Shown here one piece after another: positions 1 through 64,000 of a stretch of DNA of 64,000 nt. Origin of the DNA: Chloroflexota bacterium. Lineage in GTDB: Bacteria; Chloroflexota; UBA11872; VXOZ01. The notes under the pieces were generated by a model. The model ran no database searches. It was not told the DNA's origin and was given only the letters and a program-made list of their open reading frames with translations. The first letter of the stretch is position 1; every line of letters starts with the position of its first letter. The translations under genes and the position numbers were made by a program. The stretch is taken from assembly GCA_958295775.1 (NCBI GenBank), contig CATQHC010000002.1, positions 198,915-262,914 on the forward strand, written 5' to 3'.

Positions 1-2
1 TG

Positions 3-77
3 GACCGCTTGGGGGCGGACTCGTTAGATAAAGACCAAGTGTTCTACGGAAACATGGCACGCATTCTTGGCATTTAG
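3..77 (+). CDS. C-terminal 24 codons of an upstream gene (5' end outside window); product unknown
   Basis: Frame 3 is open from the window edge to the TAG at 75-77 (…DRLGADSLDKDQVFYGNMARILGI*); no homology recognised. Confidence 0.2.
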   Translation, partial: DRLGADSLDKDQVFYGNMARILGI

Positions 78-87
78 AGAGTATGCG

Positions 88-906
88 ATGACCGACTACG
101 CTTTTGCCGCCATCCCCATGCTGGAGCAACCTGCTAAGCCTCGCACAGCCGGCCAAACCATGATGATCGACTTTGGGCTCGGTCTCGGCCAGCAGGCGGA
201 CATACTTGCGCTCGCGAGTGAATATATCGATTCTGCCAAACTCGCCGTGGGCGTCGCGCGACTTTTGCCGCGCGGCCTAGTCATGCAGAAGATCGAGAGC
301 TACAAGCAATTCGAGGTGCTGCCGTACCCAGGTGGTCAATTCCTTGAGTACGCTGTGCTCTGTGATAAAGTGGATGCCTACCTGGCGGAGGCAAGGGAGT
401 TGGGTTTTCGTGCTATAGAGGTGTCCGATAATCTGCTTTCAATCACATTGGACGAGAAACGGGGTCTCATCGCAAAGGCTATAGAGATGTATGGCCTGGA
501 AGTCTTCGGCGAAGTGGGCAAGAAAGAGGGGCTGGCCGTTACTGTTAGCCTAGAGGACGACATTCGGGCATGCCTTGAAGCCGGCAGCAGTAAGGTGCTT
601 GTCGAGGCGGCGGAGATATTCTCCCATGGTCGTGACAAAACGCTGGCTACACAGCTTGTGGATGCTGCGCCGCTCGAGAAGCTCATGTTCGAACTCACGG
701 GCCCCTGGATCGATGGCACTGCGTATGCCGAACCGGATTCACTCGCCCGTTGGCTGATGGAGACATTCGGCCCTGACGTAAACATCGGCAATGTGCAACC
801 GGAGAGCCTGCTCCGAATTGAGACGGCACGCAGGGGCTTGGGCGTCAACGCCGGAGGGGAACTTCCCAGCGGTCTGAGTAATATCGGCGATACCGAGAAT
901 AGTTGA
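88..906 (+). CDS. (2R)-phospho-3-sulfolactate synthase (ComA family)
   Basis: Strong similarity to archaeal ComA along the whole length (PYPGGQFLEYA, GFRAIEVSDNLLSITLDEKR, GEVGKK, LRIETARRGLG). The ORF track starts at TTG 67; the first ATG is at 88. Confidence 0.75.
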   Translation: MTDYAFAAIPMLEQPAKPRTAGQTMMIDFGLGLGQQADILALASEYIDSAKLAVGVARLLPRGLVMQKIESYKQFEVLPYPGGQFLEYAVLCDKVDAYLAEARELGFRAIEVSDNLLSITLDEKRGLIAKAIEMYGLEVFGEVGKKEGLAVTVSLEDDIRACLEAGSSKVLVEAAEIFSHGRDKTLATQLVDAAPLEKLMFELTGPWIDGTAYAEPDSLARWLMETFGPDVNIGNVQPESLLRIETARRGLGVNAGGELPSGLSNIGDTENS

Positions 907-921
907 AGAAGAGGACCGGCA

Positions 922-1980
922 TTGGATCTAGATCACGTCTATCGCGGCAAGCGCGTGCTTGTCATTGGCGGACTAGGGTTTATTGGCAGCAATCTGGCGC
1001 AGCATCTGGTGCGGCTTGGCGCCCAGGTGCTCATCATCGATTCGCTGGTGCCGGACCATGGCGGCAACATGTACAACATTGCCAACATTCGCGACAAGTT
1101 GGCAGTAAACATCACTGATGTGCGCGACCAGCACGCCATCAACTTCCTTGTCCGCGGGCAGCACTACATCTTCAACCTTGCGGGTCAGGTAAGTCACATT
1201 GGCAGCATGGAAGACCCCTTGGCGGATAACGATATCAATGCCCGTTCGCAAGTCTATCTGCTTGAAGCCTGCCGACAGCACAACTCGCAAGCCCGAGTGG
1301 TATATACGAGTACTCGACAGTTCTACGGCGTGCCGAAATATGTGCCCGTTGACGAAGCTCATCCCATCGAGCCGACTGACGTGAACGGCATTACCAAGTG
1401 GGCAGGTGAGCAGTACCACTTGGTCTATCACCGCGCCCATGGCATTCCAACCACAGCGCTGCGCTTGACCAATGTCTACGGCCCGCGGCAGGTGCTGAAA
1501 GATGCGGAAGGCCGCATGGGTGTCATCTACCATTTTGTGCGCAAAGTGCTTGCAAGTGAGAGGCTTAGAGTATTTGGGTCCGGCGAGCAATTGCGCGACT
1601 ACGTTTACGTAGATGACGTGGTTGAGGCGTTGCTGCTGGCAGGCGCGCACGATGAGGCGATTGGTGAAGTCTTCAATGTCGGCGGCCTGCGTCCGGTCAG
1701 CCACTTGCAGCTTGTGCAACTGCTCTTGGAAGCGGCAGGGCTCCCCACCGACCAGTATGAGCTTGTTCCTTTCCCGCCTGAGCGCAAGGCCATCGACATC
1801 GGCAGCGTCTACCTCGATTCCACGAGGATCAGGGAAGCCATAGGGTGGGCGCCAACGACGGACTTGGCAGAGGGACTGGCGCAAACGTTTGCGTACTATT
1901 ACGAGCATAAAGCTGCATATTGGGATGCAGAGATGGTCGCGACGCTGCAGGAGGGCAGTTTACAGGCGGGCAACGCATAG
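922..1980 (+). CDS. NAD-dependent nucleotide-sugar epimerase/dehydratase (extended SDR)
   Basis: N-terminal Rossmann motif VLVIGGLGFIGSNL; TTG start preceded by aagagga; conserved YxxxK region. Confidence 0.7.
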   Translation: MDLDHVYRGKRVLVIGGLGFIGSNLAQHLVRLGAQVLIIDSLVPDHGGNMYNIANIRDKLAVNITDVRDQHAINFLVRGQHYIFNLAGQVSHIGSMEDPLADNDINARSQVYLLEACRQHNSQARVVYTSTRQFYGVPKYVPVDEAHPIEPTDVNGITKWAGEQYHLVYHRAHGIPTTALRLTNVYGPRQVLKDAEGRMGVIYHFVRKVLASERLRVFGSGEQLRDYVYVDDVVEALLLAGAHDEAIGEVFNVGGLRPVSHLQLVQLLLEAAGLPTDQYELVPFPPERKAIDIGSVYLDSTRIREAIGWAPTTDLAEGLAQTFAYYYEHKAAYWDAEMVATLQEGSLQAGNA

Positions 1981-1981
1981 C

Positions 1982-3145
1982 ATGACCGCATCTATAGACA
2001 AGCCTCGAACCAACGTCCCCCAGTTCACCACCGAACGGCAATTCTCTGCTATTGAAGCTGAAGTCAGGCGGGCAATTGAGAGAGTCCTCGCTTCCAATTG
2101 GTTTGTGCTGGGCAACGAACTACAGACTTTCGAGCAGGAGTTTGCGCATTACTGTGGGGTCTCAGAGTGTGTCGGTGTGGGGAACGGTACGGATGCAATC
2201 GAACTTGCGCTGCGGGCATGCGGCATCGGAGCGGGCGATGAAGTCATCATCCCGGCGTTCACGGCTAACTTTACCGCGCTTGCGGTGACCGCTACGGGTG
2301 CAACTCCCGTGCTGGTGGACGTTTCTGCCGAGACCGCGACGCTGGACCCGGCGCGCATTGCGCTAGCGATTACGGGGGCGACTAAGGGGATCGTGCCGGT
2401 GCATCTTTACGGGCAGCCGGCGGACATGGACGCCATCAACGCGATAGCAAAGCAGCATAGCCTATGGGTAGTTGAAGACGTAGCGCAGGCCCATGGCGCA
2501 ACGTACCGGGGTCAACCGGTCGGCAGCCTCGGCGATTTGGGCGCATTTAGCTTCTACCCAACGAAGAATCTGGGGGCATACGGCGATGGCGGCGCTGTGG
2601 TGACTGACAATCCCGATCTCGCGGCCCGCCTGCGAGTGTTGCGGCACGGTGGCATTGCCGAAGGCTACATGAGTGTCGTCAAGGGGCGAAACTCGCGCCT
2701 CGACGAGTTGCAAGCAGCAATTCTGCGAGCGAAGCTGCCGCACCTCACTGTCTGGAGCGAGCGCAGGCGTGAAATTTCCCGGCGGTATACCGAGGCTTTC
2801 AGCCACCTTGAAGGACTGGAGACGCCATTAGAAGGGGCTGAACGCTACCATGTGTACCATCTCTACGCCATCCAGAGCGCAACGCGGGATGCCTTGGCGT
2901 CGTACCTGGCTGAACGCGGCATCGGCACGAAAGTGCATTACCCTCATGCCTTGCACCAGCTTGATGCCTATCCCGAGTGGAAAGAGTTTGCGGGGCAGTT
3001 TCCCGTTGCCGAGCAGCTTGCGCGCACGGTACTATCACTGCCTATGTTTCCGGAACTGACGGACGATGACGTCAATGCCGTGTGCAATGGCGTGCGAGGT
3101 TTCTTTGAAGACTCACGGAACGGTAGTCGAGCGAGGACAGAATAG
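1982..3145 (+). CDS. DegT/DnrJ/EryC1/StrS-family PLP-dependent sugar aminotransferase
   Basis: ATG at 1982 overlaps the upstream stop (TAGCATG); family motifs LGNELQTFEQEFA, FSFYPTKNLGAYGDGGAV (PLP lysine); the ORF track extends the frame back to 1889. Confidence 0.75.
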   Translation: MTASIDKPRTNVPQFTTERQFSAIEAEVRRAIERVLASNWFVLGNELQTFEQEFAHYCGVSECVGVGNGTDAIELALRACGIGAGDEVIIPAFTANFTALAVTATGATPVLVDVSAETATLDPARIALAITGATKGIVPVHLYGQPADMDAINAIAKQHSLWVVEDVAQAHGATYRGQPVGSLGDLGAFSFYPTKNLGAYGDGGAVVTDNPDLAARLRVLRHGGIAEGYMSVVKGRNSRLDELQAAILRAKLPHLTVWSERRREISRRYTEAFSHLEGLETPLEGAERYHVYHLYAIQSATRDALASYLAERGIGTKVHYPHALHQLDAYPEWKEFAGQFPVAEQLARTVLSLPMFPELTDDDVNAVCNGVRGFFEDSRNGSRARTE

Positions 3146-3151
3146 CTGGCA

Positions 3152-3898
3152 ATGGAGCGCGAAGCCTATGATGCAATGTACCACCTTGAGGATGAATTCT
3201 GGTGGTATGCGGGTATGCGTGCGCTTACCAGCGTGCTCCTCGCGGATATTGAATTAACGGCAGATGGGCCGAGAGTATTGGACGCAGGTTGTGGGACCGG
3301 TGCGAATCTAACCCACTTTGCTTCTCTCGGCAGCCTCACCGGCATAGACATCGATGCGGGTGCGCTCGCATACTGTCGCCAGCGTCACATAGAGGCTTTG
3401 GTGCAGGGATCCGTAACAAGCCTGCCGTTTGCTTCAAGCTCGTTCGATCTACTGTACTGCTTTGAGGTTCTCTACCATGCGCAGGCGGTGGCGGATGTTG
3501 CGGCGCTTCGCGAGTTTTGGCGTTTGCTGACGCCCGGCGGCTACTGTGTAATTCGCCTACCCGCCTACCAATGGCTCATGAGCGCACATGACGTCGCAGT
3601 TCATATGCAGCACCGCTATACTGCGGGGGAAGTGCGCGCGAAGGCTCTGTCTGCGGGTTTTGTGGTGGAGCGGATTACCCATCTGAATACAGTCCTGCTG
3701 CCGTTGGCCATTCTACGGCGACTAGTGACAAAGCTAAGCGGCGAAGGCAAGTCGGATGTGCAACCGGTGTGGCTGCCCCTAAACGCTGCGTTGCGGTGGC
3801 TCTTGTCGTTGGAGCGGCACTTCATAAAGCACTGGAATCTACCCGTAGGCCTCTCAGTCTGTGCCGTGCTGCGGAAACCGCCCGACGCCGGCGCCTAG
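3152..3898 (+). CDS. Class I SAM-dependent methyltransferase
   Basis: Motif I VLDAGCGTGANL; 4-nt overlap with the downstream convergent gene. Confidence 0.7.
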   Translation: MEREAYDAMYHLEDEFWWYAGMRALTSVLLADIELTADGPRVLDAGCGTGANLTHFASLGSLTGIDIDAGALAYCRQRHIEALVQGSVTSLPFASSSFDLLYCFEVLYHAQAVADVAALREFWRLLTPGGYCVIRLPAYQWLMSAHDVAVHMQHRYTAGEVRAKALSAGFVVERITHLNTVLLPLAILRRLVTKLSGEGKSDVQPVWLPLNAALRWLLSLERHFIKHWNLPVGLSVCAVLRKPPDAGA

Positions 3899-4596
3899 AG
3901 ATAGTGCTGGTCCAGTAGGCGCGGAAGATCTGCCAAACTAGCAACCGCGCGTATGTCTTCCGGCAATGGCTCAAAGTCCCGATTGAGCAAGACCGCATGC
4001 AGGCCTGCGTGCAGGGCGCCGTGGTAGTCGTTCTGGATGTCGTCACCAATGTAGAGCACGCGATCTGGTGGCACACCCAGTTGGTTAATTGCCTCATGAA
4101 AGATACTGGGGTGTGGTTTTGCTCTGCCAAAGTCGGCAGAGTTAACGAATACGCTGAACCAGTCAGCCAGGCCGAGATCTGCCAAGTGCGGTCGCAGCAA
4201 GGCATTATAGTTGCTCACCACGCCAAGCGCCAGCCCGCGCATTTTCAGTTGTTCAAGGGCCGATTCCGCATCGGCATAAGCGGTAAGTTTGAAGAGATCG
4301 ACCAGATGTTGGCGCATGCGGTCGCGGGGAAACTCTGAGAGGCCAAGTTCAGCCAGCACAAGATCGGTTGCCTCATACTCAAGCTCCCACAGCTCTTGCT
4401 CGTTGCGAATGTGAGGAAACTTTGCGCGGTACAGTCCTACTTCGGCGATGATCGCCTTCTCCGCAGTCTCACGGGCTATGCGAACACCGTCTGAGGCGAG
4501 AAGCCGGGAGAGATGGTCGGGTGGCGAGCCGGCCGACACCGGCGCAAAGAGAGTGCCGAATGCGTCCAGCAACACCGCGTCAAGAGTGCCTGCCAC
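3895..4596 (-). CDS. HAD-superfamily hydrolase, subfamily IA (haloacid dehalogenase-like; DxF in place of DxD)
   Basis: Motif I LLDAFGTLF, motif IV YIGDDIQNDYHGA; lacks the second Asp of phosphatase-type HADs. Confidence 0.6.
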   Translation of the reverse strand: MAGTLDAVLLDAFGTLFAPVSAGSPPDHLSRLLASDGVRIARETAEKAIIAEVGLYRAKFPHIRNEQELWELEYEATDLVLAELGLSEFPRDRMRQHLVDLFKLTAYADAESALEQLKMRGLALGVVSNYNALLRPHLADLGLADWFSVFVNSADFGRAKPHPSIFHEAINQLGVPPDRVLYIGDDIQNDYHGALHAGLHAVLLNRDFEPLPEDIRAVASLADLPRLLDQHYL

Positions 4597-4638
4597 GGTT
4601 TAGCTTCTCTCCAAGTGTCCAATGTTCCAAATTCCATG

Positions 4639-5424
4639 CTACCACCAACGCCAGGGCATGGGGTTTTCGTAAAAGTGTACCGGTATTTCTGGCAATTTAG
4701 ACTGAAGCGCTCGCGCAAACTGGGCCAGACCGGGATTCTCGCTCACCTCGTGGCTAGTTTCAATCATGGGCACGCCCGATTCTTGGGCAAAGTGCATGCC
4801 GTAGTTATCGCTCTCTCCTGCAATGAAAACGTCGCAGCCATACTTGAGAATAGACTGCATGTACCCGACGTTTACAAAGAGGCCCAAACCGCCCCAAGGC
4901 AGTCCAGCCCTCTGGACCGGAGCCGACGGATCGTGTGGTGTCGCGCGCACCGCTTCCATGCCCAGCGCGCCCTTGACTCGCTCCACAAGCGCGCCGTAGG
5001 TGGCGCCTGGCGGGAGGTCGTACGCCTTCAGGTAGGGACCTTCATCTGCCACGGGCGCGCCGAGGCCGAGTTTCTCGGCAAACGCAGTAAATATACAGTA
5101 CCGGTCCAGAGTCCCATGCACTCGCATAACCGTTATCCCCTGGCTTGAGAGCAGACCGATGCGTCGTTGGTTGACACGCCAGCTCAGATACTCCACCGGG
5201 GTAACGCTGTGCTGGGGGCGCCACGAGGGAAAGTAGAGGTCCTCATGGGCAACGATGAGATTGTCGCCGGCTTGCCCCGCATGCTGGATGGCATCGAGGC
5301 TTGCCATCCAGCAAACCTGAATCCCCTTTACTTCCTGCTCGCGGTCGCCAAAGAGAATCCCTTCGTCGCCGCCAAGAGCGCCGCAGGTGTCGCTGATTAG
5401 CTGTAGGACGTCTACCGCGCGCAT
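4639..5424 (-). CDS. Nif3-like dinuclear metal-centre protein (GTP cyclohydrolase 1 type 2 homolog family)
   Basis: N-terminal pattern GD.EQEVKGIQVCWMASLDAIQHAGQAGDNLIVAHEDLYF resembles the Nif3 signature; ATG at 5424. Confidence 0.45.
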   Translation of the reverse strand: MRAVDVLQLISDTCGALGGDEGILFGDREQEVKGIQVCWMASLDAIQHAGQAGDNLIVAHEDLYFPSWRPQHSVTPVEYLSWRVNQRRIGLLSSQGITVMRVHGTLDRYCIFTAFAEKLGLGAPVADEGPYLKAYDLPPGATYGALVERVKGALGMEAVRATPHDPSAPVQRAGLPWGGLGLFVNVGYMQSILKYGCDVFIAGESDNYGMHFAQESGVPMIETSHEVSENPGLAQFARALQSKLPEIPVHFYENPMPWRWW

Positions 5425-5785
5425 TTCTAGACCTTTCGCTTCGCCTCACTTGCATGATTACGTCCGCTGCATCATGATAGCGAATATCGATGGAGATAGC
5501 CGAATGTGTTTGATCTTATTATCACTTGTCTAATTTGATTGGTCAGGAGAAGGGTTCAGATGCGATGGGCTCGCGCTGAGCCTGTGACTAGACTAACGGA
5601 ATGAAGGAAAGAGGCATGAGTGCGCGCAAGCAATATCCAAGGGAGCTCGTGCTCGCCTTGGCAAGCGACAGTTGCCTCTACAGAGAGAATCGCCTGCTTA
5701 TAGATTGGGTTTCCGCACGTATGCGTGCAAGACTGCAATGTGGGAAGAGAAGCGATACAGTTAGCCAGCTATCAAGGATTCAACG

Positions 5786-7147
5786 ATGCGGCGTGTAGAA
5801 TTGCGGGGAACGAGAGAGGACGAAATCCTGCCGGAACGAGCGCCACTGTGGGCGGGTGCGGCCAAATCGCAAATTACGCCACCGGTCGGCGGTCTGCTGC
5901 AGAGCGGCATGACGGTCACGTCGGTCGGTGTGCTCGACGACCTCTACAGTACCGCCGTGGTCTTGGACGACGGCGCGACTAAGGTTGCGCTGGTTGGCAA
6001 CGATCTCATCTACATGGAAGCATCGTTGGCAGCGGCAATCCGGGCGTGCATCGCCGAGCAGGTGGGAATTGCGGGAGACAATGTCCTCCTGAACGCGTCC
6101 CACACCCACTCGGGGCCAAGCATCTCAGTGCTTTCGCCGGACCCCGTGGACATGGAGTACCGAGAGTGGGTAGTTCAGCGCATCGCCGATACGGTGGCGC
6201 GCGCGGACGCAGCGTTGGAGCCTGCCTCACTCGCCATCGGGGAGGCTGAAGGCATGTTTGCCATCAATCGCCGTAAGGTTGTCGATGGCACGTCCAGCAT
6301 GCTGCCCAACTATGAGGATACTGTTGACAACCGGGCGCGGGTAATTCGCCTGGACCGCCTGGACGGCTCCTTGCTTGCCATAATCTTCTCCGTGGCTTGC
6401 CACGGCACCGGCTTTGACTATCGCGGCAACCCACTTATCGGTGGTGACTTTATCTCACCGGCCAAAGACGAGATTGAGCGGTCCTTTGCCGCGGAAGGGT
6501 CGCCGGTTGCGGTCTTCTTGACTGGCTGTGGCGGCAACATCCGCCCGCGCGTGCTCACGCCGGATGGCGACCGTTTCCATCCCTGCACAGCAGCAGAGAT
6601 TCAGGCGCTTGGCCGGGGCGCCGGCGCGGTAGCCGTGCGTGCGGCGCGGGAGAGCCACATGGCTGTGGGCTATCCCATTGCTGTCGCCCGAGAGCAGCTT
6701 CCCCTGCCCTTCCAGGATCCGCCCACAATTGAAGAGCTCAAGTCATATCGTACGGAATCCGGCCGCAATCGCTGGCTCACGTGGGCAGACTACCTCATCG
6801 AGAAGCTGGAGAACGGAGAAGAGCTGCCGCAAACCGTTGACATGGAAGTTCAGATAATACGGCTTGGCGGCGTATGCATTGTCGCCATGGGCGGCGAGGT
6901 CTTTGTAGAAATTGGATTGGCCATCGAGCGGGCGCTGCAGGACAGCCACCAGGCGCAGATGGCGCTCACCCTCGGCTATAGCAACTCGGAAGTAGGTTAC
7001 GTCTGCACGGCCAAGTCCTATCCTGAAGGCGGCTCCGAACCGGCGGACTTCTACCGGTGGTTCTGGTACCCGGCGCCGTTCAAGCCTGAGACCGAGGGCT
7101 TTGTCGTAGGCCGCGTCTTGGCGCTTGCCCAGCAGTTGTATGGATGA
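5786..7147 (+). CDS. Neutral/alkaline ceramidase N-terminal-domain family protein (paralog 1)
   Basis: ITPPVGG…GNDLIYMEASLAAAIRACIAEQVG…LNASHTHSGP matches the neutral ceramidase N-domain block; no signal peptide; ~450 aa, so lacks the ceramidase C-terminal tail domain. Confidence 0.55.
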   Translation: MRRVELRGTREDEILPERAPLWAGAAKSQITPPVGGLLQSGMTVTSVGVLDDLYSTAVVLDDGATKVALVGNDLIYMEASLAAAIRACIAEQVGIAGDNVLLNASHTHSGPSISVLSPDPVDMEYREWVVQRIADTVARADAALEPASLAIGEAEGMFAINRRKVVDGTSSMLPNYEDTVDNRARVIRLDRLDGSLLAIIFSVACHGTGFDYRGNPLIGGDFISPAKDEIERSFAAEGSPVAVFLTGCGGNIRPRVLTPDGDRFHPCTAAEIQALGRGAGAVAVRAARESHMAVGYPIAVAREQLPLPFQDPPTIEELKSYRTESGRNRWLTWADYLIEKLENGEELPQTVDMEVQIIRLGGVCIVAMGGEVFVEIGLAIERALQDSHQAQMALTLGYSNSEVGYVCTAKSYPEGGSEPADFYRWFWYPAPFKPETEGFVVGRVLALAQQLYG

Positions 7148-7205
7148 TTGGAGTGGTTTTCCCAGAGGAAGACTCAAGAGAGCATGAAGAGAAAGAGGGG
7201 CGATA

Positions 7206-8600
7206 ATGTCCGGTAGCGTACGCATGGGAGCGGCTAAAGTCAACATAACTCCGCCCGTGGGCACGCATCTTGGCGGCTACGGCAATCGCAATCAGCCTTC
7301 GGATGACATTCACGACGAACTCTACGCCACCGCTTACGTGTTTACGGACGGAGACACTACTGCTGCCGTCATCGGCGCCGACCTCGTAGATATTTCCTTG
7401 CAGCGCACGCACGCCGTGCGCGAGAAGGTTACAGCGCTAACAGGAATTCCGGGTTCCCACGTGATGCTTGGCATGACCCATGCCCACAGCGGCCCAAATA
7501 CCAAAGACTGGGGGGCCGGGCTGCCGGGCGCGACCGTGCCGTATCCTGGCGGAATTCCCGACGAAGAACTGACCTATGCGCTGCCAATCCTGGATCCGGA
7601 CTACCTGGAAGAGCTGGAGAACAAGCTCGCGGGTGTCGTGGCGATGGCGATGCAGGGATTTCAGACCGTTTTAGGCGACATTGGGACCGGAGAGTACGGC
7701 CTTGCCATCAATCGCCGGGGCGAGCGGAACGGCGCAGTTGTCAATTGCCCGCGTCCCGACGGCCTGGTGGACCATTCGCTGCCGGTACTGCGCTTCGACA
7801 ACGAATCCGGCGAACCGGCCGGGATCATTTTCAATTACGCTTGCCATCCCACGAGCATGAGCGACAATTTCGCCATCAGCGCCGACTACATTGGGCCATC
7901 GCGATCTTTTGTAGAGGATGTATACGGTGATGACTGTGCGGTGGGCTTCCTGCTCGGCTGCCACGGTGACATTCGCCCCAACTACACCGACGAAGCGGGT
8001 AGCTTTCGCTCGGCTGTATTTGCGGAGCTTGAGCGCGAAGGGCGCATCATGGGTGCGGAGGTCGTGAAGGTACGGGAAGGTATTTCTCCCAAGTATTTAG
8101 ACGGTGTAGCGGCGGTCAGCGTGCCCATCGTCGCCCCCTTTAGTACGCCGCCAACGGCCGCGTATCTGCGCGAAGCTCTTGCAAGCGGCGCGTTCCCCGA
8201 CACCGGGAGACGCCTGCCCTTCTGCAAGGCACGTTGGGCGCAACGCATTCTCCGCCAAATCGAAGCGGGCACATTGGCCGATGGCTTGGAGACCGAGCTA
8301 CAGGTGATTCGTGTCGGACATCTGGTGTTCGTGGGCTTCCCCGGTGAATTCTTCCTTGAGTACGGCATGGAAACCAGAACGCGGGTGAAAGATATCTTTG
8401 GCCTCGACGTCGTCCACGTGAGTATGGCGAATGATATGATCGGCTACGTGCCGTCGGACCGTGAGATTCCTCGCGGCGGCTACGAGGTTGGCTCCTATCA
8501 GGATGACGAACTGGCCCCGTCTCACTATGCTTTGGGGACGCAGGGCCTCTTTGTAAATCGTGCGGTTGAACTCGTCGCGTCCACCTTGCCGCGTACTTGA
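7206..8600 (+). CDS. Neutral/alkaline ceramidase N-terminal-domain family protein (paralog 2)
   Basis: GGYGNRNQPSDDIHDELYATAYVF…GADLVDIS…GMTHAHSGP aligns with the GYA..Q.S.GI.DRL.SRAF…HTHSGP block of eukaryotic neutral ceramidase; paralogous to the upstream gene. Confidence 0.6.
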   Translation: MSGSVRMGAAKVNITPPVGTHLGGYGNRNQPSDDIHDELYATAYVFTDGDTTAAVIGADLVDISLQRTHAVREKVTALTGIPGSHVMLGMTHAHSGPNTKDWGAGLPGATVPYPGGIPDEELTYALPILDPDYLEELENKLAGVVAMAMQGFQTVLGDIGTGEYGLAINRRGERNGAVVNCPRPDGLVDHSLPVLRFDNESGEPAGIIFNYACHPTSMSDNFAISADYIGPSRSFVEDVYGDDCAVGFLLGCHGDIRPNYTDEAGSFRSAVFAELEREGRIMGAEVVKVREGISPKYLDGVAAVSVPIVAPFSTPPTAAYLREALASGAFPDTGRRLPFCKARWAQRILRQIEAGTLADGLETELQVIRVGHLVFVGFPGEFFLEYGMETRTRVKDIFGLDVVHVSMANDMIGYVPSDREIPRGGYEVGSYQDDELAPSHYALGTQGLFVNRAVELVASTLPRT

Positions 8601-8813
8601 GCCTCAAGTATCGGGTTTCCCTGCGCATGGAGGATCCTGCCCGTAGCCCGTATCGACGGCATTGCGCTTGCGGGCCAGACGCAGTCGTCTAGAGATTGTT
8701 GGCAAGTGCAGCCGGTGCATGTGGATTGGCGGCACAGCCACTGCTTGCCACCCTTGGTCAGGTCTTGCAAATAGCTACGAATACATTCAGCTCCCAATAC
8801 TAGAGAGCCCCGC

Positions 8814-9782
8814 ATGCAGACACCCATCGAACCCGGTATTTTTCTTCCCTCGCTGGAGCTTTGGCTCGATTCGCGGAGAGTCAAACCGGAGGGTTTCATC
8901 TCTCACGCGCATAGCGACCACCTTGCCTCGCATCATCATGTTCTTGCCACGGCAGAGACCATAGCCCTGGCCGCACAGCGCATGAAGATCAAGCAGGCAA
9001 TGCCGCTAAGCTACGGCGAGCCGCTAGAACGGGACGACTACACGCTGACCCTCTATCCGGCCGGCCACTGCCTGGGCGCGGCCCAAGTTGCCATTGACGT
9101 CCACGCGAGCGGCGAACGCATCGTATATACCGGCGACTTGCACTTGGGGCACGATCTCTTTGGGCGGCCCGCCACGCCGCTGGCGTGCGATACGCTTATC
9201 ATCGATGCCACCTTTGGACATCCCGCGTATGTGTTCCCAGCGCGCGCGAGCGTGATTGACGATGTTTGCGCGTGGGTCAGGGAGACTCTGCGCAACGGAG
9301 AAGTGCCTGTGGTGCTTGCCTACAGCCTGGGCAAAGGGCAGGAGGCCCTCCACATCTTGTTGGAAGCGGGCTTCAACGTTCAGGTGCACGAATCAACCTA
9401 CGCGATGACAGCAGTCTACCTGCAAATGGGCGCAAAGTTTCCAGGGCGATTGCAGCGTTGGCGGGGCAAGCGCGAGGAGGGTACCGTGGTGCTTATGCCG
9501 CCCCATGTACGCAACCGGCGTGAGACCTTTGCCCTGGAGCCCTTTCGCACGCTCCTGCTTAGTGGTTGGGCAATAGATCCTTCTTGCAAGTATCGAATGC
9601 GCGTCGATGAAGCGCTGCCATTGAGCGACCACTGCGACTGGATTCAGCTCAACGAATATGTGGAGCGCGCCCAACCACAGCGCATATTCACCATGTTCGG
9701 TCCGCAGCACTTTTCCGCCCATTTGCGAGATAAGGGAATGGACGCCTGGCCGCTTGAAGCCCACCAAGCGGCGCTCTTCTAG
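8814..9782 (+). CDS. MBL-fold beta-CASP family nuclease (ligase-associated DNA-damage-response exonuclease-like)
   Basis: SHAHSDH (HxHxDH), YPAGHCLGAAQV, VYTGDL, DTLIIDATFG, VVLAYSLGKGQEAL are beta-CASP-like motifs; compact at 322 aa. Confidence 0.5.
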   Translation: MQTPIEPGIFLPSLELWLDSRRVKPEGFISHAHSDHLASHHHVLATAETIALAAQRMKIKQAMPLSYGEPLERDDYTLTLYPAGHCLGAAQVAIDVHASGERIVYTGDLHLGHDLFGRPATPLACDTLIIDATFGHPAYVFPARASVIDDVCAWVRETLRNGEVPVVLAYSLGKGQEALHILLEAGFNVQVHESTYAMTAVYLQMGAKFPGRLQRWRGKREEGTVVLMPPHVRNRRETFALEPFRTLLLSGWAIDPSCKYRMRVDEALPLSDHCDWIQLNEYVERAQPQRIFTMFGPQHFSAHLRDKGMDAWPLEAHQAALF

Positions 9783-10026
9783 CCGCGAGTGTGAGGCCGG
9801 CGTAGCAAGTCTCTTGCCGGACGTGGCGCCCTCGTCACTTTCCTAAACCGCTTCTTTCGGCGATAATGCATGAGATGCGTCGCTGGGAGCGTTAGAGCCT
9901 GACGAAAAGAGCCGATTCGCATAGGCGTTCGCTCCCATTGCCCGCTATCGTGGTCCCGCAGCGCGCTGAGATGCGGCATGCCGCCGAACTCGAAATTCCG
10001 CAGTTGCACAACGTGGAGGATATGCA

Positions 10027-10812
10027 ATGGCACAGGCAATTACCAAGGTTTCGGCTGAAGAGCAGGCGTTCTATGTCGAGAACGGCTATCTCCTGATTAG
10101 GGGTCTGGTTTCTGCGGAGGGCATCGCGGAACTAAAGGAGCGGCTCGAAATGTACATGTACGACCGCTTGCCCGTACCTGAAGGCGTCAAGATTCAGGTA
10201 GAGCCGCGCGTCGAGCGTGGCGAAGTGCCCTGGCCCACGCGACGCGGCGACGCCTATCGCAAGATTGATCGACTCGTCGTTCACGATGATCGTTTTCGCG
10301 CGCTGGGCACCATGCCGGAAGTTGTGGAGCGCATGCAAGCTCTGATCGGCAGCGAGAACCTAAAGCTCTTTCGCGACTCGGTGCTGATGAAACCGGCGCA
10401 GGTGGGATCCGCCAAAGGGATGCACCAGGATTCACCTTATTGGCCGATTGAGCCGATGGCATTGAGCTCATGCTGGATGCCTTTTGAGCCTGCTACCCCG
10501 GAGAACGGCTGCATCACAGCCATTCCCGGCAGCCATAAACGCGGAGCCGTGCCCCACGAGCGCGTGCCGGATGATTACATTATCAACGAACAGCACTATG
10601 ACACCGGTGACGTAATTGCCGTGCCGATGGCAGCGGGCGACGGTCTTTTCTTCCACAGCCTACTGCTGCACGGCACCGCGCCAAACCTCACGGTACAGTC
10701 GCGGCGGGCGATCACGATGAGCTATATGGCGGCGGAATTCAAATATACCGGCGAGCCGCCAAAACCTGACTATCTGCGCATCTGCGGGCAAGACGTCCCC
10801 GGCGGGGTGTAG
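10027..10812 (+). CDS. Phytanoyl-CoA dioxygenase (PhyH) family Fe(II)/2-oxoglutarate oxygenase
   Basis: HQD facial-triad motif (GMHQDSPYWP); distal His in LLLHGTAPN; family-typical length; RBS ggagga. Confidence 0.65.
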   Translation: MAQAITKVSAEEQAFYVENGYLLIRGLVSAEGIAELKERLEMYMYDRLPVPEGVKIQVEPRVERGEVPWPTRRGDAYRKIDRLVVHDDRFRALGTMPEVVERMQALIGSENLKLFRDSVLMKPAQVGSAKGMHQDSPYWPIEPMALSSCWMPFEPATPENGCITAIPGSHKRGAVPHERVPDDYIINEQHYDTGDVIAVPMAAGDGLFFHSLLLHGTAPNLTVQSRRAITMSYMAAEFKYTGEPPKPDYLRICGQDVPGGV

Positions 10813-11020
10813 CCCTCCTACGCTCATCGCCGTACAGGGCAAGGCGCCAGCGAGCACGAGTCTCACGGGCAAGATTTTGTGGCGTGCCGCCTAAGTGGAT
10901 TAGTCTGCGCTGCCCTATTTCGTTTCAACCGGGCGAGAGGGCAGCGCCGAGACCGCCAATTCTGCAGGCAGAGCGAACGAGTGTTGCCGTGAGTGTTCGC
11001 GGGCTGAGAGGAGCATCCCC

Positions 11021-12757
11021 TTGGCAACTACCCAAGTGAATGAGAACATCCGCTACGAGAGGGATGACCGGTGCCCGCCGCTGGTTGCCATAGGCGTGGG
11101 GATTCAGGGCGTCATGATCGTGGTGGCGCCGGCCATATTGATCGTCGCCATCACTGCTCTCGCCGCCGGTCAAGATGAACAATACCTCGCTTGGGCCGTC
11201 TTCGCATCGCTCATAATTGGCGGGGCCATCACTGCCTTGCAGGCTGCGGGTATTAGCTGGCTGGGCACCCGGCACATCCTCATTACGGGAACTACACCGA
11301 ACTTCGTTGCGATTTCGGTCTTGGCCTTGGAGCAGGGCGGCCCGTCTACTCTGGCCAGCTTGATAGTTCTGTCGGCGTTCTTCTACTTGGCGGTGTCGGC
11401 GTGGCTGCCGCGGCTGCGCCGCATCATCACACCCACCGTATCCGGTATCGTCCTCATGCTGATCGCGGCCATGATTCTTCCTGTCGCCTTCGACCGGCTG
11501 AAGGAAGTGCCGGCAGGCACCCCGGAGCTTGCGGGCCCCGGTGTGGCGATGGTCACAGTGATCGTCACCACCTTGCTTGCGCTGCGCGGGCCGGTGTCCT
11601 GGCGGCTGTGGTCGCCGCTGCTCGGGATAGGCGCCGGCTGTGTGGCGGCCGCTCTGTTTGGCATGTTCGATTTGCAGCGACTGATGGAAGCTCCTTGGCT
11701 GGGCCTCCCCAGTGGCGGCTTTCCCGGCCTGGACCTCACGCCCTCAATCAGCTTCTGGGCGCTCTTGCCCATGTTCCTGGTGGTCACTCTGGTGCAGGCA
11801 ATCAAGACCGTTGGAGACGCGGTGGCCGTGCAACAGGTGTCGCAGCGCAGACAGCGTGCAATCGACTTTCGGCTTATCCAAGGCGCGCTCTACGCCAACG
11901 GCGTGGGCATCCTGCTATCGGGTCTCGCTGGGACACCGCCGACGAGCGCTTACTCGTCCTCCACTGCCTCGCTCATCAACCTCACCGGGGTTGCCGCGCG
12001 CAGCGTTGCCTACGCGATGGGGATACTCTTCCTAATCCTGGCGTTCTTCCCCAAAGTCACGGGAGTGCTCCTCACAATCCCCAACCCAATTATGGGGGCC
12101 TTCTTGTTGGTAGCGATTGGCATTCTCTTCGTTGAAGGCATGCGGGCTATCTCTCGTTCCGGCCTCGGCTATCAGGATGTGCTCGTCGTAGGGCTGGCGC
12201 TCTCTATAGGCATTGGGCTGCAACACCAGAACATCTTCGCGGGTATGTTGAATCCACCCTGGGACACATTGCTCGGCAATGGCATCATTGTTGGTAGCGC
12301 AGTGGCGATCGGGCTGACACTACTCCTTGACATAACAGGCCCAAGACGCAGACGCTTGGAGGTGCCGTTGGACAGCTCGGAGATTCCTCGCGTCGATGCA
12401 TTCCTGCAAGAAGTCGCAGCCAAGCTGGGGTGGAATGCTGCTGCAACCGACCGATTGCGCGCTGCGGGCGAGGAGACACTGGCAAGCCTGCTGCAGCCGG
12501 GCAACGAGGATGATGCAGGCAAAGTCCCCCGGCTGACTATCGTTGCAAGACCTGAGGGCAAAGCTGTGGAGCTTGAGTTTCTGGCAGATGTTGCCGAAGA
12601 GAACCTGGAGGACCGATTAGTCTATCTTGATGAGCAGAGCGAGACTCTGGACGACAGAGAGATATCGTTTCGCCTGCTGCGACACCACGCATCCTCAGTC
12701 CGGCACCAAAAGTACCACGGTTTGGACATCGTCACTGTGCGTGTTGACGCAACCTAG
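11021..12757 (+). CDS. NCS2/xanthine-uracil permease family transporter with ~150-aa C-terminal cytoplasmic extension
   Basis: Multi-TM protein; block TASLINLTGVAARSV…FPKVTGVLLTIPNPIMGAFLLVAIG resembles the Xan_ur_permease core; the C-terminal domain is of unknown type. Confidence 0.45.
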   Translation: MATTQVNENIRYERDDRCPPLVAIGVGIQGVMIVVAPAILIVAITALAAGQDEQYLAWAVFASLIIGGAITALQAAGISWLGTRHILITGTTPNFVAISVLALEQGGPSTLASLIVLSAFFYLAVSAWLPRLRRIITPTVSGIVLMLIAAMILPVAFDRLKEVPAGTPELAGPGVAMVTVIVTTLLALRGPVSWRLWSPLLGIGAGCVAAALFGMFDLQRLMEAPWLGLPSGGFPGLDLTPSISFWALLPMFLVVTLVQAIKTVGDAVAVQQVSQRRQRAIDFRLIQGALYANGVGILLSGLAGTPPTSAYSSSTASLINLTGVAARSVAYAMGILFLILAFFPKVTGVLLTIPNPIMGAFLLVAIGILFVEGMRAISRSGLGYQDVLVVGLALSIGIGLQHQNIFAGMLNPPWDTLLGNGIIVGSAVAIGLTLLLDITGPRRRRLEVPLDSSEIPRVDAFLQEVAAKLGWNAAATDRLRAAGEETLASLLQPGNEDDAGKVPRLTIVARPEGKAVELEFLADVAEENLEDRLVYLDEQSETLDDREISFRLLRHHASSVRHQKYHGLDIVTVRVDAT

Positions 12758-12966
12758 CGGTCGGATAGAGCGCAGGAGCCTTCATACATGGTCAATGGGA
12801 ATTTTGCCGAGTTTTATATGCCCGGCTTGCCGTGGGCCCTGCCCTGTCTTCGCAGCTTAGCCGGACTTGGTCCTTGTCATCAAACGACGGCGGAGTTTGC
12901 GTCCGCTGGTCCCAAGGACTACTGACTCTCGCACCTCACGAAGCTTACAACTGCGGAGAGCGAGGG

Positions 12967-13875
12967 TCAGCCATTCCCGGTCTCGGCGATGAATTCGCGC
13001 ACGATATCGGCGCACTCCTCAGGCATTTCCAGTGGGAGAAAGTGCGTGGCATCCGGCAGGAAGTCGTAGTCCACACTCATGATGTCGCTTAAGTCGAGAG
13101 TCGGCAAGTACGAGAAGGGCAAGGTAGGATCAGCCCCAATAACCTTAATGGGGCAATGGAATTTGGCAAAGTCTACAAGTACGGCATAGGGGCTGGCATA
13201 GTCCACGATCTGCGCTTCATACGCGGGCGGACACCGCAGTTCATAGCCGGGTCCTTCCTTGCTCTGCCGTGTTGTTGCACGCGCCACGAGTTCGATAGTC
13301 CCCGGCACGGTGTGGTAGAACAATGGTGAGAAACCAAGGAGCTCTACGAAATCCTCCCTGCTCTTGAATCGTTCGGTGCGGCGCCGGGCCATGCCAGCGG
13401 CGCGCGTCGCAGCCGCATCGAATTCTTCATAGCTGGCGCCGGGTTTGCACAACGGCGGGTCAAATAGAATTAGCGCAGCAAACCGGCTGCCTTTGAAGGG
13501 TGAGACAAGTGTTGTGAGCGCAGAGACGGAGTGGAATACCCCAGTCATGGGTTTCTTGCCGTAATTGCAGTCAATCGCGTCGAGAATCAGATCATGGTCG
13601 CGCGCAAAGGTTGCTATTGTGTGCTCTCTGGCGGATGTCACAGTATTCCAGCCGTGGTTCCTGAGATCATGGACGATCACGTCGTAGTCGCTGGTGAGGA
13701 GCGACCAGAAGGGGTAATACAGATCAACTGCGAGGCCATTGCCGTGACAAATGAGCAGCCGATGCCCTTCCGGATTCCCGTGGCGGCGCAGAGAAATCAC
13801 GGTCTCATCGTCCACTTGCACTTCGAGAGTGGCAAGCGGATCAGGCACATTCCAAATTGCGTTTGCAGCCGACAT
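12967..13875 (-). CDS. Alpha/beta-hydrolase fold protein (putative acyl-chain releasing hydrolase of the PKS locus)
   Basis: HGNG oxyanion region, nucleophile-elbow-like FHSVSA, overall a/b-hydrolase pattern; located directly after the PPTase in the PKS cluster. Confidence 0.55.
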   Translation of the reverse strand: MSAANAIWNVPDPLATLEVQVDDETVISLRRHGNPEGHRLLICHGNGLAVDLYYPFWSLLTSDYDVIVHDLRNHGWNTVTSAREHTIATFARDHDLILDAIDCNYGKKPMTGVFHSVSALTTLVSPFKGSRFAALILFDPPLCKPGASYEEFDAAATRAAGMARRRTERFKSREDFVELLGFSPLFYHTVPGTIELVARATTRQSKEGPGYELRCPPAYEAQIVDYASPYAVLVDFAKFHCPIKVIGADPTLPFSYLPTLDLSDIMSVDYDFLPDATHFLPLEMPEECADIVREFIAETGNG

Positions 13876-13882
13876 AGGCGCG

Positions 13883-14611
13883 CTAGTCTTTCAAGATTGC
13901 GCTAGCTCTCGCTTCGCTCGCAAGAGCTGCCGCGAACCATTTGGTGCCAAGGTCTTCGATGTGCCACGTCACGGCGGGCATTTGCGGTAGCTGCAGCACG
14001 CCGCCGCGCATGCCCTGGATCATCGCGAGCGGGGTCTCAATCCGCGTGGCGTCGAGCGAGAACCCCTTGCCGTGAGCTTTGATGAGTGCTTCTTTAATGG
14101 TCCAGAGCTTGTAAAAGAAGTGTAGCCTATCGGCCCCCTGTGTAGATGCGAACTCAGCCTGTTCTCGCTTGCTGAGCACCGTGTCAACAAGAAACTCAAG
14201 GTTGCGGCGGCTGTCCCGTTCCTCGACGTCTACTCCCAGCCGGCCCTTTGGCGCGAGCGCGACCAAACCGTGTTTGCCACTGTGGCTTACATTGAAGCTG
14301 ATTGCGGCGGGTTCCCCATCCAGCAGGGCGAAGGGCTTCCCATGTTGGGTAAGTGCAAACGTTAGCTGCTCATTCTTGCATTGGAGCTGATCGCAAATCA
14401 CGGCACGCAATGCGGCGCGACATAATGAAAATCTGCGCCGGGGGCCCGCATAGGGAAAGCGCCGCCTACGGGCCTGCTCTTGCGCGTCCAGCCAAGCAAT
14501 TGCTGCGGTTTCTCCCTTAGCGCTGGGTAAAAGGTCTACATGGATTACATCAACTGAGTTGATAGTCTTGAACGGGGTCCACCAGCGCTCAGCATGTGAG
14601 TTGAGCGACAT
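13883..14611 (-). CDS. 4'-phosphopantetheinyl transferase, Sfp type
   Basis: PPTase motifs GVDVEE and WTIKEALIKAHGKG; ~240 aa, typical of Sfp-type enzymes. Confidence 0.75.
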   Translation of the reverse strand: MSLNSHAERWWTPFKTINSVDVIHVDLLPSAKGETAAIAWLDAQEQARRRRFPYAGPRRRFSLCRAALRAVICDQLQCKNEQLTFALTQHGKPFALLDGEPAAISFNVSHSGKHGLVALAPKGRLGVDVEERDSRRNLEFLVDTVLSKREQAEFASTQGADRLHFFYKLWTIKEALIKAHGKGFSLDATRIETPLAMIQGMRGGVLQLPQMPAVTWHIEDLGTKWFAAALASEARASAILKD

Positions 14612-14748
14612 TGCGCGCTGTCTCCAAGCCGGAATTTTGAAAAGGCTTCATGAATCAAGACAGTGTACCGATCTTGTGGAACGGCACACTGATTGAAAGC
14701 AAACAGAGACTAGCTTCGCCTCTTGCGAGCTGTGGTGCGCGCGGGAGC

Positions 14749-15000
14749 CTAAGCCGCTTGCGAGTCAAGAAACTCAATTAGCTCACGAAGGTTGTTGAGT
14801 GTCGGACAATGCTCACGCGTGAAGGTGACATTGAACTCTTGCGCCACCACTTTTCCAAATGAGACGATATCCATCGACGATACGCCGAGGTCTACGAGGC
14901 TGGCTTCCAAATCGACGGACGATCCAAGTGACTTACCGTCAACTTCCAGATTATCCGCAACGAGACTACGAACCCTTTCTTCCGTAGAGGCCATATACAT
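14749..15000 (-). CDS. Discrete acyl carrier protein
   Basis: 83 aa with LGVSSMDIVSF phosphopantetheine-attachment-like site; RBS agggaga upstream. Confidence 0.6.
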   Translation of the reverse strand: MYMASTEERVRSLVADNLEVDGKSLGSSVDLEASLVDLGVSSMDIVSFGKVVAQEFNVTFTREHCPTLNNLRELIEFLDSQAA

Positions 15001-15205
15001 TCTCCCTACTGCTACAAGGCGGCATTTCGACAGTCATAAGGGTAGCAAAACAGATCGAAAGTGGTCAACATTACGTGTCCGCCCGGCTGGCGGCAGCAGA
15101 GCAGGGTTACTGCCCCTACATTACACCGGGTAGATTGTAGTCTTGAGTTTCGTTGCTCTGCTCGCAACACGCTGAGCCCGCCGGAGGTTCCTGGGAAATT
15201 AGTTC

Positions 15206-16068
15206 TTAGAACCAGTGACGGCGGCGTTGGAAAGGGTAGCCTGGCAACGACACACGGCGCCTTGCTTCTCCGGCGAACAGCCCCCTGAAAGTTATCGCCA
15301 GGCCGGCCTCATACGCTCTCGCAACCGCCTCGGTGAATTCATTCCTGGGCCCAGGCGCTGTTTCCACAGAGGCTGTTCGTACAAGGGCTGCAATTGCAAC
15401 TGGCGCGTGAGCGCTCGCTGTCGCGCCTGCCGGTTCCGGTCGGTCTGTGGCAACAGTGAGACAAGAGTCTGTCCCGGAGTCAATCTCTATTACCACATCT
15501 ACGCCAAGTTCAACGAGAGATTCTAAGCTGTCTTGGGAGTGCGGCTGGTCTATAGTGCGCTGTTGCCAGTATGACGTGTCAATTTGCTCGCCCGGCGCCA
15601 CAGTGCGCCCCAACCCGTTACTCACGTACGTGACCGAAGGTGATGAGAGTTCGAGCTCTTGTACCCCGGCTGCCAGCGCCTCAGTATTGGGGCCGGCCGG
15701 GACCGCGTCGGCAAGCTCTGCTGCATGCGTGCCAAGTGCCGCGGTAAGCCTAAGTCCGTCTTCCAAACTCAATACGCCCGCCGCCTGCGCCGCGGCAATC
15801 TCGCCACGCTTGGATCCGAGCACCACATCCGGCCGGACGCCCACGGTTTCCCACAATGCGGTCAGCGCACATGCCAGCGCATAGAGCGCCGGTTGCAGCA
15901 AAGCGGGGTCTGCCGGCTCTCCCTCCGCTCCACTCGCTCCAAGCATGGCGTCCAGCAAAGATGCGCCGTGCTCTTCCTGGTAAACCTCATTGCAACGGTC
16001 AAAGACGGCGCGCGCAACGGGCTCCTGCTCATACAGGGACTTTCCAAGCTAAGCCGGCGGCAATCCGC
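15206..16068 (-). pseudogene. Decayed acyltransferase (AT) domain remnant of a second PKS module
   Basis: After KVAFVFSG the GQGSQW motif is replaced by a 22-nt stretch that shifts the frame; the downstream frame then reads LGKSLYEQEPVARAVFDRCNEV…LLDAMLG…, paralleling AT1. The active site GHSLGE has become GSKRGE. The ~110-aa small-subdomain region including the AFHS motif is absent. It ends with the post-AT linker …YPFQRRRHWF*. Confidence 0.65.
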
Positions 16069-19000
16069 GCCGGAAAATACGAACGCCACCTTGGTTGCGC
16101 TTGGCGGATCGAAATCTTCAGGCTTTTCATCGCTTGCCGCCAGCGCTGCAAGCTGCAACTGTAAGTCCCTGGCATCTTGAAACACCAACCCCTTACGATG
16201 CGCAAAGTGGCTGCGGCCCACGCCGGCGGTCCAGGCAATGTCAGAGAGCGTGGCCTCTGCAGCCAGGTCTGGCAAACCCGATGCAACGTTGTGTTGAGTG
16301 AGCCATGCCAGATAGCTCTCTGCGAGCTGGCGCAAAGCGCGGTCGGTCTTGCCAGCGAGCGGCAGAAGACGCGTAGTACGCGGGGTGATCGCTGCCACCG
16401 GCCCCGCGGACACAGCATCGGGAAGGGAAACCTCAACTTCTCGCGAAACTCCGGCCGGCCACTCCTGGTTCGGGTTGCCGTCGCTGGGCTCGTCATGTGC
16501 GCCGTAGCCTTCCAACAAGAGGTGCGCATTTGCGCCTGAAATGCCAAATGCATTAACCCCCGCGAGCGGCGGCCGGTCGGTAGTGTGCGGCCAGTCCGTC
16601 GCGGCGGTCGTCACCTGGACAGGCATGCGCTCCCAATCTATGTCGGGGTTTGGTGTTTGAAAGTTTATGTGCCGAGGTATTACTCTTCGGTTCATTGCCA
16701 GGAGAGTCTTGATGACGCTGGCCGCGCCACCCGCGGACTCAAGGTGTCCGATGTTCGTCTTTACCGAGCCAATGAAAAGCGGACGCTCTGGTGTACGACT
16801 CTTGCCATAGACAGAGGAAACCGCGTTCAATTCGATGGCGTCACCCAGGGGCGTCCCCGGCCCGTGGGCTTCAACATAGTCGACGTCAGCCGGGGCGAAC
16901 CCGGCTTGGGCAAGCGCTTCCTCCATTACACGCTCTTGCGCCGGGCCGTTCGGTTGGGTGAGGCCCAGGCCCGCGCCGTTTTGGTTCACTGCCGAACCCC
17001 GGATCACGCCCCAAATACGATCACCGTCCGCTTCGGCGTCGCTTAGCCGCTTGAGAACCACCATGCCGCAGCCTTCGCCGCGCACGTAACCGTCTGCCGC
17101 GGCGTCGAACGACCAGCACTGGCCTGTTGGAGACAACATCCCAACGTCTTCGAGGAAACGCATTACCGATGGGGCGAGGACCGCTTGTACGCCGCCGGCC
17201 AGCGCCAAGTCTACTTCGCCACGCTGCAAACTCGCCGCCGCCTGGTGCACGGCAACCAAGGATGACGCGCACGCCAGGTCTAGCGGCACCGCGGGACCTT
17301 CCAAGCCAAGCGAATACGCAATCCGTCCCACGGCCACGCCGCCGGAAGTACCAAAGAAGTCGTCACCCCCGCCGTTTGCGCTAATCAGCCGGCGATACTC
17401 GCTGCTGCCGATGCCTGCGTACACGCCGCTACGGCTGCCCTTGAGCCGGTCTGGGTCAATGCCTGCGTCCTCGAGGGCGTGCCAACTCGTCTCAAGCAAG
17501 AGGCGTTGTTGCGGATCCATGGTGCGCGCTTCGATGGGCGCAATCCGGAAGAACCGCGAATCAAAATAGTCTATCTCATCGATAAACGCCCCTCGTCGAC
17601 TGGCGGCATCCTCAGCGTCCGGGTCACCGGCGACGCCGGTCCATGAACCGGCATCTTGGCGTCCGTCCGTGACCTTGTTCATGCCGGCATCCAAGATCTT
17701 CCAGAATGCGTGAATGTCATCCGCGCCGGGGAAGCGGCACGCCATGCCCACGACGGCAATGCCATCCTGGTCGGTTTGGACTTGTGGCGGCGGATCCGGC
17801 GCAATGCTCGCGGGAGGCGTCGGCAGTTCTTCGACAGCACCGAGCTCTGCGGCCAAGTGGCGCGCCAGACCGGCAATGCTGGGATAGTCGAATACCACGG
17901 TGTTGGAGGCCACGTACTCCCCGGCAAAACCACGGTTAATGCGGTTCCGCAACTCGACCGCCATGAGCGAATCCATACCCAGATCGGAGAAGTCCACCGT
18001 GGGGGCCGGCTCCGTCGGCAAGCGCATGACTGACTGGATCTCCTGCTGAAGGAACGACACGAGTATCTGCTCGCGCTCAGCGAGGGCAGCGGCGTGGAGA
18101 CGAGGCATCAAATCCTGTGGCAATTCGGATTGCTGCTCTTCGCCATCCGCGGCAGCGGACAACAGATCTTCCAGCAGTAGCGGTTTGTCCTCATGATTCT
18201 GAGCGAATACCTGCCAGTCGACTGCAGCGACCATGCCGGCGGTAACATCCTGGCGCATGAGCGATTCTAGCGACCGCAATCCCTGCTGCGGTGTCATCCA
18301 ACCTGTTCCCGCTGCTTCCAGTTGACGCGAGATTCTGTCGCGCTGTTCTTCCGCTTCGCCAAGTCCCGCCCATGCGCCCCAGGCGATAGATTGACCCGCA
18401 AGTCCTAGGGCCCTGCGGTGGCCGGCAAGCTGATCCAGAAACGCATTGGCGGCCCCATGGTTCGCCTGACCGGCATTGCCTAGCACACCCGTAACGCTGG
18501 AGAACAGCACAAAGAGGTCCAGGTCGCGGTCCAAAGTGGCGCGGTGGAGATGCCAAGCGCCCAAAACCTTGGGCCACAGCACGTCTTCAAAACCTTCCCA
18601 GGTCTGGTTGGTGAGCGCGGCATCGGAAAGGACACCTACGCTATGGATAATGCCCGCGAGCGGCGGCAAGGACACATCGATGCGTGCCAACATCGCATCC
18701 ACCGCAGCGGCGTCTGTAACATCGGCCAACTCTACCCGGATCTCTACGCCGCGCCGCTGCAGTGCGTCGATTGCTGCCACCGCCTCAGGATCGGGATCAC
18801 GGCGGCCGTTCAGGACAATCGCCCCGGCGCCGCGTTCCGCCAGCCAGCCGGCCAAGGCGCAGCCAATGCCGCCAAGGCCGCCCGTTATCAGGTAGGTTCT
18901 ATCGTCTCGCAACTGCCCGGTCTCGATCGGAGATATAGTGAGTACGATCTTGCCAATGTGCCGCGCCGCGCGCATGAAATCCATGGCCGGCCCGGCTTCG

Positions 19001-22000
19001 GTGAGCGACCATCTGCTGTGAATGAGCGGTGTCAGCGCTCCATCGGCCAACTGTTGCATCACCCTTCTTAGGGCGTCACCCGGGAGAGCTGGGTCGTGTT
19101 CCTTCAACGTGTCTAGTTCCAGGATGGTGTAGGCAACGTCCGGCCTTGCCGCTGCCATTTCTTCCATACTCAGGATGCCTACCCGCGCCAGCTCCACGAA
19201 GCGGCCGCTTTGCGCCAGGCAGGATAGGCTCGCCTCAATGAATCCTTCTCCGGTCAGGCTGTTCAATACAACGTGAACACCCTGGCCTTCAGTGGCGTCG
19301 AGTATTTGCTGCCCAAAAGCCGTCTGGCGGCTGTCGAAGACGTGCTCTACACCGAGTGAGCGAAGGAAGGCCTGTTTTGGAGCGCTTGCCGTGGCGTAAA
19401 CTTCGGCGCCCACAGCCTGGGCTAACTGTATGGCCGCCAGGCCCACGCCGCCTGCGCCTGCGTGAATTAACACCCGGTCACCGGCTTTCAAGTCGGCAAT
19501 GTCGTACGACAATGCGGCGGAAACGAACGCAGTCGGCATCGTGGCAAGTTCCGCCACAGAGTAACCTTCCGGTGCGGGCGCCACCATCTCTTCGACCATA
19601 ATGGCTTCCGGCCCAAACGTCCCAAACGCTAAACCGACCACGCGATCTCCCACCGAAACCGCCGTCACGTCTGTGCCAACCTCTAGGACTCGTCCGCAGA
19701 ACTCTCCACCCAACAAGCCCTCGTCAATGAGTGCAAGCGACCGAAAGACATCCCAGAAATTGAGCCCCGCTGCGTCGACGGCCACGCGGACCTCTCGCGG
19801 TGCCAGCGGCCTGGCCGGAAACGGTCCCACCCCCATGCTCTCGAGGGCGCCGCCTTCATCCGGCTGCAGAAGCCAGTGCGACCCCTCAGGCAGCATTAAC
19901 CGGTTGGTCTCGGCGCCAATTCGCACCAGACGGGCCGCCTGACGGAGTCCTGATCGATACGCAATGTGGTCTTCGTTGTCCGGATAGAGAAGCTCATTAA
20001 CCAATTCGGACAGCGGAGTCTCTTGTTCAGGTTCCAAGTCGAGCATTCTTGGTTGCAGGTCGCCTGCTTCCCGTGCCACCACCTTGCCAAATCCCCACAG
20101 CAAAGCGCCGGAGAGCTGCCCGAGACGCTCCTTTGCCAGCACCTGCCCGCCACGCGTTAAAAACCACGTGCCATTCTCAGGAGTTACGTCGGCGTCGCCC
20201 ATGCCCTGGACCAGCGCGAGGGCGCTTGCCCCGGCACTTCGCACATCCTCGGACAATTCTGCGGCCGCAGCATCGGGGCCATGACCATCCAATGCTGTCA
20301 AATGAACGATGCCGCTGAGCGGTAAGTCTTTAGGCAACGCTGCGAGCAGTTCCTGCCAAGGTTCGCGGCTCTTTGATTCAAGGGAGGCTCGGAAGACGCC
20401 GGAGGTTTCCTGGACGCTTAATGGAGACTTCTCTACGCTGTCATTGACCAGCACCACGGTCTGGTTGCGTGTCGCCAGGGCCGCTGCCAAGTCTTCCGCA
20501 GTGCCGCCGCGGTCTGCTGCCAGCACCCAGGCGCCCGCTGATTCCAGCACTTGCTCCGGGCCCTGTGCCACGATGACGCCCCGGTCCGGCATTCTGGTCG
20601 AGTCGCTCGTATCCACTCCCAAGACTTCTACTTCTTGAAAGCCGGCGTCATACAGCGCTTGGCGCCAGACTGCGGGACTTGCCAGGGCATGGTGTGGCCG
20701 GTATTCGTCAGCAAACCGCCACCATCCGTCTAGCTGCCCAAACGTCAAGTCGAGCCAGCCCTGTCCACGAAGGTTTTCTAGGGCAACGAGTTGTCCGCAT
20801 GGCGCGAGAAGCTCCCGACAATGGCCGAGGGTTTCCTGAAGATACCGGGTGGCATGGAGCACGTTGGACGCAATTACCAAATCATAGCCATGGGCATTGA
20901 ATCCCTGCGCCAACGGGTCTTTTTCAATGTCAAGCACCCTATACTCTATGGACGCCTCAGCGCCGCCAAAGCGCCCCTCCGCTTCCGCAAAGAACCCGGC
21001 AGAGATGTCCGTATAGACGTAGTCGAACCTACCAGCCGGTAGTTCGGGCAATACGGCTGCCGTAGCCGACCCGGTACCGGCGCCGACTTCCAAGACCCGC
21101 AGCCTCCGTTCGCTAGGCACGCTGCGCAGCAGCGCGGCAACAGCGTCGCCCAACATCTTGTTGGCGGCACGCGCTACGGGCGCCTTGCGATACAGGTCCG
21201 CGGCGCTCGGTTCGCCGCTGCTGAAGAGCAGCGTCAGTGGGTCTGCTTCACCGCGCAGCACGTCCGCCAAGGCGCCGGCACTGCGACGAAACAGACCGAT
21301 TTCGTTCGACCCGTGTGCATACTTTGAGTCCATCTGGACCGCAAATGCGTCGGGGTCAGCAGGCACCTCATCGGGCAGAGCGTCCTCGGGCCCGGCAATC
21401 ACGGTAAAGTCGCCGCCATTCTCCTGCAAAACGCCGGCTTTCGCCTGCATCTCCAGCAGACGGCGGAATAGGCGCCGGTGCTCGTCCAATACGTTAAGTT
21501 GCCGCCGCAGGGTCTCCGGTTCAATTATCTCTCCTACTTGCCGCTGCCACCCTAACTGCTCCAGAGTTACGCGAGCGTAGGACCACGACAGGTGTTCCAG
21601 GTCCGTCAGCAAGGCATCGCGGTCATCGGGTGCGACGCCCTCCGCCGACAGATATTGAGAAAACGTGTCGGATCGAGCCGCAATGGCCGCGGGGCGAATG
21701 AGAAAGTCCGCAGACGGCATTCCTGGCGGCAGGGGGCGGTCTCGCCAGATCACCTCATACAGAAGGTCTGCGACTTCCTCTGTTGCCGAGAGCAACGCGG
21801 CGCGCGTAGCCCGCTTTACCGTGTAGCCGTCCAGTCCGCCGATTTGCGTGCCATCCTGCGAGTAGAGGCGCAGGTCGCCAGACAGCACTTCCGGTGTGTC
21901 ACTTGAATTGTCGTCGGACACGGTGTCCCTGGCGCTTTCGCGTAAGCGCGCGTGGCAGATGAGGCGTTCCGGCAATGGCTTTGTCAACCACATCCGCTCC

Positions 22001-25000
22001 CATCCAAAAGGCAGGTATGCCTCTCCGCCTTCAGCGTTGGCCTGTCGCCGGGCAGCCGCCATAACCTGAAAACAGCCGTCAAGCACAATTGGATGCGTTT
22101 CTATGCCGCTGAGGTCTGCGGACTCTTGGAGAGCTATTTCTCCGATTGCTTCCCTCTCGCCCGTCCACAGTGACTGGAGGGTGCGGAACCGCGGGCCAAG
22201 AGTTACATTAACCTCCGCTCTGGCGCGATAGAAGCCCTGTATGTCTTGCACTGCAAGACCTTGCCTCAAACCATCCAAGCTAACGGTCTCACTGGCCTGT
22301 TTCGCGCCGGTAGACACCTGGCACTCCACGTGCAGCGTCCAGCTATCTTCATCCTCGCCTTTGCTGTACACCTCGACCCGGCGCGAGGATCCTACCTCGG
22401 GTGCGCCAAGCACGAGCTGCACCCTACGACTCTCCGGTTGGGAATCCTCTTCCGCATCCTGTTCCGGCAGAATTATTGGGTTGTGCAGTTGGAATTCTTC
22501 CACAACCACCGGTCCACCGACTTCCGTCCACGCCGCTGACACAGCCATAGCCCCGCAGAGTGCCGCCGGCACCACGTGACGGCCGTACACCTGATGATCG
22601 TCCAACCAGGCAGGATCCGCTGCCGAAATCTCCGTCTCGAATGAGACTTCGCCAAGGGGCGACTCATGCCGAGACCCCAATAGCGGGTGGTCTGCGCTCG
22701 ACCGGCGGCGGCTCGGAGCGTCAACCCAATGGCGGCGGCGCTGAAATGGATAGTCGGGCAGCGAGATGCGCCGGCGACTTTCACCGGCGAAAAGTCCTTC
22801 TAGGGAAAGAGACAATCCAGCTTCAAACGCTGTGGCCACAGCGTCTACAAAGCTGCTCTCGGGCTCTGTTGTCGTACTATCTCTGGGCGGCCGCCGGAGG
22901 CTGGCCACCACCAGCGGGGTGTTGTCTGTCCGACCATTCGATGGTTCCGGCCAGGCCAAGGTCGCCATCGGTCCCAGCACGGCGTGGGGACCAATTTCCA
23001 CTACAACGTCAACGCCCAATTCGGCAAGAGTCTTGATGCCTTGGTTAAATGCCACCGGCTGCCGCATGTGACGGCGCCAGTAGTCCCCATCAAGATTTTT
23101 ACCCGATCCTATAACTTGACCCGTGACATTGCTCACCAATTCGATTGAGGGAGCTGAAATGCCAACGTCTTTCAACGCAGACGCAACATCCTGTAGAGCA
23201 GGTTCAATGAGGGCACTGTGGAAGGCCTGGCTCGTATTCAAGCGCCGGACGCGCACATCCTGTGACTCAAAGCGCCCCATGATCGCCTCGACACCGGGTA
23301 CGGGACCGCTTACTACTTGGTGGGCGCCGTTAAAGGCCGCAATGCTGACGTCGAGATCGTTGGACGAAGCATTCACCGCACGTATCGCTGCCATTACATC
23401 TGGCTCCGGAGCAAAAATGGCAGCCATTGCGCCCGCACCGGACAGCGCATCAAGCGATGCACCGCGCCGTGTCACAAAACGCATGCCAGCTTGCAGCGAA
23501 AAAACGCCGGCTGCCTGCGCTGCCGCAAACTCGCCAAGGCTATGTCCTACCACCATGCTGGGCCGAATCCCAACGCTCGCCCACATTGCCGTCAAGGCAC
23601 ATTCCAATGCATAGATTGCGGGTTGCGCCCAGGCGGTAGCGTTCAAGTTGCCTGTCGCTTCCGGCCGTCCAAACATCACATCCAGCAGTGAATCCCCGCG
23701 CTCCTGCTGAAATACCGCTTCGCACTGATCCAATACAGCCCGGAAGACCGGTTCGTCTTTATACAGCGTTGCTCCCATACCGACCCACTGGCTGCCTTGT
23801 CCGGTGAAGGCAAATGCCACCTTACGTGAAGCGGTCGTCTCCGACGCTGCAGGAGCTTCCAAGAGCTCTTGCAATTGTTCACGCAGCGAGGCGGCGTCCT
23901 GAAACCTTAGAGCGGCACGATGGGGAAAGTGGCTGCGGCCGACACTCGCAGTCCAGGCCATGTTTGAGAGCAACGTGCTCGCAGCAGGATCCTCGTCTGC
24001 AAGCTCATCGCCATGCGCGTCGAGCCAGGCGAGGTAGCGGCCTGCCGCTTCCTTGAGCGCTTGGTCGCTCTTGCCCGATAGCGGCAGCAGGCGCGTGGGG
24101 CGCGAGGAGGGGCCTTCCGCCCGTGCCGGTTCGGGAACATCATCCGGTAGCGAGACCGCAATCGGGTACAGAGCGCCGGTTGGCCAAGACGGTGCTTTCC
24201 CTGCACCGGATGCGCTGTCCGACGCTTCGTGGCCTTCCACAATTACGTGCGCGTTTGTGCCCGACCAGCCGAAGCCACTGACACCGGCCAGTGGGAGGCG
24301 ATCCGGCTGGCGCGGCCACTCCATTGTCTCCGACGTTACCTGCAGCGGCAGTCGGTCCCAATCGATTTCAGGATTAGGGGTGCGGTAGTTGCGGTGTTTT
24401 GGAATCACCCCCTGATGCATAGCCAGGACAACCTTGATTACCCCGGCGACTCCCGCGGCGGACTCAAGGTGGCCGAGATTCGTCTTGACCGATCCGATGA
24501 GTAATGGGCGTTCCGGTTCGCGGTCTTGGCTATAGGCGGTCCCTGTAGCCTGCGCCTCAATCGGGTCGCCCACCGGCGTGCCCGTACCGTGCGCCTCCAC
24601 GTAGTCTACTTGGGAAGGCAGGACGCCAGCGCGACTCAGGGCGTCCGCGATTACCTGTTCCTGCGCCGCTCCATTCGGCACGGTCAGTCCCGGGCTCGCC
24701 CCGTCCTGGTTAATGGCCGATCCTCTTATCACGCCCCAGATGCGGTCGCCGTCGGCTTTCGCCTCGCTCAGGCGCTTTAGGACAATTATTCCGCAGCCTT
24801 CACCCCGCACATACCCATTGGCGGCGGCGTCAAACGTCTTGCATTGCCCATCCGGCGCCAACATACCGGCATTGCCGCGCAGCTCCAGGAGGCGCCCGGA
24901 GAGAATAGTATGGACTCCCCCCGCAAGTGCTAGGTCCGCCTCTCGCCTCTGCAATCCAACTATTGCTTGATGAATTGCTACCAACGATGATGAACAGGCA

Positions 25001-25608
25001 GTGTCCAACGCGATCGCCGGTCCTTGAAAACCCAGCGCAAAACACACGCGACCGATGGCGGTGTTAAAGGAGGTGCCGCTTACCGAATACAGGCTGGTTG
25101 CAGGCTCGGCTGTATCGCCGGACCCGAGAACCAAATCGCGGTATTCCATGTTGCTGATGCCTGCGTAGACGCCGGTGGGGCTGCCTCTGAGACGTTCCGG
25201 ATCAATGCCGACATCTTCAAGAGCCCGCCAACTCGTCTCCAGCATGAGCCGCTGCTGCGGGTCCAGCAGTTGCGCTTCAACCGGGGAGATTCGGAAGAAC
25301 CCGGCGTCGAACTGGTCGATCTCGTCCAGATACGCGCCAAATAGGCAGGCTTCGTTTTGGACTTCAGCATCCGGGAACAACTGACCGATACGGCCGATGC
25401 CGGAACCGGGCTCACCCTGAATGACGGCCGTCTTTCCCGCTTCCAAGAGACGCCAGAAGTCCAAGAGGGTCGGAGACTGGGGAAAGCGGCACGCCATACC
25501 GACAATTGCTATCGGCTCCTCGAGCTGGCGAGGATGGGGCGGGGACGTTTCCGCTTTGGCACTCGTATCCACGGAGTTGTTACTTTGCATAGCTGACTTC
25601 ATTGTCAA
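15862..25608 (-). CDS. Type I polyketide synthase, highly reducing with C-methyltransferase: KS-AT-DH-cMT-ER-KR-ACP plus KS2 (3' end frameshifted)
   Basis: Approximate domain coordinates (nt, minus strand) with diagnostic motifs: KS1 24235-25512 (DTACSSS, HGTGT, GHLE); AT1 22963-23820 (GQGSQW, GHSLGE, QAFHS, suggesting malonyl specificity); DH 21814-22692 (HPLLGSRHESP); cMT 20689-21291 (LEVGAGTGSAT); ER 18934-19896 (LIHAGAGGVGLAAIQ); KR 18349-18900 ([15 protein letters not shown]); ACP 17839-18066 (LGMDSLMAV); KS2 16504-17766 (DLACASS, HGPGT, GHLE). The reading frame is lost after residue ~3180 (nt ~16069). Confidence 0.85.
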   Translation of the reverse strand: MTMKSAMQSNNSVDTSAKAETSPPHPRQLEEPIAIVGMACRFPQSPTLLDFWRLLEAGKTAVIQGEPGSGIGRIGQLFPDAEVQNEACLFGAYLDEIDQFDAGFFRISPVEAQLLDPQQRLMLETSWRALEDVGIDPERLRGSPTGVYAGISNMEYRDLVLGSGDTAEPATSLYSVSGTSFNTAIGRVCFALGFQGPAIALDTACSSSLVAIHQAIVGLQRREADLALAGGVHTILSGRLLELRGNAGMLAPDGQCKTFDAAANGYVRGEGCGIIVLKRLSEAKADGDRIWGVIRGSAINQDGASPGLTVPNGAAQEQVIADALSRAGVLPSQVDYVEAHGTGTPVGDPIEAQATGTAYSQDREPERPLLIGSVKTNLGHLESAAGVAGVIKVVLAMHQGVIPKHRNYRTPNPEIDWDRLPLQVTSETMEWPRQPDRLPLAGVSGFGWSGTNAHVIVEGHEASDSASGAGKAPSWPTGALYPIAVSLPDDVPEPARAEGPSSRPTRLLPLSGKSDQALKEAAGRYLAWLDAHGDELADEDPAASTLLSNMAWTASVGRSHFPHRAALRFQDAASLREQLQELLEAPAASETTASRKVAFAFTGQGSQWVGMGATLYKDEPVFRAVLDQCEAVFQQERGDSLLDVMFGRPEATGNLNATAWAQPAIYALECALTAMWASVGIRPSMVVGHSLGEFAAAQAAGVFSLQAGMRFVTRRGASLDALSGAGAMAAIFAPEPDVMAAIRAVNASSNDLDVSIAAFNGAHQVVSGPVPGVEAIMGRFESQDVRVRRLNTSQAFHSALIEPALQDVASALKDVGISAPSIELVSNVTGQVIGSGKNLDGDYWRRHMRQPVAFNQGIKTLAELGVDVVVEIGPHAVLGPMATLAWPEPSNGRTDNTPLVVASLRRPPRDSTTTEPESSFVDAVATAFEAGLSLSLEGLFAGESRRRISLPDYPFQRRRHWVDAPSRRRSSADHPLLGSRHESPLGEVSFETEISAADPAWLDDHQVYGRHVVPAALCGAMAVSAAWTEVGGPVVVEEFQLHNPIILPEQDAEEDSQPESRRVQLVLGAPEVGSSRRVEVYSKGEDEDSWTLHVECQVSTGAKQASETVSLDGLRQGLAVQDIQGFYRARAEVNVTLGPRFRTLQSLWTGEREAIGEIALQESADLSGIETHPIVLDGCFQVMAAARRQANAEGGEAYLPFGWERMWLTKPLPERLICHARLRESARDTVSDDNSSDTPEVLSGDLRLYSQDGTQIGGLDGYTVKRATRAALLSATEEVADLLYEVIWRDRPLPPGMPSADFLIRPAAIAARSDTFSQYLSAEGVAPDDRDALLTDLEHLSWSYARVTLEQLGWQRQVGEIIEPETLRRQLNVLDEHRRLFRRLLEMQAKAGVLQENGGDFTVIAGPEDALPDEVPADPDAFAVQMDSKYAHGSNEIGLFRRSAGALADVLRGEADPLTLLFSSGEPSAADLYRKAPVARAANKMLGDAVAALLRSVPSERRLRVLEVGAGTGSATAAVLPELPAGRFDYVYTDISAGFFAEAEGRFGGAEASIEYRVLDIEKDPLAQGFNAHGYDLVIASNVLHATRYLQETLGHCRELLAPCGQLVALENLRGQGWLDLTFGQLDGWWRFADEYRPHHALASPAVWRQALYDAGFQEVEVLGVDTSDSTRMPDRGVIVAQGPEQVLESAGAWVLAADRGGTAEDLAAALATRNQTVVLVNDSVEKSPLSVQETSGVFRASLESKSREPWQELLAALPKDLPLSGIVHLTALDGHGPDAAAAELSEDVRSAGASALALVQGMGDADVTPENGTWFLTRGGQVLAKERLGQLSGALLWGFGKVVAREAGDLQPRMLDLEPEQETPLSELVNELLYPDNEDHIAYRSGLRQAARLVRIGAETNRLMLPEGSHWLLQPDEGGALESMGVGPFPARPLAPREVRVAVDAAGLNFWDVFRSLALIDEGLLGGEFCGRVLEVGTDVTAVSVGDRVVGLAFGTFGPEAIMVEEMVAPAPEGYSVAELATMPTAFVSAALSYDIADLKAGDRVLIHAGAGGVGLAAIQLAQAVGAEVYATASAPKQAFLRSLGVEHVFDSRQTAFGQQILDATEGQGVHVVLNSLTGEGFIEASLSCLAQSGRFVELARVGILSMEEMAAARPDVAYTILELDTLKEHDPALPGDALRRVMQQLADGALTPLIHSRWSLTEAGPAMDFMRAARHIGKIVLTISPIETGQLRDDRTYLITGGLGGIGCALAGWLAERGAGAIVLNGRRDPDPEAVAAIDALQRRGVEIRVELADVTDAAAVDAMLARIDVSLPPLAGIIHSVGVLSDAALTNQTWEGFEDVLWPKVLGAWHLHRATLDRDLDLFVLFSSVTGVLGNAGQANHGAANAFLDQLAGHRRALGLAGQSIAWGAWAGLGEAEEQRDRISRQLEAAGTGWMTPQQGLRSLESLMRQDVTAGMVAAVDWQVFAQNHEDKPLLLEDLLSAAADGEEQQSELPQDLMPRLHAAALAEREQILVSFLQQEIQSVMRLPTEPAPTVDFSDLGMDSLMAVELRNRINRGFAGEYVASNTVVFDYPSIAGLARHLAAELGAVEELPTPPASIAPDPPPQVQTDQDGIAVVGMACRFPGADDIHAFWKILDAGMNKVTDGRQDAGSWTGVAGDPDAEDAASRRGAFIDEIDYFDSRFFRIAPIEARTMDPQQRLLLETSWHALEDAGIDPDRLKGSRSGVYAGIGSSEYRRLISANGGGDDFFGTSGGVAVGRIAYSLGLEGPAVPLDLACASSLVAVHQAAASLQRGEVDLALAGGVQAVLAPSVMRFLEDVGMLSPTGQCWSFDAAADGYVRGEGCGMVVLKRLSDAEADGDRIWGVIRGSAVNQNGAGLGLTQPNGPAQERVMEEALAQAGFAPADVDYVEAHGPGTPLGDAIELNAVSSVYGKSRTPERPLFIGSVKTNIGHLESAGGAASVIKTLLAMNRRVIPRHINFQTPNPDIDWERMPVQVTTAATDWPHTTDRPPLAGVNAFGISGANAHLLLEGYGAHDEPSDGNPNQEWPAGVSREVEVSLPDAVSAGPVAAITPRTTRLLPLAGKTDRALRQLAESYLAWLTQHNVASGLPDLAAEATLSDIAWTAGVGRSHFAHRKGLVFQDARDLQLQLAALAASDEKPEDFDPPSATKVAFVFSGADCRRLSLESPCMSRSPLRAPSLTVAMRFTRKSTAHLCWTPCLERVERRESRQTPLCCNRRSMRWHVR

Positions 25609-26038
25609 CCTTTCTCAATTGGGGGCCACGTACCGGCTAGAGCGCACCCTTGCGCCGGAGGCCGGTCTCTTACGGCTAGCAATTAGCAGAATTCGCCCTA
25701 GCTCAAAAGGCGCGGGTTCATAGAAATCCATCATACACCGATTGGTAGACCTGAGCGCAGTAAGGGAGGGAGCGAGGCGGCGGACGATAACTCTCGAATG
25801 CAACTGCATTTCGTTTGTCAGCCAATATAGGCGCGGCAGCAATGACGCGGTCGTAGCTGGTGCGGCGAGTCTGCGGCCACATCTGTGCGGCCAATTCTCA
25901 ATGCAATAGTTCCTGTGGCCCACTAGGCCGGAGGCTGAAAATCGGCTAGCTTTACTTTTACACATGGTGCGCGATATTACTGGTGAGGCGTTTCCTGCGG
26001 CGAAATGCCAGAGCATGGGTTTACCAAGAGACGATTCA

Positions 26039-26071
26039 CAAGAGCCGGTCCCAATTGGGAACCGGCTCTTG
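26039..26071 (-). terminator. GC-rich hairpin (11-bp stem, palindromic loop) between the SBP gene and the PKS promoter region
   Basis: caagagccggt-cccaattggga-accggctcttg; lies 40 nt downstream of the SBP stop on the same strand. Confidence 0.4.
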
Positions 26072-26109
26072 CGTCACAGTCTTAGTTCGCCAGGAACGTG
26101 AAACAGAGT

Positions 26110-27507
26110 TTACTCGTTGTAGAACTCCTGGATGGCCGGCTCTTGGAGCACGACGTCCCAACGCGCGGCGACGTTATCGAGCGCGTCGCGGGCGTCGAGT
26201 TCACCGGCGCCGGCTTTTGCCAACTCTTCCAGGATGATGGGACGCATCCTGTCCCAGCCCGGAATTGGCTGTCTGCCCAAGCCTACGCTTTGCAGATTGT
26301 TCAGCAGACCGGACAAGAAAGCGTTTTCCTGCACATAGGGAGCCTTGGCAGCGACCGACACACGCGGCGGCAAGAAGAACGTCAACTCGTCGTAGGCAAT
26401 GAGCACGTCGTCCTCATGCACCGTGAGCAGCAGGTCCCACGTCACATCCGGGTCCTTGGTGGCAGCGCCCATGCCCAGCCAGTCGTTGAATGAAAGGCTG
26501 ACTGCGCGCTGGTCACCCATGGGCTCAGGCGCAACGTAGATTTCATCTACGTTTTCCGGTGCATCCGTTGCAACGCGGCGGCCAATCGCGGCGTTGCCCC
26601 AAATCATGGAAACATAACCGCCGGCAAAGCCCGCACCGTAGCCACTGAATTCCGGCCCAACGTACGATGAACCGTGAGGATTGAAGCCCCGCTTGCGGCG
26701 CAATTGAAATTCCAGTCCCGCGATAGCTTCAGGGCTATTGACGAAGCCGGATGCCTTACCATTTGTGACCCATTGCACGCCATTCGATTCGACAATGCCG
26801 TTCAATTCGGCTTCCTCGGGATCACGACCGAGATTGCCCGGGCTGAACCCATAGCGCTCGACTTCTTTACCCAGTACCTTCCACTTCGTCATGGTGGTGG
26901 CAAAATCGGCTTGGTCATCCATGGTCCACGCGGTTGGCGGCGTCAAACCGGCCTCGGACATGTGGTCATCGCGGAGCCAGTACGAGCGATTGGCCGCCAT
27001 CATCGGCATGCCCTGCAACTGGCCCTTTACACGCACCGTATCGAGCGTACTGGGCAGGAAGTCCGGCTCCATGCCCCACGTGGCAAAGTAAGGATTTAAT
27101 GGTATTGACAGTCCCGCCATGTAGATGGAAGGCGCGATGGCTTGTCCCATCTTGAAGAGGTCGGGCATCTGGCCGGCGGCCAGGCCAACTGATAGTTCCA
27201 CAAAGGTGTGCGCCTGCCCGCCCGTACGCGGTGTAAAGACTACCTCACCGTTGGGGTACTTCTCCTGAAAGCGCTCGTTCAGAATGCCTTCCGCCCACGG
27301 CTGCCAGCCGCCGCCATCCTGCACGCTGAGCTTAACTTCCTGTGTCTTAGGACCGGATTCTGTTGCTGGCTCTGCGGCCTTGGGTTGGTCGCCGTCCATC
27401 TCCGTGGACTGGGTTTGCACCTGTCCACATGCTGCCAGCAAGCCCAGTGCTCCAACCGTTACGCCGGAAGCTAGCAGCCCACGGCGAGTCATATGCAAAG
27501 CGCTCAT
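26110..27507 (-). CDS. ABC transporter substrate-binding lipoprotein (family 1, sugar-type); no cognate permeases adjacent
   Basis: Tat/Sec-like signal with lipobox (RRGLLASGVTVGALGLLAACGQ); SBP_bac_1-like length and composition. Confidence 0.65.
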   Translation of the reverse strand: MSALHMTRRGLLASGVTVGALGLLAACGQVQTQSTEMDGDQPKAAEPATESGPKTQEVKLSVQDGGGWQPWAEGILNERFQEKYPNGEVVFTPRTGGQAHTFVELSVGLAAGQMPDLFKMGQAIAPSIYMAGLSIPLNPYFATWGMEPDFLPSTLDTVRVKGQLQGMPMMAANRSYWLRDDHMSEAGLTPPTAWTMDDQADFATTMTKWKVLGKEVERYGFSPGNLGRDPEEAELNGIVESNGVQWVTNGKASGFVNSPEAIAGLEFQLRRKRGFNPHGSSYVGPEFSGYGAGFAGGYVSMIWGNAAIGRRVATDAPENVDEIYVAPEPMGDQRAVSLSFNDWLGMGAATKDPDVTWDLLLTVHEDDVLIAYDELTFFLPPRVSVAAKAPYVQENAFLSGLLNNLQSVGLGRQPIPGWDRMRPIILEELAKAGAGELDARDALDNVAARWDVVLQEPAIQEFYNE

Positions 27508-27858
27508 CTCTTGCTCCTCTGCTACAAATCGCTACAGCGCTCAATCAACGACCGAACTGTGGTGGTTTTCCTATGTACACCCACACAGCTTTGACTAGAC
27601 CATATACAACCAATTGGCGCCAGTCAAGTAGATCGAACTGGAAGCCTCACATGACAAGGGTCTGCGGCAAGACATTGGAAATTCTTGGTTTGTCCCAAGC
27701 GTGTGATTTGCCGCTTTAACCGGCCCATTCTCTGCACGGAGAGGCATAGAATCCCATTTCAAAGAACCCTCATTCTCGTTTGCCTCAGCACAACTGCCCT
27801 GCTACACTCATGCCATCATTCACCAGCCGAGGAAGTGTTGCACGAGGAGATTGCGGGT

Positions 27859-29010
27859 ATGGCGGTCCATAGCTTCGCAGTGACTACGAGGGTACTCAGC
27901 GGATCGGGAGCCGTAGCCGAGATTGGCCCAACACTGGCGGCACAGGGTCATAAGGGTGTTCTCGTCGTCACGGACCAAGGCATCGTAAGCGCCGGCTTGC
28001 TGCCTCCGGTTACCCAGTCGCTGCAAGACTCCGACGTGGGTTTTGCAGTCTACGATGAAGTGGAAGCCGACCCCGAAGAGAGCATCGTCGCGGCGGTCGT
28101 TGCGGCCTATCGCAGTGCCGATTGCGACGGTCTGCTGGCGGTTGGCGGGGGCAGTTCTTTGGATGTCGCCAAGGCCGCCGGCGTGGTCATTTCCAACGGC
28201 GGCACGGTAGCAGACTACGAAGGGTTCGATGCGTTTGACCGGGATCTACCGCCGCTCTACGCGGTCCCAACAACGGTGGGCACCGGCTCCGAGGTCACGT
28301 TTGCTGCCGTAATCACTCTACCCAGCCAGCAATTCAAGATGTCCATCCTGAGCACGCGGCTGGCGCCGCGCGTGGCATTTCTCGATCCCACCATGCTGAC
28401 AACTCTGCCCCCGCACGTGGTGGCGCACACCGGTATGGATGCCCTGACTCACGCTGTGGAGGGCATGACGTCACCGCTATCCACTCCGTTTACCAACGCC
28501 TTCAATTTACACGCGATTCGTCTCATCAGCGAAAACCTGCGTGCCGCTGTGGCAAACAGCAGCGACATGGACGCCATCGGCAACATGCAGGCTGCCGCCT
28601 GCATTGCGGGAGTTGGATTTGCGCATTCACGCCTTGGGATCGTCCACGCGATGGCGCATCCCGTCGGCGCCTACCATCATCTGCCGCACGGACTGAGCAA
28701 CGCTCTGCTCCTTCCCCATTGCCTCGATTTCAACCGGATTGGTTGCGAACCGCAATTGGCGGTGGTTGCGCGTGAGTTCGACGCTACGTTCCCCGGGCAG
28801 TCCGAAAGGGAACGGGCGCTCGCCGCCATTGAAGCGATAAGGGATTTAGAGTCCGAAATCGGCATGCCCGCGTCGATGGGCGAGATCGGCGTGACGGATG
28901 AGCACTTCGAGGCCATCGTCAAGGATACGTTCCGCAGCCGCAACGTCGCCATTAACCCCCGCCGGGTCACCGAAGACGATATCCTGCAGATACTCTATCG
29001 GGCACTGTAA
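27859..29010 (+). CDS. Iron-containing (group III) alcohol dehydrogenase
   Basis: GGGSSLDVAKAAG NAD motif; His-rich metal site (HTGMDALTHAVE, HAMAHPVG); start set at ATG 27859 (the ORF track extends to 27685). Confidence 0.75.
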   Translation: MAVHSFAVTTRVLSGSGAVAEIGPTLAAQGHKGVLVVTDQGIVSAGLLPPVTQSLQDSDVGFAVYDEVEADPEESIVAAVVAAYRSADCDGLLAVGGGSSLDVAKAAGVVISNGGTVADYEGFDAFDRDLPPLYAVPTTVGTGSEVTFAAVITLPSQQFKMSILSTRLAPRVAFLDPTMLTTLPPHVVAHTGMDALTHAVEGMTSPLSTPFTNAFNLHAIRLISENLRAAVANSSDMDAIGNMQAAACIAGVGFAHSRLGIVHAMAHPVGAYHHLPHGLSNALLLPHCLDFNRIGCEPQLAVVAREFDATFPGQSERERALAAIEAIRDLESEIGMPASMGEIGVTDEHFEAIVKDTFRSRNVAINPRRVTEDDILQILYRAL

Positions 29011-29127
29011 CGACAACCGAGCCTCTCCGAGAGCATGTCAACTTCTTGACTAGCTGCCAGGAGAGCAACCAACACATTCCAGGCCGGACGCTAACTACAG
29101 CGTGTGACCGTAGCAATCGCGCTGGGG

Positions 29128-29916
29128 CTATTCCAGCCGCCACTTCAAGGTCTTCGCTACAATTGCCAGCGACCCCAAGCCGAAGACCGCCAGAATAGCT
29201 AAGTCAATGAGCAAGGCTACGGTAATATCCGGTTGCAGAGAGGCCCGAAACGCCTGCGCCGCATAGGTTGGGGGCAGTATCTTGCCTGTGAGCTGCAGGA
29301 TCGTCGGCAGACGGTCGAGCGGGATCATTACCGGCGCGAAGAACATGATGAAGAACATGGTCGCCTGCGCCACCAGGCCCGCGACCCGCCAATTCGGAAT
29401 GCCGAGCCCAATCGCAGCGCCCACACCGGCGAGAGAGATGGCGCTGAGGGGTATAGCGGCGAAAATAAGCGGATTGATCGCAAGCGTAAAGCCAAAGTAC
29501 CAGCTTCCCACCAACAGCGTGATAATCATTCCGGGAACTGCAGCGATGCCATTGCCGGAAACTACGGCCAAGATGAATGCCGTCTTGCTGATCGGCAACG
29601 ACGCGTAGTAGAGTATTGCGCCGTTCCGCCGCGACTGAGCCATATCCTGGGCGACCATCATGACGCCCAAGGTAACGAGCGACATGACCGCTGCCCCGGA
29701 CACAAAGTAACGGCCCAGCTCGGGATCGCGCGAGCCCGAAATGAAAGAGAACGCAAAGACCATGCCTAGATTCAGCAGCACCGAGATCGAGAGGATCATG
29801 GTGAGCCACTGGCGGAATTCCAGTACGATCACGGCGGTGAGATGAAGATAATTCTGCAAGAAGTGGTTAAGTGATAGCCAAAGCGAACGCAGACGATAGG
29901 TGTTGCTACTTGTCAT
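29128..29916 (-). CDS. ABC-2 type transporter permease
   Basis: Six predicted TM segments; ABC-2 size; immediately downstream of the ATPase gene. Confidence 0.6.
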   Translation of the reverse strand: MTSSNTYRLRSLWLSLNHFLQNYLHLTAVIVLEFRQWLTMILSISVLLNLGMVFAFSFISGSRDPELGRYFVSGAAVMSLVTLGVMMVAQDMAQSRRNGAILYYASLPISKTAFILAVVSGNGIAAVPGMIITLLVGSWYFGFTLAINPLIFAAIPLSAISLAGVGAAIGLGIPNWRVAGLVAQATMFFIMFFAPVMIPLDRLPTILQLTGKILPPTYAAQAFRASLQPDITVALLIDLAILAVFGLGSLAIVAKTLKWRLE

Positions 29917-29925
29917 AATCCTGTA

Positions 29926-30999
29926 CTAATTTCCGATCTGTTCAGCGTTCAAACTGTCTTGTGCGGCATCTTGTTTCACTTCGTCGCGCTCGCTGTCTTC
30001 GAGGGACCGTCCAACAATCTCTACGTAGACATCCTCAAGAGAGGCAGTTGCCAGCCGAAAGTCCTCCACCGCTTCCGTACCAATTTCTGTAAGCACGAGG
30101 TCAATGGTCCTGCCAACGCGATCTTGAGGCACCCGTAACAAGAGATGCTGTGGTCTTGGTTGATGCAGTGTGCCGAGCGTGCTGAGTTTCGTTTCCTGGG
30201 CCCGCGTCAGCGCAGCGCCGTCCCGCAGCCAGAGTTCAAGTCGGATTGTATCGCCCAGGCGGCTTTTCATAGCGCCGGGCGTGCCCTCGCCGAGCACGCG
30301 TCCCTCATCGATTAGCGCGACGCGGTCTACTACCCGCTCAGCCTCGAGGACATTGTGCGTTACCAGGAGACAGGCCGCGCCGTCGTAAACAACTGCGCGG
30401 CGGATTGCCTCCCAGACCGCCCGGCGGCGCAGGGGGTCAAGGTCATTCGTCGGCTCGTCGAGCACCAGGAGCGGGGGACTGCCAAGCAGGGCCATGATGA
30501 AGCCCGTCAGTCGTTGCATGCCGCCGGAGAGCTGCATAATCGGCTTGCGGCGGATTTCATCGACTTCGAATTGCTCTATAAAAGCGTCGCGTTGGCGCAG
30601 GGTCTCCTTGTGCGAGAGGCCCTTCAAACGACCCGTGAAGTATATGGCCTCTTCCCCACGCAAGTCGCGCATGGCAAAGGACGTCTGCGGCAGATAGCCT
30701 ATCATACGCTTCACGCGCTCGGGATTGCGATCCGCATCAACGCCAAAGACCCAAACGTTACCTGAGGTGGGTCTGATGAGCCCCATCACCTGTTGCACCA
30801 ACGTACTCTTGCCGGCGCCGTTTGGGCCTAAGAGCCCGTACACCTGTCCGCGACGTACATCGACGTTCAAGCGGTCATTCGCCAACACGCCGTTGCGGTA
30901 GACCTTTGTAAGGTCTTCAGCCTTTACGGCAAGATCAGGGCTGTTCAAGCGCACGCTCCTCACTGGGGCCAAAGAAAACAAATGAGCACTATTAACCAC
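29926..30999 (-). CDS. ABC transporter ATP-binding protein
   Basis: Walker A GPNGAGKST, signature LSGGMQRL, Walker B LLVLDEPT; true start may be internal (e.g. near VRLNSPDL). Confidence 0.8.
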   Translation of the reverse strand: MVNSAHLFSLAPVRSVRLNSPDLAVKAEDLTKVYRNGVLANDRLNVDVRRGQVYGLLGPNGAGKSTLVQQVMGLIRPTSGNVWVFGVDADRNPERVKRMIGYLPQTSFAMRDLRGEEAIYFTGRLKGLSHKETLRQRDAFIEQFEVDEIRRKPIMQLSGGMQRLTGFIMALLGSPPLLVLDEPTNDLDPLRRRAVWEAIRRAVVYDGAACLLVTHNVLEAERVVDRVALIDEGRVLGEGTPGAMKSRLGDTIRLELWLRDGAALTRAQETKLSTLGTLHQPRPQHLLLRVPQDRVGRTIDLVLTEIGTEAVEDFRLATASLEDVYVEIVGRSLEDSERDEVKQDAAQDSLNAEQIGN

Positions 31000-32351
31000 T
31001 GTACCTTCTTCTGCTTGCGTACTCCAGAAAGGTGACAGGCCCAGCTAGGCCGGCAGAGGCTGGGCAGAGGCGCGTGTGCGCGGATCACGAAACCAAGACA
31101 GGATGGGGGGAGCGGTTGATTGAAGAGATACCCTTTCTCATTGAAGGGTATCTCGTCCGGTTGCGTATTGCCTGCGGTGTCCGTGGCTCGGGTCATGAGC
31201 GTGTGCGCGCCGGCCGGAGCTTCCCAAGCAATCTCAAACCGCGCCCAGGAGAATTGCACCTGTGGCGCAAGCACGCGAGCAGGCTGCCACGTCTTTCCGG
31301 AGTCGGAGCTCCACTCCACTTGCGCAATTGTGCCGAACGGTGAATGCGCGTAGCCGTGGAGCCGGCGCCGGCCCGTGGGCAAGGCGGCGGGCCAAGGGAG
31401 CGCGAGCGCGCTCTTGATGACCTGTGTGGTGACGACTTTGCCCAGGGCCTCGCCTTCCGGTGCGTAGGCGTCGCCGATGAGCACATAGGAGGTGGTGTTG
31501 TTGCGCGTCCAGAACTGCTCGGCGGAGACGATTACCTGGCTCAGCCACTTGACACTGGCGCTACCCACCCAACCGGGCACGAGCGCCCGCAGCGGATAGC
31601 CGTGGTCTCTAGGAAGCGTTTCGCCATTGAGTGTGTAGGCCAGAAGGGTATCGGGGTCCATAGCTTTCTCGATCGGGAGCGCACGGCGCCAGCCACCCTC
31701 AGGCGAATTTGAGTCTAACCCGATGAGTAGCACGCTGACCGCGTTTGCCGTCACTCCCGCCAATTCCAAGATGTCCCGCAACGGGACTCCGGTCCAAACC
31801 CCATTGCCGACTGCACCGGTCATCCATTGCGTGCCCTTGGCCGCCTGGCCCTTAACCAGGTCGAACATAGCACGCTGGTTTCCGGCGCACTCCAGATACG
31901 AGAAAATTGTGCGACTGGGCATAGTGCGAAGGTCTTGGTAGGAAAACTCCCTGGGGTCGGAGACGGCATCTCCTTGGACCGAGAGACGCCAATCTGCAAC
32001 GTCTACGTCAATACTCATCGAGTTGTTACGAACGAAGAAGAGCCGATTTGGTGTAACGAATCCTTGCATGTGCGCTAAGCGAGATTCCAGGCCGCTCTGC
32101 CCGTGGTTGATGAACGGCGATGGGTCCTTGAATACGGGCGCAGGGGTGGCTGCCGTGGTGTCCGTTGCGGAGCCGGATGCGCCCTTTTGCGCTCGCTCTA
32201 CATTCGTAGGCAATTTCAAGTTTGCGCATGACATGAGCACTGCCGCCACGCCGCCAGTGGCTAGCAGCCGCAAAAGAGTGCGCCTAGCCATGCCGCTCTC
32301 TGCCGCCAGCGTGGCGAGCCATGGCGGTACTTCAGATTTAAGCTGAGTCAT
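30960..32351 (-). CDS. Sulfite-oxidase-family molybdopterin oxidoreductase, Tat-exported
   Basis: Twin-arginine motif RRTLLRLLATGG; Moco cysteine motif YLECAGN; the C-terminal ~50 codons overlap the ATPase ORF and contain an in-frame palindromic hairpin (31125-31154). Confidence 0.7.
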   Translation of the reverse strand: MTQLKSEVPPWLATLAAESGMARRTLLRLLATGGVAAVLMSCANLKLPTNVERAQKGASGSATDTTAATPAPVFKDPSPFINHGQSGLESRLAHMQGFVTPNRLFFVRNNSMSIDVDVADWRLSVQGDAVSDPREFSYQDLRTMPSRTIFSYLECAGNQRAMFDLVKGQAAKGTQWMTGAVGNGVWTGVPLRDILELAGVTANAVSVLLIGLDSNSPEGGWRRALPIEKAMDPDTLLAYTLNGETLPRDHGYPLRALVPGWVGSASVKWLSQVIVSAEQFWTRNNTTSYVLIGDAYAPEGEALGKVVTTQVIKSALALPWPAALPTGRRRLHGYAHSPFGTIAQVEWSSDSGKTWQPARVLAPQVQFSWARFEIAWEAPAGAHTLMTRATDTAGNTQPDEIPFNEKGYLFNQPLPPSCLGFVIRAHAPLPSLCRPSWACHLSGVRKQKKVQWLIVLICFLWPQ

Positions 32352-32425
32352 GGCGTCTACTAATTCGCTTGATTACGCACAAACCTAGTATGAGAAAAAT
32401 GTCTGCCCATAGCTTTAAACCAATA

Positions 32426-32448
32426 TACCCCCGAATGCCGCGGGGGTA
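32426..32448 (-). terminator. Intrinsic terminator-like hairpin downstream of the deoxyribosyltransferase-like gene
   Basis: tacccccg-aatgccg-cgggggta followed on the minus strand by the U-rich TATTGGTTTAAAGC. Confidence 0.5.
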
Positions 32449-32475
32449 CATGGGAAAAACAGTAGGTTCGTGGTG

Positions 32476-32940
32476 TTAGGGAGACTTTGCCCAGCGGGCA
32501 AGTGCCTTGCTTGGCGAGGCGAGATCCTCAATCCGGGTAAAGTAGTAATCTTGCCAGCCCTCTAGGGGCAGGCCGGTGAAGAGCATGAGATTTAGTGGGT
32601 ACATGCCGCTATCGGTGGCCGCACGAAAGTCGTCTCGATAGAGGAACGTGGTCTTGCCTAGGGCGATGGCCATGCCCAACTCCACCATTACGCCTTCATC
32701 GGGTGGAACGCCATCGACTACAGCGAAGATGCCGTCGCAGGCCACCACATCGCGATAGTCAGCTTGCCCGACCTGGTAGGCCCATTCCGGACTTGAGAAG
32801 TCCACCTGATTGTTGCGTGCGAAGGGTTCCCACACTTCAAGCCCAAGCTCTTCCAAAGCTGCGACCAGCGGTGGGAGCAACAACAACTTCTGCTGGTCGG
32901 AGAAACCGTATGGATTGGCTAGGTAGATGGTCTTTGCCAA
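32476..32940 (-). CDS. Nucleoside 2-deoxyribosyltransferase-like protein (DNPH1/Rcl-like fold)
   Basis: N-terminal KTIYLANPYGF and core DGVPPDEGVMVELGMAIALGKTTFLY match PF05014-type motifs. Confidence 0.6.
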   Translation of the reverse strand: MAKTIYLANPYGFSDQQKLLLLPPLVAALEELGLEVWEPFARNNQVDFSSPEWAYQVGQADYRDVVACDGIFAVVDGVPPDEGVMVELGMAIALGKTTFLYRDDFRAATDSGMYPLNLMLFTGLPLEGWQDYYFTRIEDLASPSKALARWAKSP

Positions 32941-32982
32941 CGCGGTCCTTCCTCAGCCGGGATAATCCTTAGGCGGAGTGCC

Positions 32983-33406
32983 CTAGTCGGATGAATTGCG
33001 CAAGAGCCAGACAGACGTGGGAAACAGCAGTAACGCAAGCGACAAGTCGATTATGATCCATAGCTGGTTGTCGCTATTGAGGGGATCTGACCAGGTCACG
33101 CCGAACCAATTCCACAAATGCGCTAGCAACACCGCTGCTGCGAAATAGAAGATCACGTTGGCTTCCAAAGTACTCGCGCGTGATGGACTTGTCGTCCGGA
33201 TCTGCGTCCACACGGCGCTTGCGGCCAAACGCGACCAGCAGAACAAGGATGACCCCAATGATCTGGAGCGGGTTCAAGACTCGCCAAACAGGAAGCGAGG
33301 CATCACTCCATGTTGGATCATAGAATTGCGTCGCGAGGAAATGGAGAGGAACCGCAATGCCTACGAGCAAGAGGTATAGACCTGCAAGTCGTTTGAGCAT
33401 TGCCAT
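32983..33406 (-). CDS. Small integral membrane protein, possibly frameshifted (two overlapping ORFs 33074-33406 and 32983-33258)
   Basis: ATG 33406 with strong SD (taaggagga). The N-terminal ORF encodes 2 TM helices and then non-membrane-like sequence; the second frame encodes 2 more TM helices. A junction near 33170-33225 would give a ~140-aa 4-TM protein. Confidence 0.3.
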
Positions 33407-33468
33407 CGTAGGTCCTCCTTAGACCATAGAAACACAATTGAGCCTATGTAGCGAAGAACCTTCCAAAT

Positions 33469-33543
33469 TGGTAGCGGGGGAGGGATTCGAACCCTCGACC
33501 TTCAGGTTATGAGCCTGACGAGCTGCCGCTGCTCCACCCCGCG
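33469..33543 (-). tRNA. tRNA with CAT anticodon (Met elongator or Ile2-lysidine type)
   Basis: 75-nt cloverleaf folded by hand: acceptor CGCGGGG/CCCCGCU with a C1-U72 mismatch, anticodon loop CUCAUAA, T-loop TTCGAAT, 3' CCA encoded; only two G-C pairs in the anticodon stem. Confidence 0.8.
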
Positions 33544-33599
33544 TCGCTTGCGCATTCCAAATGCGTAACGCATCGCAAATGCGTACGGATCACAGATTC

Positions 33600-33932
33600 G
33601 TTGATGAGTAGACCGATAAGCCCCATTCTGTCGCGGACAGCCATCTATCTTGGGCGTCAGCTTGCGCCACGCCTCTTTGCGGCCTACCCGGGACTCCGCG
33701 AGCCGCCTCACCGTCCCTCTCTTGGCCTTGCTCCAGGTAGAGGTTACCCTTTTCACTCCGGTCAACACCACCGGTTCGGTAGCGTTGATCGGCGTTAGTC
33801 TCTGTGGCCCTATTCCTCGCCTCACGGCGGACGGGCGTTACCCGCTACCTTGCTCTATGGAGTGGGGACTTTCCTCACGGTAATCATGCTATGCACATGA
33901 CTACTGCGCGGCTGTCTAGTCTACTCAGCATT
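33600..33932 (-). ncRNA. rnpB: RNase P RNA (rnpB, bacterial type)
   Basis: Conserved blocks on the minus strand: GAGGAAAGTCCCCACTCCATAGAGCAAGGTAGCGGGTAACGCC (P4/CR-I), GGAGCAAGGCCAAGAGAGG, GGGTAGGCCGCAAAG, AGATAGATGGCTGTCCGCGACAGAATGGGGCTTATCGG (CR-V/P4 3' strand); P1 pairs 33605-33613 with 33920-33928. Confidence 0.8.
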
Positions 33933-34114
33933 TGTCAGTATAGCACGGCAAACCGTCGCACACAACCACAGAGGGCTTGGCGTTGGCACCGCCTGTCGAC
34001 AGCGAACACCGGGGTTTCAGCGAGAAGCGTAGCCCTGTACCAAGTGTTCTCTAAGCGGCGTTGCCAAGAGAGTGAGGCCGCGGAGACTGGGAAGAACGAA
34101 CACTTCAATAGGCC

Positions 34115-34819
34115 CTACGGCGTATCTATAGAGGAGCCTTCTGTCCATTCCGGTCGCTCCGCCACTACTTTTGCGAGAACCTCGTGCGCGTAACTAATGA
34201 TGGGTGCTGCGTGGGAAAGCAAGAGTGTGTCTATGAGCAGCGTTTTCAGCAACTTTGGCAGTAGCATGCAGAATTCATGGCTCCCGATCCAGATTCGACC
34301 GTCCGGCGTTCCCCAGAGGGCATCTGCCACCACGAGCGCCCGGGCAGGCGGGAGGTAGAAGAGGACTTCCGGGTGCGGCGACGTCAGGACATACACCTGA
34401 ACAGTGGCAGGCAAGGTGTCCCCTTCACGAAACGTGCGCGTGGGTTTGCAGCCGAGTTCTTGCTGCGGCATGGCCTCGTGTATCCAGATACTGGCGCCGC
34501 ACTCACCAGAATAACGGTCGTAGACGGCTTGCGCGCTGCGGTCGTGCCAATCGGTGCTCAGAAGTATAGTCACCGGCTGTTGTCTGTGTCGCACCGCATT
34601 GTCGAGGGTGTGCCAGAACAGTTGCTGGACCGCCGTGCAGGGCGGAGGCGTGAGCGGATCGATCAGTACCAGTTCTTCCCGAGTCTCATAGCGGACGCAG
34701 CCGACCTCTCGCGACCAACCGAAACCGGTCCTCTTCTCAGGATTCCAAGGGGACCAGTCCGGATGGGGAGCGGACCAATGCCAGAGTCCCGGGGCAATCT
34801 GCATCGCGTCCTGACGCAT
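34115..34819 (-). CDS. Hypothetical Trp-rich protein
   Basis: 234-codon ORF between rnpB and the 16S terminator; no confident family assignment (faint MBL-fold-like LIDP / STDWHD segments without a canonical HxHxDH). Confidence 0.35.
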   Translation of the reverse strand: MRQDAMQIAPGLWHWSAPHPDWSPWNPEKRTGFGWSREVGCVRYETREELVLIDPLTPPPCTAVQQLFWHTLDNAVRHRQQPVTILLSTDWHDRSAQAVYDRYSGECGASIWIHEAMPQQELGCKPTRTFREGDTLPATVQVYVLTSPHPEVLFYLPPARALVVADALWGTPDGRIWIGSHEFCMLLPKLLKTLLIDTLLLSHAAPIISYAHEVLAKVVAERPEWTEGSSIDTP

Positions 34820-34886
34820 GGTTGTGCTTCACTCTCCGATTTGGGCCTTTTGAGGATAGTGTTTCGATTGAGAAGACCGGCGAGGG

Positions 34887-34920
34887 CGTAAAAGGAAAAG
34901 TCCCTCTTTGTGAGAGGGAC
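34887..34920 (-). terminator. Intrinsic terminator ~120 nt downstream of the 16S 3' end
   Basis: Minus strand GTCCCTCT-CACAA-AGAGGGAC followed by CTTTTCCTTTTAC. Confidence 0.55.
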
Positions 34921-35040
34921 GATGACATAGGCGGTATTAGTAGTTTGCGGCTGGGTTTAGCAGGTGAAGGGTGATGAAGGGAGAGGGAGTTAGGTATAGG
35001 AGAGGTAAGGGGGGATAGGAGAAAATGGGTAAAGACCCTA

Positions 35041-36575
<1,535 letters not shown>

Positions 36576-36999
36576 CAAAAGGGAAAACTGAAGTAAGAAA
36601 ACTCCCAATCCCCCGGAACAGCCTAAGCCCTAGCTCTCCGAAAAAAACGCCCAAAACCTTCATCACTCTTCACCTGTTAAGGAGCCCCTGCACAAAGGCA
36701 GGTAAAAGTCAGTCTAACACCAACTGCACTTATTTGTCAACCATTAATTGAACTTCGTTGGCGCCAGAGGTGGCGGGAGCATGGATTGGAAGAGACCGAA
36801 TGACTGGCCAAGAACCGCGCGCCCGGCCAGGACTGCAAAGAATATTCAAGAAAGTCTGTGCCGGCAGATTGCGGCATTTATTGCTGCAATTGCCGCAGGC
36901 CTGCCAGGCGGAGTGACGGCATAACGGTTCGTACGGCACGCCACAACGCGTGATACAATGAGCGCGCATGTTCCGGATGTCAACAAGGTACTGTGAACT

Positions 37000-37947
37000 G
37001 TGAGGATTTTGGTCGCAGGTGGGGCGGGTTTTATCGGCTCGCACTTGTGCGATTATTTGATTGCCCAGGGTCATTTCGTAACAGCCGTAGACAACTGCAT
37101 CACGGGACGGGCAAAGAATGTGGCCCATCTTGCGGAGAATGACAGGTTTTCTCTGCTTGAATTGGACGTGACTGAGGCGTTCTCCTGGCAGGGGGACGCG
37201 GTTTTTCACCTTGCGAGCCCTGCCAGCCCCGAGGGCTACTTGCGTCACCCCTTTGAAACGCTGCGTGTCAATTCTGTGGGAACGGATGTGCTCCTGGCAC
37301 TCGCCCGTGAAAACGGTGCGAAGTTTCTCTTTGCATCGACATCCGAAGTGTACGGCGACCCTTTAGTACATCCGCAGGCCGAAACGTACTGGGGAAATGT
37401 CAATCCTATTGGCCCGCGGGCGTGTTACGACGAAGGGAAGCGCTTCGGTGAAGCGGTGACGATGGAATATGTGCGCCAACACGAGGTTGATGCCCGCATA
37501 ATTCGCATTTTTAATACGTATGGCCCGCGGAATGACCCAGGTGACGGTCGTGTGGTGCCAAACTTCATCGCACAGGCGGTTTTGGGACAGCCCATTACGA
37601 TCTATGGTGACGGCACGCAGACGCGCTCGTTCTGCTACGTAGAAGATCTGGTACGGGGAATGACAGCCGCGATGTTCTCTGCGAATACGCAAGGAGAGGT
37701 GTTCAATCTTGGCAACCCGGACGAGCGCACCATCCGCGAATTTGCGGACATTGTCGTACGCCTTACCGGCACGGACGTTCCCGTGGTGCATAAGCCGTTG
37801 CCTGCCGACGATCCCAAACGGCGGCGCCCGGACATTTCGAAAGCAAATTCCAGGTTGGGCTGGGCGCCGGCGATAGATCTGGAAGAGGGCTTGGGTAAGA
37901 CAATTGCATATTTTCGGCAGGAACTACCCCTGCAAGAATCGCGGTGA
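37000..37947 (+). CDS. UDP-glucuronate decarboxylase (UDP-xylose synthase)
   Basis: Near-colinear similarity to UXS1: ILVAGGAGFIGSHL, VDNCITGRAKNVAHL, STSEVYGDPLVHPQAETYWGNVNPIGPRACYDEGKR, DGRVVPNFIAQA. Confidence 0.85.
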   Translation: MRILVAGGAGFIGSHLCDYLIAQGHFVTAVDNCITGRAKNVAHLAENDRFSLLELDVTEAFSWQGDAVFHLASPASPEGYLRHPFETLRVNSVGTDVLLALARENGAKFLFASTSEVYGDPLVHPQAETYWGNVNPIGPRACYDEGKRFGEAVTMEYVRQHEVDARIIRIFNTYGPRNDPGDGRVVPNFIAQAVLGQPITIYGDGTQTRSFCYVEDLVRGMTAAMFSANTQGEVFNLGNPDERTIREFADIVVRLTGTDVPVVHKPLPADDPKRRRPDISKANSRLGWAPAIDLEEGLGKTIAYFRQELPLQESR

Positions 37948-38148
37948 TCGTGGCCTCGACCACACGCACTTCGATTGCATCAGTTCGGCTCTGTCTTCCA
38001 GGTAGGGCGGCACGCTTTGCCCAGGCCGGGCACGCCCCCGTCAAGCACTTTAGCGACTGGACATATTCTGACGATTGGGTGCTTTGCAACTGTCAGCGAG
38101 ATTGACTATCCTAGTTGAAAGTATTGAGTACATGAAGGAGTGTAACAC

Positions 38149-38910
38149 GTGAAGTTTGTTCGCTATCAGGATGGCTCAAGTGCGGCGTGGGGAATAATTG
38201 AGGGAGATAGTGTTACGCCGGTGCTGGGAGACCCGTTTACGGGTTGGACGAAGACCAATCGAACGGTCGCACCGTGGGACTTGTACGTATTGCCCCCGGC
38301 ATCACCGACGAAGGTGATTTGCGTCGGCTTAAACTACAAGCTCCACGCCGAGGAGAGCGGGATGGAGGTCCCGAAGGAGCCGATGCTGTTTCTCAAGCCC
38401 CCAACTGCCGTAATCGGCCCGGAAGAAGGTGTTGTCTATTCGCATCTCACGACGCAGTTGGACTATGAGTGCGAACTGGCAATAGTTATCGGCAAGACGG
38501 CGCATCGCGTCTCGGTGGATGACGCTCCCGGCGTTGTGGCCGGGTACACGTGCGCGAATGACGTCAGCGCGCGCGATCTGCAGCGCGCGGACGGGCAATG
38601 GGCGCGAGCTAAGGGCATGGACACGTTCTGCCCGTTGGGGCCGGTACTCGTAAACGAGATTGACCCGGTCGGCCTGTGGATTCAGACGAAGCTCAACGGC
38701 GAAGTCAAGCAGGATAGCAATACCGCCGATATGGTGTTCAAGCCGGATTTCATCGTCCACTACGTCTCGCAGGCGTTCACGCTGTTTCCTGGAGATGTCA
38801 TCATTACCGGTACACCGAGCGGCATAGGCCCAATGCAGGTCGGCGACCGTGTGGAAGTCATTATCCAGGGCATTGGCACACTGTCCAATCCGATTGTGGC
38901 ACCGGAGTAA
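38149..38910 (+). CDS. Fumarylacetoacetate hydrolase (FAH) family protein
   Basis: GTG start with ggag RBS; FAH-family blocks CVGLNYKLHAEE, EPMLFLKPPTAVIGP, ECELAIVIGK. Confidence 0.7.
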   Translation: MKFVRYQDGSSAAWGIIEGDSVTPVLGDPFTGWTKTNRTVAPWDLYVLPPASPTKVICVGLNYKLHAEESGMEVPKEPMLFLKPPTAVIGPEEGVVYSHLTTQLDYECELAIVIGKTAHRVSVDDAPGVVAGYTCANDVSARDLQRADGQWARAKGMDTFCPLGPVLVNEIDPVGLWIQTKLNGEVKQDSNTADMVFKPDFIVHYVSQAFTLFPGDVIITGTPSGIGPMQVGDRVEVIIQGIGTLSNPIVAPE

Positions 38911-38959
38911 ATTGCAACTGCTTTAGCGGGCGTGACTGTGAGCTCGCTCTGACGTACAG

Positions 38960-39040
38960 CAGCCGAACTGGCGAATCCTTGCACAGGGGCGTGCCAATTG
39001 TGTGGGGGAGTTCTCGTTCAGTTCGGCTGTTTCCATTTGG
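38960..39040. terminator. Long stem-loop between convergent FAH-family and sfsA genes (bidirectional terminator-like)
   Basis: 11-nt inverted repeat cagccgaactg (38960-38970) / cagttcggctg (39019-39029) followed by TTTCCATTTGG. Confidence 0.4.
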
Positions 39041-39066
39041 CGTCTGCGCATGGCAGCCCGCACTCA

Positions 39067-39762
39067 CTATGAAAGCACTGGAATTGAGTGGCTGAGCACG
39101 ACGCGGTCCGTGGATATCTGGCAGGTGTAGGCGATCAGGTCTACACCGCAGCGATCGGCCGATTGCAGCGCTTGGGCAAACTTAGGGTCAGTGCGGTCGT
39201 TGGCGGCAACGCTGAGCGCGTCGGCGCGCTGTACAACGAAGCAAACCACCGCACGGGCACCCGTGCGACGCAGTCTGATGAGCTCTTCAATGTGCTTACG
39301 TCCGCGTTCAGTGGGCGCATCGGGGAATAAGCCGCGTCCGCCTTCCACGAGGGTAACCGACTTTACTTCCAGCCAGCAGGTCTCATCGGCGCTCTTGAGG
39401 TAGAAGTCAAGCCTACTGTGGCCGCTGCGGCGCTCTCTTTCCCACGTAGGGTATTGTGCGAGCTCCGGCAGGCTGCCCTGAGCCAGGGCTTCCTGAACGA
39501 GATCATTAGGAAGCCGCGTGTTGAGTGAGACCAGTGACCGGCCGCTCTCCACTAGCCACACCTGATACTGGGTCTTCCGCTGCTCCCCTGGCTTTGGTTC
39601 CAACCACAAACGGACGCCGGGCCGCAGGAGTTCATGCAGCCGGCCTGGATCGGGAAGGTGCGCTCTTGCCGGCTCGCTGCGGCCAAGAACTTGCACGAGG
39701 CACGTGAACCGGTTTGGGCGAGACAGGAAAGTCGCTGCTTGCAGTGGAGAGGGAAACTTCAA
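39067..39762 (-). CDS. sfsA: Sugar fermentation stimulation protein A homolog (SfsA)
   Basis: N-terminal FLSRPNRFTCLVQV and overall SfsA-like pattern; 4-nt overlap with the upstream gene. Confidence 0.7.
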   Translation of the reverse strand: MKFPSPLQAATFLSRPNRFTCLVQVLGRSEPARAHLPDPGRLHELLRPGVRLWLEPKPGEQRKTQYQVWLVESGRSLVSLNTRLPNDLVQEALAQGSLPELAQYPTWERERRSGHSRLDFYLKSADETCWLEVKSVTLVEGGRGLFPDAPTERGRKHIEELIRLRRTGARAVVCFVVQRADALSVAANDRTDPKFAQALQSADRCGVDLIAYTCQISTDRVVLSHSIPVLS

Positions 39763-40667
39763 GAGGCATCGCTAGCAAGGCTGCAGAGGCGATCGGCCAA
39801 GTCCACGAACGCTTCAACCTCTTCAAAGCGTTGCCACCAGCGGTCCGGCAGGCTGGAGAGGCCATGCGCGGCGCCTGCGAGTGCCCCGCAAACTGCACCC
39901 GTGGCTTTACTTGCGCCCCCCAGGTTAATTGCCTCGACGAGAGCGGACTCGGCGGAATCAGTGCGCAACAAGCAGACGATCGCGGCTTCCAAGGCATCGA
40001 ATGCCATCGTCGAAGGTTGTATGAACGAGGAAGCTTCCAACTGTGAGAGCCGCTCAAGAACTGGCACAGGAACGTCATACTCATCCATGTGATCGACTAT
40101 GAGCTTGAGCGAGTCATTGACAGAGTTTCCTGAAATCAGCGCCGAAATGATCAGATTCAAGGTTACGGCTGCCCAACTCCACATGCGGTCGTAGTGCGTG
40201 AGTCGGGCGCTGCTGTACGTTGCAGCGATGTTCTGATCAGGATGCTGCGCGTACAACAGGGCTAGCGGCGCGCAGCGGCCCACGACGTGGATTCCTGTAG
40301 TCTTGCCGCCGGATTCCCAGTAGGTAAGGGACGATGCGTGTTCCCATATCATGCCACTGGCAACTTTAGCCAGTGTGCGGTTGGTCACGTCCTGCGACAA
40401 GACCCCTTGGGAGCTGAACGACCACGCGACCAGGCGCTGGAGGGCATCATCGGGATCATACTCGCCGCGGGCTACCATGCTCTCGGCGAGGCAGCGCGCT
40501 TGATTGGCGATCTCACCGGCGTGCGTAGCGGCGGCCCCCCGGAGTTCGCGTAGGACGCCAAAGCGGGTGCGAACCTCTGAGCGCGCCATGCCTTCTGTGG
40601 CAACACCAAGACACTCGCCTATGGCAAGTCCGACAAGTGTTCCGCGAAAGCGGTCGAGTTGCTTCAT
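39759..40667 (-). CDS. ADP-ribosylglycohydrolase family protein
   Basis: N-terminal FRGTLVGLAIGECLG, size and composition typical of DraG/ARH (PF03747). Confidence 0.65.
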   Translation of the reverse strand: MKQLDRFRGTLVGLAIGECLGVATEGMARSEVRTRFGVLRELRGAAATHAGEIANQARCLAESMVARGEYDPDDALQRLVAWSFSSQGVLSQDVTNRTLAKVASGMIWEHASSLTYWESGGKTTGIHVVGRCAPLALLYAQHPDQNIAATYSSARLTHYDRMWSWAAVTLNLIISALISGNSVNDSLKLIVDHMDEYDVPVPVLERLSQLEASSFIQPSTMAFDALEAAIVCLLRTDSAESALVEAINLGGASKATGAVCGALAGAAHGLSSLPDRWWQRFEEVEAFVDLADRLCSLASDAS

Positions 40668-40724
40668 TTTCGCTAGAGCTATGTAATTTCTTTGCTTAGA
40701 GCAGCCGATTCATGGCTATTGTGG

Positions 40725-41462
40725 CTAGTTTGTAGAGAAGTGCAGGCTAAAAACAAGCGAACGTGTTACTTCATGGCACGTCTTGCAGAGATAGATCCCT
40801 GCTTCTTCTGCTGCGGCCGCCACAGTCATTAACTCATCGATGGACTGTGTTTCAACCATGATACAGGGCGCCACGCACGGGTGTGCGCTCGCACGCTTGG
40901 CGGAGGCAGATTCCCCAGTTTGCGCCCGGCTTCCGCTCGGCAAGCCGTTCGGGAGACCCACAAGATGGCCGAAGTTATGCATAACCAGATTCCGCAGACA
41001 CTTGAGGCGCAGATTCGCGTCCGCAATCTGCGACAAATGGCGCAGAGAGATTATCGTAACCAAGTCAGGCTCTGTGCAAGCGAATACCGAGGGAAAGTCC
41101 CCATCCTGGTTTTCGGTGTCGTCATGCAACTCAGTATGTAAGAGCACGAGGTCTAGATGCGGATCGGCATGCTGCCAGGGCTCGTAGCGTACGATGTCAA
41201 TGAGGGTTGCGGCTGAAACCTGACCGGATCGCTGATCGAGGCTTGACTCCCAATACCAACGGAATGAATGGTATGCCTCATTGGCTGTGGAATTCTGCAG
41301 TGCCCAGTTGCCATACGGGCGCAACATGATGGGGGCAAGGCCGATGTCTTGCTCCACGGCGACTTTTTGGAGGAAGCGCAGAATGTCGCGCATGGCGCCA
41401 ATGCACTCTTTGGCCTCCGCTTCGCTCACACCATCGGACCAGAGGATGGTGATTGGCTTCAT
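40725..41462 (-). CDS. Archaemetzincin-like (M54) protein with HNxxH in place of HExxH
   Basis: MHNFGHLVGL…HPCVAPCIM…(23 aa)…CKTC follows the archaemetzincin pattern HExxHxxGx3Cx4CxM…CxxC, except Glu is Asn and there is a 22-aa insert. Confidence 0.5.
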   Translation of the reverse strand: MKPITILWSDGVSEAEAKECIGAMRDILRFLQKVAVEQDIGLAPIMLRPYGNWALQNSTANEAYHSFRWYWESSLDQRSGQVSAATLIDIVRYEPWQHADPHLDLVLLHTELHDDTENQDGDFPSVFACTEPDLVTIISLRHLSQIADANLRLKCLRNLVMHNFGHLVGLPNGLPSGSRAQTGESASAKRASAHPCVAPCIMVETQSIDELMTVAAAAEEAGIYLCKTCHEVTRSLVFSLHFSTN

Positions 41463-42532
41463 GGTTGTGCGGCCTGTTCGAAAGATTGGATTTCTTGAAG
41501 TCCATCCAGGACACCGATCTCCAAGTGAAAGGCTTGCACTTCACCCGGTTTCAGATACTTCAACCTGCCTTCAGCGCGCTCTACGGCACGCCCAAGGGGC
41601 AGGCAGTTGCCTGGCTCCAAGCCAACGACATACTCATCGCTGTTCATCATCTTCCACTCTGTAAAGCATGGGAGTTCAAGTGGGTCATAGCGCAAATACA
41701 TGCCGATGCCGCCGCCTATCGTGGGATTCACGATTGCGGCATGCACCCGGCCGTCAGCACGGGGCTTCATGGTGTGGAAGTAAACGCGTTCGGCATAGTC
41801 AGGCGTAGGATCCTCAAACCGGTCAAATCGATCCCGCCCCACCTGGGCGGCAGCGTCGCGCGGTTCGACATGCTCTGTCGGCAGGAGCAGCCGCGCGTCT
41901 CGGTGTACAAGTGGAAAGCCAACATTTATGTGATAGAGCAACATGAATGGGCTCGGACTGCGTCCCCGGTTTTCAACCTGGTCATGAACGAAAAACCGGG
42001 ATTCGCCCAAGCGCGCCCAAATGCATCGCGTGAGGACCAACGTATCTCCAAAGACGGTGCTTTCGGTCAGGCGTCCCTGGACGCGCATGACATAATCATC
42101 GCCCTCCCAATCATTGTCCACCAAGACGTTGCGGGCCGCAGTGTACGAGATGCGGCCGTGGATGCCGAGGTCCTCGTCGCCATCGGGACCGGCCGCCCCG
42201 AGATAGGTTAAGCCGCAGGTAGCAATGAGACCGCCAAAGAAGCCACGCAACCAGCCCATTTCAGCAGGTTCAAAGTAGGCGCTGTGCACGTCACCGGTGC
42301 GAGAGCGCCACGCAAGTGGGATTCCGTTGTACTCGGCGTGAGTCACATCCAGTCCGCGCGTTGGCGATACCCAGAGGTTGAGACCCGACCCAGTGCGCAT
42401 CTCCGCGGCCAGCATAGCGTCTTCGGGTCCCTCTTCCAGCCGGAAGCGCTTTGCGCCGCCGAGTTGGTCCATGCTGCCAACCCGGCTGAGCAAATCTTCA
42501 CGGGAATAGGTTGTATTCCATAGTGTGGGCAT
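41459..42532 (-). CDS. Aldose-1-epimerase-like/DUF4432 family protein
   Basis: Composition and length resemble the galactose-mutarotase-like DUF4432 family; 4-nt overlap with the downstream gene. Confidence 0.4.
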   Translation of the reverse strand: MPTLWNTTYSREDLLSRVGSMDQLGGAKRFRLEEGPEDAMLAAEMRTGSGLNLWVSPTRGLDVTHAEYNGIPLAWRSRTGDVHSAYFEPAEMGWLRGFFGGLIATCGLTYLGAAGPDGDEDLGIHGRISYTAARNVLVDNDWEGDDYVMRVQGRLTESTVFGDTLVLTRCIWARLGESRFFVHDQVENRGRSPSPFMLLYHINVGFPLVHRDARLLLPTEHVEPRDAAAQVGRDRFDRFEDPTPDYAERVYFHTMKPRADGRVHAAIVNPTIGGGIGMYLRYDPLELPCFTEWKMMNSDEYVVGLEPGNCLPLGRAVERAEGRLKYLKPGEVQAFHLEIGVLDGLQEIQSFEQAAQP

Positions 42533-42537
42533 GGGCG

Positions 42538-42960
42538 TCAGTTTGCCTCAACTGCACTGCGAATGAGGTTTATCCTAGGAGAAGACCTGGGGCTCCCGCT
42601 TACAGCGACCACGTCAATCCGCCAATCACCGCCCGCATGTTCGGTGTCCTGGAGATAATGCTGGGCAGCCGCAATGATGTGCGCAGCTTTCGCGGGCGTC
42701 ACCGCCTCTTGTGGAAGGCCAAAACTGGTAGTACGCCGCGTCTTGACTTCCACAAAGACGATAGACTCACCCTCGCGCGCGATAATATCCAACTCCCCGG
42801 CAGGTGTCCGGTAGTTGCGGGACAAGATAATGTAGCCGTGTCCCGCGAGATAGCGGGCGGCAACTTCCTCTCCCCAGTGCCCAAGGGCTTGACGCTGCCG
42901 GCTGGACTTCACCGGTCTACCCCCTGCATCCAAGCACCTGAGTTCGATGAATTGCTGCAA
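42538..42960 (-). CDS. yraN: YraN-family (UPF0102) putative endonuclease
   Basis: GEEVAARYLAGHGYIILSRNYR…GELDIIAREGESIVFVEVKTRR matches the YraN core; the true start is probably internal, near rnhB stop 42909. Confidence 0.6.
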   Translation of the reverse strand: MQQFIELRCLDAGGRPVKSSRQRQALGHWGEEVAARYLAGHGYIILSRNYRTPAGELDIIAREGESIVFVEVKTRRTTSFGLPQEAVTPAKAAHIIAAAQHYLQDTEHAGGDWRIDVVAVSGSPRSSPRINLIRSAVEAN

Positions 42961-43760
42961 GCAACGGTCGAAGCGACGCCGTGCAATATATCATCACTTT
43001 TCTGATCTGCGGCGCACTCATTTGAGAACGCTTCAGTGGGATTCTCTGGGGGTAGGACTTGGGACGTGGCGCGCATTACGGGGCGAAAGGTTGCGCGGTG
43101 TATGGCGCACGGGCCGAAAACTGTCAGTGCTTGTTGGTGTCTGCGGGTACCGTACCCCTTGTTGTTGGCAAAATCATAGTGGGGATACACCGGATCAAAC
43201 TGGCACATCAACTGATCTCGATGCACTTTGGCCAAGATCGAGGCCATGGCCACCGAGAGACACCGTTGATCGGCCTTGGCATGCGATTCAACCGGCACGG
43301 GCGCGTTGCGCAAGGGTACGGCGTCGGTTAGAAGAATGTCCGGCGCAGATGGGAGCTTTGTTACAAGGTCGTCATAGGCGCGTCGGATCGCAAGTCGCAC
43401 AGCCATGCCAAAACCTGAGTCTGCAATCTCACGGGAAGTTGCCGCGCCCAGTCCCCAGGCAGTTACGTGCGCCATGATGCGCGGTGCAAGCGTTACACGC
43501 TGCTTTGCGCTGAGGAGCTTGGAATCGTCGACTTCCCGGAGATCGGGAGGCAGCGATTGGAAGACTCGCGGAGGTACGGCCACCATACCTGCCACAACCG
43601 GACCGGCCCAGGCGCCCCGTCCGACTTCATCGGTGCCGGCAATCAACTTGGCGCCACGGTCAAGCCAAGACCATTCAATTGCGAGGCTTTGCATGCGAGC
43701 GGAGGTACGCATTGCGTAACAATGCCCGCCAGGCTTGGAGCGAGCGGGCATTCCTTCCAA
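42909..43760 (-). CDS. rnhB: Ribonuclease HII
   Basis: GTDEVGRGAWAGPVVAGMV catalytic N-terminus, DSK motif; the N-terminal ORF extension is probably not translated. Confidence 0.8.
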   Translation of the reverse strand: MEGMPARSKPGGHCYAMRTSARMQSLAIEWSWLDRGAKLIAGTDEVGRGAWAGPVVAGMVAVPPRVFQSLPPDLREVDDSKLLSAKQRVTLAPRIMAHVTAWGLGAATSREIADSGFGMAVRLAIRRAYDDLVTKLPSAPDILLTDAVPLRNAPVPVESHAKADQRCLSVAMASILAKVHRDQLMCQFDPVYPHYDFANNKGYGTRRHQQALTVFGPCAIHRATFRPVMRATSQVLPPENPTEAFSNECAADQKSDDILHGVASTVACSNSSNSGAWMQGVDR

Positions 43761-43771
43761 TGATGTGCAGA

Positions 43772-44116
43772 CTACCGGCGTTCTTTTATGCGTGCGGCCT
43801 TGCCAACACGCTCGCGGAGATAGTACAACTTTGCGCGGCGAACTTTGCCCCGTCGCACTACGCTAAGGCTCTCGATCCGGGGAGAATGGAGCAGGAACGT
43901 GCGCTCGACACCGATGCCGTGGGCGGTGCGACGTACGGTGAAGTTTTCATTGATGCCAGCGGCGCGGCGCGAAAGCACAACGCCCTCAAAGGCCTGCGTG
44001 CGTTCCCGTCCGCTCTCCACAACTCTCACGTTCACTCGCACGGTATCGCCAGGGGAAAACTCGGGCACGTCCGACTTTAGCTGCGATTGCACAATTTCGT
44101 CGATAATCGTCGTCAT
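43772..44116 (-). CDS. rplS: 50S ribosomal protein L19
   Basis: [12 protein letters not shown]…RTQAFEGVV…[14 protein letters not shown]. Confidence 0.9.
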
Positions 44117-44172
44117 ATTCGCTTCTCGTTACTCAGCCGGGCAACACTTACTCTTGCTACGGTAGCACACAA

Positions 44173-44910
44173 TCATGATGATTCGCAATGAGACTTGGCA
44201 CTGAGGGATGCTCGCTCTGCTTCGCTTAAATCGGCGCCCGCGAGCAAGTCGGGACGGCGCTCATGCGTGCGCAAGAGTGACTGGGTGCGCCGCCAACTAT
44301 CGATCTGCTGGTGATTGCCGGAGAGCAAGATGTCCGGCACCCGTATTCCCTCATAGTCGGCGGGTCGCGTGTATTGCGGATACTCTAGTAGTCCCGCTGA
44401 GTGCGACTCCTCGTTGACTGCGGAGCATCCCCCACCAAGCACACCTGGCAGTTGACGCGCCACTGAATCAAGCAGCACCAGGCTCGGCAACTCACCACCG
44501 CTTACGACGTAGTCGCCAATCGAGACTTCTTCGTGGGCGAGGAATTCCGCCACCCTCTCGTCCACCCCCTCATAGCGCCCACAGAGCAGGATCAGTTGCG
44601 CGTGTGCCGCAAACTCAACGGTCCTCTGTTGCGTGAGGTGGCGTCCTGAAGGGCTAAGGAGTATGACATACGCTCCTGGCGTCCGGAGGTCGGCGACAGC
44701 GCGAAAGAATGGCTCCGGCTTCATGACCATGCCGGTGCCGCCGCCAAAAGTGTAGTCATCGGTCACTCTGTGCTTGCCTTCTGCCCAGTTACGCAGATTG
44801 TGCACAGCAACTGTAAGCTGACCGCCTGCCACGGCGCGTCTGAGCGTACCGTGGTCAAGCGGTCCTCGAAAGTATTCCGGAAAGAGTGTGAGAATTTCTA
44901 CACGCAGCAT
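44173..44910 (-). CDS. trmD: tRNA (guanine37-N1)-methyltransferase
   Basis: [14 protein letters not shown]…[17 protein letters not shown]…. Confidence 0.9.
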
Positions 44911-45190
44911 ATTGTTCGCAGTGTCTCGGGATGGCCTGACCCAATGTCCCCACTCGCCCTTGATGCGTTCGCAGGACTACAAAGACCAGTCTCAGTCGAG
45001 GTGACGAAGCTTTTCAGCAAGACGATTGCAGGAGTATCAACGTACCGGAAAGACCTGCACGGAAGCGCACCGTTTGTGCTCTCCAACTTGCAGAATACAG
45101 TCCATAGTCTGACTTGGGCCTGTGCAGAGTCTTCTGTGCGGGCTGATGGGATAAGGACTACGGAGGGCCCGCAGCCCGCGGTCGCAGGGC

Positions 45191-45805
45191 TTACCGGTTC
45201 TCCTCTTCAGGCAGCAAGCCGGGCATGAGCCGGACAGTAATGCGTTGTTCCTCCAGGTCTATCGATTGCACTACCTCGGCTGTGGCTGGCAGCAATATCT
45301 CTTTGGGTTCAGCGCCGCGCACAATGTAGACGTCATTGCTGCCGGTAACGAGGATGTCAGCGACACAACCGAGAAAAGTGCCGTCAGTCGTGTGCACCTC
45401 CAGCCCCTTGATCTGGTGATGATGGAAGCTGCCCGCCGGCAGGGGGGGAATCTCCGCTTCGGGGAGAGCGATGTATGAACGGGACAGTCTTGCAGCGGAC
45501 TCGCGGGTCTCGACTCCATTCAGGCGAAGTAGTGCACCCTTTGGGGTAAAGCGCACACCCTTCATCGCGAAGGCGGCGTATTCCTCCCCAATGTAGACGC
45601 GTTTGATGGAATTGAAGCGCTCGGGAAAGTCTGTGAGGATGTCTACCCGCAGTTCGCCCCGCACGCCATGAGGCGCCCTCACGCGTCCAATAATAATCCA
45701 GCCTGCGAATGCGTTGGACTGCACTCGCTTCTGTGCTGCGCTACCGTCGGGACTCACGGCGACCGGGTCAAATGATGTCGAGGGCAACACGACGGCTCGA
45801 TTCAC
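45191..45805 (-). CDS. rimM: Ribosome maturation factor RimM
   Basis: GRVRAPHGVRGELRVDILTDFPERF; the true start is likely the internal GTG near 45724. Confidence 0.8.
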   Translation of the reverse strand: MNRAVVLPSTSFDPVAVSPDGSAAQKRVQSNAFAGWIIIGRVRAPHGVRGELRVDILTDFPERFNSIKRVYIGEEYAAFAMKGVRFTPKGALLRLNGVETRESAARLSRSYIALPEAEIPPLPAGSFHHHQIKGLEVHTTDGTFLGCVADILVTGSNDVYIVRGAEPKEILLPATAEVVQSIDLEEQRITVRLMPGLLPEEENR

Positions 45806-46100
45806 CTGCCGCCGCGCGCATTACCGTCCGAATTGCTTGGGCAATACGGCCGTCCTTGCCGATGACACGACCCTTGTCCTCGTCGGCCACGCGCAGCTCG
45901 TAGACTACTGCTTGAGAGCGAACGAGCTCCCGCACCTGCACATCATCTACATTGCGGACAAGCCCGTAGGCAACGAATTCGACGAGGCCCGTCAAGGCCG
46001 GCACCGTGCCGCTATCACCGCGGTACTCGCGGCCGCCGCCCCATTGCCGAGGACCGCGCCGACCGCCGTCACGCGGTCTGCCTGATCGCTGTTGATACAT
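45768..46100 (-). CDS. khpA: KH-domain RNA-binding protein KhpA
   Basis: LVEFVAYGLVRNVDDVQV…ELRVADEDKGRVIGKDGRIAQAIRTVMRAAA; the RGG-rich N-terminal ORF extension is probably untranslated. Confidence 0.75.
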   Translation of the reverse strand: MYQQRSGRPRDGGRRGPRQWGGGREYRGDSGTVPALTGLVEFVAYGLVRNVDDVQVRELVRSQAVVYELRVADEDKGRVIGKDGRIAQAIRTVMRAAAGESSRRVALDII

Positions 46101-46102
46101 GG

Positions 46103-46354
46103 TTAGGCCTCCAGTCCGGCAATCACAAGTAGCTTGCGCACTCGATCAGTAGGCTGCGCCCCCTTTTGCAGCCATTCCTGGGCCCGCTCCGTATCAATCT
46201 TCACGGTAGATGGCTCAGTTCGCGGATTGTAGTGTCCCAGAATTTCCACATGGCGCCCATTGCGCGCCATAGTGGAGTCGGCCACGACTACCCGATAGTG
46301 GGGCTGCTTTCGTTTGCCGATACGGGCCAGACGAATTCTTAGCAAAGTGCTCAT
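46103..46354 (-). CDS. rpsP: 30S ribosomal protein S16
   Basis: LLRIRLARIGKRKQPHYRVVVADS…RHVEILGHYNP; the ORF track starts 9 nt upstream at 46363. Confidence 0.85.
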   Translation of the reverse strand: MSTLLRIRLARIGKRKQPHYRVVVADSTMARNGRHVEILGHYNPRTEPSTVKIDTERAQEWLQKGAQPTDRVRKLLVIAGLEA

Positions 46355-46558
46355 CCTCCTCAACAGATGACATGATTACGTGTGTTCAAATTTGCTACTA
46401 GTACACTTTCACAACAGAGCTTTCGTGAACCATAGCCTATGGTTAGCAAGCTCTTGAGCCGTTCCAAAATGCTGTGCCCCGCTCCCTTGCCTTGGTTACT
46501 CGGTAATTCACAAAAACGGCAGCTAGGCGGCAAGCGCAGACACTACCTTTCAAGGCGT

Positions 46559-46987
46559 CTAAGGATCCTTATAGTCCTCGCGTGGCGGTGAGAAAATGTC
46601 CAAGACTTTGGTTGGTTCGTCTGCGGTTGCGGCATGCGGTGTATTGCCTGGGATCACATACGTCTCGCCCGGCTTTAGCACAAGCAACTCCTCACCAATT
46701 GTGAGCTTCAGTGTGCCTTCCAGGACGTATCCCGTTTGCTCATTTGGATGGTCGTGCAAAGGCACGTCGCCGCCGGGCGCAAAGATGATCTGACAAATCA
46801 TGGCGTTATCGCCATAGGCCAGTGTCTTGCGGTGTACTCCCGCAAACATTTCTACCGGATCAATGTGGGCAGCGTTAGCGCGCATCAGCATCTTCCCGCA
46901 CGACTTCTCCATGCAATTCACAACAAGAGCCAAGGTCCGCAACGAGGTGACCTGCTTAATCGTAGCAAAAGCGCGTAGTGACGACAA
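46559..46987 (-). CDS. Cupin-2 domain protein
   Basis: [16 protein letters not shown]…[12 protein letters not shown] cupin motifs. Confidence 0.6.
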
Positions 46988-46993
46988 GTTAGG

Positions 46994-47725
46994 TTGTCAT
47001 TTCATAGATGCGGTGCTACGATGGGTGGGACTATCCGTCCGCTCCTCAACCCACCTGACGCGAGGTCGTTTTTGCTTTCCCAGCTTGGTAACCCGGCGGT
47101 TTTCCTTGGCCTGCTGCTTGCCTTGATAGTTGGAATCTCCGTGCATGAATTCAGCCACGCCTGGATGGCAAATAGGCTTGGCGACCCCACGGCGCGATCT
47201 CAGGGAAGGCTCACGCTCAATCCGCTCTCCCACCTCGACCTTTTGGGCACTCTCATGATATTCATCATCGGCTTTGGTTGGGGTAAGCCGGTGCCGTACA
47301 ATCCGGCCAATTTGCGCAATGGCCCAATTTCGGGGGGCGCCATGGTGGCAGCCGCGGGCCCCGCTGCCAACCTTGTGGCTGCTGCTGTCGTCGGATTGTT
47401 GATTAGGGGCTATGTCTCTTCAATCGACACAGCCACTGACAGCACGACTGGTGCAATAGTGACTATGCTCGGCATCGTAGTGCAAATTAACATCGCCTTG
47501 GCCATCTTCAATATAATCCCAATTCCCCCGCTGGATGGCTATCGCATACTCCTGCGCTTCTTGCCGCCCCATATTGTGCCCTCCATTTCCTGGCTCGAAA
47601 TGCAGGGACCGTTCGTACTGTTGGTGATCGTCCTTCTGGACCAGTGGTTCTTGCGGATTGGTATCTTCCAAGCGATACTCGGCCCGCCGGTAAATTTCCT
47701 CATACGTTTGTTCTTAGGACTGTGA
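46994..47725 (+). CDS. Site-2 protease family (M50) zinc metalloprotease
   Basis: HEFSHAW (HExxH) in the first TM helix, [11 protein letters not shown] motif, multi-TM. Confidence 0.75.
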
Positions 47726-47726
47726 C

Positions 47727-48503
47727 ATGAGTGCCCCTTTGCCAGCAGTCCGGCTCGACGTTTTTGCAGGACCGCTCGATGTCTTGCTGCGCCTCATCCA
47801 AGAACAGAAACTAGACATAACGGACCTCTCCTTGATGGCGGTGACAAAACAGTTTCTTGACCACGTTCGGGGAATGGAAAAGCAGGATGGACCGTTGCTC
47901 GCAGCCTTCCTGCGGGTAGCTGCCCAACTCATGCACGGAAAGTCCCAGGCCTTGCTACACGAGCCGCAGGACTTCTTGGACGAGACAGAAGAGTCTTTGG
48001 AGGAACAACTGCGGGGCTACGAGCGATTCAAGCAGATCATGACCGCGGTCGCGGCGTGGCAGGAGGATTGCGACGTGGCGTACCAGCGCATGGCCCCAGC
48101 GCCGTTGCCTGTGGCTTTGCCCCAACCGGACCTGGTGAATTACGCGCCCGATGACCTGGTAAGTGCACTGGCGGCGGTGCTGGAAGAGAGGGAAGAGGAT
48201 CTTCCTGCGGTGGCGCGTCGGACCGTGCATATTGAGACCTACCTCGACCGCATTGGCACACTCCTGCTGCTTCAAGGACAAACCGGATTCCGGGAACTGA
48301 TCGAGCCGGTCCAATCTTTGGAAGAAATCGTGGTGGCTTTCCTGGCAGTGCTTGAGTTTCTCAGATCGCGCAAGGCACAAGTGCGTCAGACCGGCCTTTA
48401 CGCGGACATTCTCATCCTTTCCATGGATGCGGAGCGAGCTGCAATTCCACGGGATGAAGTAGCTGCTGGCAATATCCGTGATGCGGTCGCGGAAGTACGA
48501 TGA
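47727..48503 (+). CDS. scpA: Segregation and condensation protein A
   Basis: VRLDVFAGPLDVLLRLIQEQKLDITDLSLMAVTKQFL. Confidence 0.85.
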   Translation: MSAPLPAVRLDVFAGPLDVLLRLIQEQKLDITDLSLMAVTKQFLDHVRGMEKQDGPLLAAFLRVAAQLMHGKSQALLHEPQDFLDETEESLEEQLRGYERFKQIMTAVAAWQEDCDVAYQRMAPAPLPVALPQPDLVNYAPDDLVSALAAVLEEREEDLPAVARRTVHIETYLDRIGTLLLLQGQTGFRELIEPVQSLEEIVVAFLAVLEFLRSRKAQVRQTGLYADILILSMDAERAAIPRDEVAAGNIRDAVAEVR

Positions 48504-49086
48504 GAGGGATTGCGAGCGAATGCCTCTGCCCCTTACCGCTCTGCTTGAGGGACTTCTGTTCGTTTCCGAACGACCCCTCACCATTCAGGAATTGGCGCAG
48601 ATAACGCGAGAGCCCGCGCGATCCGTCGCGGCCGCGTTAGAAGAGTTGAAGGCTGCGTGGCTTGGGAAAGGCATCCTGCTGCAGGAGCAGGCTGGCGCCT
48701 ATTTGTTGGTGTCGCACCCGGAGGTAGCGCCCTACGTGCGCACGTTGTTGGGTGTGAGTCGTAAGGAACGGCTATCGCGTGCGGCTTTGGAGACACTGGC
48801 TGTCATCGCTTACTACCAGCCGGCTACGCGCGCCGACATAGAGCGAGTACGCGGCGTGAATTCCGATCACACGTTGGCAGTGTTGCTCAACCGCGAACTG
48901 GTCGCCGCCGGTGAGAGACGGCTCACGCCTGGACGACCGATCGAATACCGGACTACCTTTGAGTTCCTAAAGTACTTCGGACTCGCCAGTTTGGAGGGCC
49001 TGCCGGAAAGAGAGCGCTTCTTGGCAGAACTGGCAGGGTCCAGCCAGGAAGAGAGCGATGGGCCCGCAGGTGAAAAGACGGCTTAA
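48478..49086 (+). CDS. scpB: Segregation and condensation protein B
   Basis: LEGLLFVSERPLTIQELA…RLSRAALETLAVIAYYQPATRADIERVRGV. Confidence 0.85.
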   Translation: MMRSRKYDERDCERMPLPLTALLEGLLFVSERPLTIQELAQITREPARSVAAALEELKAAWLGKGILLQEQAGAYLLVSHPEVAPYVRTLLGVSRKERLSRAALETLAVIAYYQPATRADIERVRGVNSDHTLAVLLNRELVAAGERRLTPGRPIEYRTTFEFLKYFGLASLEGLPERERFLAELAGSSQEESDGPAGEKTA

Positions 49087-49487
49087 CGCTTGGTGTACTG
49101 GGGCGCTTTGCGCGCGCGCTTAAGCCCGTACTTCTTTCGTTCCTTGACGCGAGCATCGCGGGTAAGGAAACCGGCCTTGCGCAAGGTCATGCGATTCTGT
49201 TCATTCGCGTTGACCAGGGCTCGTGCAACGCCATGGCGAATTGCTGCCGCTTGGCCGCTGATTCCGCCGCCAACCACCTTCGCCGATACGCGAAAGTTCT
49301 CGCCGATAAGGTCCAGCGGCTCCTGTATCACATTCTGGTGTAGGATACGGGGAAAGTATTCTTCAAAGGGTCGGCCGTTTACTACGATGCCCCGCTCTCC
49401 GCCATAGAGACGGATACGGGCCACGGCTTCCTTGCGCCGCCCTACAGCTACATAGTACGGGGCACTGCCATCACTACTCATCAGCAC
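49083..49487 (-). CDS. rpsI: 30S ribosomal protein S9
   Basis: [12 protein letters not shown]…[19 protein letters not shown]…[16 protein letters not shown]. Confidence 0.95.
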
Positions 49488-49938
49488 TTGCTCCTGTTAC
49501 GCTTTCTTGAAATGGCACAGGCTGTTGGGCCTGATGCGGATGGTCCGGCCCGCCGTAGACTTTCAGCTTCTTGAGCATTGCGCGTCCCAAGCGATTATGG
49601 GGAAGCATCCCGCGAACCGCATGCTCAATCACGCGACTCGGATGCCGCTCTAATTGGTCTTCGAGAAGCACTGCGCGAATGCCACTGGGATAACCCGAAT
49701 GGCGGTAGTACACTTTCTGCTCGCGCTTACGCCCGGTTACGGCAACCTTGGCGGCGTTGACCACCACCACGTAGTCGCCGGTGTCAATGTTTGGCGCGTA
49801 CTGCGGCTTGTGCTTACCACGGAGCACGCTTGCGATGCGGGTCGCGAGTCTCCCGAGCGTTTGGTCCGTGGCATCAACGACGAACCATTGACGGTCGACG
49901 TCAACCGCTCGCGTCACGAAAGTTGCCATTGTTTTCAT
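49474..49938 (-). CDS. rplM: 50S ribosomal protein L13
   Basis: [30 protein letters not shown]…. Confidence 0.95.
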
Positions 49939-50759
49939 ACTTCCTGGTCCTCTTGTGTCAGCGTGAGGACAAACCTCTCGGGGTACGTTACCCGAACTAA
50001 GAAAAGCCCTTTGGCTGGGGCAGTTGGCCCTGCCATCGCCTTATCTCTCGCCCTCAAGACTCTTTCCAGATGTTCTTTCGGTTTGCGTCCTTCACCAATT
50101 TCCAGCACAGTGCCGACGATTCGCCGCATCATATGACGCAAGAATGCGTTTGCCTCAACTACGATATGCACCATGTCACCATTTCGGCGGCACGAAGCCC
50201 TTTTTACATTCCGTATCGTGGCCGCTGTCGCTTCTTCGCCTGCGGCAAATGCCCGAAAATCGTGACTGCCAACCAGATATTGCAACGCTCCATGTATCGC
50301 AGCAGCGTCCAGCGAGTGACTGCGATGCAGTGCAAACCGGTGTTGTAGCGGTGATCGAGTTGCGCTGTTCAAGATATCGTAACGATAGCGCCTGCTCTTT
50401 GCGCTAAACCGCGCATGAAAGTCCTGCTCCGCCTGCGCTACTGCGTTGACGGCAATCGTATCCGGCAGTACCGCATTCAGGGCTCGTTCGAGATCGGCGC
50501 TGCCATGGGCCCAACCGGAGGAAAAGTGAATGACTTGCCCGGTTGCGTGCACACCTGCGTCCGTCCGGCCTGCAGGAACCACGCGTGTCGACTGCTGCGT
50601 AATACGCCCAATTGCTCTTTCCAGTTCCTGTTGAACCGTGGGCCGGCTAACCTGGGCTTGAAAACCACTGTATGGTGTGCCGTCGTACGCCACGAGGCAG
50701 CGGAACTTCCGGTTGCCTGCAGCCGCATTGCGTACGCTATCTTGAATTCTGGGTAACAC
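49935..50759 (-). CDS. truA: tRNA pseudouridine(38-40) synthase
   Basis: [30 protein letters not shown]. Confidence 0.9.
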
Positions 50760-50836
50760 TCCCCTTCGTTCGCTGTCTGCCTATTCTACACGATGGCAGA
50801 TCCGATGAATCGACCCTGCCAATGAAAGAACCTAGA

Positions 50837-51190
50837 TTACTCTACCAACTGGACCATCATGATTGGCGCGCCATCGCCGCGTCGAGTGCCGAGTCTCAGG
50901 GAACGGGTGTAACCTCCCGGCCTGTCGGCGTAGCGTGGTCCCAATTCATCGAAGAGATGGTGCACTGCCTCTTGATGAGGAAGGCGGGAGAGCGCAATCC
51001 TGCGGGCATGTAAGTCACCGCGTTTCGCCAGTGTGATGAGCCGCTCCACACGTGAACGCACTTCCTTCGCACGGGCCGAGGTGGTGTGCACTTCGCCATT
51101 GAGCACAAGCGTACTGAGCAGGTTGCGGCACAATGCCTCGCGTTTACCCTTATCGCGATTCAGTCTTCGAACATACACTCGCTTTCTCAC
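50837..51190 (-). CDS. rplQ: 50S ribosomal protein L17
   Basis: RRLNRDKGKREALCRNLLSTLVLNGEVHTT…AKE. Confidence 0.9.
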   Translation of the reverse strand: MRKRVYVRRLNRDKGKREALCRNLLSTLVLNGEVHTTSARAKEVRSRVERLITLAKRGDLHARRIALSRLPHQEAVHHLFDELGPRYADRPGGYTRSLRLGTRRGDGAPIMMVQLVE

Positions 51191-52152
51191 ACGGGCACCT
51201 CCTCAACTTCCTCAGTGCTGCCCGTACCGTTTGATTCTGTCAGGAAGAGGTCGCTCTGGGCCAGTCTCTCTTTGACCTCAGACAGCGTCTTTGCGCCCAA
51301 CCCCTGAATCTTCAGCAGGTTATCTTCATCCATTGCAAGCAACTGCTCGACAGTGCTGATGCCGCCGCGGCGCAGAGCGTTGTAGGCGCGGTTCTGCAAC
51401 TGCAGAGATTCCAGCGGCGTTGAGGTAATGGGATCTGAACGCGCGATCCCCACCTCGATCCGTTGCGCAAGAGGATGGAAGTTATGAATGAGCGAGAAGT
51501 AATCACACAGGATTTGCCCGCTCTGACTCAGGGCAGTCTCCGGAGTCAGTGTTCCGTCGGTCCACACGCGCAGAATGAGCGCATCCAAGTCCGTAACCTG
51601 GCCGACACGGGCATGCTCCACGCGGTACTCTACGCGACGAATTGGCGTGAAGATCGCGTCCACGGGAACAACGCCGATGGGCGCGTCCTCCTGTGTATCG
51701 GAGAGCGTGAAACCGATTCCTTGCTCCACCGTCAAATACATTTCCAATTCTGCGTCGTCGGAATCCAGGGTTGCAATAGGCTGGTCCGGATTGACGACAC
51801 TCACCTCGGGCGGGCACTGAATATCCGCAGCGGTCGCAACCCCTTCGCTATTCACCGATAGATAGAGCTCAACTGGATTCTCGGCGGTGCAGGTCAGGCG
51901 GATGCGTTTGATGTTCAGGATGATTTGTGTGACGTCTTCACTCACACCGGGTATGTCGGCAAATTCATGGAGCACGCCGGTGATGCGAATAGACGAAATG
52001 GCGGCGCCGGGAAGCGATGAAAGGAGTACTCGCCGCATCGCGTTACCGAGCGTGTGACCGTAACCTCGCTTTAGCGGCTCAATGCGGAAGTGGCCGTAAT
52101 TCTCTTCACTTTCAATGACTCTGACTTCTGGTTGAACTTCCTGCAATTCCAA
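51187..52152 (-). CDS. rpoA: DNA-directed RNA polymerase subunit alpha
   Basis: GHFRIEPLKRGYGHTLGNAMRRVLLSSLPGAAI…; C-terminal domain with ALRRGGISTVEQLL. Confidence 0.95.
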   Translation of the reverse strand: MELQEVQPEVRVIESEENYGHFRIEPLKRGYGHTLGNAMRRVLLSSLPGAAISSIRITGVLHEFADIPGVSEDVTQIILNIKRIRLTCTAENPVELYLSVNSEGVATAADIQCPPEVSVVNPDQPIATLDSDDAELEMYLTVEQGIGFTLSDTQEDAPIGVVPVDAIFTPIRRVEYRVEHARVGQVTDLDALILRVWTDGTLTPETALSQSGQILCDYFSLIHNFHPLAQRIEVGIARSDPITSTPLESLQLQNRAYNALRRGGISTVEQLLAMDEDNLLKIQGLGAKTLSEVKERLAQSDLFLTESNGTGSTEEVEEVPV

Positions 52153-52231
52153 TGGGGAATTTCCTCCCGATACACAGATACGCTAACTACGCTGCGAAAC
52201 ACGGCAAGGCCCAATGAGGGGCACGGTCAAC

Positions 52232-52867
52232 TTAGCGACGAGAGTAATACTCAACGATCAACTGCTCGTTTAGATCGGCATCAATCTCTTGACGTGTCGG
52301 CAAAGTAAGCACTTTGCCTTCGAACTTCTCCCGGTCGATGGTGAGCCAATTCGGCAAAGAAACTGAATCCAGCCGTTCAGCGGCGATCTTGAAGTATTCG
52401 TTGCTTCTGCTGTTTGCACTGACGCAGACCACATCGCCTTCAGTCAGAAGCGCCGAGGGAATGTCGCACTTCCGGCCATTGAGCGTAAAGTGGCCGTGGC
52501 GCACAATCTGCCGTGCTGCCGCCCGGGACGAAGCAAAGCCGAGGCGATAGACTACATTGTCGAGCCGACTCTCGAGCAATTGGAGAAGCGTTGCTCCCGT
52601 AACTCCGGGGCGCGACGTGGCAAGCGCAAAATACTTGCGGAACTGGCGTTCGAATATGCCATACATGCGTCGTGCTTTTTGCTTCTCACGGAGGCGCAAA
52701 CCATAGTCTGACAACCGCCGCCGCATTCCACCGCCACCGTGCATGCCCGGCGGATTCTTTCGTTTTTCGATTGGGCACTTGGGTGTGAAGCACTTGTCGC
52801 CCTTTAAGAAGAGCTTTTGCCCTTCCCGGCGGCACAATCGACACACGGGGCCAACATATCGTCCCAT
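52232..52867 (-). CDS. rpsD: 30S ribosomal protein S4
   Basis: [26 protein letters not shown]…. Confidence 0.95.
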
Positions 52868-52894
52868 AGACTCTCCTCGAAACTCGCTTACTAA

Positions 52895-53284
52895 CTACAC
52901 GCGCCGCCGTCGCGGCGGGCGGGGGCCATTGTGCGGTATTGGGGTTACGTCGGTGATGCTCACTACATTCAAGCCACCAGCCTGAAGCGAGCGAACAGCG
53001 GATTCACGCCCGGAGCCCGGTCCCTTTACAGAGACCTCTACCTGGCCCATGCCATAATCGGCTGCTTTGCGTGCAACTGTCTCCGCTGCGACCTGTGCGG
53101 CATAGGGTGTGCCCTTGCGGGAGCCCTTGAAGCCGGCCGACCCGGAGCTCGCCCAGCACAGCGTGTTGCCGTTCATATCGGTAATTGTGATGAGCGTATT
53201 GTTGAACGTGGACTGAATGAACGCCTTCCCACGGGCAACGGTACGTCTTTCGCGCCTTCGTGGGCGTGAGCGTGTTTCCGGCAT
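52895..53284 (-). CDS. rpsK: 30S ribosomal protein S11
   Basis: [40 protein letters not shown]. Confidence 0.95.
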
Positions 53285-53306
53285 TGCCTAAACCCCTAGC
53301 GATACA

Positions 53307-53690
53307 CTACTTCTTCAATACTGCCCGCTTACGGCCGGCAACAGTCTTCGGACGTCCCTTGCGTGTGCGCGCATTGGTGCGCGTACGCTGGCCGTGTGCA
53401 GGGAGGCCGCGGCGATGGCGCATACCCCGATAGCAGCCAATCTCGATGAGCCGGCCGATGTTCTGCTGCACTTCGCGGCGGAGGTCGCCTTCCACTATGT
53501 GACTGGCGGTAATAACCTCGCGAATTCGATTCACCTCATCTTCCGTGAGGTCTTGCACCTTCGTATCCGGCACCACTTGGGCCTTCTCCAAGATCTTGTG
53601 AGACGTGGAACGCCCAATGCCGTAAATGTAGGTTAGTCCGACCCAGACGTGCTTTTCACGCGGGATGTCGACCCCTACTATTCGTGCCAT
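53307..53690 (-). CDS. rpsM: 30S ribosomal protein S13
   Basis: [30 protein letters not shown]. Confidence 0.95.
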
Positions 53691-53742
53691 GCTGCTCCTC
53701 CTGTGAACGTCATCCAGCCCTCTTCAACCTGCAGAATTCCTA

Positions 53743-53856
53743 CTAGCCCTGTCGTTGTTTATGGCGAGGGTTCGTGCAGATGATGCGCACAACCCTTTTG
53801 CGCCGGACTACTTTGCACTGTTCGCAGCGCCGTCTCACTGAAGCTTGCACCTTCAT
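53743..53856 (-). CDS. rpmJ: 50S ribosomal protein L36
   Basis: Not in the ORF track; 37 codons [37 protein letters not shown]. Confidence 0.85.
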
Positions 53857-53860
53857 GGGC

Positions 53861-54085
53861 TTACCTCCTCCCTCGCCAGGTGATCCTACCACGGGTCAAA
53901 TCGTAGGGTGAAAGCTCAACGGTAACTCGATCGCCCGCGCCTACCCGGATAAAGTTAAGCCGCAACTTGCCTGACAAATGTGCAGTAACCTCATGCCCGT
54001 TATCCAGTTCTACACGAAAGACTGCGTTCGGGAGGACGTCTTGCACGACGCCCTCGATCTCAATTGTGTCTTTCTTCTTCGGCAC
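53861..54085 (-). CDS. infA: Translation initiation factor IF-1
   Basis: [40 protein letters not shown]. Confidence 0.95.
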
Positions 54086-54108
54086 CGCAATCTCCGTGCG
54101 CTATCGCT

Positions 54109-54873
54109 CTACGCTACTCTGGTAAGGACTTCCGGTCCATCCTTAGTTATTACAATTGAGTGCTCGTAATGGGCGGAAAGACTACCGTCAGCAGTCACGG
54201 CGGTCCACCCGTCGTCAAGCACTTTGACACGCCAATCACCGGCTGAGACCATTGGCTCAATTGCAATAGTCATGCCGGGTCGTAGCTTCACTCCCGCGCC
54301 GGCCTCTCCGAAGTTCGGCACCTGCGGGGCCTCATGCAATTCTTTGCCTATGCCATGTCCGACAAAATCCCTTATCACGGCGAGCCCCTGTGCCTCCACC
54401 CATGACTGAATGGCATAGCCAATGTCACCAAGGTGGTTATTCGGCACAGCGGCCGCAATTCCACGGCGCAATGCTTCCTGCGTGGCACGCATCACACGGT
54501 CAGCTTCCGCACTTGCGCTGCCAACCGCAAACGTCTTCGCTGCGTCGCCGTGCCATCCCTGATAGATGGCACCCACGTCAATGCTCAAGATGTCTCCATC
54601 TTTCAATTGGTATCCATTCGGAATGCCGTGGACGATCTGCTCGTTAACCGATGCGCATATCGTGCACGGATAGCCGTGATACCCCTTGAAAGACGGCACA
54701 GCCCCGCGCTTCTTTACCTCGGCTTCTGCCAGTGCATCCAACTCTGCCGTTGTCGCGCCAGGCACCACATGCTCGCCGAGGAGCGCAAGGACTTCAGCTA
54801 CTATCTTACCCGCCTGGCGCATGTAACGCAACTGGCGGGGGGTCTTGAGTTGTATTGCTTGAGTCGTTTGCAC
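54109..54873 (-). CDS. map: Methionine aminopeptidase, type I
   Basis: GYHGYPCTICASVNEQIVHGIP, metal-site D/H/E pattern. Confidence 0.9.
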   Translation of the reverse strand: MQTTQAIQLKTPRQLRYMRQAGKIVAEVLALLGEHVVPGATTAELDALAEAEVKKRGAVPSFKGYHGYPCTICASVNEQIVHGIPNGYQLKDGDILSIDVGAIYQGWHGDAAKTFAVGSASAEADRVMRATQEALRRGIAAAVPNNHLGDIGYAIQSWVEAQGLAVIRDFVGHGIGKELHEAPQVPNFGEAGAGVKLRPGMTIAIEPMVSAGDWRVKVLDDGWTAVTADGSLSAHYEHSIVITKDGPEVLTRVA

Positions 54874-54901
54874 GAGGGTAATCCAAGCGTAATTCTTGTC
54901 G

Positions 54902-55558
54902 TCAACGTACGCCCACGTTGCTCAACACGTGCTGTATGCTCTCTGTCACTTCTTCGATCGACTGGGTGCCGTCAACTCTCTGTATTAAGCCTTTCGCCGC
55001 GTAATACGTCAGCAGCGGCTTCGTCCGCTCATGATAGACCGTGATACGCTTGCGCACCGTGTCCGGCTGGTCGTCAACCCGCTGCTGTAGGGGCAGACCG
55101 TCCACGTCGCAGCGTCCGCCGCTACGCGGAGGATTCTTGACCATATGGTAGGTGTGCCCCTCTGGGCAAACCCGGCGGCCTTCCGCTCTTCTTACGATCT
55201 CTTCAGTGTCGCTGTCGATCTCAATTACGGTGTCGATACGTTTCCCAATCTCCGTCAACATCCGCTCCAACGCTTCGGCCTGGGCTACAGTCCTTGGAAA
55301 GCCATCAAGCACCATTCCGTTTTCCGGGAGAAACGAGGTGATTTCTTCTTTCACCATTGCGACTACGAGACAGTCGGGCACGTATTCGCCTTTGTCGTAG
55401 AAGACCCTAGCCTGAGCTCCCAGTTGCGATTCTCTCCGGATGTGGCGACGCAGAAGATCACCGGTAGAAAGACGATGCAGACCGAGACTGCCCGCAATCG
55501 CGAGCGCCTGCGTGCCTTTGCCCGCCCCGGGAGGCCCAAGCAAGATGAGGTTCAACAT
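54902..55558 (-). CDS. adk: Adenylate kinase (with zinc-lid CxxC…C motif region)
   Basis: LILLGPPGAGKGTQA, LVDGFPRTVAQA. Confidence 0.95.
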   Translation of the reverse strand: MLNLILLGPPGAGKGTQALAIAGSLGLHRLSTGDLLRRHIRRESQLGAQARVFYDKGEYVPDCLVVAMVKEEITSFLPENGMVLDGFPRTVAQAEALERMLTEIGKRIDTVIEIDSDTEEIVRRAEGRRVCPEGHTYHMVKNPPRSGGRCDVDGLPLQQRVDDQPDTVRKRITVYHERTKPLLTYYAAKGLIQRVDGTQSIEEVTESIQHVLSNVGVR

Positions 55559-55563
55559 AGGTG

Positions 55564-56901
55564 CTAGCGCAAGAACCCTTCGTACTGCCGCATGAGTAAC
55601 TGAGCCTCAAGATTCTTCATAGTGTCTTGGACGACACCGACAACGATGAGCATACCCGTACTGCTGAGCATTAGCGCCTGAACGCCCGTGATGCCCTGGA
55701 TAATAAAGGGCGAAACCGCAATGAGACCCAGGAACAAAGCTCCCGCCAGAGTTATGCGGAAAATGACGCTATTGAGGTATTGCGATGTCGGTCGTCCGGG
55801 TCGAATACCCGGTATAAAGCCGCCATTCTTCTGGAGAACCTCCGGGATATTTTGCTGCTGGAAGATGATTGCGGTGTAGAAGTACGTAAACGCTACAACG
55901 AGTAAGAAATAGAGGGACCAATAGAGCGGTCCTTGCGGATCGAATGCGTTAATAACGAAGGAGGCAACGCTGCGAATCCAGCCGACATCCGCTGCTTGAA
56001 AGTAGCTCGCTACCGTGCTGGGAAAGATAAGGAATGATATGGCAAAGATCAGCGGGATCATGCCGGCAGAGTTGATCTTAAGCGGAATGTGCGTAGTTTG
56101 TCCGCCATACTGGCGGCGTCCGTGCATGCGCTTGGCATAGTGGACGGGAATTCGTCGCTGGGCCTCGTACATTACCACGATGCCTACCACGATTAGGATG
56201 GCGAGGGCGCCAATGATGAAGAGACTCAGCGTGGCAGTCCCACCCGTCTGGCCAAGCACTGCCTGCCCAATTGTGGTGGGCAGCCGCGCGACGATGCCAG
56301 CGAAGATGATAAGGGAAATTCCTTGTCCGATTCCGTTTTCTGTGATGAGTTCGCCGAGCCAAACGAGGAACATCGTGCCGGCGGTCATGCTAATGATCAG
56401 CGCGAGGCTGCTCAGAAAGGTGGCGCTACTGAAAAGATTGAAGCCGCGAATGACTCCCATCTGCGTGAAGATTGTCGCTTGTCCGAACGCAGATAGCACC
56501 GCGAGTGGCACCGTGCCAATGCGCATGTATTGATTCATGCGGGCCCGTGCGCTGTCGCCGCCCTCGCGGGACATTGCCTGCAACGCCGGAATGACCGGCG
56601 TCATGAGTTGCACGATGATCGTGGCGGTAATGTACGGGTATACACCCATTGCCACAATGGAGAAGTTGGCTAAGGCGCCGCCGGAGAACATGTCGAGGAG
56701 GCCGAGAAACTGTTGTTGCTGGAAGAGCTCCCGCAGAGCTTGCCTGTCCACGCCTGGCACGGGGATATGCGCGGCGAACCGAAAAACAGTAAGCAGTCCC
56801 AGCGTAAATAGCAGCTTACGCCGGATATCGGGGAGCCGAAACGCGTTATAGGCGGCTTGAATTAGCGATGGCGTTTTCTGTGAAGGGGTAGATACAGCCA
56901 A
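55564..56901 (-). CDS. secY: Preprotein translocase subunit SecY
   Basis: 10-TM protein in the canonical position after rplO. Confidence 0.95.
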   Translation of the reverse strand: MAVSTPSQKTPSLIQAAYNAFRLPDIRRKLLFTLGLLTVFRFAAHIPVPGVDRQALRELFQQQQFLGLLDMFSGGALANFSIVAMGVYPYITATIIVQLMTPVIPALQAMSREGGDSARARMNQYMRIGTVPLAVLSAFGQATIFTQMGVIRGFNLFSSATFLSSLALIISMTAGTMFLVWLGELITENGIGQGISLIIFAGIVARLPTTIGQAVLGQTGGTATLSLFIIGALAILIVVGIVVMYEAQRRIPVHYAKRMHGRRQYGGQTTHIPLKINSAGMIPLIFAISFLIFPSTVASYFQAADVGWIRSVASFVINAFDPQGPLYWSLYFLLVVAFTYFYTAIIFQQQNIPEVLQKNGGFIPGIRPGRPTSQYLNSVIFRITLAGALFLGLIAVSPFIIQGITGVQALMLSSTGMLIVVGVVQDTMKNLEAQLLMRQYEGFLR

Positions 56902-56907
56902 GCGGCG

Positions 56908-57351
56908 CTACCCTTCCGTTACAGAGCCGCCGGCCGCCTCAATTTTGGCGCGTGCGGCTTGCGAGAATTTGGGCGCCTGCACGTTGAGGGGATGGGCGAT
57001 CTCGCCGTCGCCAAGAATCTTGATCTGCGCTGACCGGGCCAAACCCTTGGCCACAATGTCTGCGGCAGCCACCGTGGCTCCTGCCTCGAAAGACTTGGCG
57101 AGGTCACCGACATTGACGGGTTGGTACACAACGCGAAAACGAGCATTACTGAAACCGCGACGATGTGGCAAACGTCGCACGAACGGCGTCTGACCACCTT
57201 CAAACCAAGCGGGCACACCGCCGCCTGCGCGTGACTTTTGTCCCTTAGTTCCACGGCCGGCAGTTTTATGGCCCCTGCCACCGTGGCCGCGAGCGACACG
57301 CTTGCGGCGTCGGTTGGCTCCTGCTGGCGCGCTTAGCGCATGACGTTCCAT
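56908..57351 (-). CDS. rplO: 50S ribosomal protein L15
   Basis: GHGGRGHKTAGRGTKGQKSRAGGG. Confidence 0.95.
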   Translation of the reverse strand: MERHALSAPAGANRRRKRVARGHGGRGHKTAGRGTKGQKSRAGGGVPAWFEGGQTPFVRRLPHRRGFSNARFRVVYQPVNVGDLAKSFEAGATVAAADIVAKGLARSAQIKILGDGEIAHPLNVQAPKFSQAARAKIEAAGGSVTEG

Positions 57352-57363
57352 GCGGGTGCAGTC

Positions 57364-57549
57364 CTATTCTACTTCTTCAACGTGTACGAGATGCGAGACT
57401 TTCTCAATCATCCCGCGCACGGCCGGTGATTCATCGTGTTCGACTGTTTGCTCGCGTTTTCTTAGACCAAGCGCCGTAACGGTCTGCTTCTGGTCTTTTG
57501 AGAAACCGATGGTGCTCTTGCGTAATGTGATCCGCAGTTTAGCCGCCAC
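57364..57549 (-). CDS. rpmD: 50S ribosomal protein L30
   Basis: GTG start; [36 protein letters not shown]…; the ORF track extends it to 57684. Confidence 0.85.
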
Positions 57550-57550
57550 T

Positions 57551-58132
57551 CTATGCTTCCTCGCCTTCGGTCGGTGCCGCGCCAGCGGCTGCGGCGACGG
57601 CGGCCTCTTCAGCAGTCGGCTTTCGGCCAGGTCGCATGCGTCCGAGCCGGGAGTACGCCTGGTCCGGGCTCTGCAGCCGCTCAAGCGCCGTCATCGTCGC
57701 CTTTACCACGTTGATTGCGTTGTTTGAACCCAACGATTTCGTGAGAATGTCGTGCACACCTGCCGACTCTACAACCGCGCGCACCGGCCCACCCGCTATC
57801 ACGCCGGTCCCTGGGGCTGCCGGCTTGAGCATCACCTGCGCGGCGCCGTATTTCGCAGTGATGTCATGGGGAATTGTCGCTCCCGCCAAGGGCACGCGCA
57901 CCAAGGCCTTGCGGGCCTTCTCGCCGCCCTTGCGAATCGCCTCTGCTACTTCACGAGCCTTGCCGATGCCGATGCCAACGTGACCGTCGCCATCGCCAAC
58001 CACGACCACTGCATTGAAACTGAAGGTGCGTCCGCCCCGGACCACCTTTGCAACTCGGTTGACGTTGACCAAGCGCTCTTCAAGATTCAACACTGCCGGA
58101 TCGATAGAACCGCGTTCTGGCATAATACTCAT
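57551..58132 (-). CDS. rpsE: 30S ribosomal protein S5 (with Ala/Glu-rich C-terminal tail)
   Basis: [37 protein letters not shown]. Confidence 0.95.
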
Positions 58133-58144
58133 TGCCTCATTCAG

Positions 58145-58570
58145 CTAGAATTTCAATCCTGCCTCGCGGGCCGCCTCTGCGAGCGCGCGCACGCGGCCGT
58201 GGTACTGGTAGCCTCCGCGATCGAAGACCACGGTTTCAATGCCCTTCTCTTGCGCGCGTTCGGCCACTATCCGGCCGACAACTGTGGCTTGCGCCTGCTT
58301 TGCGTGCTGCGTATCGAGTAGCCCCCGCACTGCTGGATCCAAAGTTGACGCCGCGGCAAGTGTCTGGTGGGTAGAGTCATCGATCACTTGGGCATAGATG
58401 TGCAGATTGCTCCGAAACACATTCAGCCGCGGCCTTTCGGCCCGACCGCTTATTTTGGCGCGTACCCGGCGCTGGCGTCTTGCCCGCGGGCTTAGCGATT
58501 TTCTTCCTGATATCAACCGCATTTTATAGACCCATTCATGCCTAACACTATCGTTTTCGAGCGTGTCCAA
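58145..58570 (-). CDS. rplR: 50S ribosomal protein L18
   Basis: [20 protein letters not shown]; the start may be the internal Met at ~58522. Confidence 0.9.
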
Positions 58571-58590
58571 TAGACTAGCAACGACGGGGA

Positions 58591-59142
58591 CTAGAGCCCT
58601 GCCCCCACCTTGCCGGCCTTGCCGGCCTTCCGCCGCACGTACTCGCCCCGGTAGCGGATGCCCTTACCCAGGTAGACCTCTACCGGTCGGGCAGCACGGA
58701 TATTCGCCGCTACTTGGCCGACGAGACGTTTGTCAATACCCGCTATGTGAATTGTGGTGGGATTCTCCACCTCGATTTGAATACCATTCGGCGGCGCGAA
58801 CTCAACGGGATGCGAATGGCCGAGCTGCATCACGAGTTTATTGCCGGTGAACTGCGCCCGGTAGCCGGTGCCATGCAGCTCAAGCGTCTTGCGGTAACCT
58901 TGTGTGACTCCCTCCACCATATTGGCCACCAACGCGCGGGTAAGGCCGTGCAACGCGCGAACTTCCCTGCTCTCTGAGGAGCGATGCACTTGTACGGCGC
59001 CATCTTGCACCGACACACTGATGGAGGGCGGTGCTTCAATATCAAGCTCGCCTCGCGGCCCCTTTACATGAACGGCAGCGCTCCGAACGTTCACGGCGAC
59101 GCCGCTTGGGATTGGGATCGGCTGTATTCCAACTCGAGACAT
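58591..59142 (-). CDS. rplF: 50S ribosomal protein L6
   Basis: [15 protein letters not shown]…. Confidence 0.95.
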
Positions 59143-59152
59143 GGGATTTACC

Positions 59153-59554
59153 TTACCAAACGTAACAGAGAACTTCCCCGCCGATTTTGCGCTGCCAGGC
59201 CTCGCGGCCGGTCATGACACCGGTGGAAGTTGAGAGAATGACAGTACCAATGCCCCCCATGACGCGGGGGATTTCATCCTTGCCCGCGTAGACCCGCAAA
59301 CCGGGCTTGCTTACGCGGCGCAAACCAAGCAACACAGGTGTTCGTTCATCCGTGTACTTGAGACTGACTTTCAGCATTGCTTGTGGATTCTGCTGTTCTA
59401 CGACCTCAACACCACCGACGTACCCTTCCTTCTCGAGAATTGAGAGGATTGCAGTCTTTATCTTTGAGGCCGGTATCGTCACGTGCGTATGGCGCGCCTG
59501 TGTCGCGTTGCGGATCCGTGTCAACATATCGGCAATAGGATCGGTCATGGTCAT
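59153..59554 (-). CDS. rpsH: 30S ribosomal protein S8
   Basis: TDPIADMLTRIRNA. Confidence 0.95.
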   Translation of the reverse strand: MTMTDPIADMLTRIRNATQARHTHVTIPASKIKTAILSILEKEGYVGGVEVVEQQNPQAMLKVSLKYTDERTPVLLGLRRVSKPGLRVYAGKDEIPRVMGGIGTVILSTSTGVMTGREAWQRKIGGEVLCYVW

Positions 59555-59578
59555 GGTCAGATATCTTTCGCCTGTGTA

Positions 59579-59788
59579 TTACCAGCTAGACTTCGTGACA
59601 CCAGGCAGCAAGCCTTGCAAGGCAGCCCCGCGGAAACAGATGCGACAGAGCCCGAACTTGCGCATGAACGCACGGGGGCGGCCGCACTGGTAGCAGCGGT
59701 TGCGAAACTGCACCGGATGCTTCATGCGGCCTTGTTCTAGTAAGGTTCGCTGTTTTCGCCACTTGGCAATCTTGGACTGCTTTGCCAC
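59579..59788 (-). CDS. rpsZ: 30S ribosomal protein S14, zinc-binding type Z
   Basis: [22 protein letters not shown]. Confidence 0.9.
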
Positions 59789-59801
59789 GGAATTGCGTCT
59801 C

Positions 59802-60374
59802 CTAGCTTGCTAATTGTGAGGCTTCCTGGGCCAGCGGCATGCCGAGCGCCCTAAGCAGGAAGCGTGCTTCTTCGTCGGTCCGCGCCGAGGTCACGATGGT
59901 TACCTCCAGCCCGCGGACGCGATCCACCTTGTCGTAGTCAATTTCGGGAAACACGAGCTGCTCGCGCAACCCAACTGAGTAATTGCCCCGTCCATCGAAG
60001 GCATTTGGCGATATGCCGCGAAAGTCGCGGATGCGCGGAAAGACAACGTTGAAGAGCTTTTCAAGAAAGTAGTACATGCGAGTGCGGCGCAACGTTACTT
60101 TCGCGCCGATTGCCTGGTCTTCGCGAAGCTTGAAGTTGGCGACGCTCTTTTTCGATCGCGTCACAATCGGCTTCTGCCCTGAGATCACTGTGAGATCGCC
60201 AACGGCATTATCAAGCGCACGGGCGTCTTGCAACGCTTCGCCAAGACCGATATTGATTACGACTTTGGTAATCTTTGGGACCTGCATAACGCTCGCGTAG
60301 TCAAATTCCTTGACCATGGCAGGCAGCACTTCATCCTCATACAGTTGCTGCATGTGCGGTTTTGCCGACATCAA
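59802..60374 (-). CDS. rplE: 50S ribosomal protein L5
   Basis: canonical L5 blocks; position between rpsZ and rplX. Confidence 0.95.
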
Positions 60375-60383
60375 AAAAAATCC

Positions 60384-60704
60384 TTATTCTTGGCCGATGA
60401 CTTCCTGGCAACTCTTGCACACGCGTCCCTTGCTCCCATCGTCCAGGATGCGATAGCCAACGCGGGTTGCGAGGTCACAATGCGGACACACAATCTTTAT
60501 GTTCGACTCTGCCAGCGGCGCCGGCATCTCGATGATGCCACCAGGCTGGAGCGGCGGCATTGGCCGCTGGTGCCGCTTGACAATGTTGATACCATCCACG
60601 ACAATTTTATGATCGGCATTGACCACGCGCAATACGCGACCGCGTTTCCCACGGTCTTTGCCGGTAGTTACTTCAATTTGATCGCCCGATTGAATGCGCT
60701 GCAT
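60384..60704 (-). CDS. rplX: 50S ribosomal protein L24 with C-terminal CxxC…CxxC extension
   Basis: KDRGKRGRVLRV…; tail CPHCDLATRVGYRILDDGSKGRVCKSC. Confidence 0.9.
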   Translation of the reverse strand: MQRIQSGDQIEVTTGKDRGKRGRVLRVVNADHKIVVDGINIVKRHQRPMPPLQPGGIIEMPAPLAESNIKIVCPHCDLATRVGYRILDDGSKGRVCKSCQEVIGQE

Positions 60705-60707
60705 TGC

Positions 60708-61076
60708 TTAGAGTACCTCCGGGGCTTGGGAGATAATGCGCATGAAGCCCAACTCACGCAGTTCTCTAGCGACGGGACCGAAAATCCGCGTACCCCGGGG
60801 CATATTCTGCGGACCCAAAAGTACGGCAGCGTTATCGTCAAAGCGTATGCTCGAGCCATCCGTCCGTCGATACTCTTTGGCCGTGCGTACGATGAGGGCT
60901 CGCACAACTTCGCCCTCGCGCACCTGGCCGAGGGGTACCGCCTCCTTCACGGAAGCCACCACGACGCTTCCGATACCTCCGTACTTGGGGTGCGACCCTC
61001 CCAACACGCGAATGCACATGATTTCACGCGCACCGGAGTTGTCGGCAACCTTTAATCGAGTTGTTTCTCGGATCAT
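60708..61076 (-). CDS. rplN: 50S ribosomal protein L14
   Basis: [19 protein letters not shown]. Confidence 0.95.
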
Positions 61077-61396
61077 TCGGTAGCCTCTAAGGGTGCCTCA
61101 ATGAGTGCTGAGGACACTTGCGGCACTTGCTCACCCCGTTCCAGCACCTGCACAACCCGCCAGTTCTTTTGCTTGGAGAGGGGACGAGTTTCCTCTATGA
61201 GCACACGATCACCCGTGCGCACATCATTGTTCGGACTATGCGCAAGGTATTTCTTGGTGCTGCGGACAGTCTTCTTGTACAAGGGATGTCTGCGCACGCG
61301 CATCACGGCCACAACGACAGACTTATCCATCTTGTCGCTGACTACGGTCCCTTTTCTCTGTTTGCGGCGGCCGGTTGCTTTTGCTGCTTCTGTCAT
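61073..61396 (-). CDS. rpsQ: 30S ribosomal protein S17
   Basis: [18 protein letters not shown]. Confidence 0.9.
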
Positions 61397-61417
61397 TAGA
61401 TAGTTCTCTGTTCTCGC

Positions 61418-61627
61418 TTAGCTGCTTATGCCAAGAGCTCTTTCATGCAGAATTGTCTTGATGCGCGCAATCTCACTGTAGAGAATGCCGAATCGGGCGG
61501 GATTCTCCATTTGCACAGTTGCCTGCTGCGAGCGCAGGCTGAACAGTTCCGACTCTGCCTCAGTCAGCCGCTCCTGCAAGTCTTCCGTGCTTTGCCCGCG
61601 CAATTCCGCTGGTTTGGTCATTGCCAA
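61418..61627 (-). CDS. rpmC: 50S ribosomal protein L29
   Basis: ELRGQSTEDLQERLTEAESELFSLRSQ. Confidence 0.9.
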   Translation of the reverse strand: MAMTKPAELRGQSTEDLQERLTEAESELFSLRSQQATVQMENPARFGILYSEIARIKTILHERALGISS

Positions 61628-61646
61628 CTTTCCTGATGCTAGGTCT

Positions 61647-62069
61647 CTAGATGATTTCCGGCGTTTCCCGGGAAATAAACCGTGTTTTCACCGACAGCTT
61701 GTGACTGGCACGCAACATCGCTTCCTGTGCGATCTCTTCCGGAACGCCGGTGAGTTCGAATAGTATACGACCGGGCTTAACAATGGCTACCCACTCTTCC
61801 GGGGGGCCTTTGCCGCCGCCCATCCGTACCTCGACCGGTTTCTTACTCAAGCCTTTGTCCGGGAACACGCGTATCCACATTTGACCGCCACGGCGAATGT
61901 GGTGGGTGACCGCACGCCGCGCTGCCTCGATCTGCCGGTTGTCCACCCATCCACCTTCAAGCGCCTGGAGTGCGAAGTCCCCAAAGGCGATGGTAGAACC
62001 GCGATAGGCTTTGCCGCGGCGATGGCCGCGATGCATCTTGCGGTGCTTTGTGCGTCTTGGCATCAACAT
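61647..62069 (-). CDS. rplP: 50S ribosomal protein L16
   Basis: [21 protein letters not shown]. Confidence 0.95.
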
Positions 62070-62077
62070 GGGTGAAC

Positions 62078-62929
62078 TTACTCGCTTGCCGAACCGGCAC
62101 TTGCGGCCCCACTGCCTGGGGCAGACTGTTGACCACTACTACGACCACGACTTCCTTCTGAGGCGCGTTCCGAAACGCGCCGTGGGCGTCGGCGTCGGCG
62201 TCGCGGCGGCGGCGCCGGTGCATCGTCCGGGGTTGCGGCTTCTTGCCGTGCATAGAATTCTTCTGGGGTTACCTCGCCCGTATAGATCCAAACCTTTACG
62301 CCCAAAACCCCGTAGGTCGTCTTTGCTTGCGTAAAGCCATAGTCGATATTCGCCCGCAGTGTTTGCAGCGGCACCGTACCTCGGATTTCCTTTTCACTCC
62401 GCGACATTTCCGCCCCGCCGAGACGTCCGCCTACCATGAGCTTTATGCCAATTGCGCCTGAGCGCACAACACGGTCCGCTGCCATCTTTATGGCTCTGCG
62501 CGGGGATACACGGCGCTCCAACTGTTCGGCGACTGCCTGGGAGACCAGGAAGGCATTTATTTCCGGCTGCTTGATCTCGATAATGTTGGTGCGCACGTTC
62601 TTGCCGGTGAGATCGCGCAGGTCTTTGCGCAACTGCGCTTGCGCTGCACCGCCGCGGCCAATGACAATTCCGGGACGGGCCGTATGGATGTCCACCTTTA
62701 TGGTCGTACCGGCGCGTTCGATGTCGACCCGGGAGATACCGGCGCCCATGCTCGACCGCCTGCCGAAGGTTGGGCCAGTACGAGCGTGTTCGAACTGCGC
62801 AAGGACCATCTTGCGAATCTTGCTATCCTCTTCAACGAGCGTCGCGTACTCTTTGCCGGCATACCACCGGCTGCTCCACGTTCGATTGAAGCCCAAGCGG
62901 AAGCCGATCGGGTGAACTTTACGCCCCAC
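62078..62929 (-). CDS. rpsC: 30S ribosomal protein S3 (Arg/Pro-rich C-terminal tail)
   Basis: [24 protein letters not shown]; KH-domain region. Confidence 0.95.
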
Positions 62930-63290
62930 TGCTCAGGTTCTCCTCGTTTTCAACATTGACGCTGTCTTCGACAATTACGGTTACATGGCTGGTTCGCTTC
63001 TTGCGCAGACCCCATTGACCACGCGATTTCGGATCTATGCGTTTGAACGCGGGACCTCTATCCACGAGCACATTCCTTACCGTCAACTCAGCGGGATCTA
63101 AGTTGTAGGTATTCTCCGCATTTGCCATTGCGGAGCGCACCACCTTCGCGAGTGTACGCGCGGTCGGACTTGGCAGGAAGCGCAGTATCGCCAGTGCTTC
63201 CCCAGCCGACCTTCCGGTCACTGTTGCCGCGACACGGCGAGCCTTGCGCGGTGACACACGCAGAAACTTTGCTGTGGCATGTACTTGCAT
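62919..63290 (-). CDS. rplV: 50S ribosomal protein L22
   Basis: [15 protein letters not shown]. Confidence 0.95.
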
Positions 63291-63308
63291 ACGGGCTGTC
63301 CTCAGTTC

Positions 63309-63590
63309 CTAGCGTACTTGGGTGGCGCGATCTTCGCGCGAATGGCCGCGAAATTGCCGCGTTGGCGCAAATTCACCCAACTTATGCCCGACCATATTCT
63401 CAGTGACATATACCGGCACATGCCGCCTGCCATCGTGCACGGCTATGGTATGCCCGACCATATCCGGAAATATGGTGGAGGCGCGCGACCACGTACGCAA
63501 TACGCGCTTCTGCCCGGTGTCATTCATATCCTGAATGCGCTTCAGCAGCTTCTGATCGACGAATGGCCCTTTTTTCAGTGACCGCGACAT
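63309..63590 (-). CDS. rpsS: 30S ribosomal protein S19
   Basis: [19 protein letters not shown]. Confidence 0.95.
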
Positions 63591-63605
63591 ACTTTGAATT
63601 TCTCC

Positions 63606-64000
63606 CTAGCGCGCATACCTGCGTCGTAAGATAAACTTGTCCGATGGCTTTCGCTTGCGCGTGCGCAAACCAAGGGCGGGCTTGCCCCAAGGCGTTTTCG
63701 GTCCCGGCATGCCGATGGGTGATTTGCCCTCGCCGCCGCCATGCGGATGGTCCCGTGGGTTCATGGCTGAGCCACGCACCGTGGGCCGCTGTCCCCGCCA
63801 TCTGGCTCGCCCCGCTTTACCGGTGTCGGTGCCGCTATGATCGACATTGCTCGCCTGGCCGACGGTGGCCATGCACCCCAAGTGCACACGCCGGATCTCG
63901 CCGGACGGCAATCTGATAACGGCGAACTCACTCTCTTTCGTCATGAGCTGCACGGACGATCCCGCGCTGCGTGCGAGTTGCCCGCCGCGCCCCACCTGCA
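63606..64000 (-). CDS. rplB: 50S ribosomal protein L2 (3' part; 5' end beyond window)
   Basis: [34 protein letters not shown]. Confidence 0.9.

Follow-up and report, generated by a model that had tools for sequence, protein, structure and literature searches.

A probable sup-type polyketide synthase cluster of a Chloroflexota-like bacterium, with a second ketosynthase and a truncated acyltransferase at the end of its PKS

The window, i.e. the whole stretch of 64,000 nt that was analysed, contains a supA-type PKS gene followed on the same strand by genes for a free-standing ACP, an Sfp-type PPTase and an alpha/beta-hydrolase (Table 1), all three of which had been proposed in a preliminary description of this DNA and are recovered by Pfam. 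The fifth gene of the conserved unit, missing from that description, encodes a permease and is convergent with the hydrolase gene. The labels SupB, SupC and SupD used here for the ACP, PPTase and hydrolase are presumably those of Fieseler's work from 2007. The immediate neighbours (~5.8–32.4 kb) are genes for a solute-binding protein, an Fe-ADH, an ABC transporter, a PhyH dioxygenase and ceramidase-like proteins, and sugar-modifying genes are located farther off, at 922–3898 and 37000–37947. A scan for promoters and terminators gave nothing over the shuffled expectation.

Table 1. Genes, domains and other features of the cluster, with positions in the window.
Feature	Position	Strand	Motifs and remarks
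supA-type PKS as repaired	15206..25608	-	KS1-AT1-DH-cMT-ER-KR-ACP-KS2-AT°, 3467 aa after 1-nt repair
KS1	24235..25515	-	DTACSSS, EAHGTGT, NLGHLE; DPQQR present
AT1, active	22909..23814	-	GQGSQW, GHSLGE, QAFHS (malonyl-type motifs)
DH	21793..22689	-	HQVYGRHVVP, DGCFQ
C-methyltransferase	20626..21609	-	LEVGAGTGSAT, NVLHAT, LVALEN
ER	18940..19800	-	LIHAGAGGVGLAAIQ
KR	18367..18897	-	TGGLGGIG; His replaces catalytic Tyr (GQANHGAAN)
In-line ACP	17854..18054	-	LGMDSLM
KS2 and its C-terminal extension	16255..17763	-	Cys-His-His intact (DLACASS, EAHGPGT, NIGHLE)
Frameshift site	16040..16047	-	TTGGAAAG where relatives carry ATGGGCAAAG; one base missing
AT° remnant	15206..16048	-	GQGSQ lost; GHSxG changed to GSKRGE (no Ser); HAFH region deleted; ends in post-AT linker YPFQRRRHWF
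Free-standing ACP (SupB-like)	14749..15000	-	Pfam; Ser context GVSSMD rather than DSL
Sfp/HetI-type 4'-phosphopantetheinyl transferase (SupC-like)	13883..14611	-	Pfam
Alpha/beta-hydrolase (SupD-like)	12967..13875	-	Ser116, Asp249, His278; HGNG oxyanion motif
NCS2 (xanthine/uracil-type) permease (SupE-like)	11021..12757	+	578 aa, ~140-aa C-terminal extension

As sequenced, the PKS is a single ORF of 3248 aa (25608..15862, minus strand) with the AT° remnant out of frame, and the candidates for its start codon are a TTG at 25608 and an ATG at 25602. Pfam finds, in order, KS, AT, PS-DH/PKS_DH_N, Methyltransf_12/23, ADH_zinc_N (ER), KR and PP-binding domains, with E values (1.6e-156 for both KS copies combined, 3.4e-59 for AT and 1.8e-61 for KR) that lie far beyond chance. 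Domain calling was the check that the preliminary description had asked for, and it returns the proposed order KS, AT, DH, C-MT, ER, KR, ACP, while all the motifs listed there (DTACSSS/HGTGT, GQGSQW/GHSLGE, HQVYGRHVVP, LEVGAGTGSAT, LIHAGAGGVGLAAIQ, LITGGLGGIGC, GMDSL and QAFHS) are present in the translation of this ORF. The catalytic motifs are whole in KS1, AT1, DH, cMT, ER, ACP and KS2, and no TE domain is found in the PKS by Pfam, again in line with the first reading. KS1 carries LDPQQRLM and EAHGTGT, i.e. the DPQQR and HGTGT primer motifs of sup-type KS. The motifs GHSLGE and QAFHS of AT1 are of malonyl type, agreeing with the use of malonyl-CoA suggested earlier, and the methyl branch would for this reason most likely come from the C-MT.

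The preliminary description had taken the PKS for one module that stops at its ACP, but the in-line ACP is followed in the same ORF by a second full KS with its KS-AT linker (KS2 at residues ~2616–3118), which was not among the domains named, and then, in another frame, by a conserved AT°. The catalytic Cys-His-His residues of KS2 are kept in 58 of 58 orthologues, and in a tree KS1 and KS2 form separate clades, indicating that the duplication is old. AT° is recognized by Pfam as Acyl_transf_1 (E 4e-13, 16048..15206). Its Ser and the HAFH region are missing in all 58 orthologues, about nine loci having the post-AT linker alone, and judged from these residues the domain is catalytically dead as well as shortened. 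The megasynthase of 3248 aa that had been described does exist as an ORF, but its end at 15862 is not the natural C-terminus, since one base is missing at ~16040–16047. Here the sequence TTGGAAAG (16047–16040) is exactly one base short compared with the two closest relatives, a TAG at 16051–16049 shuts the AT° frame on the upstream side, and the addition of one base gives a single ORF of 3467 aa ending at 15206. The PKS is in a single frame at 57 of 61 orthologous loci, and the missing base, located in a non-catalytic domain, reflects either a mistake of the assembly or a mutation that arose very recently.

The catalytic Tyr of the KR is replaced by His in 60 of 60 orthologues, while the cofactor, Lys, Ser and Asn motifs are intact, and the KR is the best-conserved domain of the family. 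Its closest relative with a solved structure is mycocerosic acid synthase (MAS, E 9.6e-42). According to a review, His occurs at the position of the catalytic Tyr in active KRs (PMC7327777). The change being universal in a best-conserved domain, an inactive KR is rejected as the leading reading, and the domain is probably active, in keeping with the variant found in active KRs.

The hydrolase is among the most conserved parts of the cluster, with 60–81% identity and a mean column identity of 78% across phyla, and it forms a compact family of its own with 224 representatives at E<1e-30. A profile search of the PDB gave weak generic matches only. An AlphaFold2 model built from 14 sequences was too poor (pLDDT 58.6) and was rebuilt with 64 sequences. 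The gene contexts of distant relatives of the hydrolase were uninformative, their contigs being short.

The hydrolase is present in at least 588 species-representative genomes of many phyla, every one of them assembled from uncultured bacteria. The complete arrangement of PKS, ACP, PPTase, hydrolase and permease is found at 30 of the 80 loci fetched, and spans Chloroflexota, Latescibacterota, Gemmatimonadota, Acidobacteriota, Binatia and others. At loci with at least 9 kb of upstream sequence the PKS (47/67), the ACP (57/67) and the PPTase (43/67) are located directly upstream, and the convergent permease comes next at 40 of 74 loci. No further flanking family occurs at more than 8 of the 80 loci, and the conserved unit, as defined by this census, is exactly five genes. 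Orthologous loci are found in assemblies with names such as SB06xx, COS, RHO and Plut, which we take to stem from studies of reef sponges and corals. The closest relatives, with 60–83% identity, are proteins of uncultured-genome assemblies, with mycobacterial PKS coming next, and among named KS sequences from beyond the family mycobacterial PKS are again the nearest, with about 60% identity. In two related Chloroflexota genomes (L003 and L085) the flanks are identical and all four accessory genes are present, but supA is absent at the exact site; the PKS can thus be missing while the other four genes stay. The intergenic DNA of these relatives shows no alignment to the window at the site, so no deletion junction can be defined.

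The supA-less site, together with the frame break, could mean that the locus is decaying in this lineage, with a real frameshift, a PKS that has lost its post-AT linker and a cluster heading towards the state of its sister genomes. Frame changes are also seen at 4 of the 61 orthologous loci, and 15.4% of the supA amplicons from one sponge carry frameshifts (PMC4245539). Decay is nevertheless unlikely, as the upstream 9.5 kb form an unbroken ORF in which no catalytic motif is damaged, AT° can still be read through for 280 codons up to its stop codon, and all eight neighbour genes compared align over their full length with those of the relatives. Moreover, only one base is concerned, within a short run of G and A, as is typical of an assembly error, and it falls in a domain that is catalytically dead in every orthologue.

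We regard the locus as a typical representative of the sup ("sponge symbiont ubiquitous PKS") clusters, on the chromosome of a Chloroflexota-like bacterium and acting by the mechanism outlined below, with a probability of roughly 80%. The sup group was originally defined from KS amplicons and is ascribed to symbionts of high-microbial-abundance sponges, its clusters are the most abundant PKS genes of sponge microbiomes according to the literature, and the family has reportedly been known since 2007, from Fieseler and coworkers and also, in 2010, from Hochmuth and coworkers. A homologue search with the KS amplicon region gave no named Sup protein among its matches, and a match to the published Sup proteins is suggested by gene content, by the link to a named permease and by the sponge-type genome assemblies. 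The window holds a small type I PKS with the domains KS-AT-DH-MT-ER-KR-ACP, seen both by Pfam and as motifs, and the four accessory genes beside it. Dozens of assemblies of uncultured bacteria have this set of genes in the same order, and together with the sup literature (PMC4245539, PMC3908369) they bear out the Sup-type assignment first made. In that literature sup is a small sponge-specific PKS, for which mid-chain methyl-branched fatty acids have been proposed as product (PMC4245539), and SupE is a permease (PMC3908369, Table 1). SUP-like clusters have been found in Chloroflexota, Acidobacteriota and other assemblies irrespective of taxonomy (PMC9426513). The cluster is already known, and the present copy adds no new kind of system.

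In the proposed mechanism the PPTase would activate both ACPs, and an acyl starter would be loaded onto KS1 from a source in trans, since there is no loading module. AT1 would provide malonyl for extension by KS1, the cMT would methylate the alpha-carbon, and KR, DH and ER would reduce the chain fully, giving a 2-methylacyl-ACP after one malonyl extension. KS2 would then take over the chain and condense it with malonyl on the free ACP; as AT° lacks a nucleophile, this ACP would receive its malonyl in trans, from AT1 or the host FabD. The resulting 3-oxo-4-methylacyl-ACP would be reduced, and perhaps elongated further, by the SupA domains in trans or by the housekeeping FAS, and the hydrolase would finally set free what is most likely, in line with the proposal in the literature, a saturated fatty acid with a methyl branch. 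How many cycles module 1 runs, what loads the free ACP and what becomes of the 3-oxo intermediate are points that we infer.

The absence of reductive domains after KS2, and of a conserved reductase near the cluster, could also point to a product other than a fatty acid. KS2 would in that case place a last, unreduced C2 unit on the free ACP, and the hydrolase would free a 3-oxo-4-methyl acid, which would be decarboxylated to a methyl ketone with a methyl branch or would itself act as some other small metabolite for export, with the permease serving in transport or sensing. Ketones are known to form from beta-keto acids released by PKS whose KR is inactive (PMC7327777), the hydrolase family is unusually conserved and compact, and the conserved cassette includes a transporter. 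[quoted passage not shown] There is a slim chance that the cassette makes, instead of membrane fatty acids, a methyl-branched ketone or related molecule handled by a permease-linked module, a shared symbiosis metabolite spread horizontally; the retention of ACP, PPTase, hydrolase and permease in sister genomes without supA at the site is consistent with this.

It is equally doubtful that the PKS works, as the iterative synthesis of the preliminary description would have it, as a single iterative, highly reducing module which cycles many times, methylating in some or all cycles, and from which the hydrolase takes a multi-methyl-branched chain directly, KS2-AT° and the free ACP being accessory or vestigial. 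Iterative fungal HR-PKS and animal FAS do have their domains in this order (KS-AT-DH-cMT-ER-KR-ACP), among solved structures the KR is closest to that of an iterative enzyme, and a loading module is absent. But KS2 has all its catalytic residues conserved and an old clade of its own, one would not expect a vestigial KS to survive unharmed over at least eight phyla while the adjoining AT decays, and KS2 with a dedicated downstream ACP, conserved next to it with its own PPTase, argues against a simple scheme of iteration and hydrolysis.

The KS2-AT° tail changes the mechanistic picture. With an exact five-gene unit, a KS2 that is always intact, an AT that is by its residues always dead, a highly conserved hydrolase and a PKS that can be absent from the site, the census sharpens the question of the product and role of sup, and it shows what the smallest construct must contain and which mutants would be needed for an expression experiment to be decisive.

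Several other systems were compared with the locus. A PUFA synthase was considered and rejected as family. Within the ORFs scanned (window up to ~40 kb) there are no capsule-export genes and no other KS; a capsule PKS of the WcbR/RkpA type, which would be embedded in a capsular-polysaccharide gene cluster, is rejected on the first ground, and a multimodular assembly line on the second, together with the lack of any other gene family conserved at more than 8 of 80 orthologous loci. Fungal highly reducing PKS and animal FAS have the same domain order, DH and ER being separated by a methyltransferase or pseudo-MT, whereas the present five-gene cassette is bacterial, has an additional KS-AT° and an ACP in trans, and is without a TE or R domain for release. 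MAS and MAS-like mycobacterial PKS share the KS-AT-DH-ER-KR-ACP core and, presumably, the methyl-branched lipid as product, but have no C-MT, take their branches from methylmalonyl-CoA, and lack a second KS-AT° and the dedicated set of free ACP, PPTase and hydrolase. With its C-MT, and an AT1 that has GHSLGE/QAFHS in place of the methylmalonyl-specific GHSQGE/YASH, the locus is not of MAS type, as already stated in the preliminary description. The swf cluster (SwfA-C; Della Sala et al. 2013, PMC3908369) is likewise a small reducing type I PKS/FAS widespread in sponge symbionts, and a SupE-like permease is located near one swf fosmid (PMC3908369). SwfA is however KS-AT-DH-ER-KR-ACP without MT, with DPQ[I/V]R and HATGT in the KS and GHSSGE in the AT, and it is accompanied by SwfB (reductase and sulfotransferase) and SwfC (radical SAM) (PMC3908369); the window locus shows none of these features, the missing MT included, and swf is ruled out. 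With the sup clusters the locus shares a type I PKS that is small, methylates at carbon, reduces fully and carries DPQQR and HGTGT in its KS, the adjoining ACP, PPTase, hydrolase and permease, and an occurrence in many phyla, including Chloroflexota, whatever the taxonomy. No substantive difference between them was found; the copy in the window has a 1-nt frame break in AT°.

Pfam analysis of the translated PKS ORF recovers KS, AT, DH, a class-I methyltransferase, ER, KR and a PP-binding (ACP) domain in this order, as expected from the preliminary description, and all the motifs listed there are found in the translation. The discrete ACP, PPTase and alpha/beta-hydrolase it named are located downstream on the same strand, and since the domains, the motifs and all three genes are present, the locus is real, far beyond chance. 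The listed domains stand, but the architecture needs three corrections, namely a second ketosynthase with a dead acyltransferase, a frameshift, and a permease gene.

Features of the locus and its surroundings (window positions; aa, residues of the PKS translation)
Feature	Position	Strand	Remarks
Two tandem ceramidase-like genes, MBL-fold/beta-CASP protein, PhyH-family dioxygenase	5786-10812		flank cluster
NCS2-family permease	11021-12757	plus	578 aa; convergent, just beyond hydrolase gene; Xan_ur_permease, E 1.8e-42
alpha/beta-hydrolase	13875..12967	minus	302 aa
PPTase	14611..13883	minus	242 aa; ACPS and AASDHPPT_N domains; best NCBIfam match HetI
Free ACP	15000..14749	minus	83 aa
PKS ORF as sequenced	25608..15862	minus	3248 aa
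KS, both copies together			Pfam, E 1.6e-156
AT	aa 599-878		Pfam, E 3.4e-59
DH	aa 974-1272		Pfam
Class-I methyltransferase	aa ~1489-1661		Pfam
ER, zinc-ADH-type	aa ~1937-2223		Pfam
KR	aa 2238-2414		Pfam, E 1.8e-61
PP-binding	aa 2519-2585		Pfam
tRNA-Met	33472-33543	minus	after 16S
RNase P RNA	33601-33927	minus	after 16S
16S rRNA gene	35042-36576	minus	complete

The second ketosynthase, KS2, is located past the in-line ACP (aa 2616-3118; Pfam, translation) and is followed by a KS-AT linker. It shows DLACASS, EAHGPGT and NIGHLE, and therefore has all three catalytic residues; the Cys, His and His are kept in 58 of 58 orthologues. An AT-like remnant, AT° (16048..15206; Acyl_transf_1, E 4e-13 by Pfam), follows in another frame, with the post-AT linker YPFQRRRHWF at its end. 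GQGSQW is here replaced by GADCRR, the HAFH region is missing, and GSKRGE in place of GHSxG leaves AT° without a nucleophile. None of the 58 orthologues has the AT° serine (GH[G/D]LGE, GQGLGE and similar) and the HAFH region is gone in all, while in about nine lineages the body of the domain is lost, leaving KS2, the linker and a C-terminal stretch of ~40 residues (YPFQRRRHW) (loci L022, L029, L055, L056, L068, L078 and L080 among others), indicating that AT° is a non-catalytic scaffold under erosion and that KS2 is under selection. KS1 and KS2 form separate clades, with ~70% identity within each and ~59% between them, indicating that the second KS is ancestral to the family.

The reading frame of the PKS breaks after "AFVFSG", and out-of-frame sequence makes up the final 62 residues of the 3248-aa product. 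Aligned at the DNA level with L001 and L002, the two closest relatives, the window is exactly one base short in TTGGAAAG (16047-16040), and addition of one base at the break gives a single ORF of 3467 aa. A locus in decay is one rival explanation to be weighed here; the break is a single base in a short G/A run inside the dead AT° domain, the AT° frame is open for 280 codons up to its stop, and the 9.5 kb upstream of the break are intact. The frameshift is either an assembly error or a very recent mutation. In one study 15.4% of supA amplicons were frameshifted, and their origin was left open (PMC4245539). Many PKS homologues in the protein database are internal fragments of 300-1470 aa on very long contigs. 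The data suggest that supA is often split in public assemblies by gene callers or frame errors, but in a direct check the surveyed PKS was in one frame in 57 of 61 orthologous loci, with a frame change somewhere in only four.

By a motif census across orthologues, AT1 shows GHS[LVIF]GE with xA[F/Y]HS and is thus malonyl-type, as had been proposed. The cMT keeps its SAM motif as well as NVLHAT and LxALEN, which we take, from the CurJ C-MT structure, to contain the catalytic His and Glu. Conservation extends to DH, ER, the serines of both ACPs and the PPTase motifs. In the KR the catalytic Tyr is replaced by His (GQANHGAAN, window ~18410-18450, minus strand), and the same is seen in 60 of 60 orthologues; in an alignment, this His falls on the catalytic Tyr of MAS and on that of the AmphB KR. 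The KR otherwise retains its NADPH motif and its Lys, Ser and Asn. A review notes that histidine is sometimes found where a KR has its Tyr (PMC7327777); as the KR is, in addition, better conserved than any other domain, we take it to be active.

The serine of the free ACP is found in the context (S/P)-S-(M/V/T)-D instead of the usual D-S-L, which holds across orthologues and may account for a dedicated PPTase. The hydrolase, a plausible thioester-cleaving off-loader, shows 60-81% identity over its best 120 matches and a mean column identity of 78% across phyla. The family it belongs to is compact; at E<1e-30, a 50%-identity clustered library contains 224 representatives of it. The permease, a nucleobase-type transporter, carries a cytoplasmic C-terminal extension of ~140 aa (window 12330-12757) with a sub-threshold match to HATPase_c_2 (E 0.095), an RsbW/SpoIIAB-like anti-sigma kinase domain. 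In a Plakortis fosmid, anti-anti-sigma factor genes adjoin the SupE homologue, and SupE is a permease in Table 1 of the same paper (PMC3908369).

A scan of species-representative genomes found the hydrolase encoded in at least 588 genomes, and all 80 that were fetched are assemblies from uncultured bacteria. Carriers include Chloroflexota, Dehalococcoidia, Tepidiformaceae, Latescibacterota, Gemmatimonadota, Acidobacteriota, Binatia, Thermodesulfobacteriota, Acidimicrobiia and Opitutales. A KS2-AT° query matched more than 100 proteins over its full length (100%), at 50-62% identity, and the named matches come from assemblies of Gemmatimonadota, Nitrospira, Caldilineaceae, Latescibacteria, Bryobacterales, Dehalococcoidia and Nitrospinae. 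Synteny was scored by tblastn with the domains of the window, upstream in 67 loci (at least 9 kb) and downstream in 74. The PKS is located immediately upstream of ACP-PPTase-hydrolase in 47 of 67 loci, the ACP is present in 57 and the PPTase in 43, and a convergent permease is found in 40 of the 74 with enough downstream sequence; the exact arrangement of the window occurs in 30 loci. By ORF clustering every other flanking family is confined to at most 8 of the 80 loci, so the conserved unit is exactly five genes, with no sixth. In 12 of 67 loci the PKS was not found in the fetched DNA around the hydrolase (at most 10 kb either side).

Two related Chloroflexota genomes, L003 and L085, lack supA at this site; the stretch corresponding to window 15000-26110 is 8560-8860 in L003 and 8560-8951 in L085, with no PKS separating the ACP gene from that of the solute-binding protein. 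Both flanks are as in the window, the ACP, PPTase, hydrolase and permease are kept, and the L085 hydrolase is 81% identical to that of the window. One chromosomal site thus occurs both with and without supA. The PhyH dioxygenase, the MBL-fold protein (best match a ligase-associated exonuclease) and the two ceramidase-like genes are shared with L001 and L002, both Chloroflexota, at 80-89% identity, indicating that the window derives from a related Chloroflexota chromosome; being conserved only in these closest relatives, this flank lies outside the mobile cassette. The 16S gene is accompanied by no 23S or 5S gene within the 64-kb window, and the rRNA operon is thus unlinked.

In the proposed mechanism the PPTase would activate both ACPs and KS1 would receive an acyl starter in trans, after which module 1 would add one malonyl unit that is methylated and fully reduced. 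KS2 would then condense the 2-methylacyl chain with malonyl on the free ACP, handing the chain on; since AT° is dead, the free ACP must be loaded in trans. The intermediate would be reduced, perhaps elongated further, and released by the hydrolase. A rival scheme has module 1 iterate before the hydrolase releases the chain, and a further one has a product other than a fatty acid, a 3-oxo acid or a ketone. One pass of the cMT in the KS2 hand-over scheme, followed by later elongation, would give a single mid-chain methyl branch, in agreement with the mid-chain-branched fatty acids proposed, not shown, for sup (PMC4245539, PMC3908369). The interest of the locus lies mainly in the function of the family, for which the residue and synteny census defines a clean experiment.

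A WcbR/RkpA-type PKS is unlikely, with no capsule-export genes among the ORFs scanned at positions up to ~40 kb. The MAS type is rejected as it lacks an MT, which the window has, and uses methylmalonyl, a distinction already drawn in the preliminary description. The swf type is also rejected; the MT belongs to the window, whereas DPQ[I/V]R, HATGT and the partners SwfB and SwfC are features of swf (PMC3908369). No named Sup proteins are found among the protein-database matches to the locus, and the comparison with sup is made with published descriptions. The sup ("sponge symbiont ubiquitous PKS") genes encode a small PKS found widely and exclusively in high-microbial-abundance sponges, where they dominate KS amplicons (PMC4245539, PMC3908369); they were at first assigned to Poribacteria, an attribution later withdrawn (PMC4245539), and SUP-like cluster families were subsequently reported in Chloroflexota, Spirochaetota, Proteobacteria and Acidobacteriota assemblies, independent of taxonomy (PMC9426513). 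The sup-type identification made at the outset is correct, and the locus belongs to a type of cluster that is very common and already known.

Follow-up and report, generated by a model that had tools for sequence, protein, structure and literature searches.

A conserved ketosynthase and catalytically dead acyltransferase remnant at the 3' end of a probable supA-type polyketide synthase gene carrying a one-base frameshift

The megasynthase gene and its operon

The window, that is, the whole 64-kb stretch of DNA that was analysed, carries a large supA-type megasynthase gene on its minus strand. As assembled, the open reading frame (ORF) spans 15862..25608 and encodes 3248 aa, with an ATG at 25602 as the probable start. 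The Pfam order of this ORF is KS-AT-DH-cMT-ER-KR-ACP-KS followed by a KS-AT linker, which bears out the domain order proposed in a preliminary description of this DNA; the frame then closes with a 68-codon out-of-frame tail. The first acyltransferase (AT1) carries the malonyl-type motif QAFHS. The integrated ACP of module 1 (17839..18066, minus strand) has the phosphopantetheine site GMDSL and is connected to the second ketosynthase, KS2, by a short Pro/Ala-rich linker.

KS2 occupies 16489..17775 on the minus strand. Its Cys/His/His triad and the VKTNIGH lysine are intact, and the catalytic signatures previously pointed out can be read as DLACASS, EAHGPGT, and NIGHLE. Judged by these residues, KS2 is a catalytically competent ketosynthase. 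It is followed on the same strand by the KS-to-AT linker domain (LD) of the second half-module (16093..16488; PF16197, PF22621, and PF22336) and by the first AT beta-strand, KVAFVFSG (16069..16092), which provides the last in-frame residues. Translation confirmed that the frame then runs into 68 out-of-frame codons and a stop (15862..16068, minus strand), as had been described.

Four further genes complete the operon and its border. A discrete acyl carrier protein of 83 aa with the motif GVSSMD, absent from the earlier account, is encoded at 14749..15000 on the minus strand. It is followed by genes for an Sfp/HetI-type phosphopantetheinyl transferase (PPTase; 13883..14611, minus strand) and an alpha/beta-fold hydrolase (12967..13875, minus strand), presumed to be a releasing or editing enzyme, to which NCBIfam assigned no specific function. 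A convergent NCS2/xanthine-uracil-type permease of 578 aa, of the SupE type of the literature, lies at 11021..12757 on the plus strand. The order PKS, ACP, PPTase, hydrolase, and convergent permease is conserved in most of the 29 or more loci compared. The discrete ACP gene is present in 27 of 33 family loci and always accompanies the hydrolase. Two ceramidase-like amidohydrolase genes in the neighbourhood are shared with close relatives.

Relationship to the Sup family

Sup clusters rank with the most abundant PKS genes of sponge microbiomes, and SupA is reportedly mono-modular. Sup, the "sponge symbiont ubiquitous PKS", is a single-module, fully reducing, C-methylating synthase with methyl-branched fatty acids, the branch lying mid-chain, as the proposed product (PMC4245539). 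The Sup PKS, SupA, and the supA-E cluster are attributed to Fieseler et al. 2007 and Hochmuth et al. 2010, as cited in PMC3908369 and PMC4245539, and sup is described as a mono-modular family (PMC3908369; PMC4245539). The 557-aa permease of an Aplysina symbiont clone was named SupE (table in PMC3908369).

The gene studied here shares with Sup PKSs a single module that is fully reducing and includes a C-methyltransferase (KS-AT-DH-MT-ER-KR-ACP by Pfam order) and an operon with a small ACP, a PPTase, a hydrolase, and a SupE-type permease. Its homologues are overwhelmingly from sponge-type symbiont MAGs, the closest being from bins such as SB06xx_bin and COS_bin, and frameshifted variants are common, as in Sup. 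The assignment to Sup is therefore based on the domain architecture, on synteny, and on where the homologues come from. A search with the KS1 amplicon region gave no match labelled SupA among those listed, and a literature keyword search, which covered papers other than the original Sup reports, retrieved no description of the SupA C-terminus. In this comparison, which drew on the architecture, the operon, and papers that cite the original Sup reports, nothing essential but the 1-nt frameshift distinguishes the gene from Sup PKSs.

The acyltransferase remnant

The remainder of the second AT (termed AT°) and a post-AT linker can be read on the minus strand at 15209..16048, as 280 open codons in the -1 frame with a stop at 15206-15208. 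That an AT remainder is readable in another frame had been recognized; its upper limit was placed at 15958, and this does not hold, as the open frame reaches 16048 (LGKSLYEQEP...), where it directly adjoins an in-frame TAG at 16049-16051. The nucleophile elbow, canonically GHSxGE and in the family mostly GHGxGE or GQGxGE, was confirmed to be the dead variant GSKRGE (15800..15817, minus strand). A stretch of 35 aa (15641..15745, minus strand) takes the place of a segment of about 108 aa that comprises the ferredoxin-like small subdomain and the AFHS histidine. An internal deletion with loss of the AFHS motif had been proposed correctly, but with 35 aa set against the 108 aa of AT1, it removes about 73 residues instead of about 110. 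The frame ends, as expected from the earlier reading, with the conserved post-AT linker (15209..15409, minus strand; ending YPFQRRRHWF), the last residues before the stop being ...FAGEARRRVSLPGYPFQRRRHWF. This linker is kept even in relatives in which AT° is deleted.

The remnant matches PF00698 (E=4e-13) and the CurL KS-AT (E=1e-26), and the probability of a 280-codon open frame arising by chance, estimated from base composition, is about 6e-5; it is therefore not a chance frame. Approximately 230 aa of the AT large subdomain are retained in the window. An AF2 model of the repaired KS2-AT° reached a pLDDT of 87 and a pTM of 0.90, and its best PDB match was the CurL KS-AT didomain (TM 0.84). 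The features of an active cis-AT extension module are lacking: GSKRGE stands at the elbow, the histidine has been lost together with the small subdomain, and the stop comes right after the post-AT linker. The AT-like part is catalytically dead. Separate translation of the remnant was considered and rejected, the first ATG, GTG, or TTG codon being a TTG at 15958, which lies 30 codons into the frame and is preceded by no more than a weak AGGA at an unfavourable spacing.

Conservation of KS2 and the dead AT

More than 100 homologues, derived from sponge-type MAGs that represent at least six phyla, have the same tail, and carriers of the in-frame dead AT include Dehalococcoidia, Acidobacteriota, Longimicrobiales/Gemmatimonadota, Latescibacterota, and others. 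The full-length homologues (24) share the order KS-AT-DH-cMT-ER-KR-ACP. Across 93 homologues, the Cys/His/His residues of KS2 are intact in the motif variants tabulated, the small subdomain of the second AT is replaced by 11-47 aa in every case, its nucleophilic serine is absent from all but one, and the stop falls 0-15 aa past HW[FIV] (YPFQRRRHW), again with a single exception. The tail lies within one open frame of 3230-3615 aa in 25 of 29 genome loci, the frame measuring 3344-3615 aa in the 24 full-length genome homologues, and it is complete in about 100 of about 105 database proteins. The idea that most family genes are broken was rejected, since the genome loci are mostly intact and the protein matches of 830-1470 aa seem to reflect a search confined to sequences of up to about 1.75x the query length. 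The orthologous loci, proposed as the place to look for an intact second module, mostly contain a dead, truncated AT as well. A KS-only C-terminus, the other arrangement that had been envisaged, was not seen; the native state is a KS with a dead AT.

Median dN/dS values were 0.30 for the N-terminal half of AT°, 0.40 for its C-terminal half, 0.33 for LD, 0.11 for KS2, and 0.17 for AT1, with a maximum of 0.77 for AT°. A neutral pseudogene should have a dN/dS of about 1 and stops or frameshifts in most orthologues; the values for AT° are 0.30-0.40, and 24 of 29 loci are intact. The identity of AT° between the window and the homologues is 0.52, compared with 0.54 among the homologues, and the window's AT° shows no extra decay. 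In a tree covering 25 genomes and 120 outgroup KSs, KS1 and KS2 each form a monophyletic group, and the two groups are sisters. This supports the duplicated KS-AT cassette put forward as the origin of the second half-module, and it places the duplication before the radiation of the family.

The preliminary description went further and regarded the duplication as partial, the AT as a decaying pseudogene, the module as vestigial, and the working protein as ending at KS2. Several observations fit this view: KS2-AT° and the KS1-AT1 pair of this protein are paralogues (54% identity), the AT is catalytically dead, the assembled ORF stops shortly past the KS2 linker, and AT° has been independently lost or broken in some relatives. 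The comparative data make it improbable. Recent or ongoing decay is at odds with the same dead AT being in frame in the 24 full-length genome homologues, and over at least six phyla, with a dN/dS of 0.3-0.4 and a fold that is predicted with confidence; the duplication is older than the radiation of the family; KS2, at a dN/dS of 0.11, is accompanied by a dedicated discrete ACP downstream. The native C-terminus of the homologues is the post-AT linker behind the dead AT, kept even where AT° is deleted, so that the functional protein does not end at KS2. Given the same tail in more than 100 homologues, one open frame at most loci, and a dN/dS of about 0.3-0.4, the "decay" of the AT is old and fixed, is maintained by purifying selection, and does not mark a fresh pseudogene. 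A domain that appears "decayed" in one sequence can thus be a conserved, selected structural feature.

The reading that we prefer, with a probability of roughly 0.8, is that this region forms the 3' end of a gene of the supA type, whose native product is KS-AT-DH-cMT-ER-KR-ACP-KS2-LD-AT°-post-AT linker, with a competent KS2 and AT° as a retained scaffold. In this reading, AT° is the large subdomain of an AT that lost its serine nucleophile and the His-bearing small subdomain before the family radiated, and that has since been kept in frame as a folded, non-catalytic scaffold between LD and the post-AT linker.

Erosion of AT° in relatives

In some relatives, AT° is dispensable or eroding. One locus (L037) has a clean in-frame deletion of AT° with the post-AT linker kept, the C-terminal half of AT° is deleted in the protein P0027, a frameshift lies inside AT° at locus L026, and the termini of P0092, P0119, P0094, and P0064 fall inside AT°. 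Sup genes also carry lesions of other kinds in other genomes: the ACP-KS2 linker of L100 is interrupted by an in-frame TAG, a frameshift is present in L099 at a coverage of 35x, and in L101 supA is cut by transposases. The AT states could be put in order from the full AT1 through the dead large subdomain of most members and the half-deleted form (P0027) to excision with the linker kept (L037), and the frameshift-truncated forms of the window and L026 might also be counted among the erosion states. This series is a modest but tidy example of megasynthase domain erosion.

A one-base frameshift in the window copy

The point at which the frame is lost lies in a degenerate stretch equivalent to GQGSQW, which is 1 nt short (16048..16068, minus strand). 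In 92 of 93 homologues, the spacing xG-7 residues-xG-xxLY amounts to 15 residues. With 20 nt instead of the expected 21, the window is one base short, and the simplest account is the absence of a C from AGC|CTT. Because the AT frame contains the TAG at 16049-16051, the shift cannot lie before the "ag" of cttAGctt (16049-16050). The lesion had been described as a replacement of 33 nt by 22 nt; it is a single missing base, and the degenerate motif is family-wide and not a deletion peculiar to the window. The 1-nt frameshift is the only feature specific to the window copy. As assembled, it would end the protein 68 junk residues past KVAFVFSG and remove both AT° and the post-AT linker.

We consider a real, very recent mutation slightly likelier as the cause than an assembly error. 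An assembly or consensus error, which would leave an intact supA of about 3467 aa at an unremarkable locus, nevertheless has a substantial chance of being right. Every close syntenic relative (L081 and L094-096) and 24 of 29 genome loci are in frame at this position, and restoring one base gives the exact family spacing. The 280 codons downstream stay open, with the same degree of conservation as in homologues, which fits a very recent mutation equally well. A truncation losing AT° and the post-AT linker should moreover be deleterious if AT° is under purifying selection, and in L081, a relative of low coverage, the hydrolase gene is evidently frameshifted. Sponge metagenomes carry many supA variants side by side; in a single specimen, 123 were found, and 15% of the amplicons were frameshifted, the cause being unknown (PMC4245539). 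Against an error, the site is not a homopolymer run but a CC dinucleotide at most, and the source contig is 1.29 Mb long. The approximately 25 other genes in the 64-kb window have end-to-end Pfam matches, which argues that the assembly is not indel-prone. The genuine-looking sup lesions in other genomes (L037, L026, L099, L100, and L101) also speak for a mutation. If real, the frameshift would be one more step in the recurrent erosion of AT° and sup genes. For the same-species junction, an exact-pattern scan of metagenome contigs gave 0 matches, and a protein-based scan of metagenome contigs reached a best identity of 47%.

A programmed change of frame, by ribosomal frameshifting or transcriptional slippage, could in principle yield the full-length protein, and a -1 shift after the AGC codon does restore the exact family spacing. 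The sequence CGG CTT AGC TTG, however, contains no slippery heptamer or homopolymer, a tRNA-Ser on AGC cannot re-pair with UAG, and no homologue is frameshifted at the same site. Programmed frameshifting was rejected on these sequence grounds, its probability being negligible. For annotation, the AT-like tail should be made part of supA instead of a separate pseudogene or ORF, and the one-base frameshift should be flagged.

Possible roles of KS2-AT°

KS2 is under strong constraint, and a conserved discrete ACP gene lies downstream. A role as a second condensing site without an AT or fused ACP of its own has a little less than an even chance. KS2 would accept the chain, reduced and alpha-methylated, from the ACP upstream and condense it with a malonyl unit loaded by AT1 (or FabD). 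The malonyl carrier could be the integrated ACP, although the discrete ACP from the gene immediately downstream is the likelier candidate. The PPTase of the operon would activate the carriers, and the alpha/beta-hydrolase would release or edit the product. More tentatively, the AT state series may reflect steps from a cis-AT module to an AT-less KS served in trans, with KS2-AT° and the discrete ACP as a working split second module that hands on the alpha-methyl chain. If true, such a module, by elongating an alpha-methyl-branched chain, would explain the mid-chain position of the methyl branch. The discrete ACP that accompanies KS2-AT° and the hydrolase, together with the natural shortening or removal of AT°, offers concrete handles for expression experiments on the Sup product.

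CalA3 of calcimycin biosynthesis suggests another function. It is a terminal PKS unit without an ACP, in which an active KS lies beside a structural AT that has lost its serine (to Gly) and histidine (PMC10006239; PDB 7wvz and 8i4y). By analogy, KS2-AT° could be a terminal release or transfer device, whose Cys/His/His residues off-load the chain onto an amine, alcohol, or carrier while the dead AT stabilises the unit. In the window, too, the terminal KS is paired with an inactive AT and lacks a fused ACP, its family having mostly Gly for the AT serine and no His (G651 and L755 in CalA3), CalA3 was among the structural matches, and the ceramidase-like genes would suit such a reaction. This device seems unlikely, however, because KS2 keeps every residue for decarboxylative condensation, including the VKTNIGH lysine, and because the discrete ACP and the hydrolase already give a conventional route of elongation and release; the ceramidase synteny is limited to close relatives. 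CalA3, moreover, is a separate polypeptide that has a docking domain and DH and KR domains without activity; both AT subdomains are still present in it, and its KS forms a C-N bond (PMC10006239). The unit in the window, in contrast, is fused after a complete module (module 1), has lost the AT small subdomain, and has no DH or KR after AT°.

Comparison with other megasynthases

KS2-AT° resembles the AT-less KSs of trans-AT PKSs, which keep LD and the post-AT linker and have the AT function supplied elsewhere. Their layout, with no AT fold between LD and the post-AT linker, is matched exactly, and only, by the relative L037. The window and most of the family differ in keeping the folded AT large subdomain of about 230 aa. 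A further difference is that no trans-AT gene is present in the cluster; the obvious supplier is AT1, which belongs to the same protein.

Structural pseudo-domains are known from other megasynthases, such as the pseudo-ME and pseudo-KR of mammalian FAS and the truncated condensation domain at the C-terminus of LovB. Like AT°, these are dead remnants kept in frame as scaffolds or leftovers of a lost downstream module, but they are of other domain types and none is an AT reduced to its large subdomain.

Mycocerosic acid synthase (MAS)-like PKSs (PDB 5bp1 and 9d2y) were among both the structural and the sequence matches. They are likewise iterative, fully reducing KS-AT-DH-ER-KR-ACP synthases of methyl-branched fatty acids. 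MAS takes its branches from methylmalonyl-CoA and has neither a cMT nor a second KS, whereas the synthase in the window combines a malonyl-type AT1 (QAFHS) with a cMT.

Organization of the supA tail

Judged by architecture, synteny, and homologue provenance, the megasynthase gene of the window belongs to the known Sup (sponge symbiont ubiquitous PKS) family, where it is ordinary apart from its frameshift. Its 3248-aa ORF (15862-25608, minus strand) matches, in this order, Pfam families for KS, AT, DH, C-methyltransferase (cMT), ER, KR, PP-binding, and a second KS (KS2). KS2 (16489-17775, minus), located by Pfam and by the motifs DLACASS, EAHGPGT, and NIGHLE, also matches the KS-C-terminal-extension and linker families. 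After the KS-AT linker domain (LD), translation gives the last in-frame AT residues, KVAFVFSG (16069-16092, minus), followed in the ORF as assembled by 68 unrelated codons and a stop. The AT-like remnant (AT°) and post-AT linker lie in the -1 frame, as 280 open codons translated from LGKSLYEQEP... (16048 to the stop at 15206-15208, minus), directly preceded by an in-frame TAG and ending in ...YPFQRRRHWF.

This stretch matches Acyl_transf_1 (E=4e-13), and two blocks of it align with the CurL KS-AT didomain (query 1-138 with chain 580-719, query 142-294 with chain 798-935), so the missing piece is the AT small subdomain. The nucleophile elbow reads GSKRGE, as against GHSLGE in the first-module AT (AT1), and the interval between the LxxGxRx helix and PSxxxVS is 35 residues rather than the 108 of AT1. 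A preliminary description of the locus is essentially right, according to motifs, frames, and Pfam and CurL matches, on the KS2 motifs, the frame change, GSKRGE, the internal deletion, and the tail end; the deletion is present, but its size is ~73 residues and not the ~110 proposed.

Size and origin of the lesion

The lesion itself had been overestimated, as a replacement of the 33 nt of a GQGSQW-type motif by 22 nt. That motif is degenerate across the whole family, and the xG-(7 residues)-xG-xxLY segment is exactly 15 residues long in 92 of 93 homologues. From the Gly codon to CTT GGA AAG the window has 20 nt where 21 are needed. Adding one base back after AGC gives SGADCRRLSLGKSLY, which has the family spacing; thus, only one base is missing, with no 11-nt motif deletion. 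When the codons are aligned one by one with those of the syntenic relative L081, the missing base falls at the codon equivalent to a conserved Gly. The simplest reading of the sequence is a change of AGC CTT to AG CTT. Programmed frameshifting at the junction was ruled out on sequence grounds.

The frameshift is slightly more likely than not to be a real mutation, with a probability of roughly 0.6. In favour of a real change, there is no homopolymer at the site, ~25 other window genes give end-to-end domain matches, the source contig extends over 1.29 Mb, and relatives carry independent, clearly non-artefactual lesions. An assembly artefact, a possibility rated somewhat below even, would agree with the in-frame norm of the family, the perfectly kept reading frame downstream, and the many supA variants within sponge metagenomes. 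No same-species sequence covering the junction was found in the metagenome contigs scanned.

Conservation of the dead AT

A protein search with KS2-AT°, repaired by one base, gave thousands of relatives, the best of them 50-66% identical; most matches listed covered the whole query. A genome scan gave 29 family loci in MAGs labelled Dehalococcoidia, Chloroflexi, Acidobacteriota, Longimicrobiales/Gemmatimonadetes, Latescibacterota, Nitrospirales, and Rhodobacteraceae. In 24 of the 29, everything from KS1 to the AT-like region, KS2 included, lies in a single open frame of 3344-3615 aa, whose stop is 0-13 residues past YPFQRRRHWF; supA of locus L003 is likewise intact. Among 93 database proteins, the nucleophilic Ser is absent in 92 (GHGxGE, GQGxGE, GDGxGE, and similar), the small subdomain is replaced by 11-47 residues in all, and the stop lies <=15 residues from HW[FIV] in 92. 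The KS2 Cys, both His, and the VKTNIGH Lys are kept in the tabulated motif variants of these proteins. Against 120 other KSs, the KS1 and KS2 sequences are each monophyletic and jointly make up one clade; therefore, their duplication is old.

Nei-Gojobori dN/dS was calculated for 45 genome pairs with unsaturated dS. Median values were 0.08 for KR, 0.11 for KS2, 0.17 for AT1, 0.21 for DH, 0.25 for the post-AT linker, 0.30 for the AT° N-half, 0.33 for LD, and 0.40 for the AT° C-half; the highest AT° value was 0.77 or below. AT° of the window is 0.52 identical to its homologues, which are 0.54 identical among themselves, so its divergence does not exceed theirs. The repaired 855-aa KS2-LD-AT°-linker was modelled with AlphaFold2 from a 94-sequence alignment; the model has a mean pLDDT of 87 and a pTM of 0.90 (pLDDT 85-95 in the AT° N-half and >90 in the post-AT linker) and superposes on KS-AT didomains, with CurL first (TM 0.84), then Lsd14, DEBS, Pks13, MAS, and CalA3. 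Because of this dN/dS range and confident predicted fold, AT° behaves like the linker domain, as a constrained, folded, non-catalytic element. The KS2-AT° architecture is ancient, conserved, and selected, which contradicts the earlier view of a freshly decayed second module.

Erosion in relatives

The closest genome relative over the full protein (L037, Nitrospirales MAG JAJEJG010000005.1; 61% identity) has an intact supA without AT°. The domain is cleanly excised in frame (L037 11699-11970), leaving KVAFAYTGQ-VASGSGPAPEDRGG-LVEAVAGAYEAGL...HWF, in which 14 residues separate KVAFAYTGQ from the post-AT linker; this KS, linker, and post-AT linker layout is trans-AT-like. Protein P0027 is without the C-terminal half of AT°, the AT° of L026 is frameshifted at a short VRANAV duplication, and 4 of ~105 database tails stop early, inside AT°. 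Elsewhere in supA, frameshifts occur in the ER (L017) and ahead of the ACP (L099, on a 35x contig). On a Bryobacterales-labelled scaffold (L100, ~8925-9000), an in-frame TAG falls exactly in the ACP-KS2 linker (HLAA*LAEVG) and KS2-AT° is annotated as an 844-aa protein of its own, either by nonsense mutation or as a natural half-module split. In L101 (10001-17093), supA is cut after 366 aa of KS1 by Tn5/DDE transposases, beyond which the ACP and hydrolase genes survive. KS-only supA relics occur in a Rhodospirillales-labelled MAG (L102, L103). Among published supA KS amplicon reads, 15.4% were frameshifted, without an assigned cause (PMC4245539).

L003 11296-12080 holds a tandem partial duplication: past the stop of the intact supA, a repeat follows in which the last 61 supA codons are joined to the first 49 of the ACP gene. 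In the pairs L013 with L018/L010 and L022 with L024, dN is 0.28-0.36 for KS1-AT1 and 0.07-0.11 for KS2 of the same genes, which suggests that these supA genes are mosaics formed by recombination between variants.

Proposed role of KS2-AT°

KS2 is motif-complete for catalysis and strongly constrained, and AT°, judged by its motifs, must be incapable of acyl transfer. AT1 carries GHSLGE, the Arg, and a malonyl-type QAFHS motif, and the methyl branch is supplied by the cMT. No fused ACP follows AT°; a discrete ACP, the PPTase, and the hydrolase are co-inherited with KS2-AT°. The reduced, alpha-methylated chain would pass from the upstream ACP to KS2, as in any ACP-to-next-KS transfer, and KS2 would condense it with malonyl that AT1 or FabD could load onto the integrated or discrete ACP. 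AT° would only hold the KS-LD-post-AT-linker assembly together, and may also offer a docking surface; the alpha/beta hydrolase would release or edit the product. Of the analogues in which an ACP-less terminal KS adjoins a dead AT kept for its structure, CalA3 is the best characterised; its KS off-loads the chain through amidation (PMC10006239). By this analogy, it is possible that KS2 instead uses CalA3-type off-loading chemistry.

Operon context and synteny

Beyond the supA stop lie the ACP gene, a HetI/Sfp-type PPTase, an alpha/beta hydrolase, and a convergent NCS2-type permease, and this set recurs with the PKS across the family. SupE of an Aplysina symbiont clone is listed as a 557-aa permease (PMC3908369). 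Published accounts present Sup as a widespread family of mono-modular PKSs, with methyl-branched fatty acids as the proposed products (PMC3908369, PMC4245539). The ACP gene (14749-15000, minus), between the supA stop and the PPTase, encodes an 83-aa PP-binding protein with GVSSMD; the preliminary description omitted it. Database protein P0121, on a 1.29-Mb public contig, is identical to it. A discrete ACP is present in 27 of 33 family loci, and in each of them it adjoins the hydrolase or lies close to it.

The sup operon is flanked by two tandem ceramidase-like genes, a metallo-beta-lactamase-fold gene, and a PhyH-family dioxygenase (5786-10812, plus). Their order is kept in L081 and L094-096 (78-91% identity), close relatives in which the wider neighbourhood is syntenic (ceramidase-like, metallo-beta-lactamase-fold, PhyH, and permease genes; 75-90% protein identity) and KS2-AT° is in frame. 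L081, the closest syntenic relative, has three extra small genes between supA and the ACP gene (3825-5270), one a weak HepT-like toxin match, and an Abi_C gene inserted beside the permease. At 56900-64000 (minus), the window contains tightly packed short ORFs (~90-280 aa) with strong AT skew, which look like a candidate ribosomal-protein operon.
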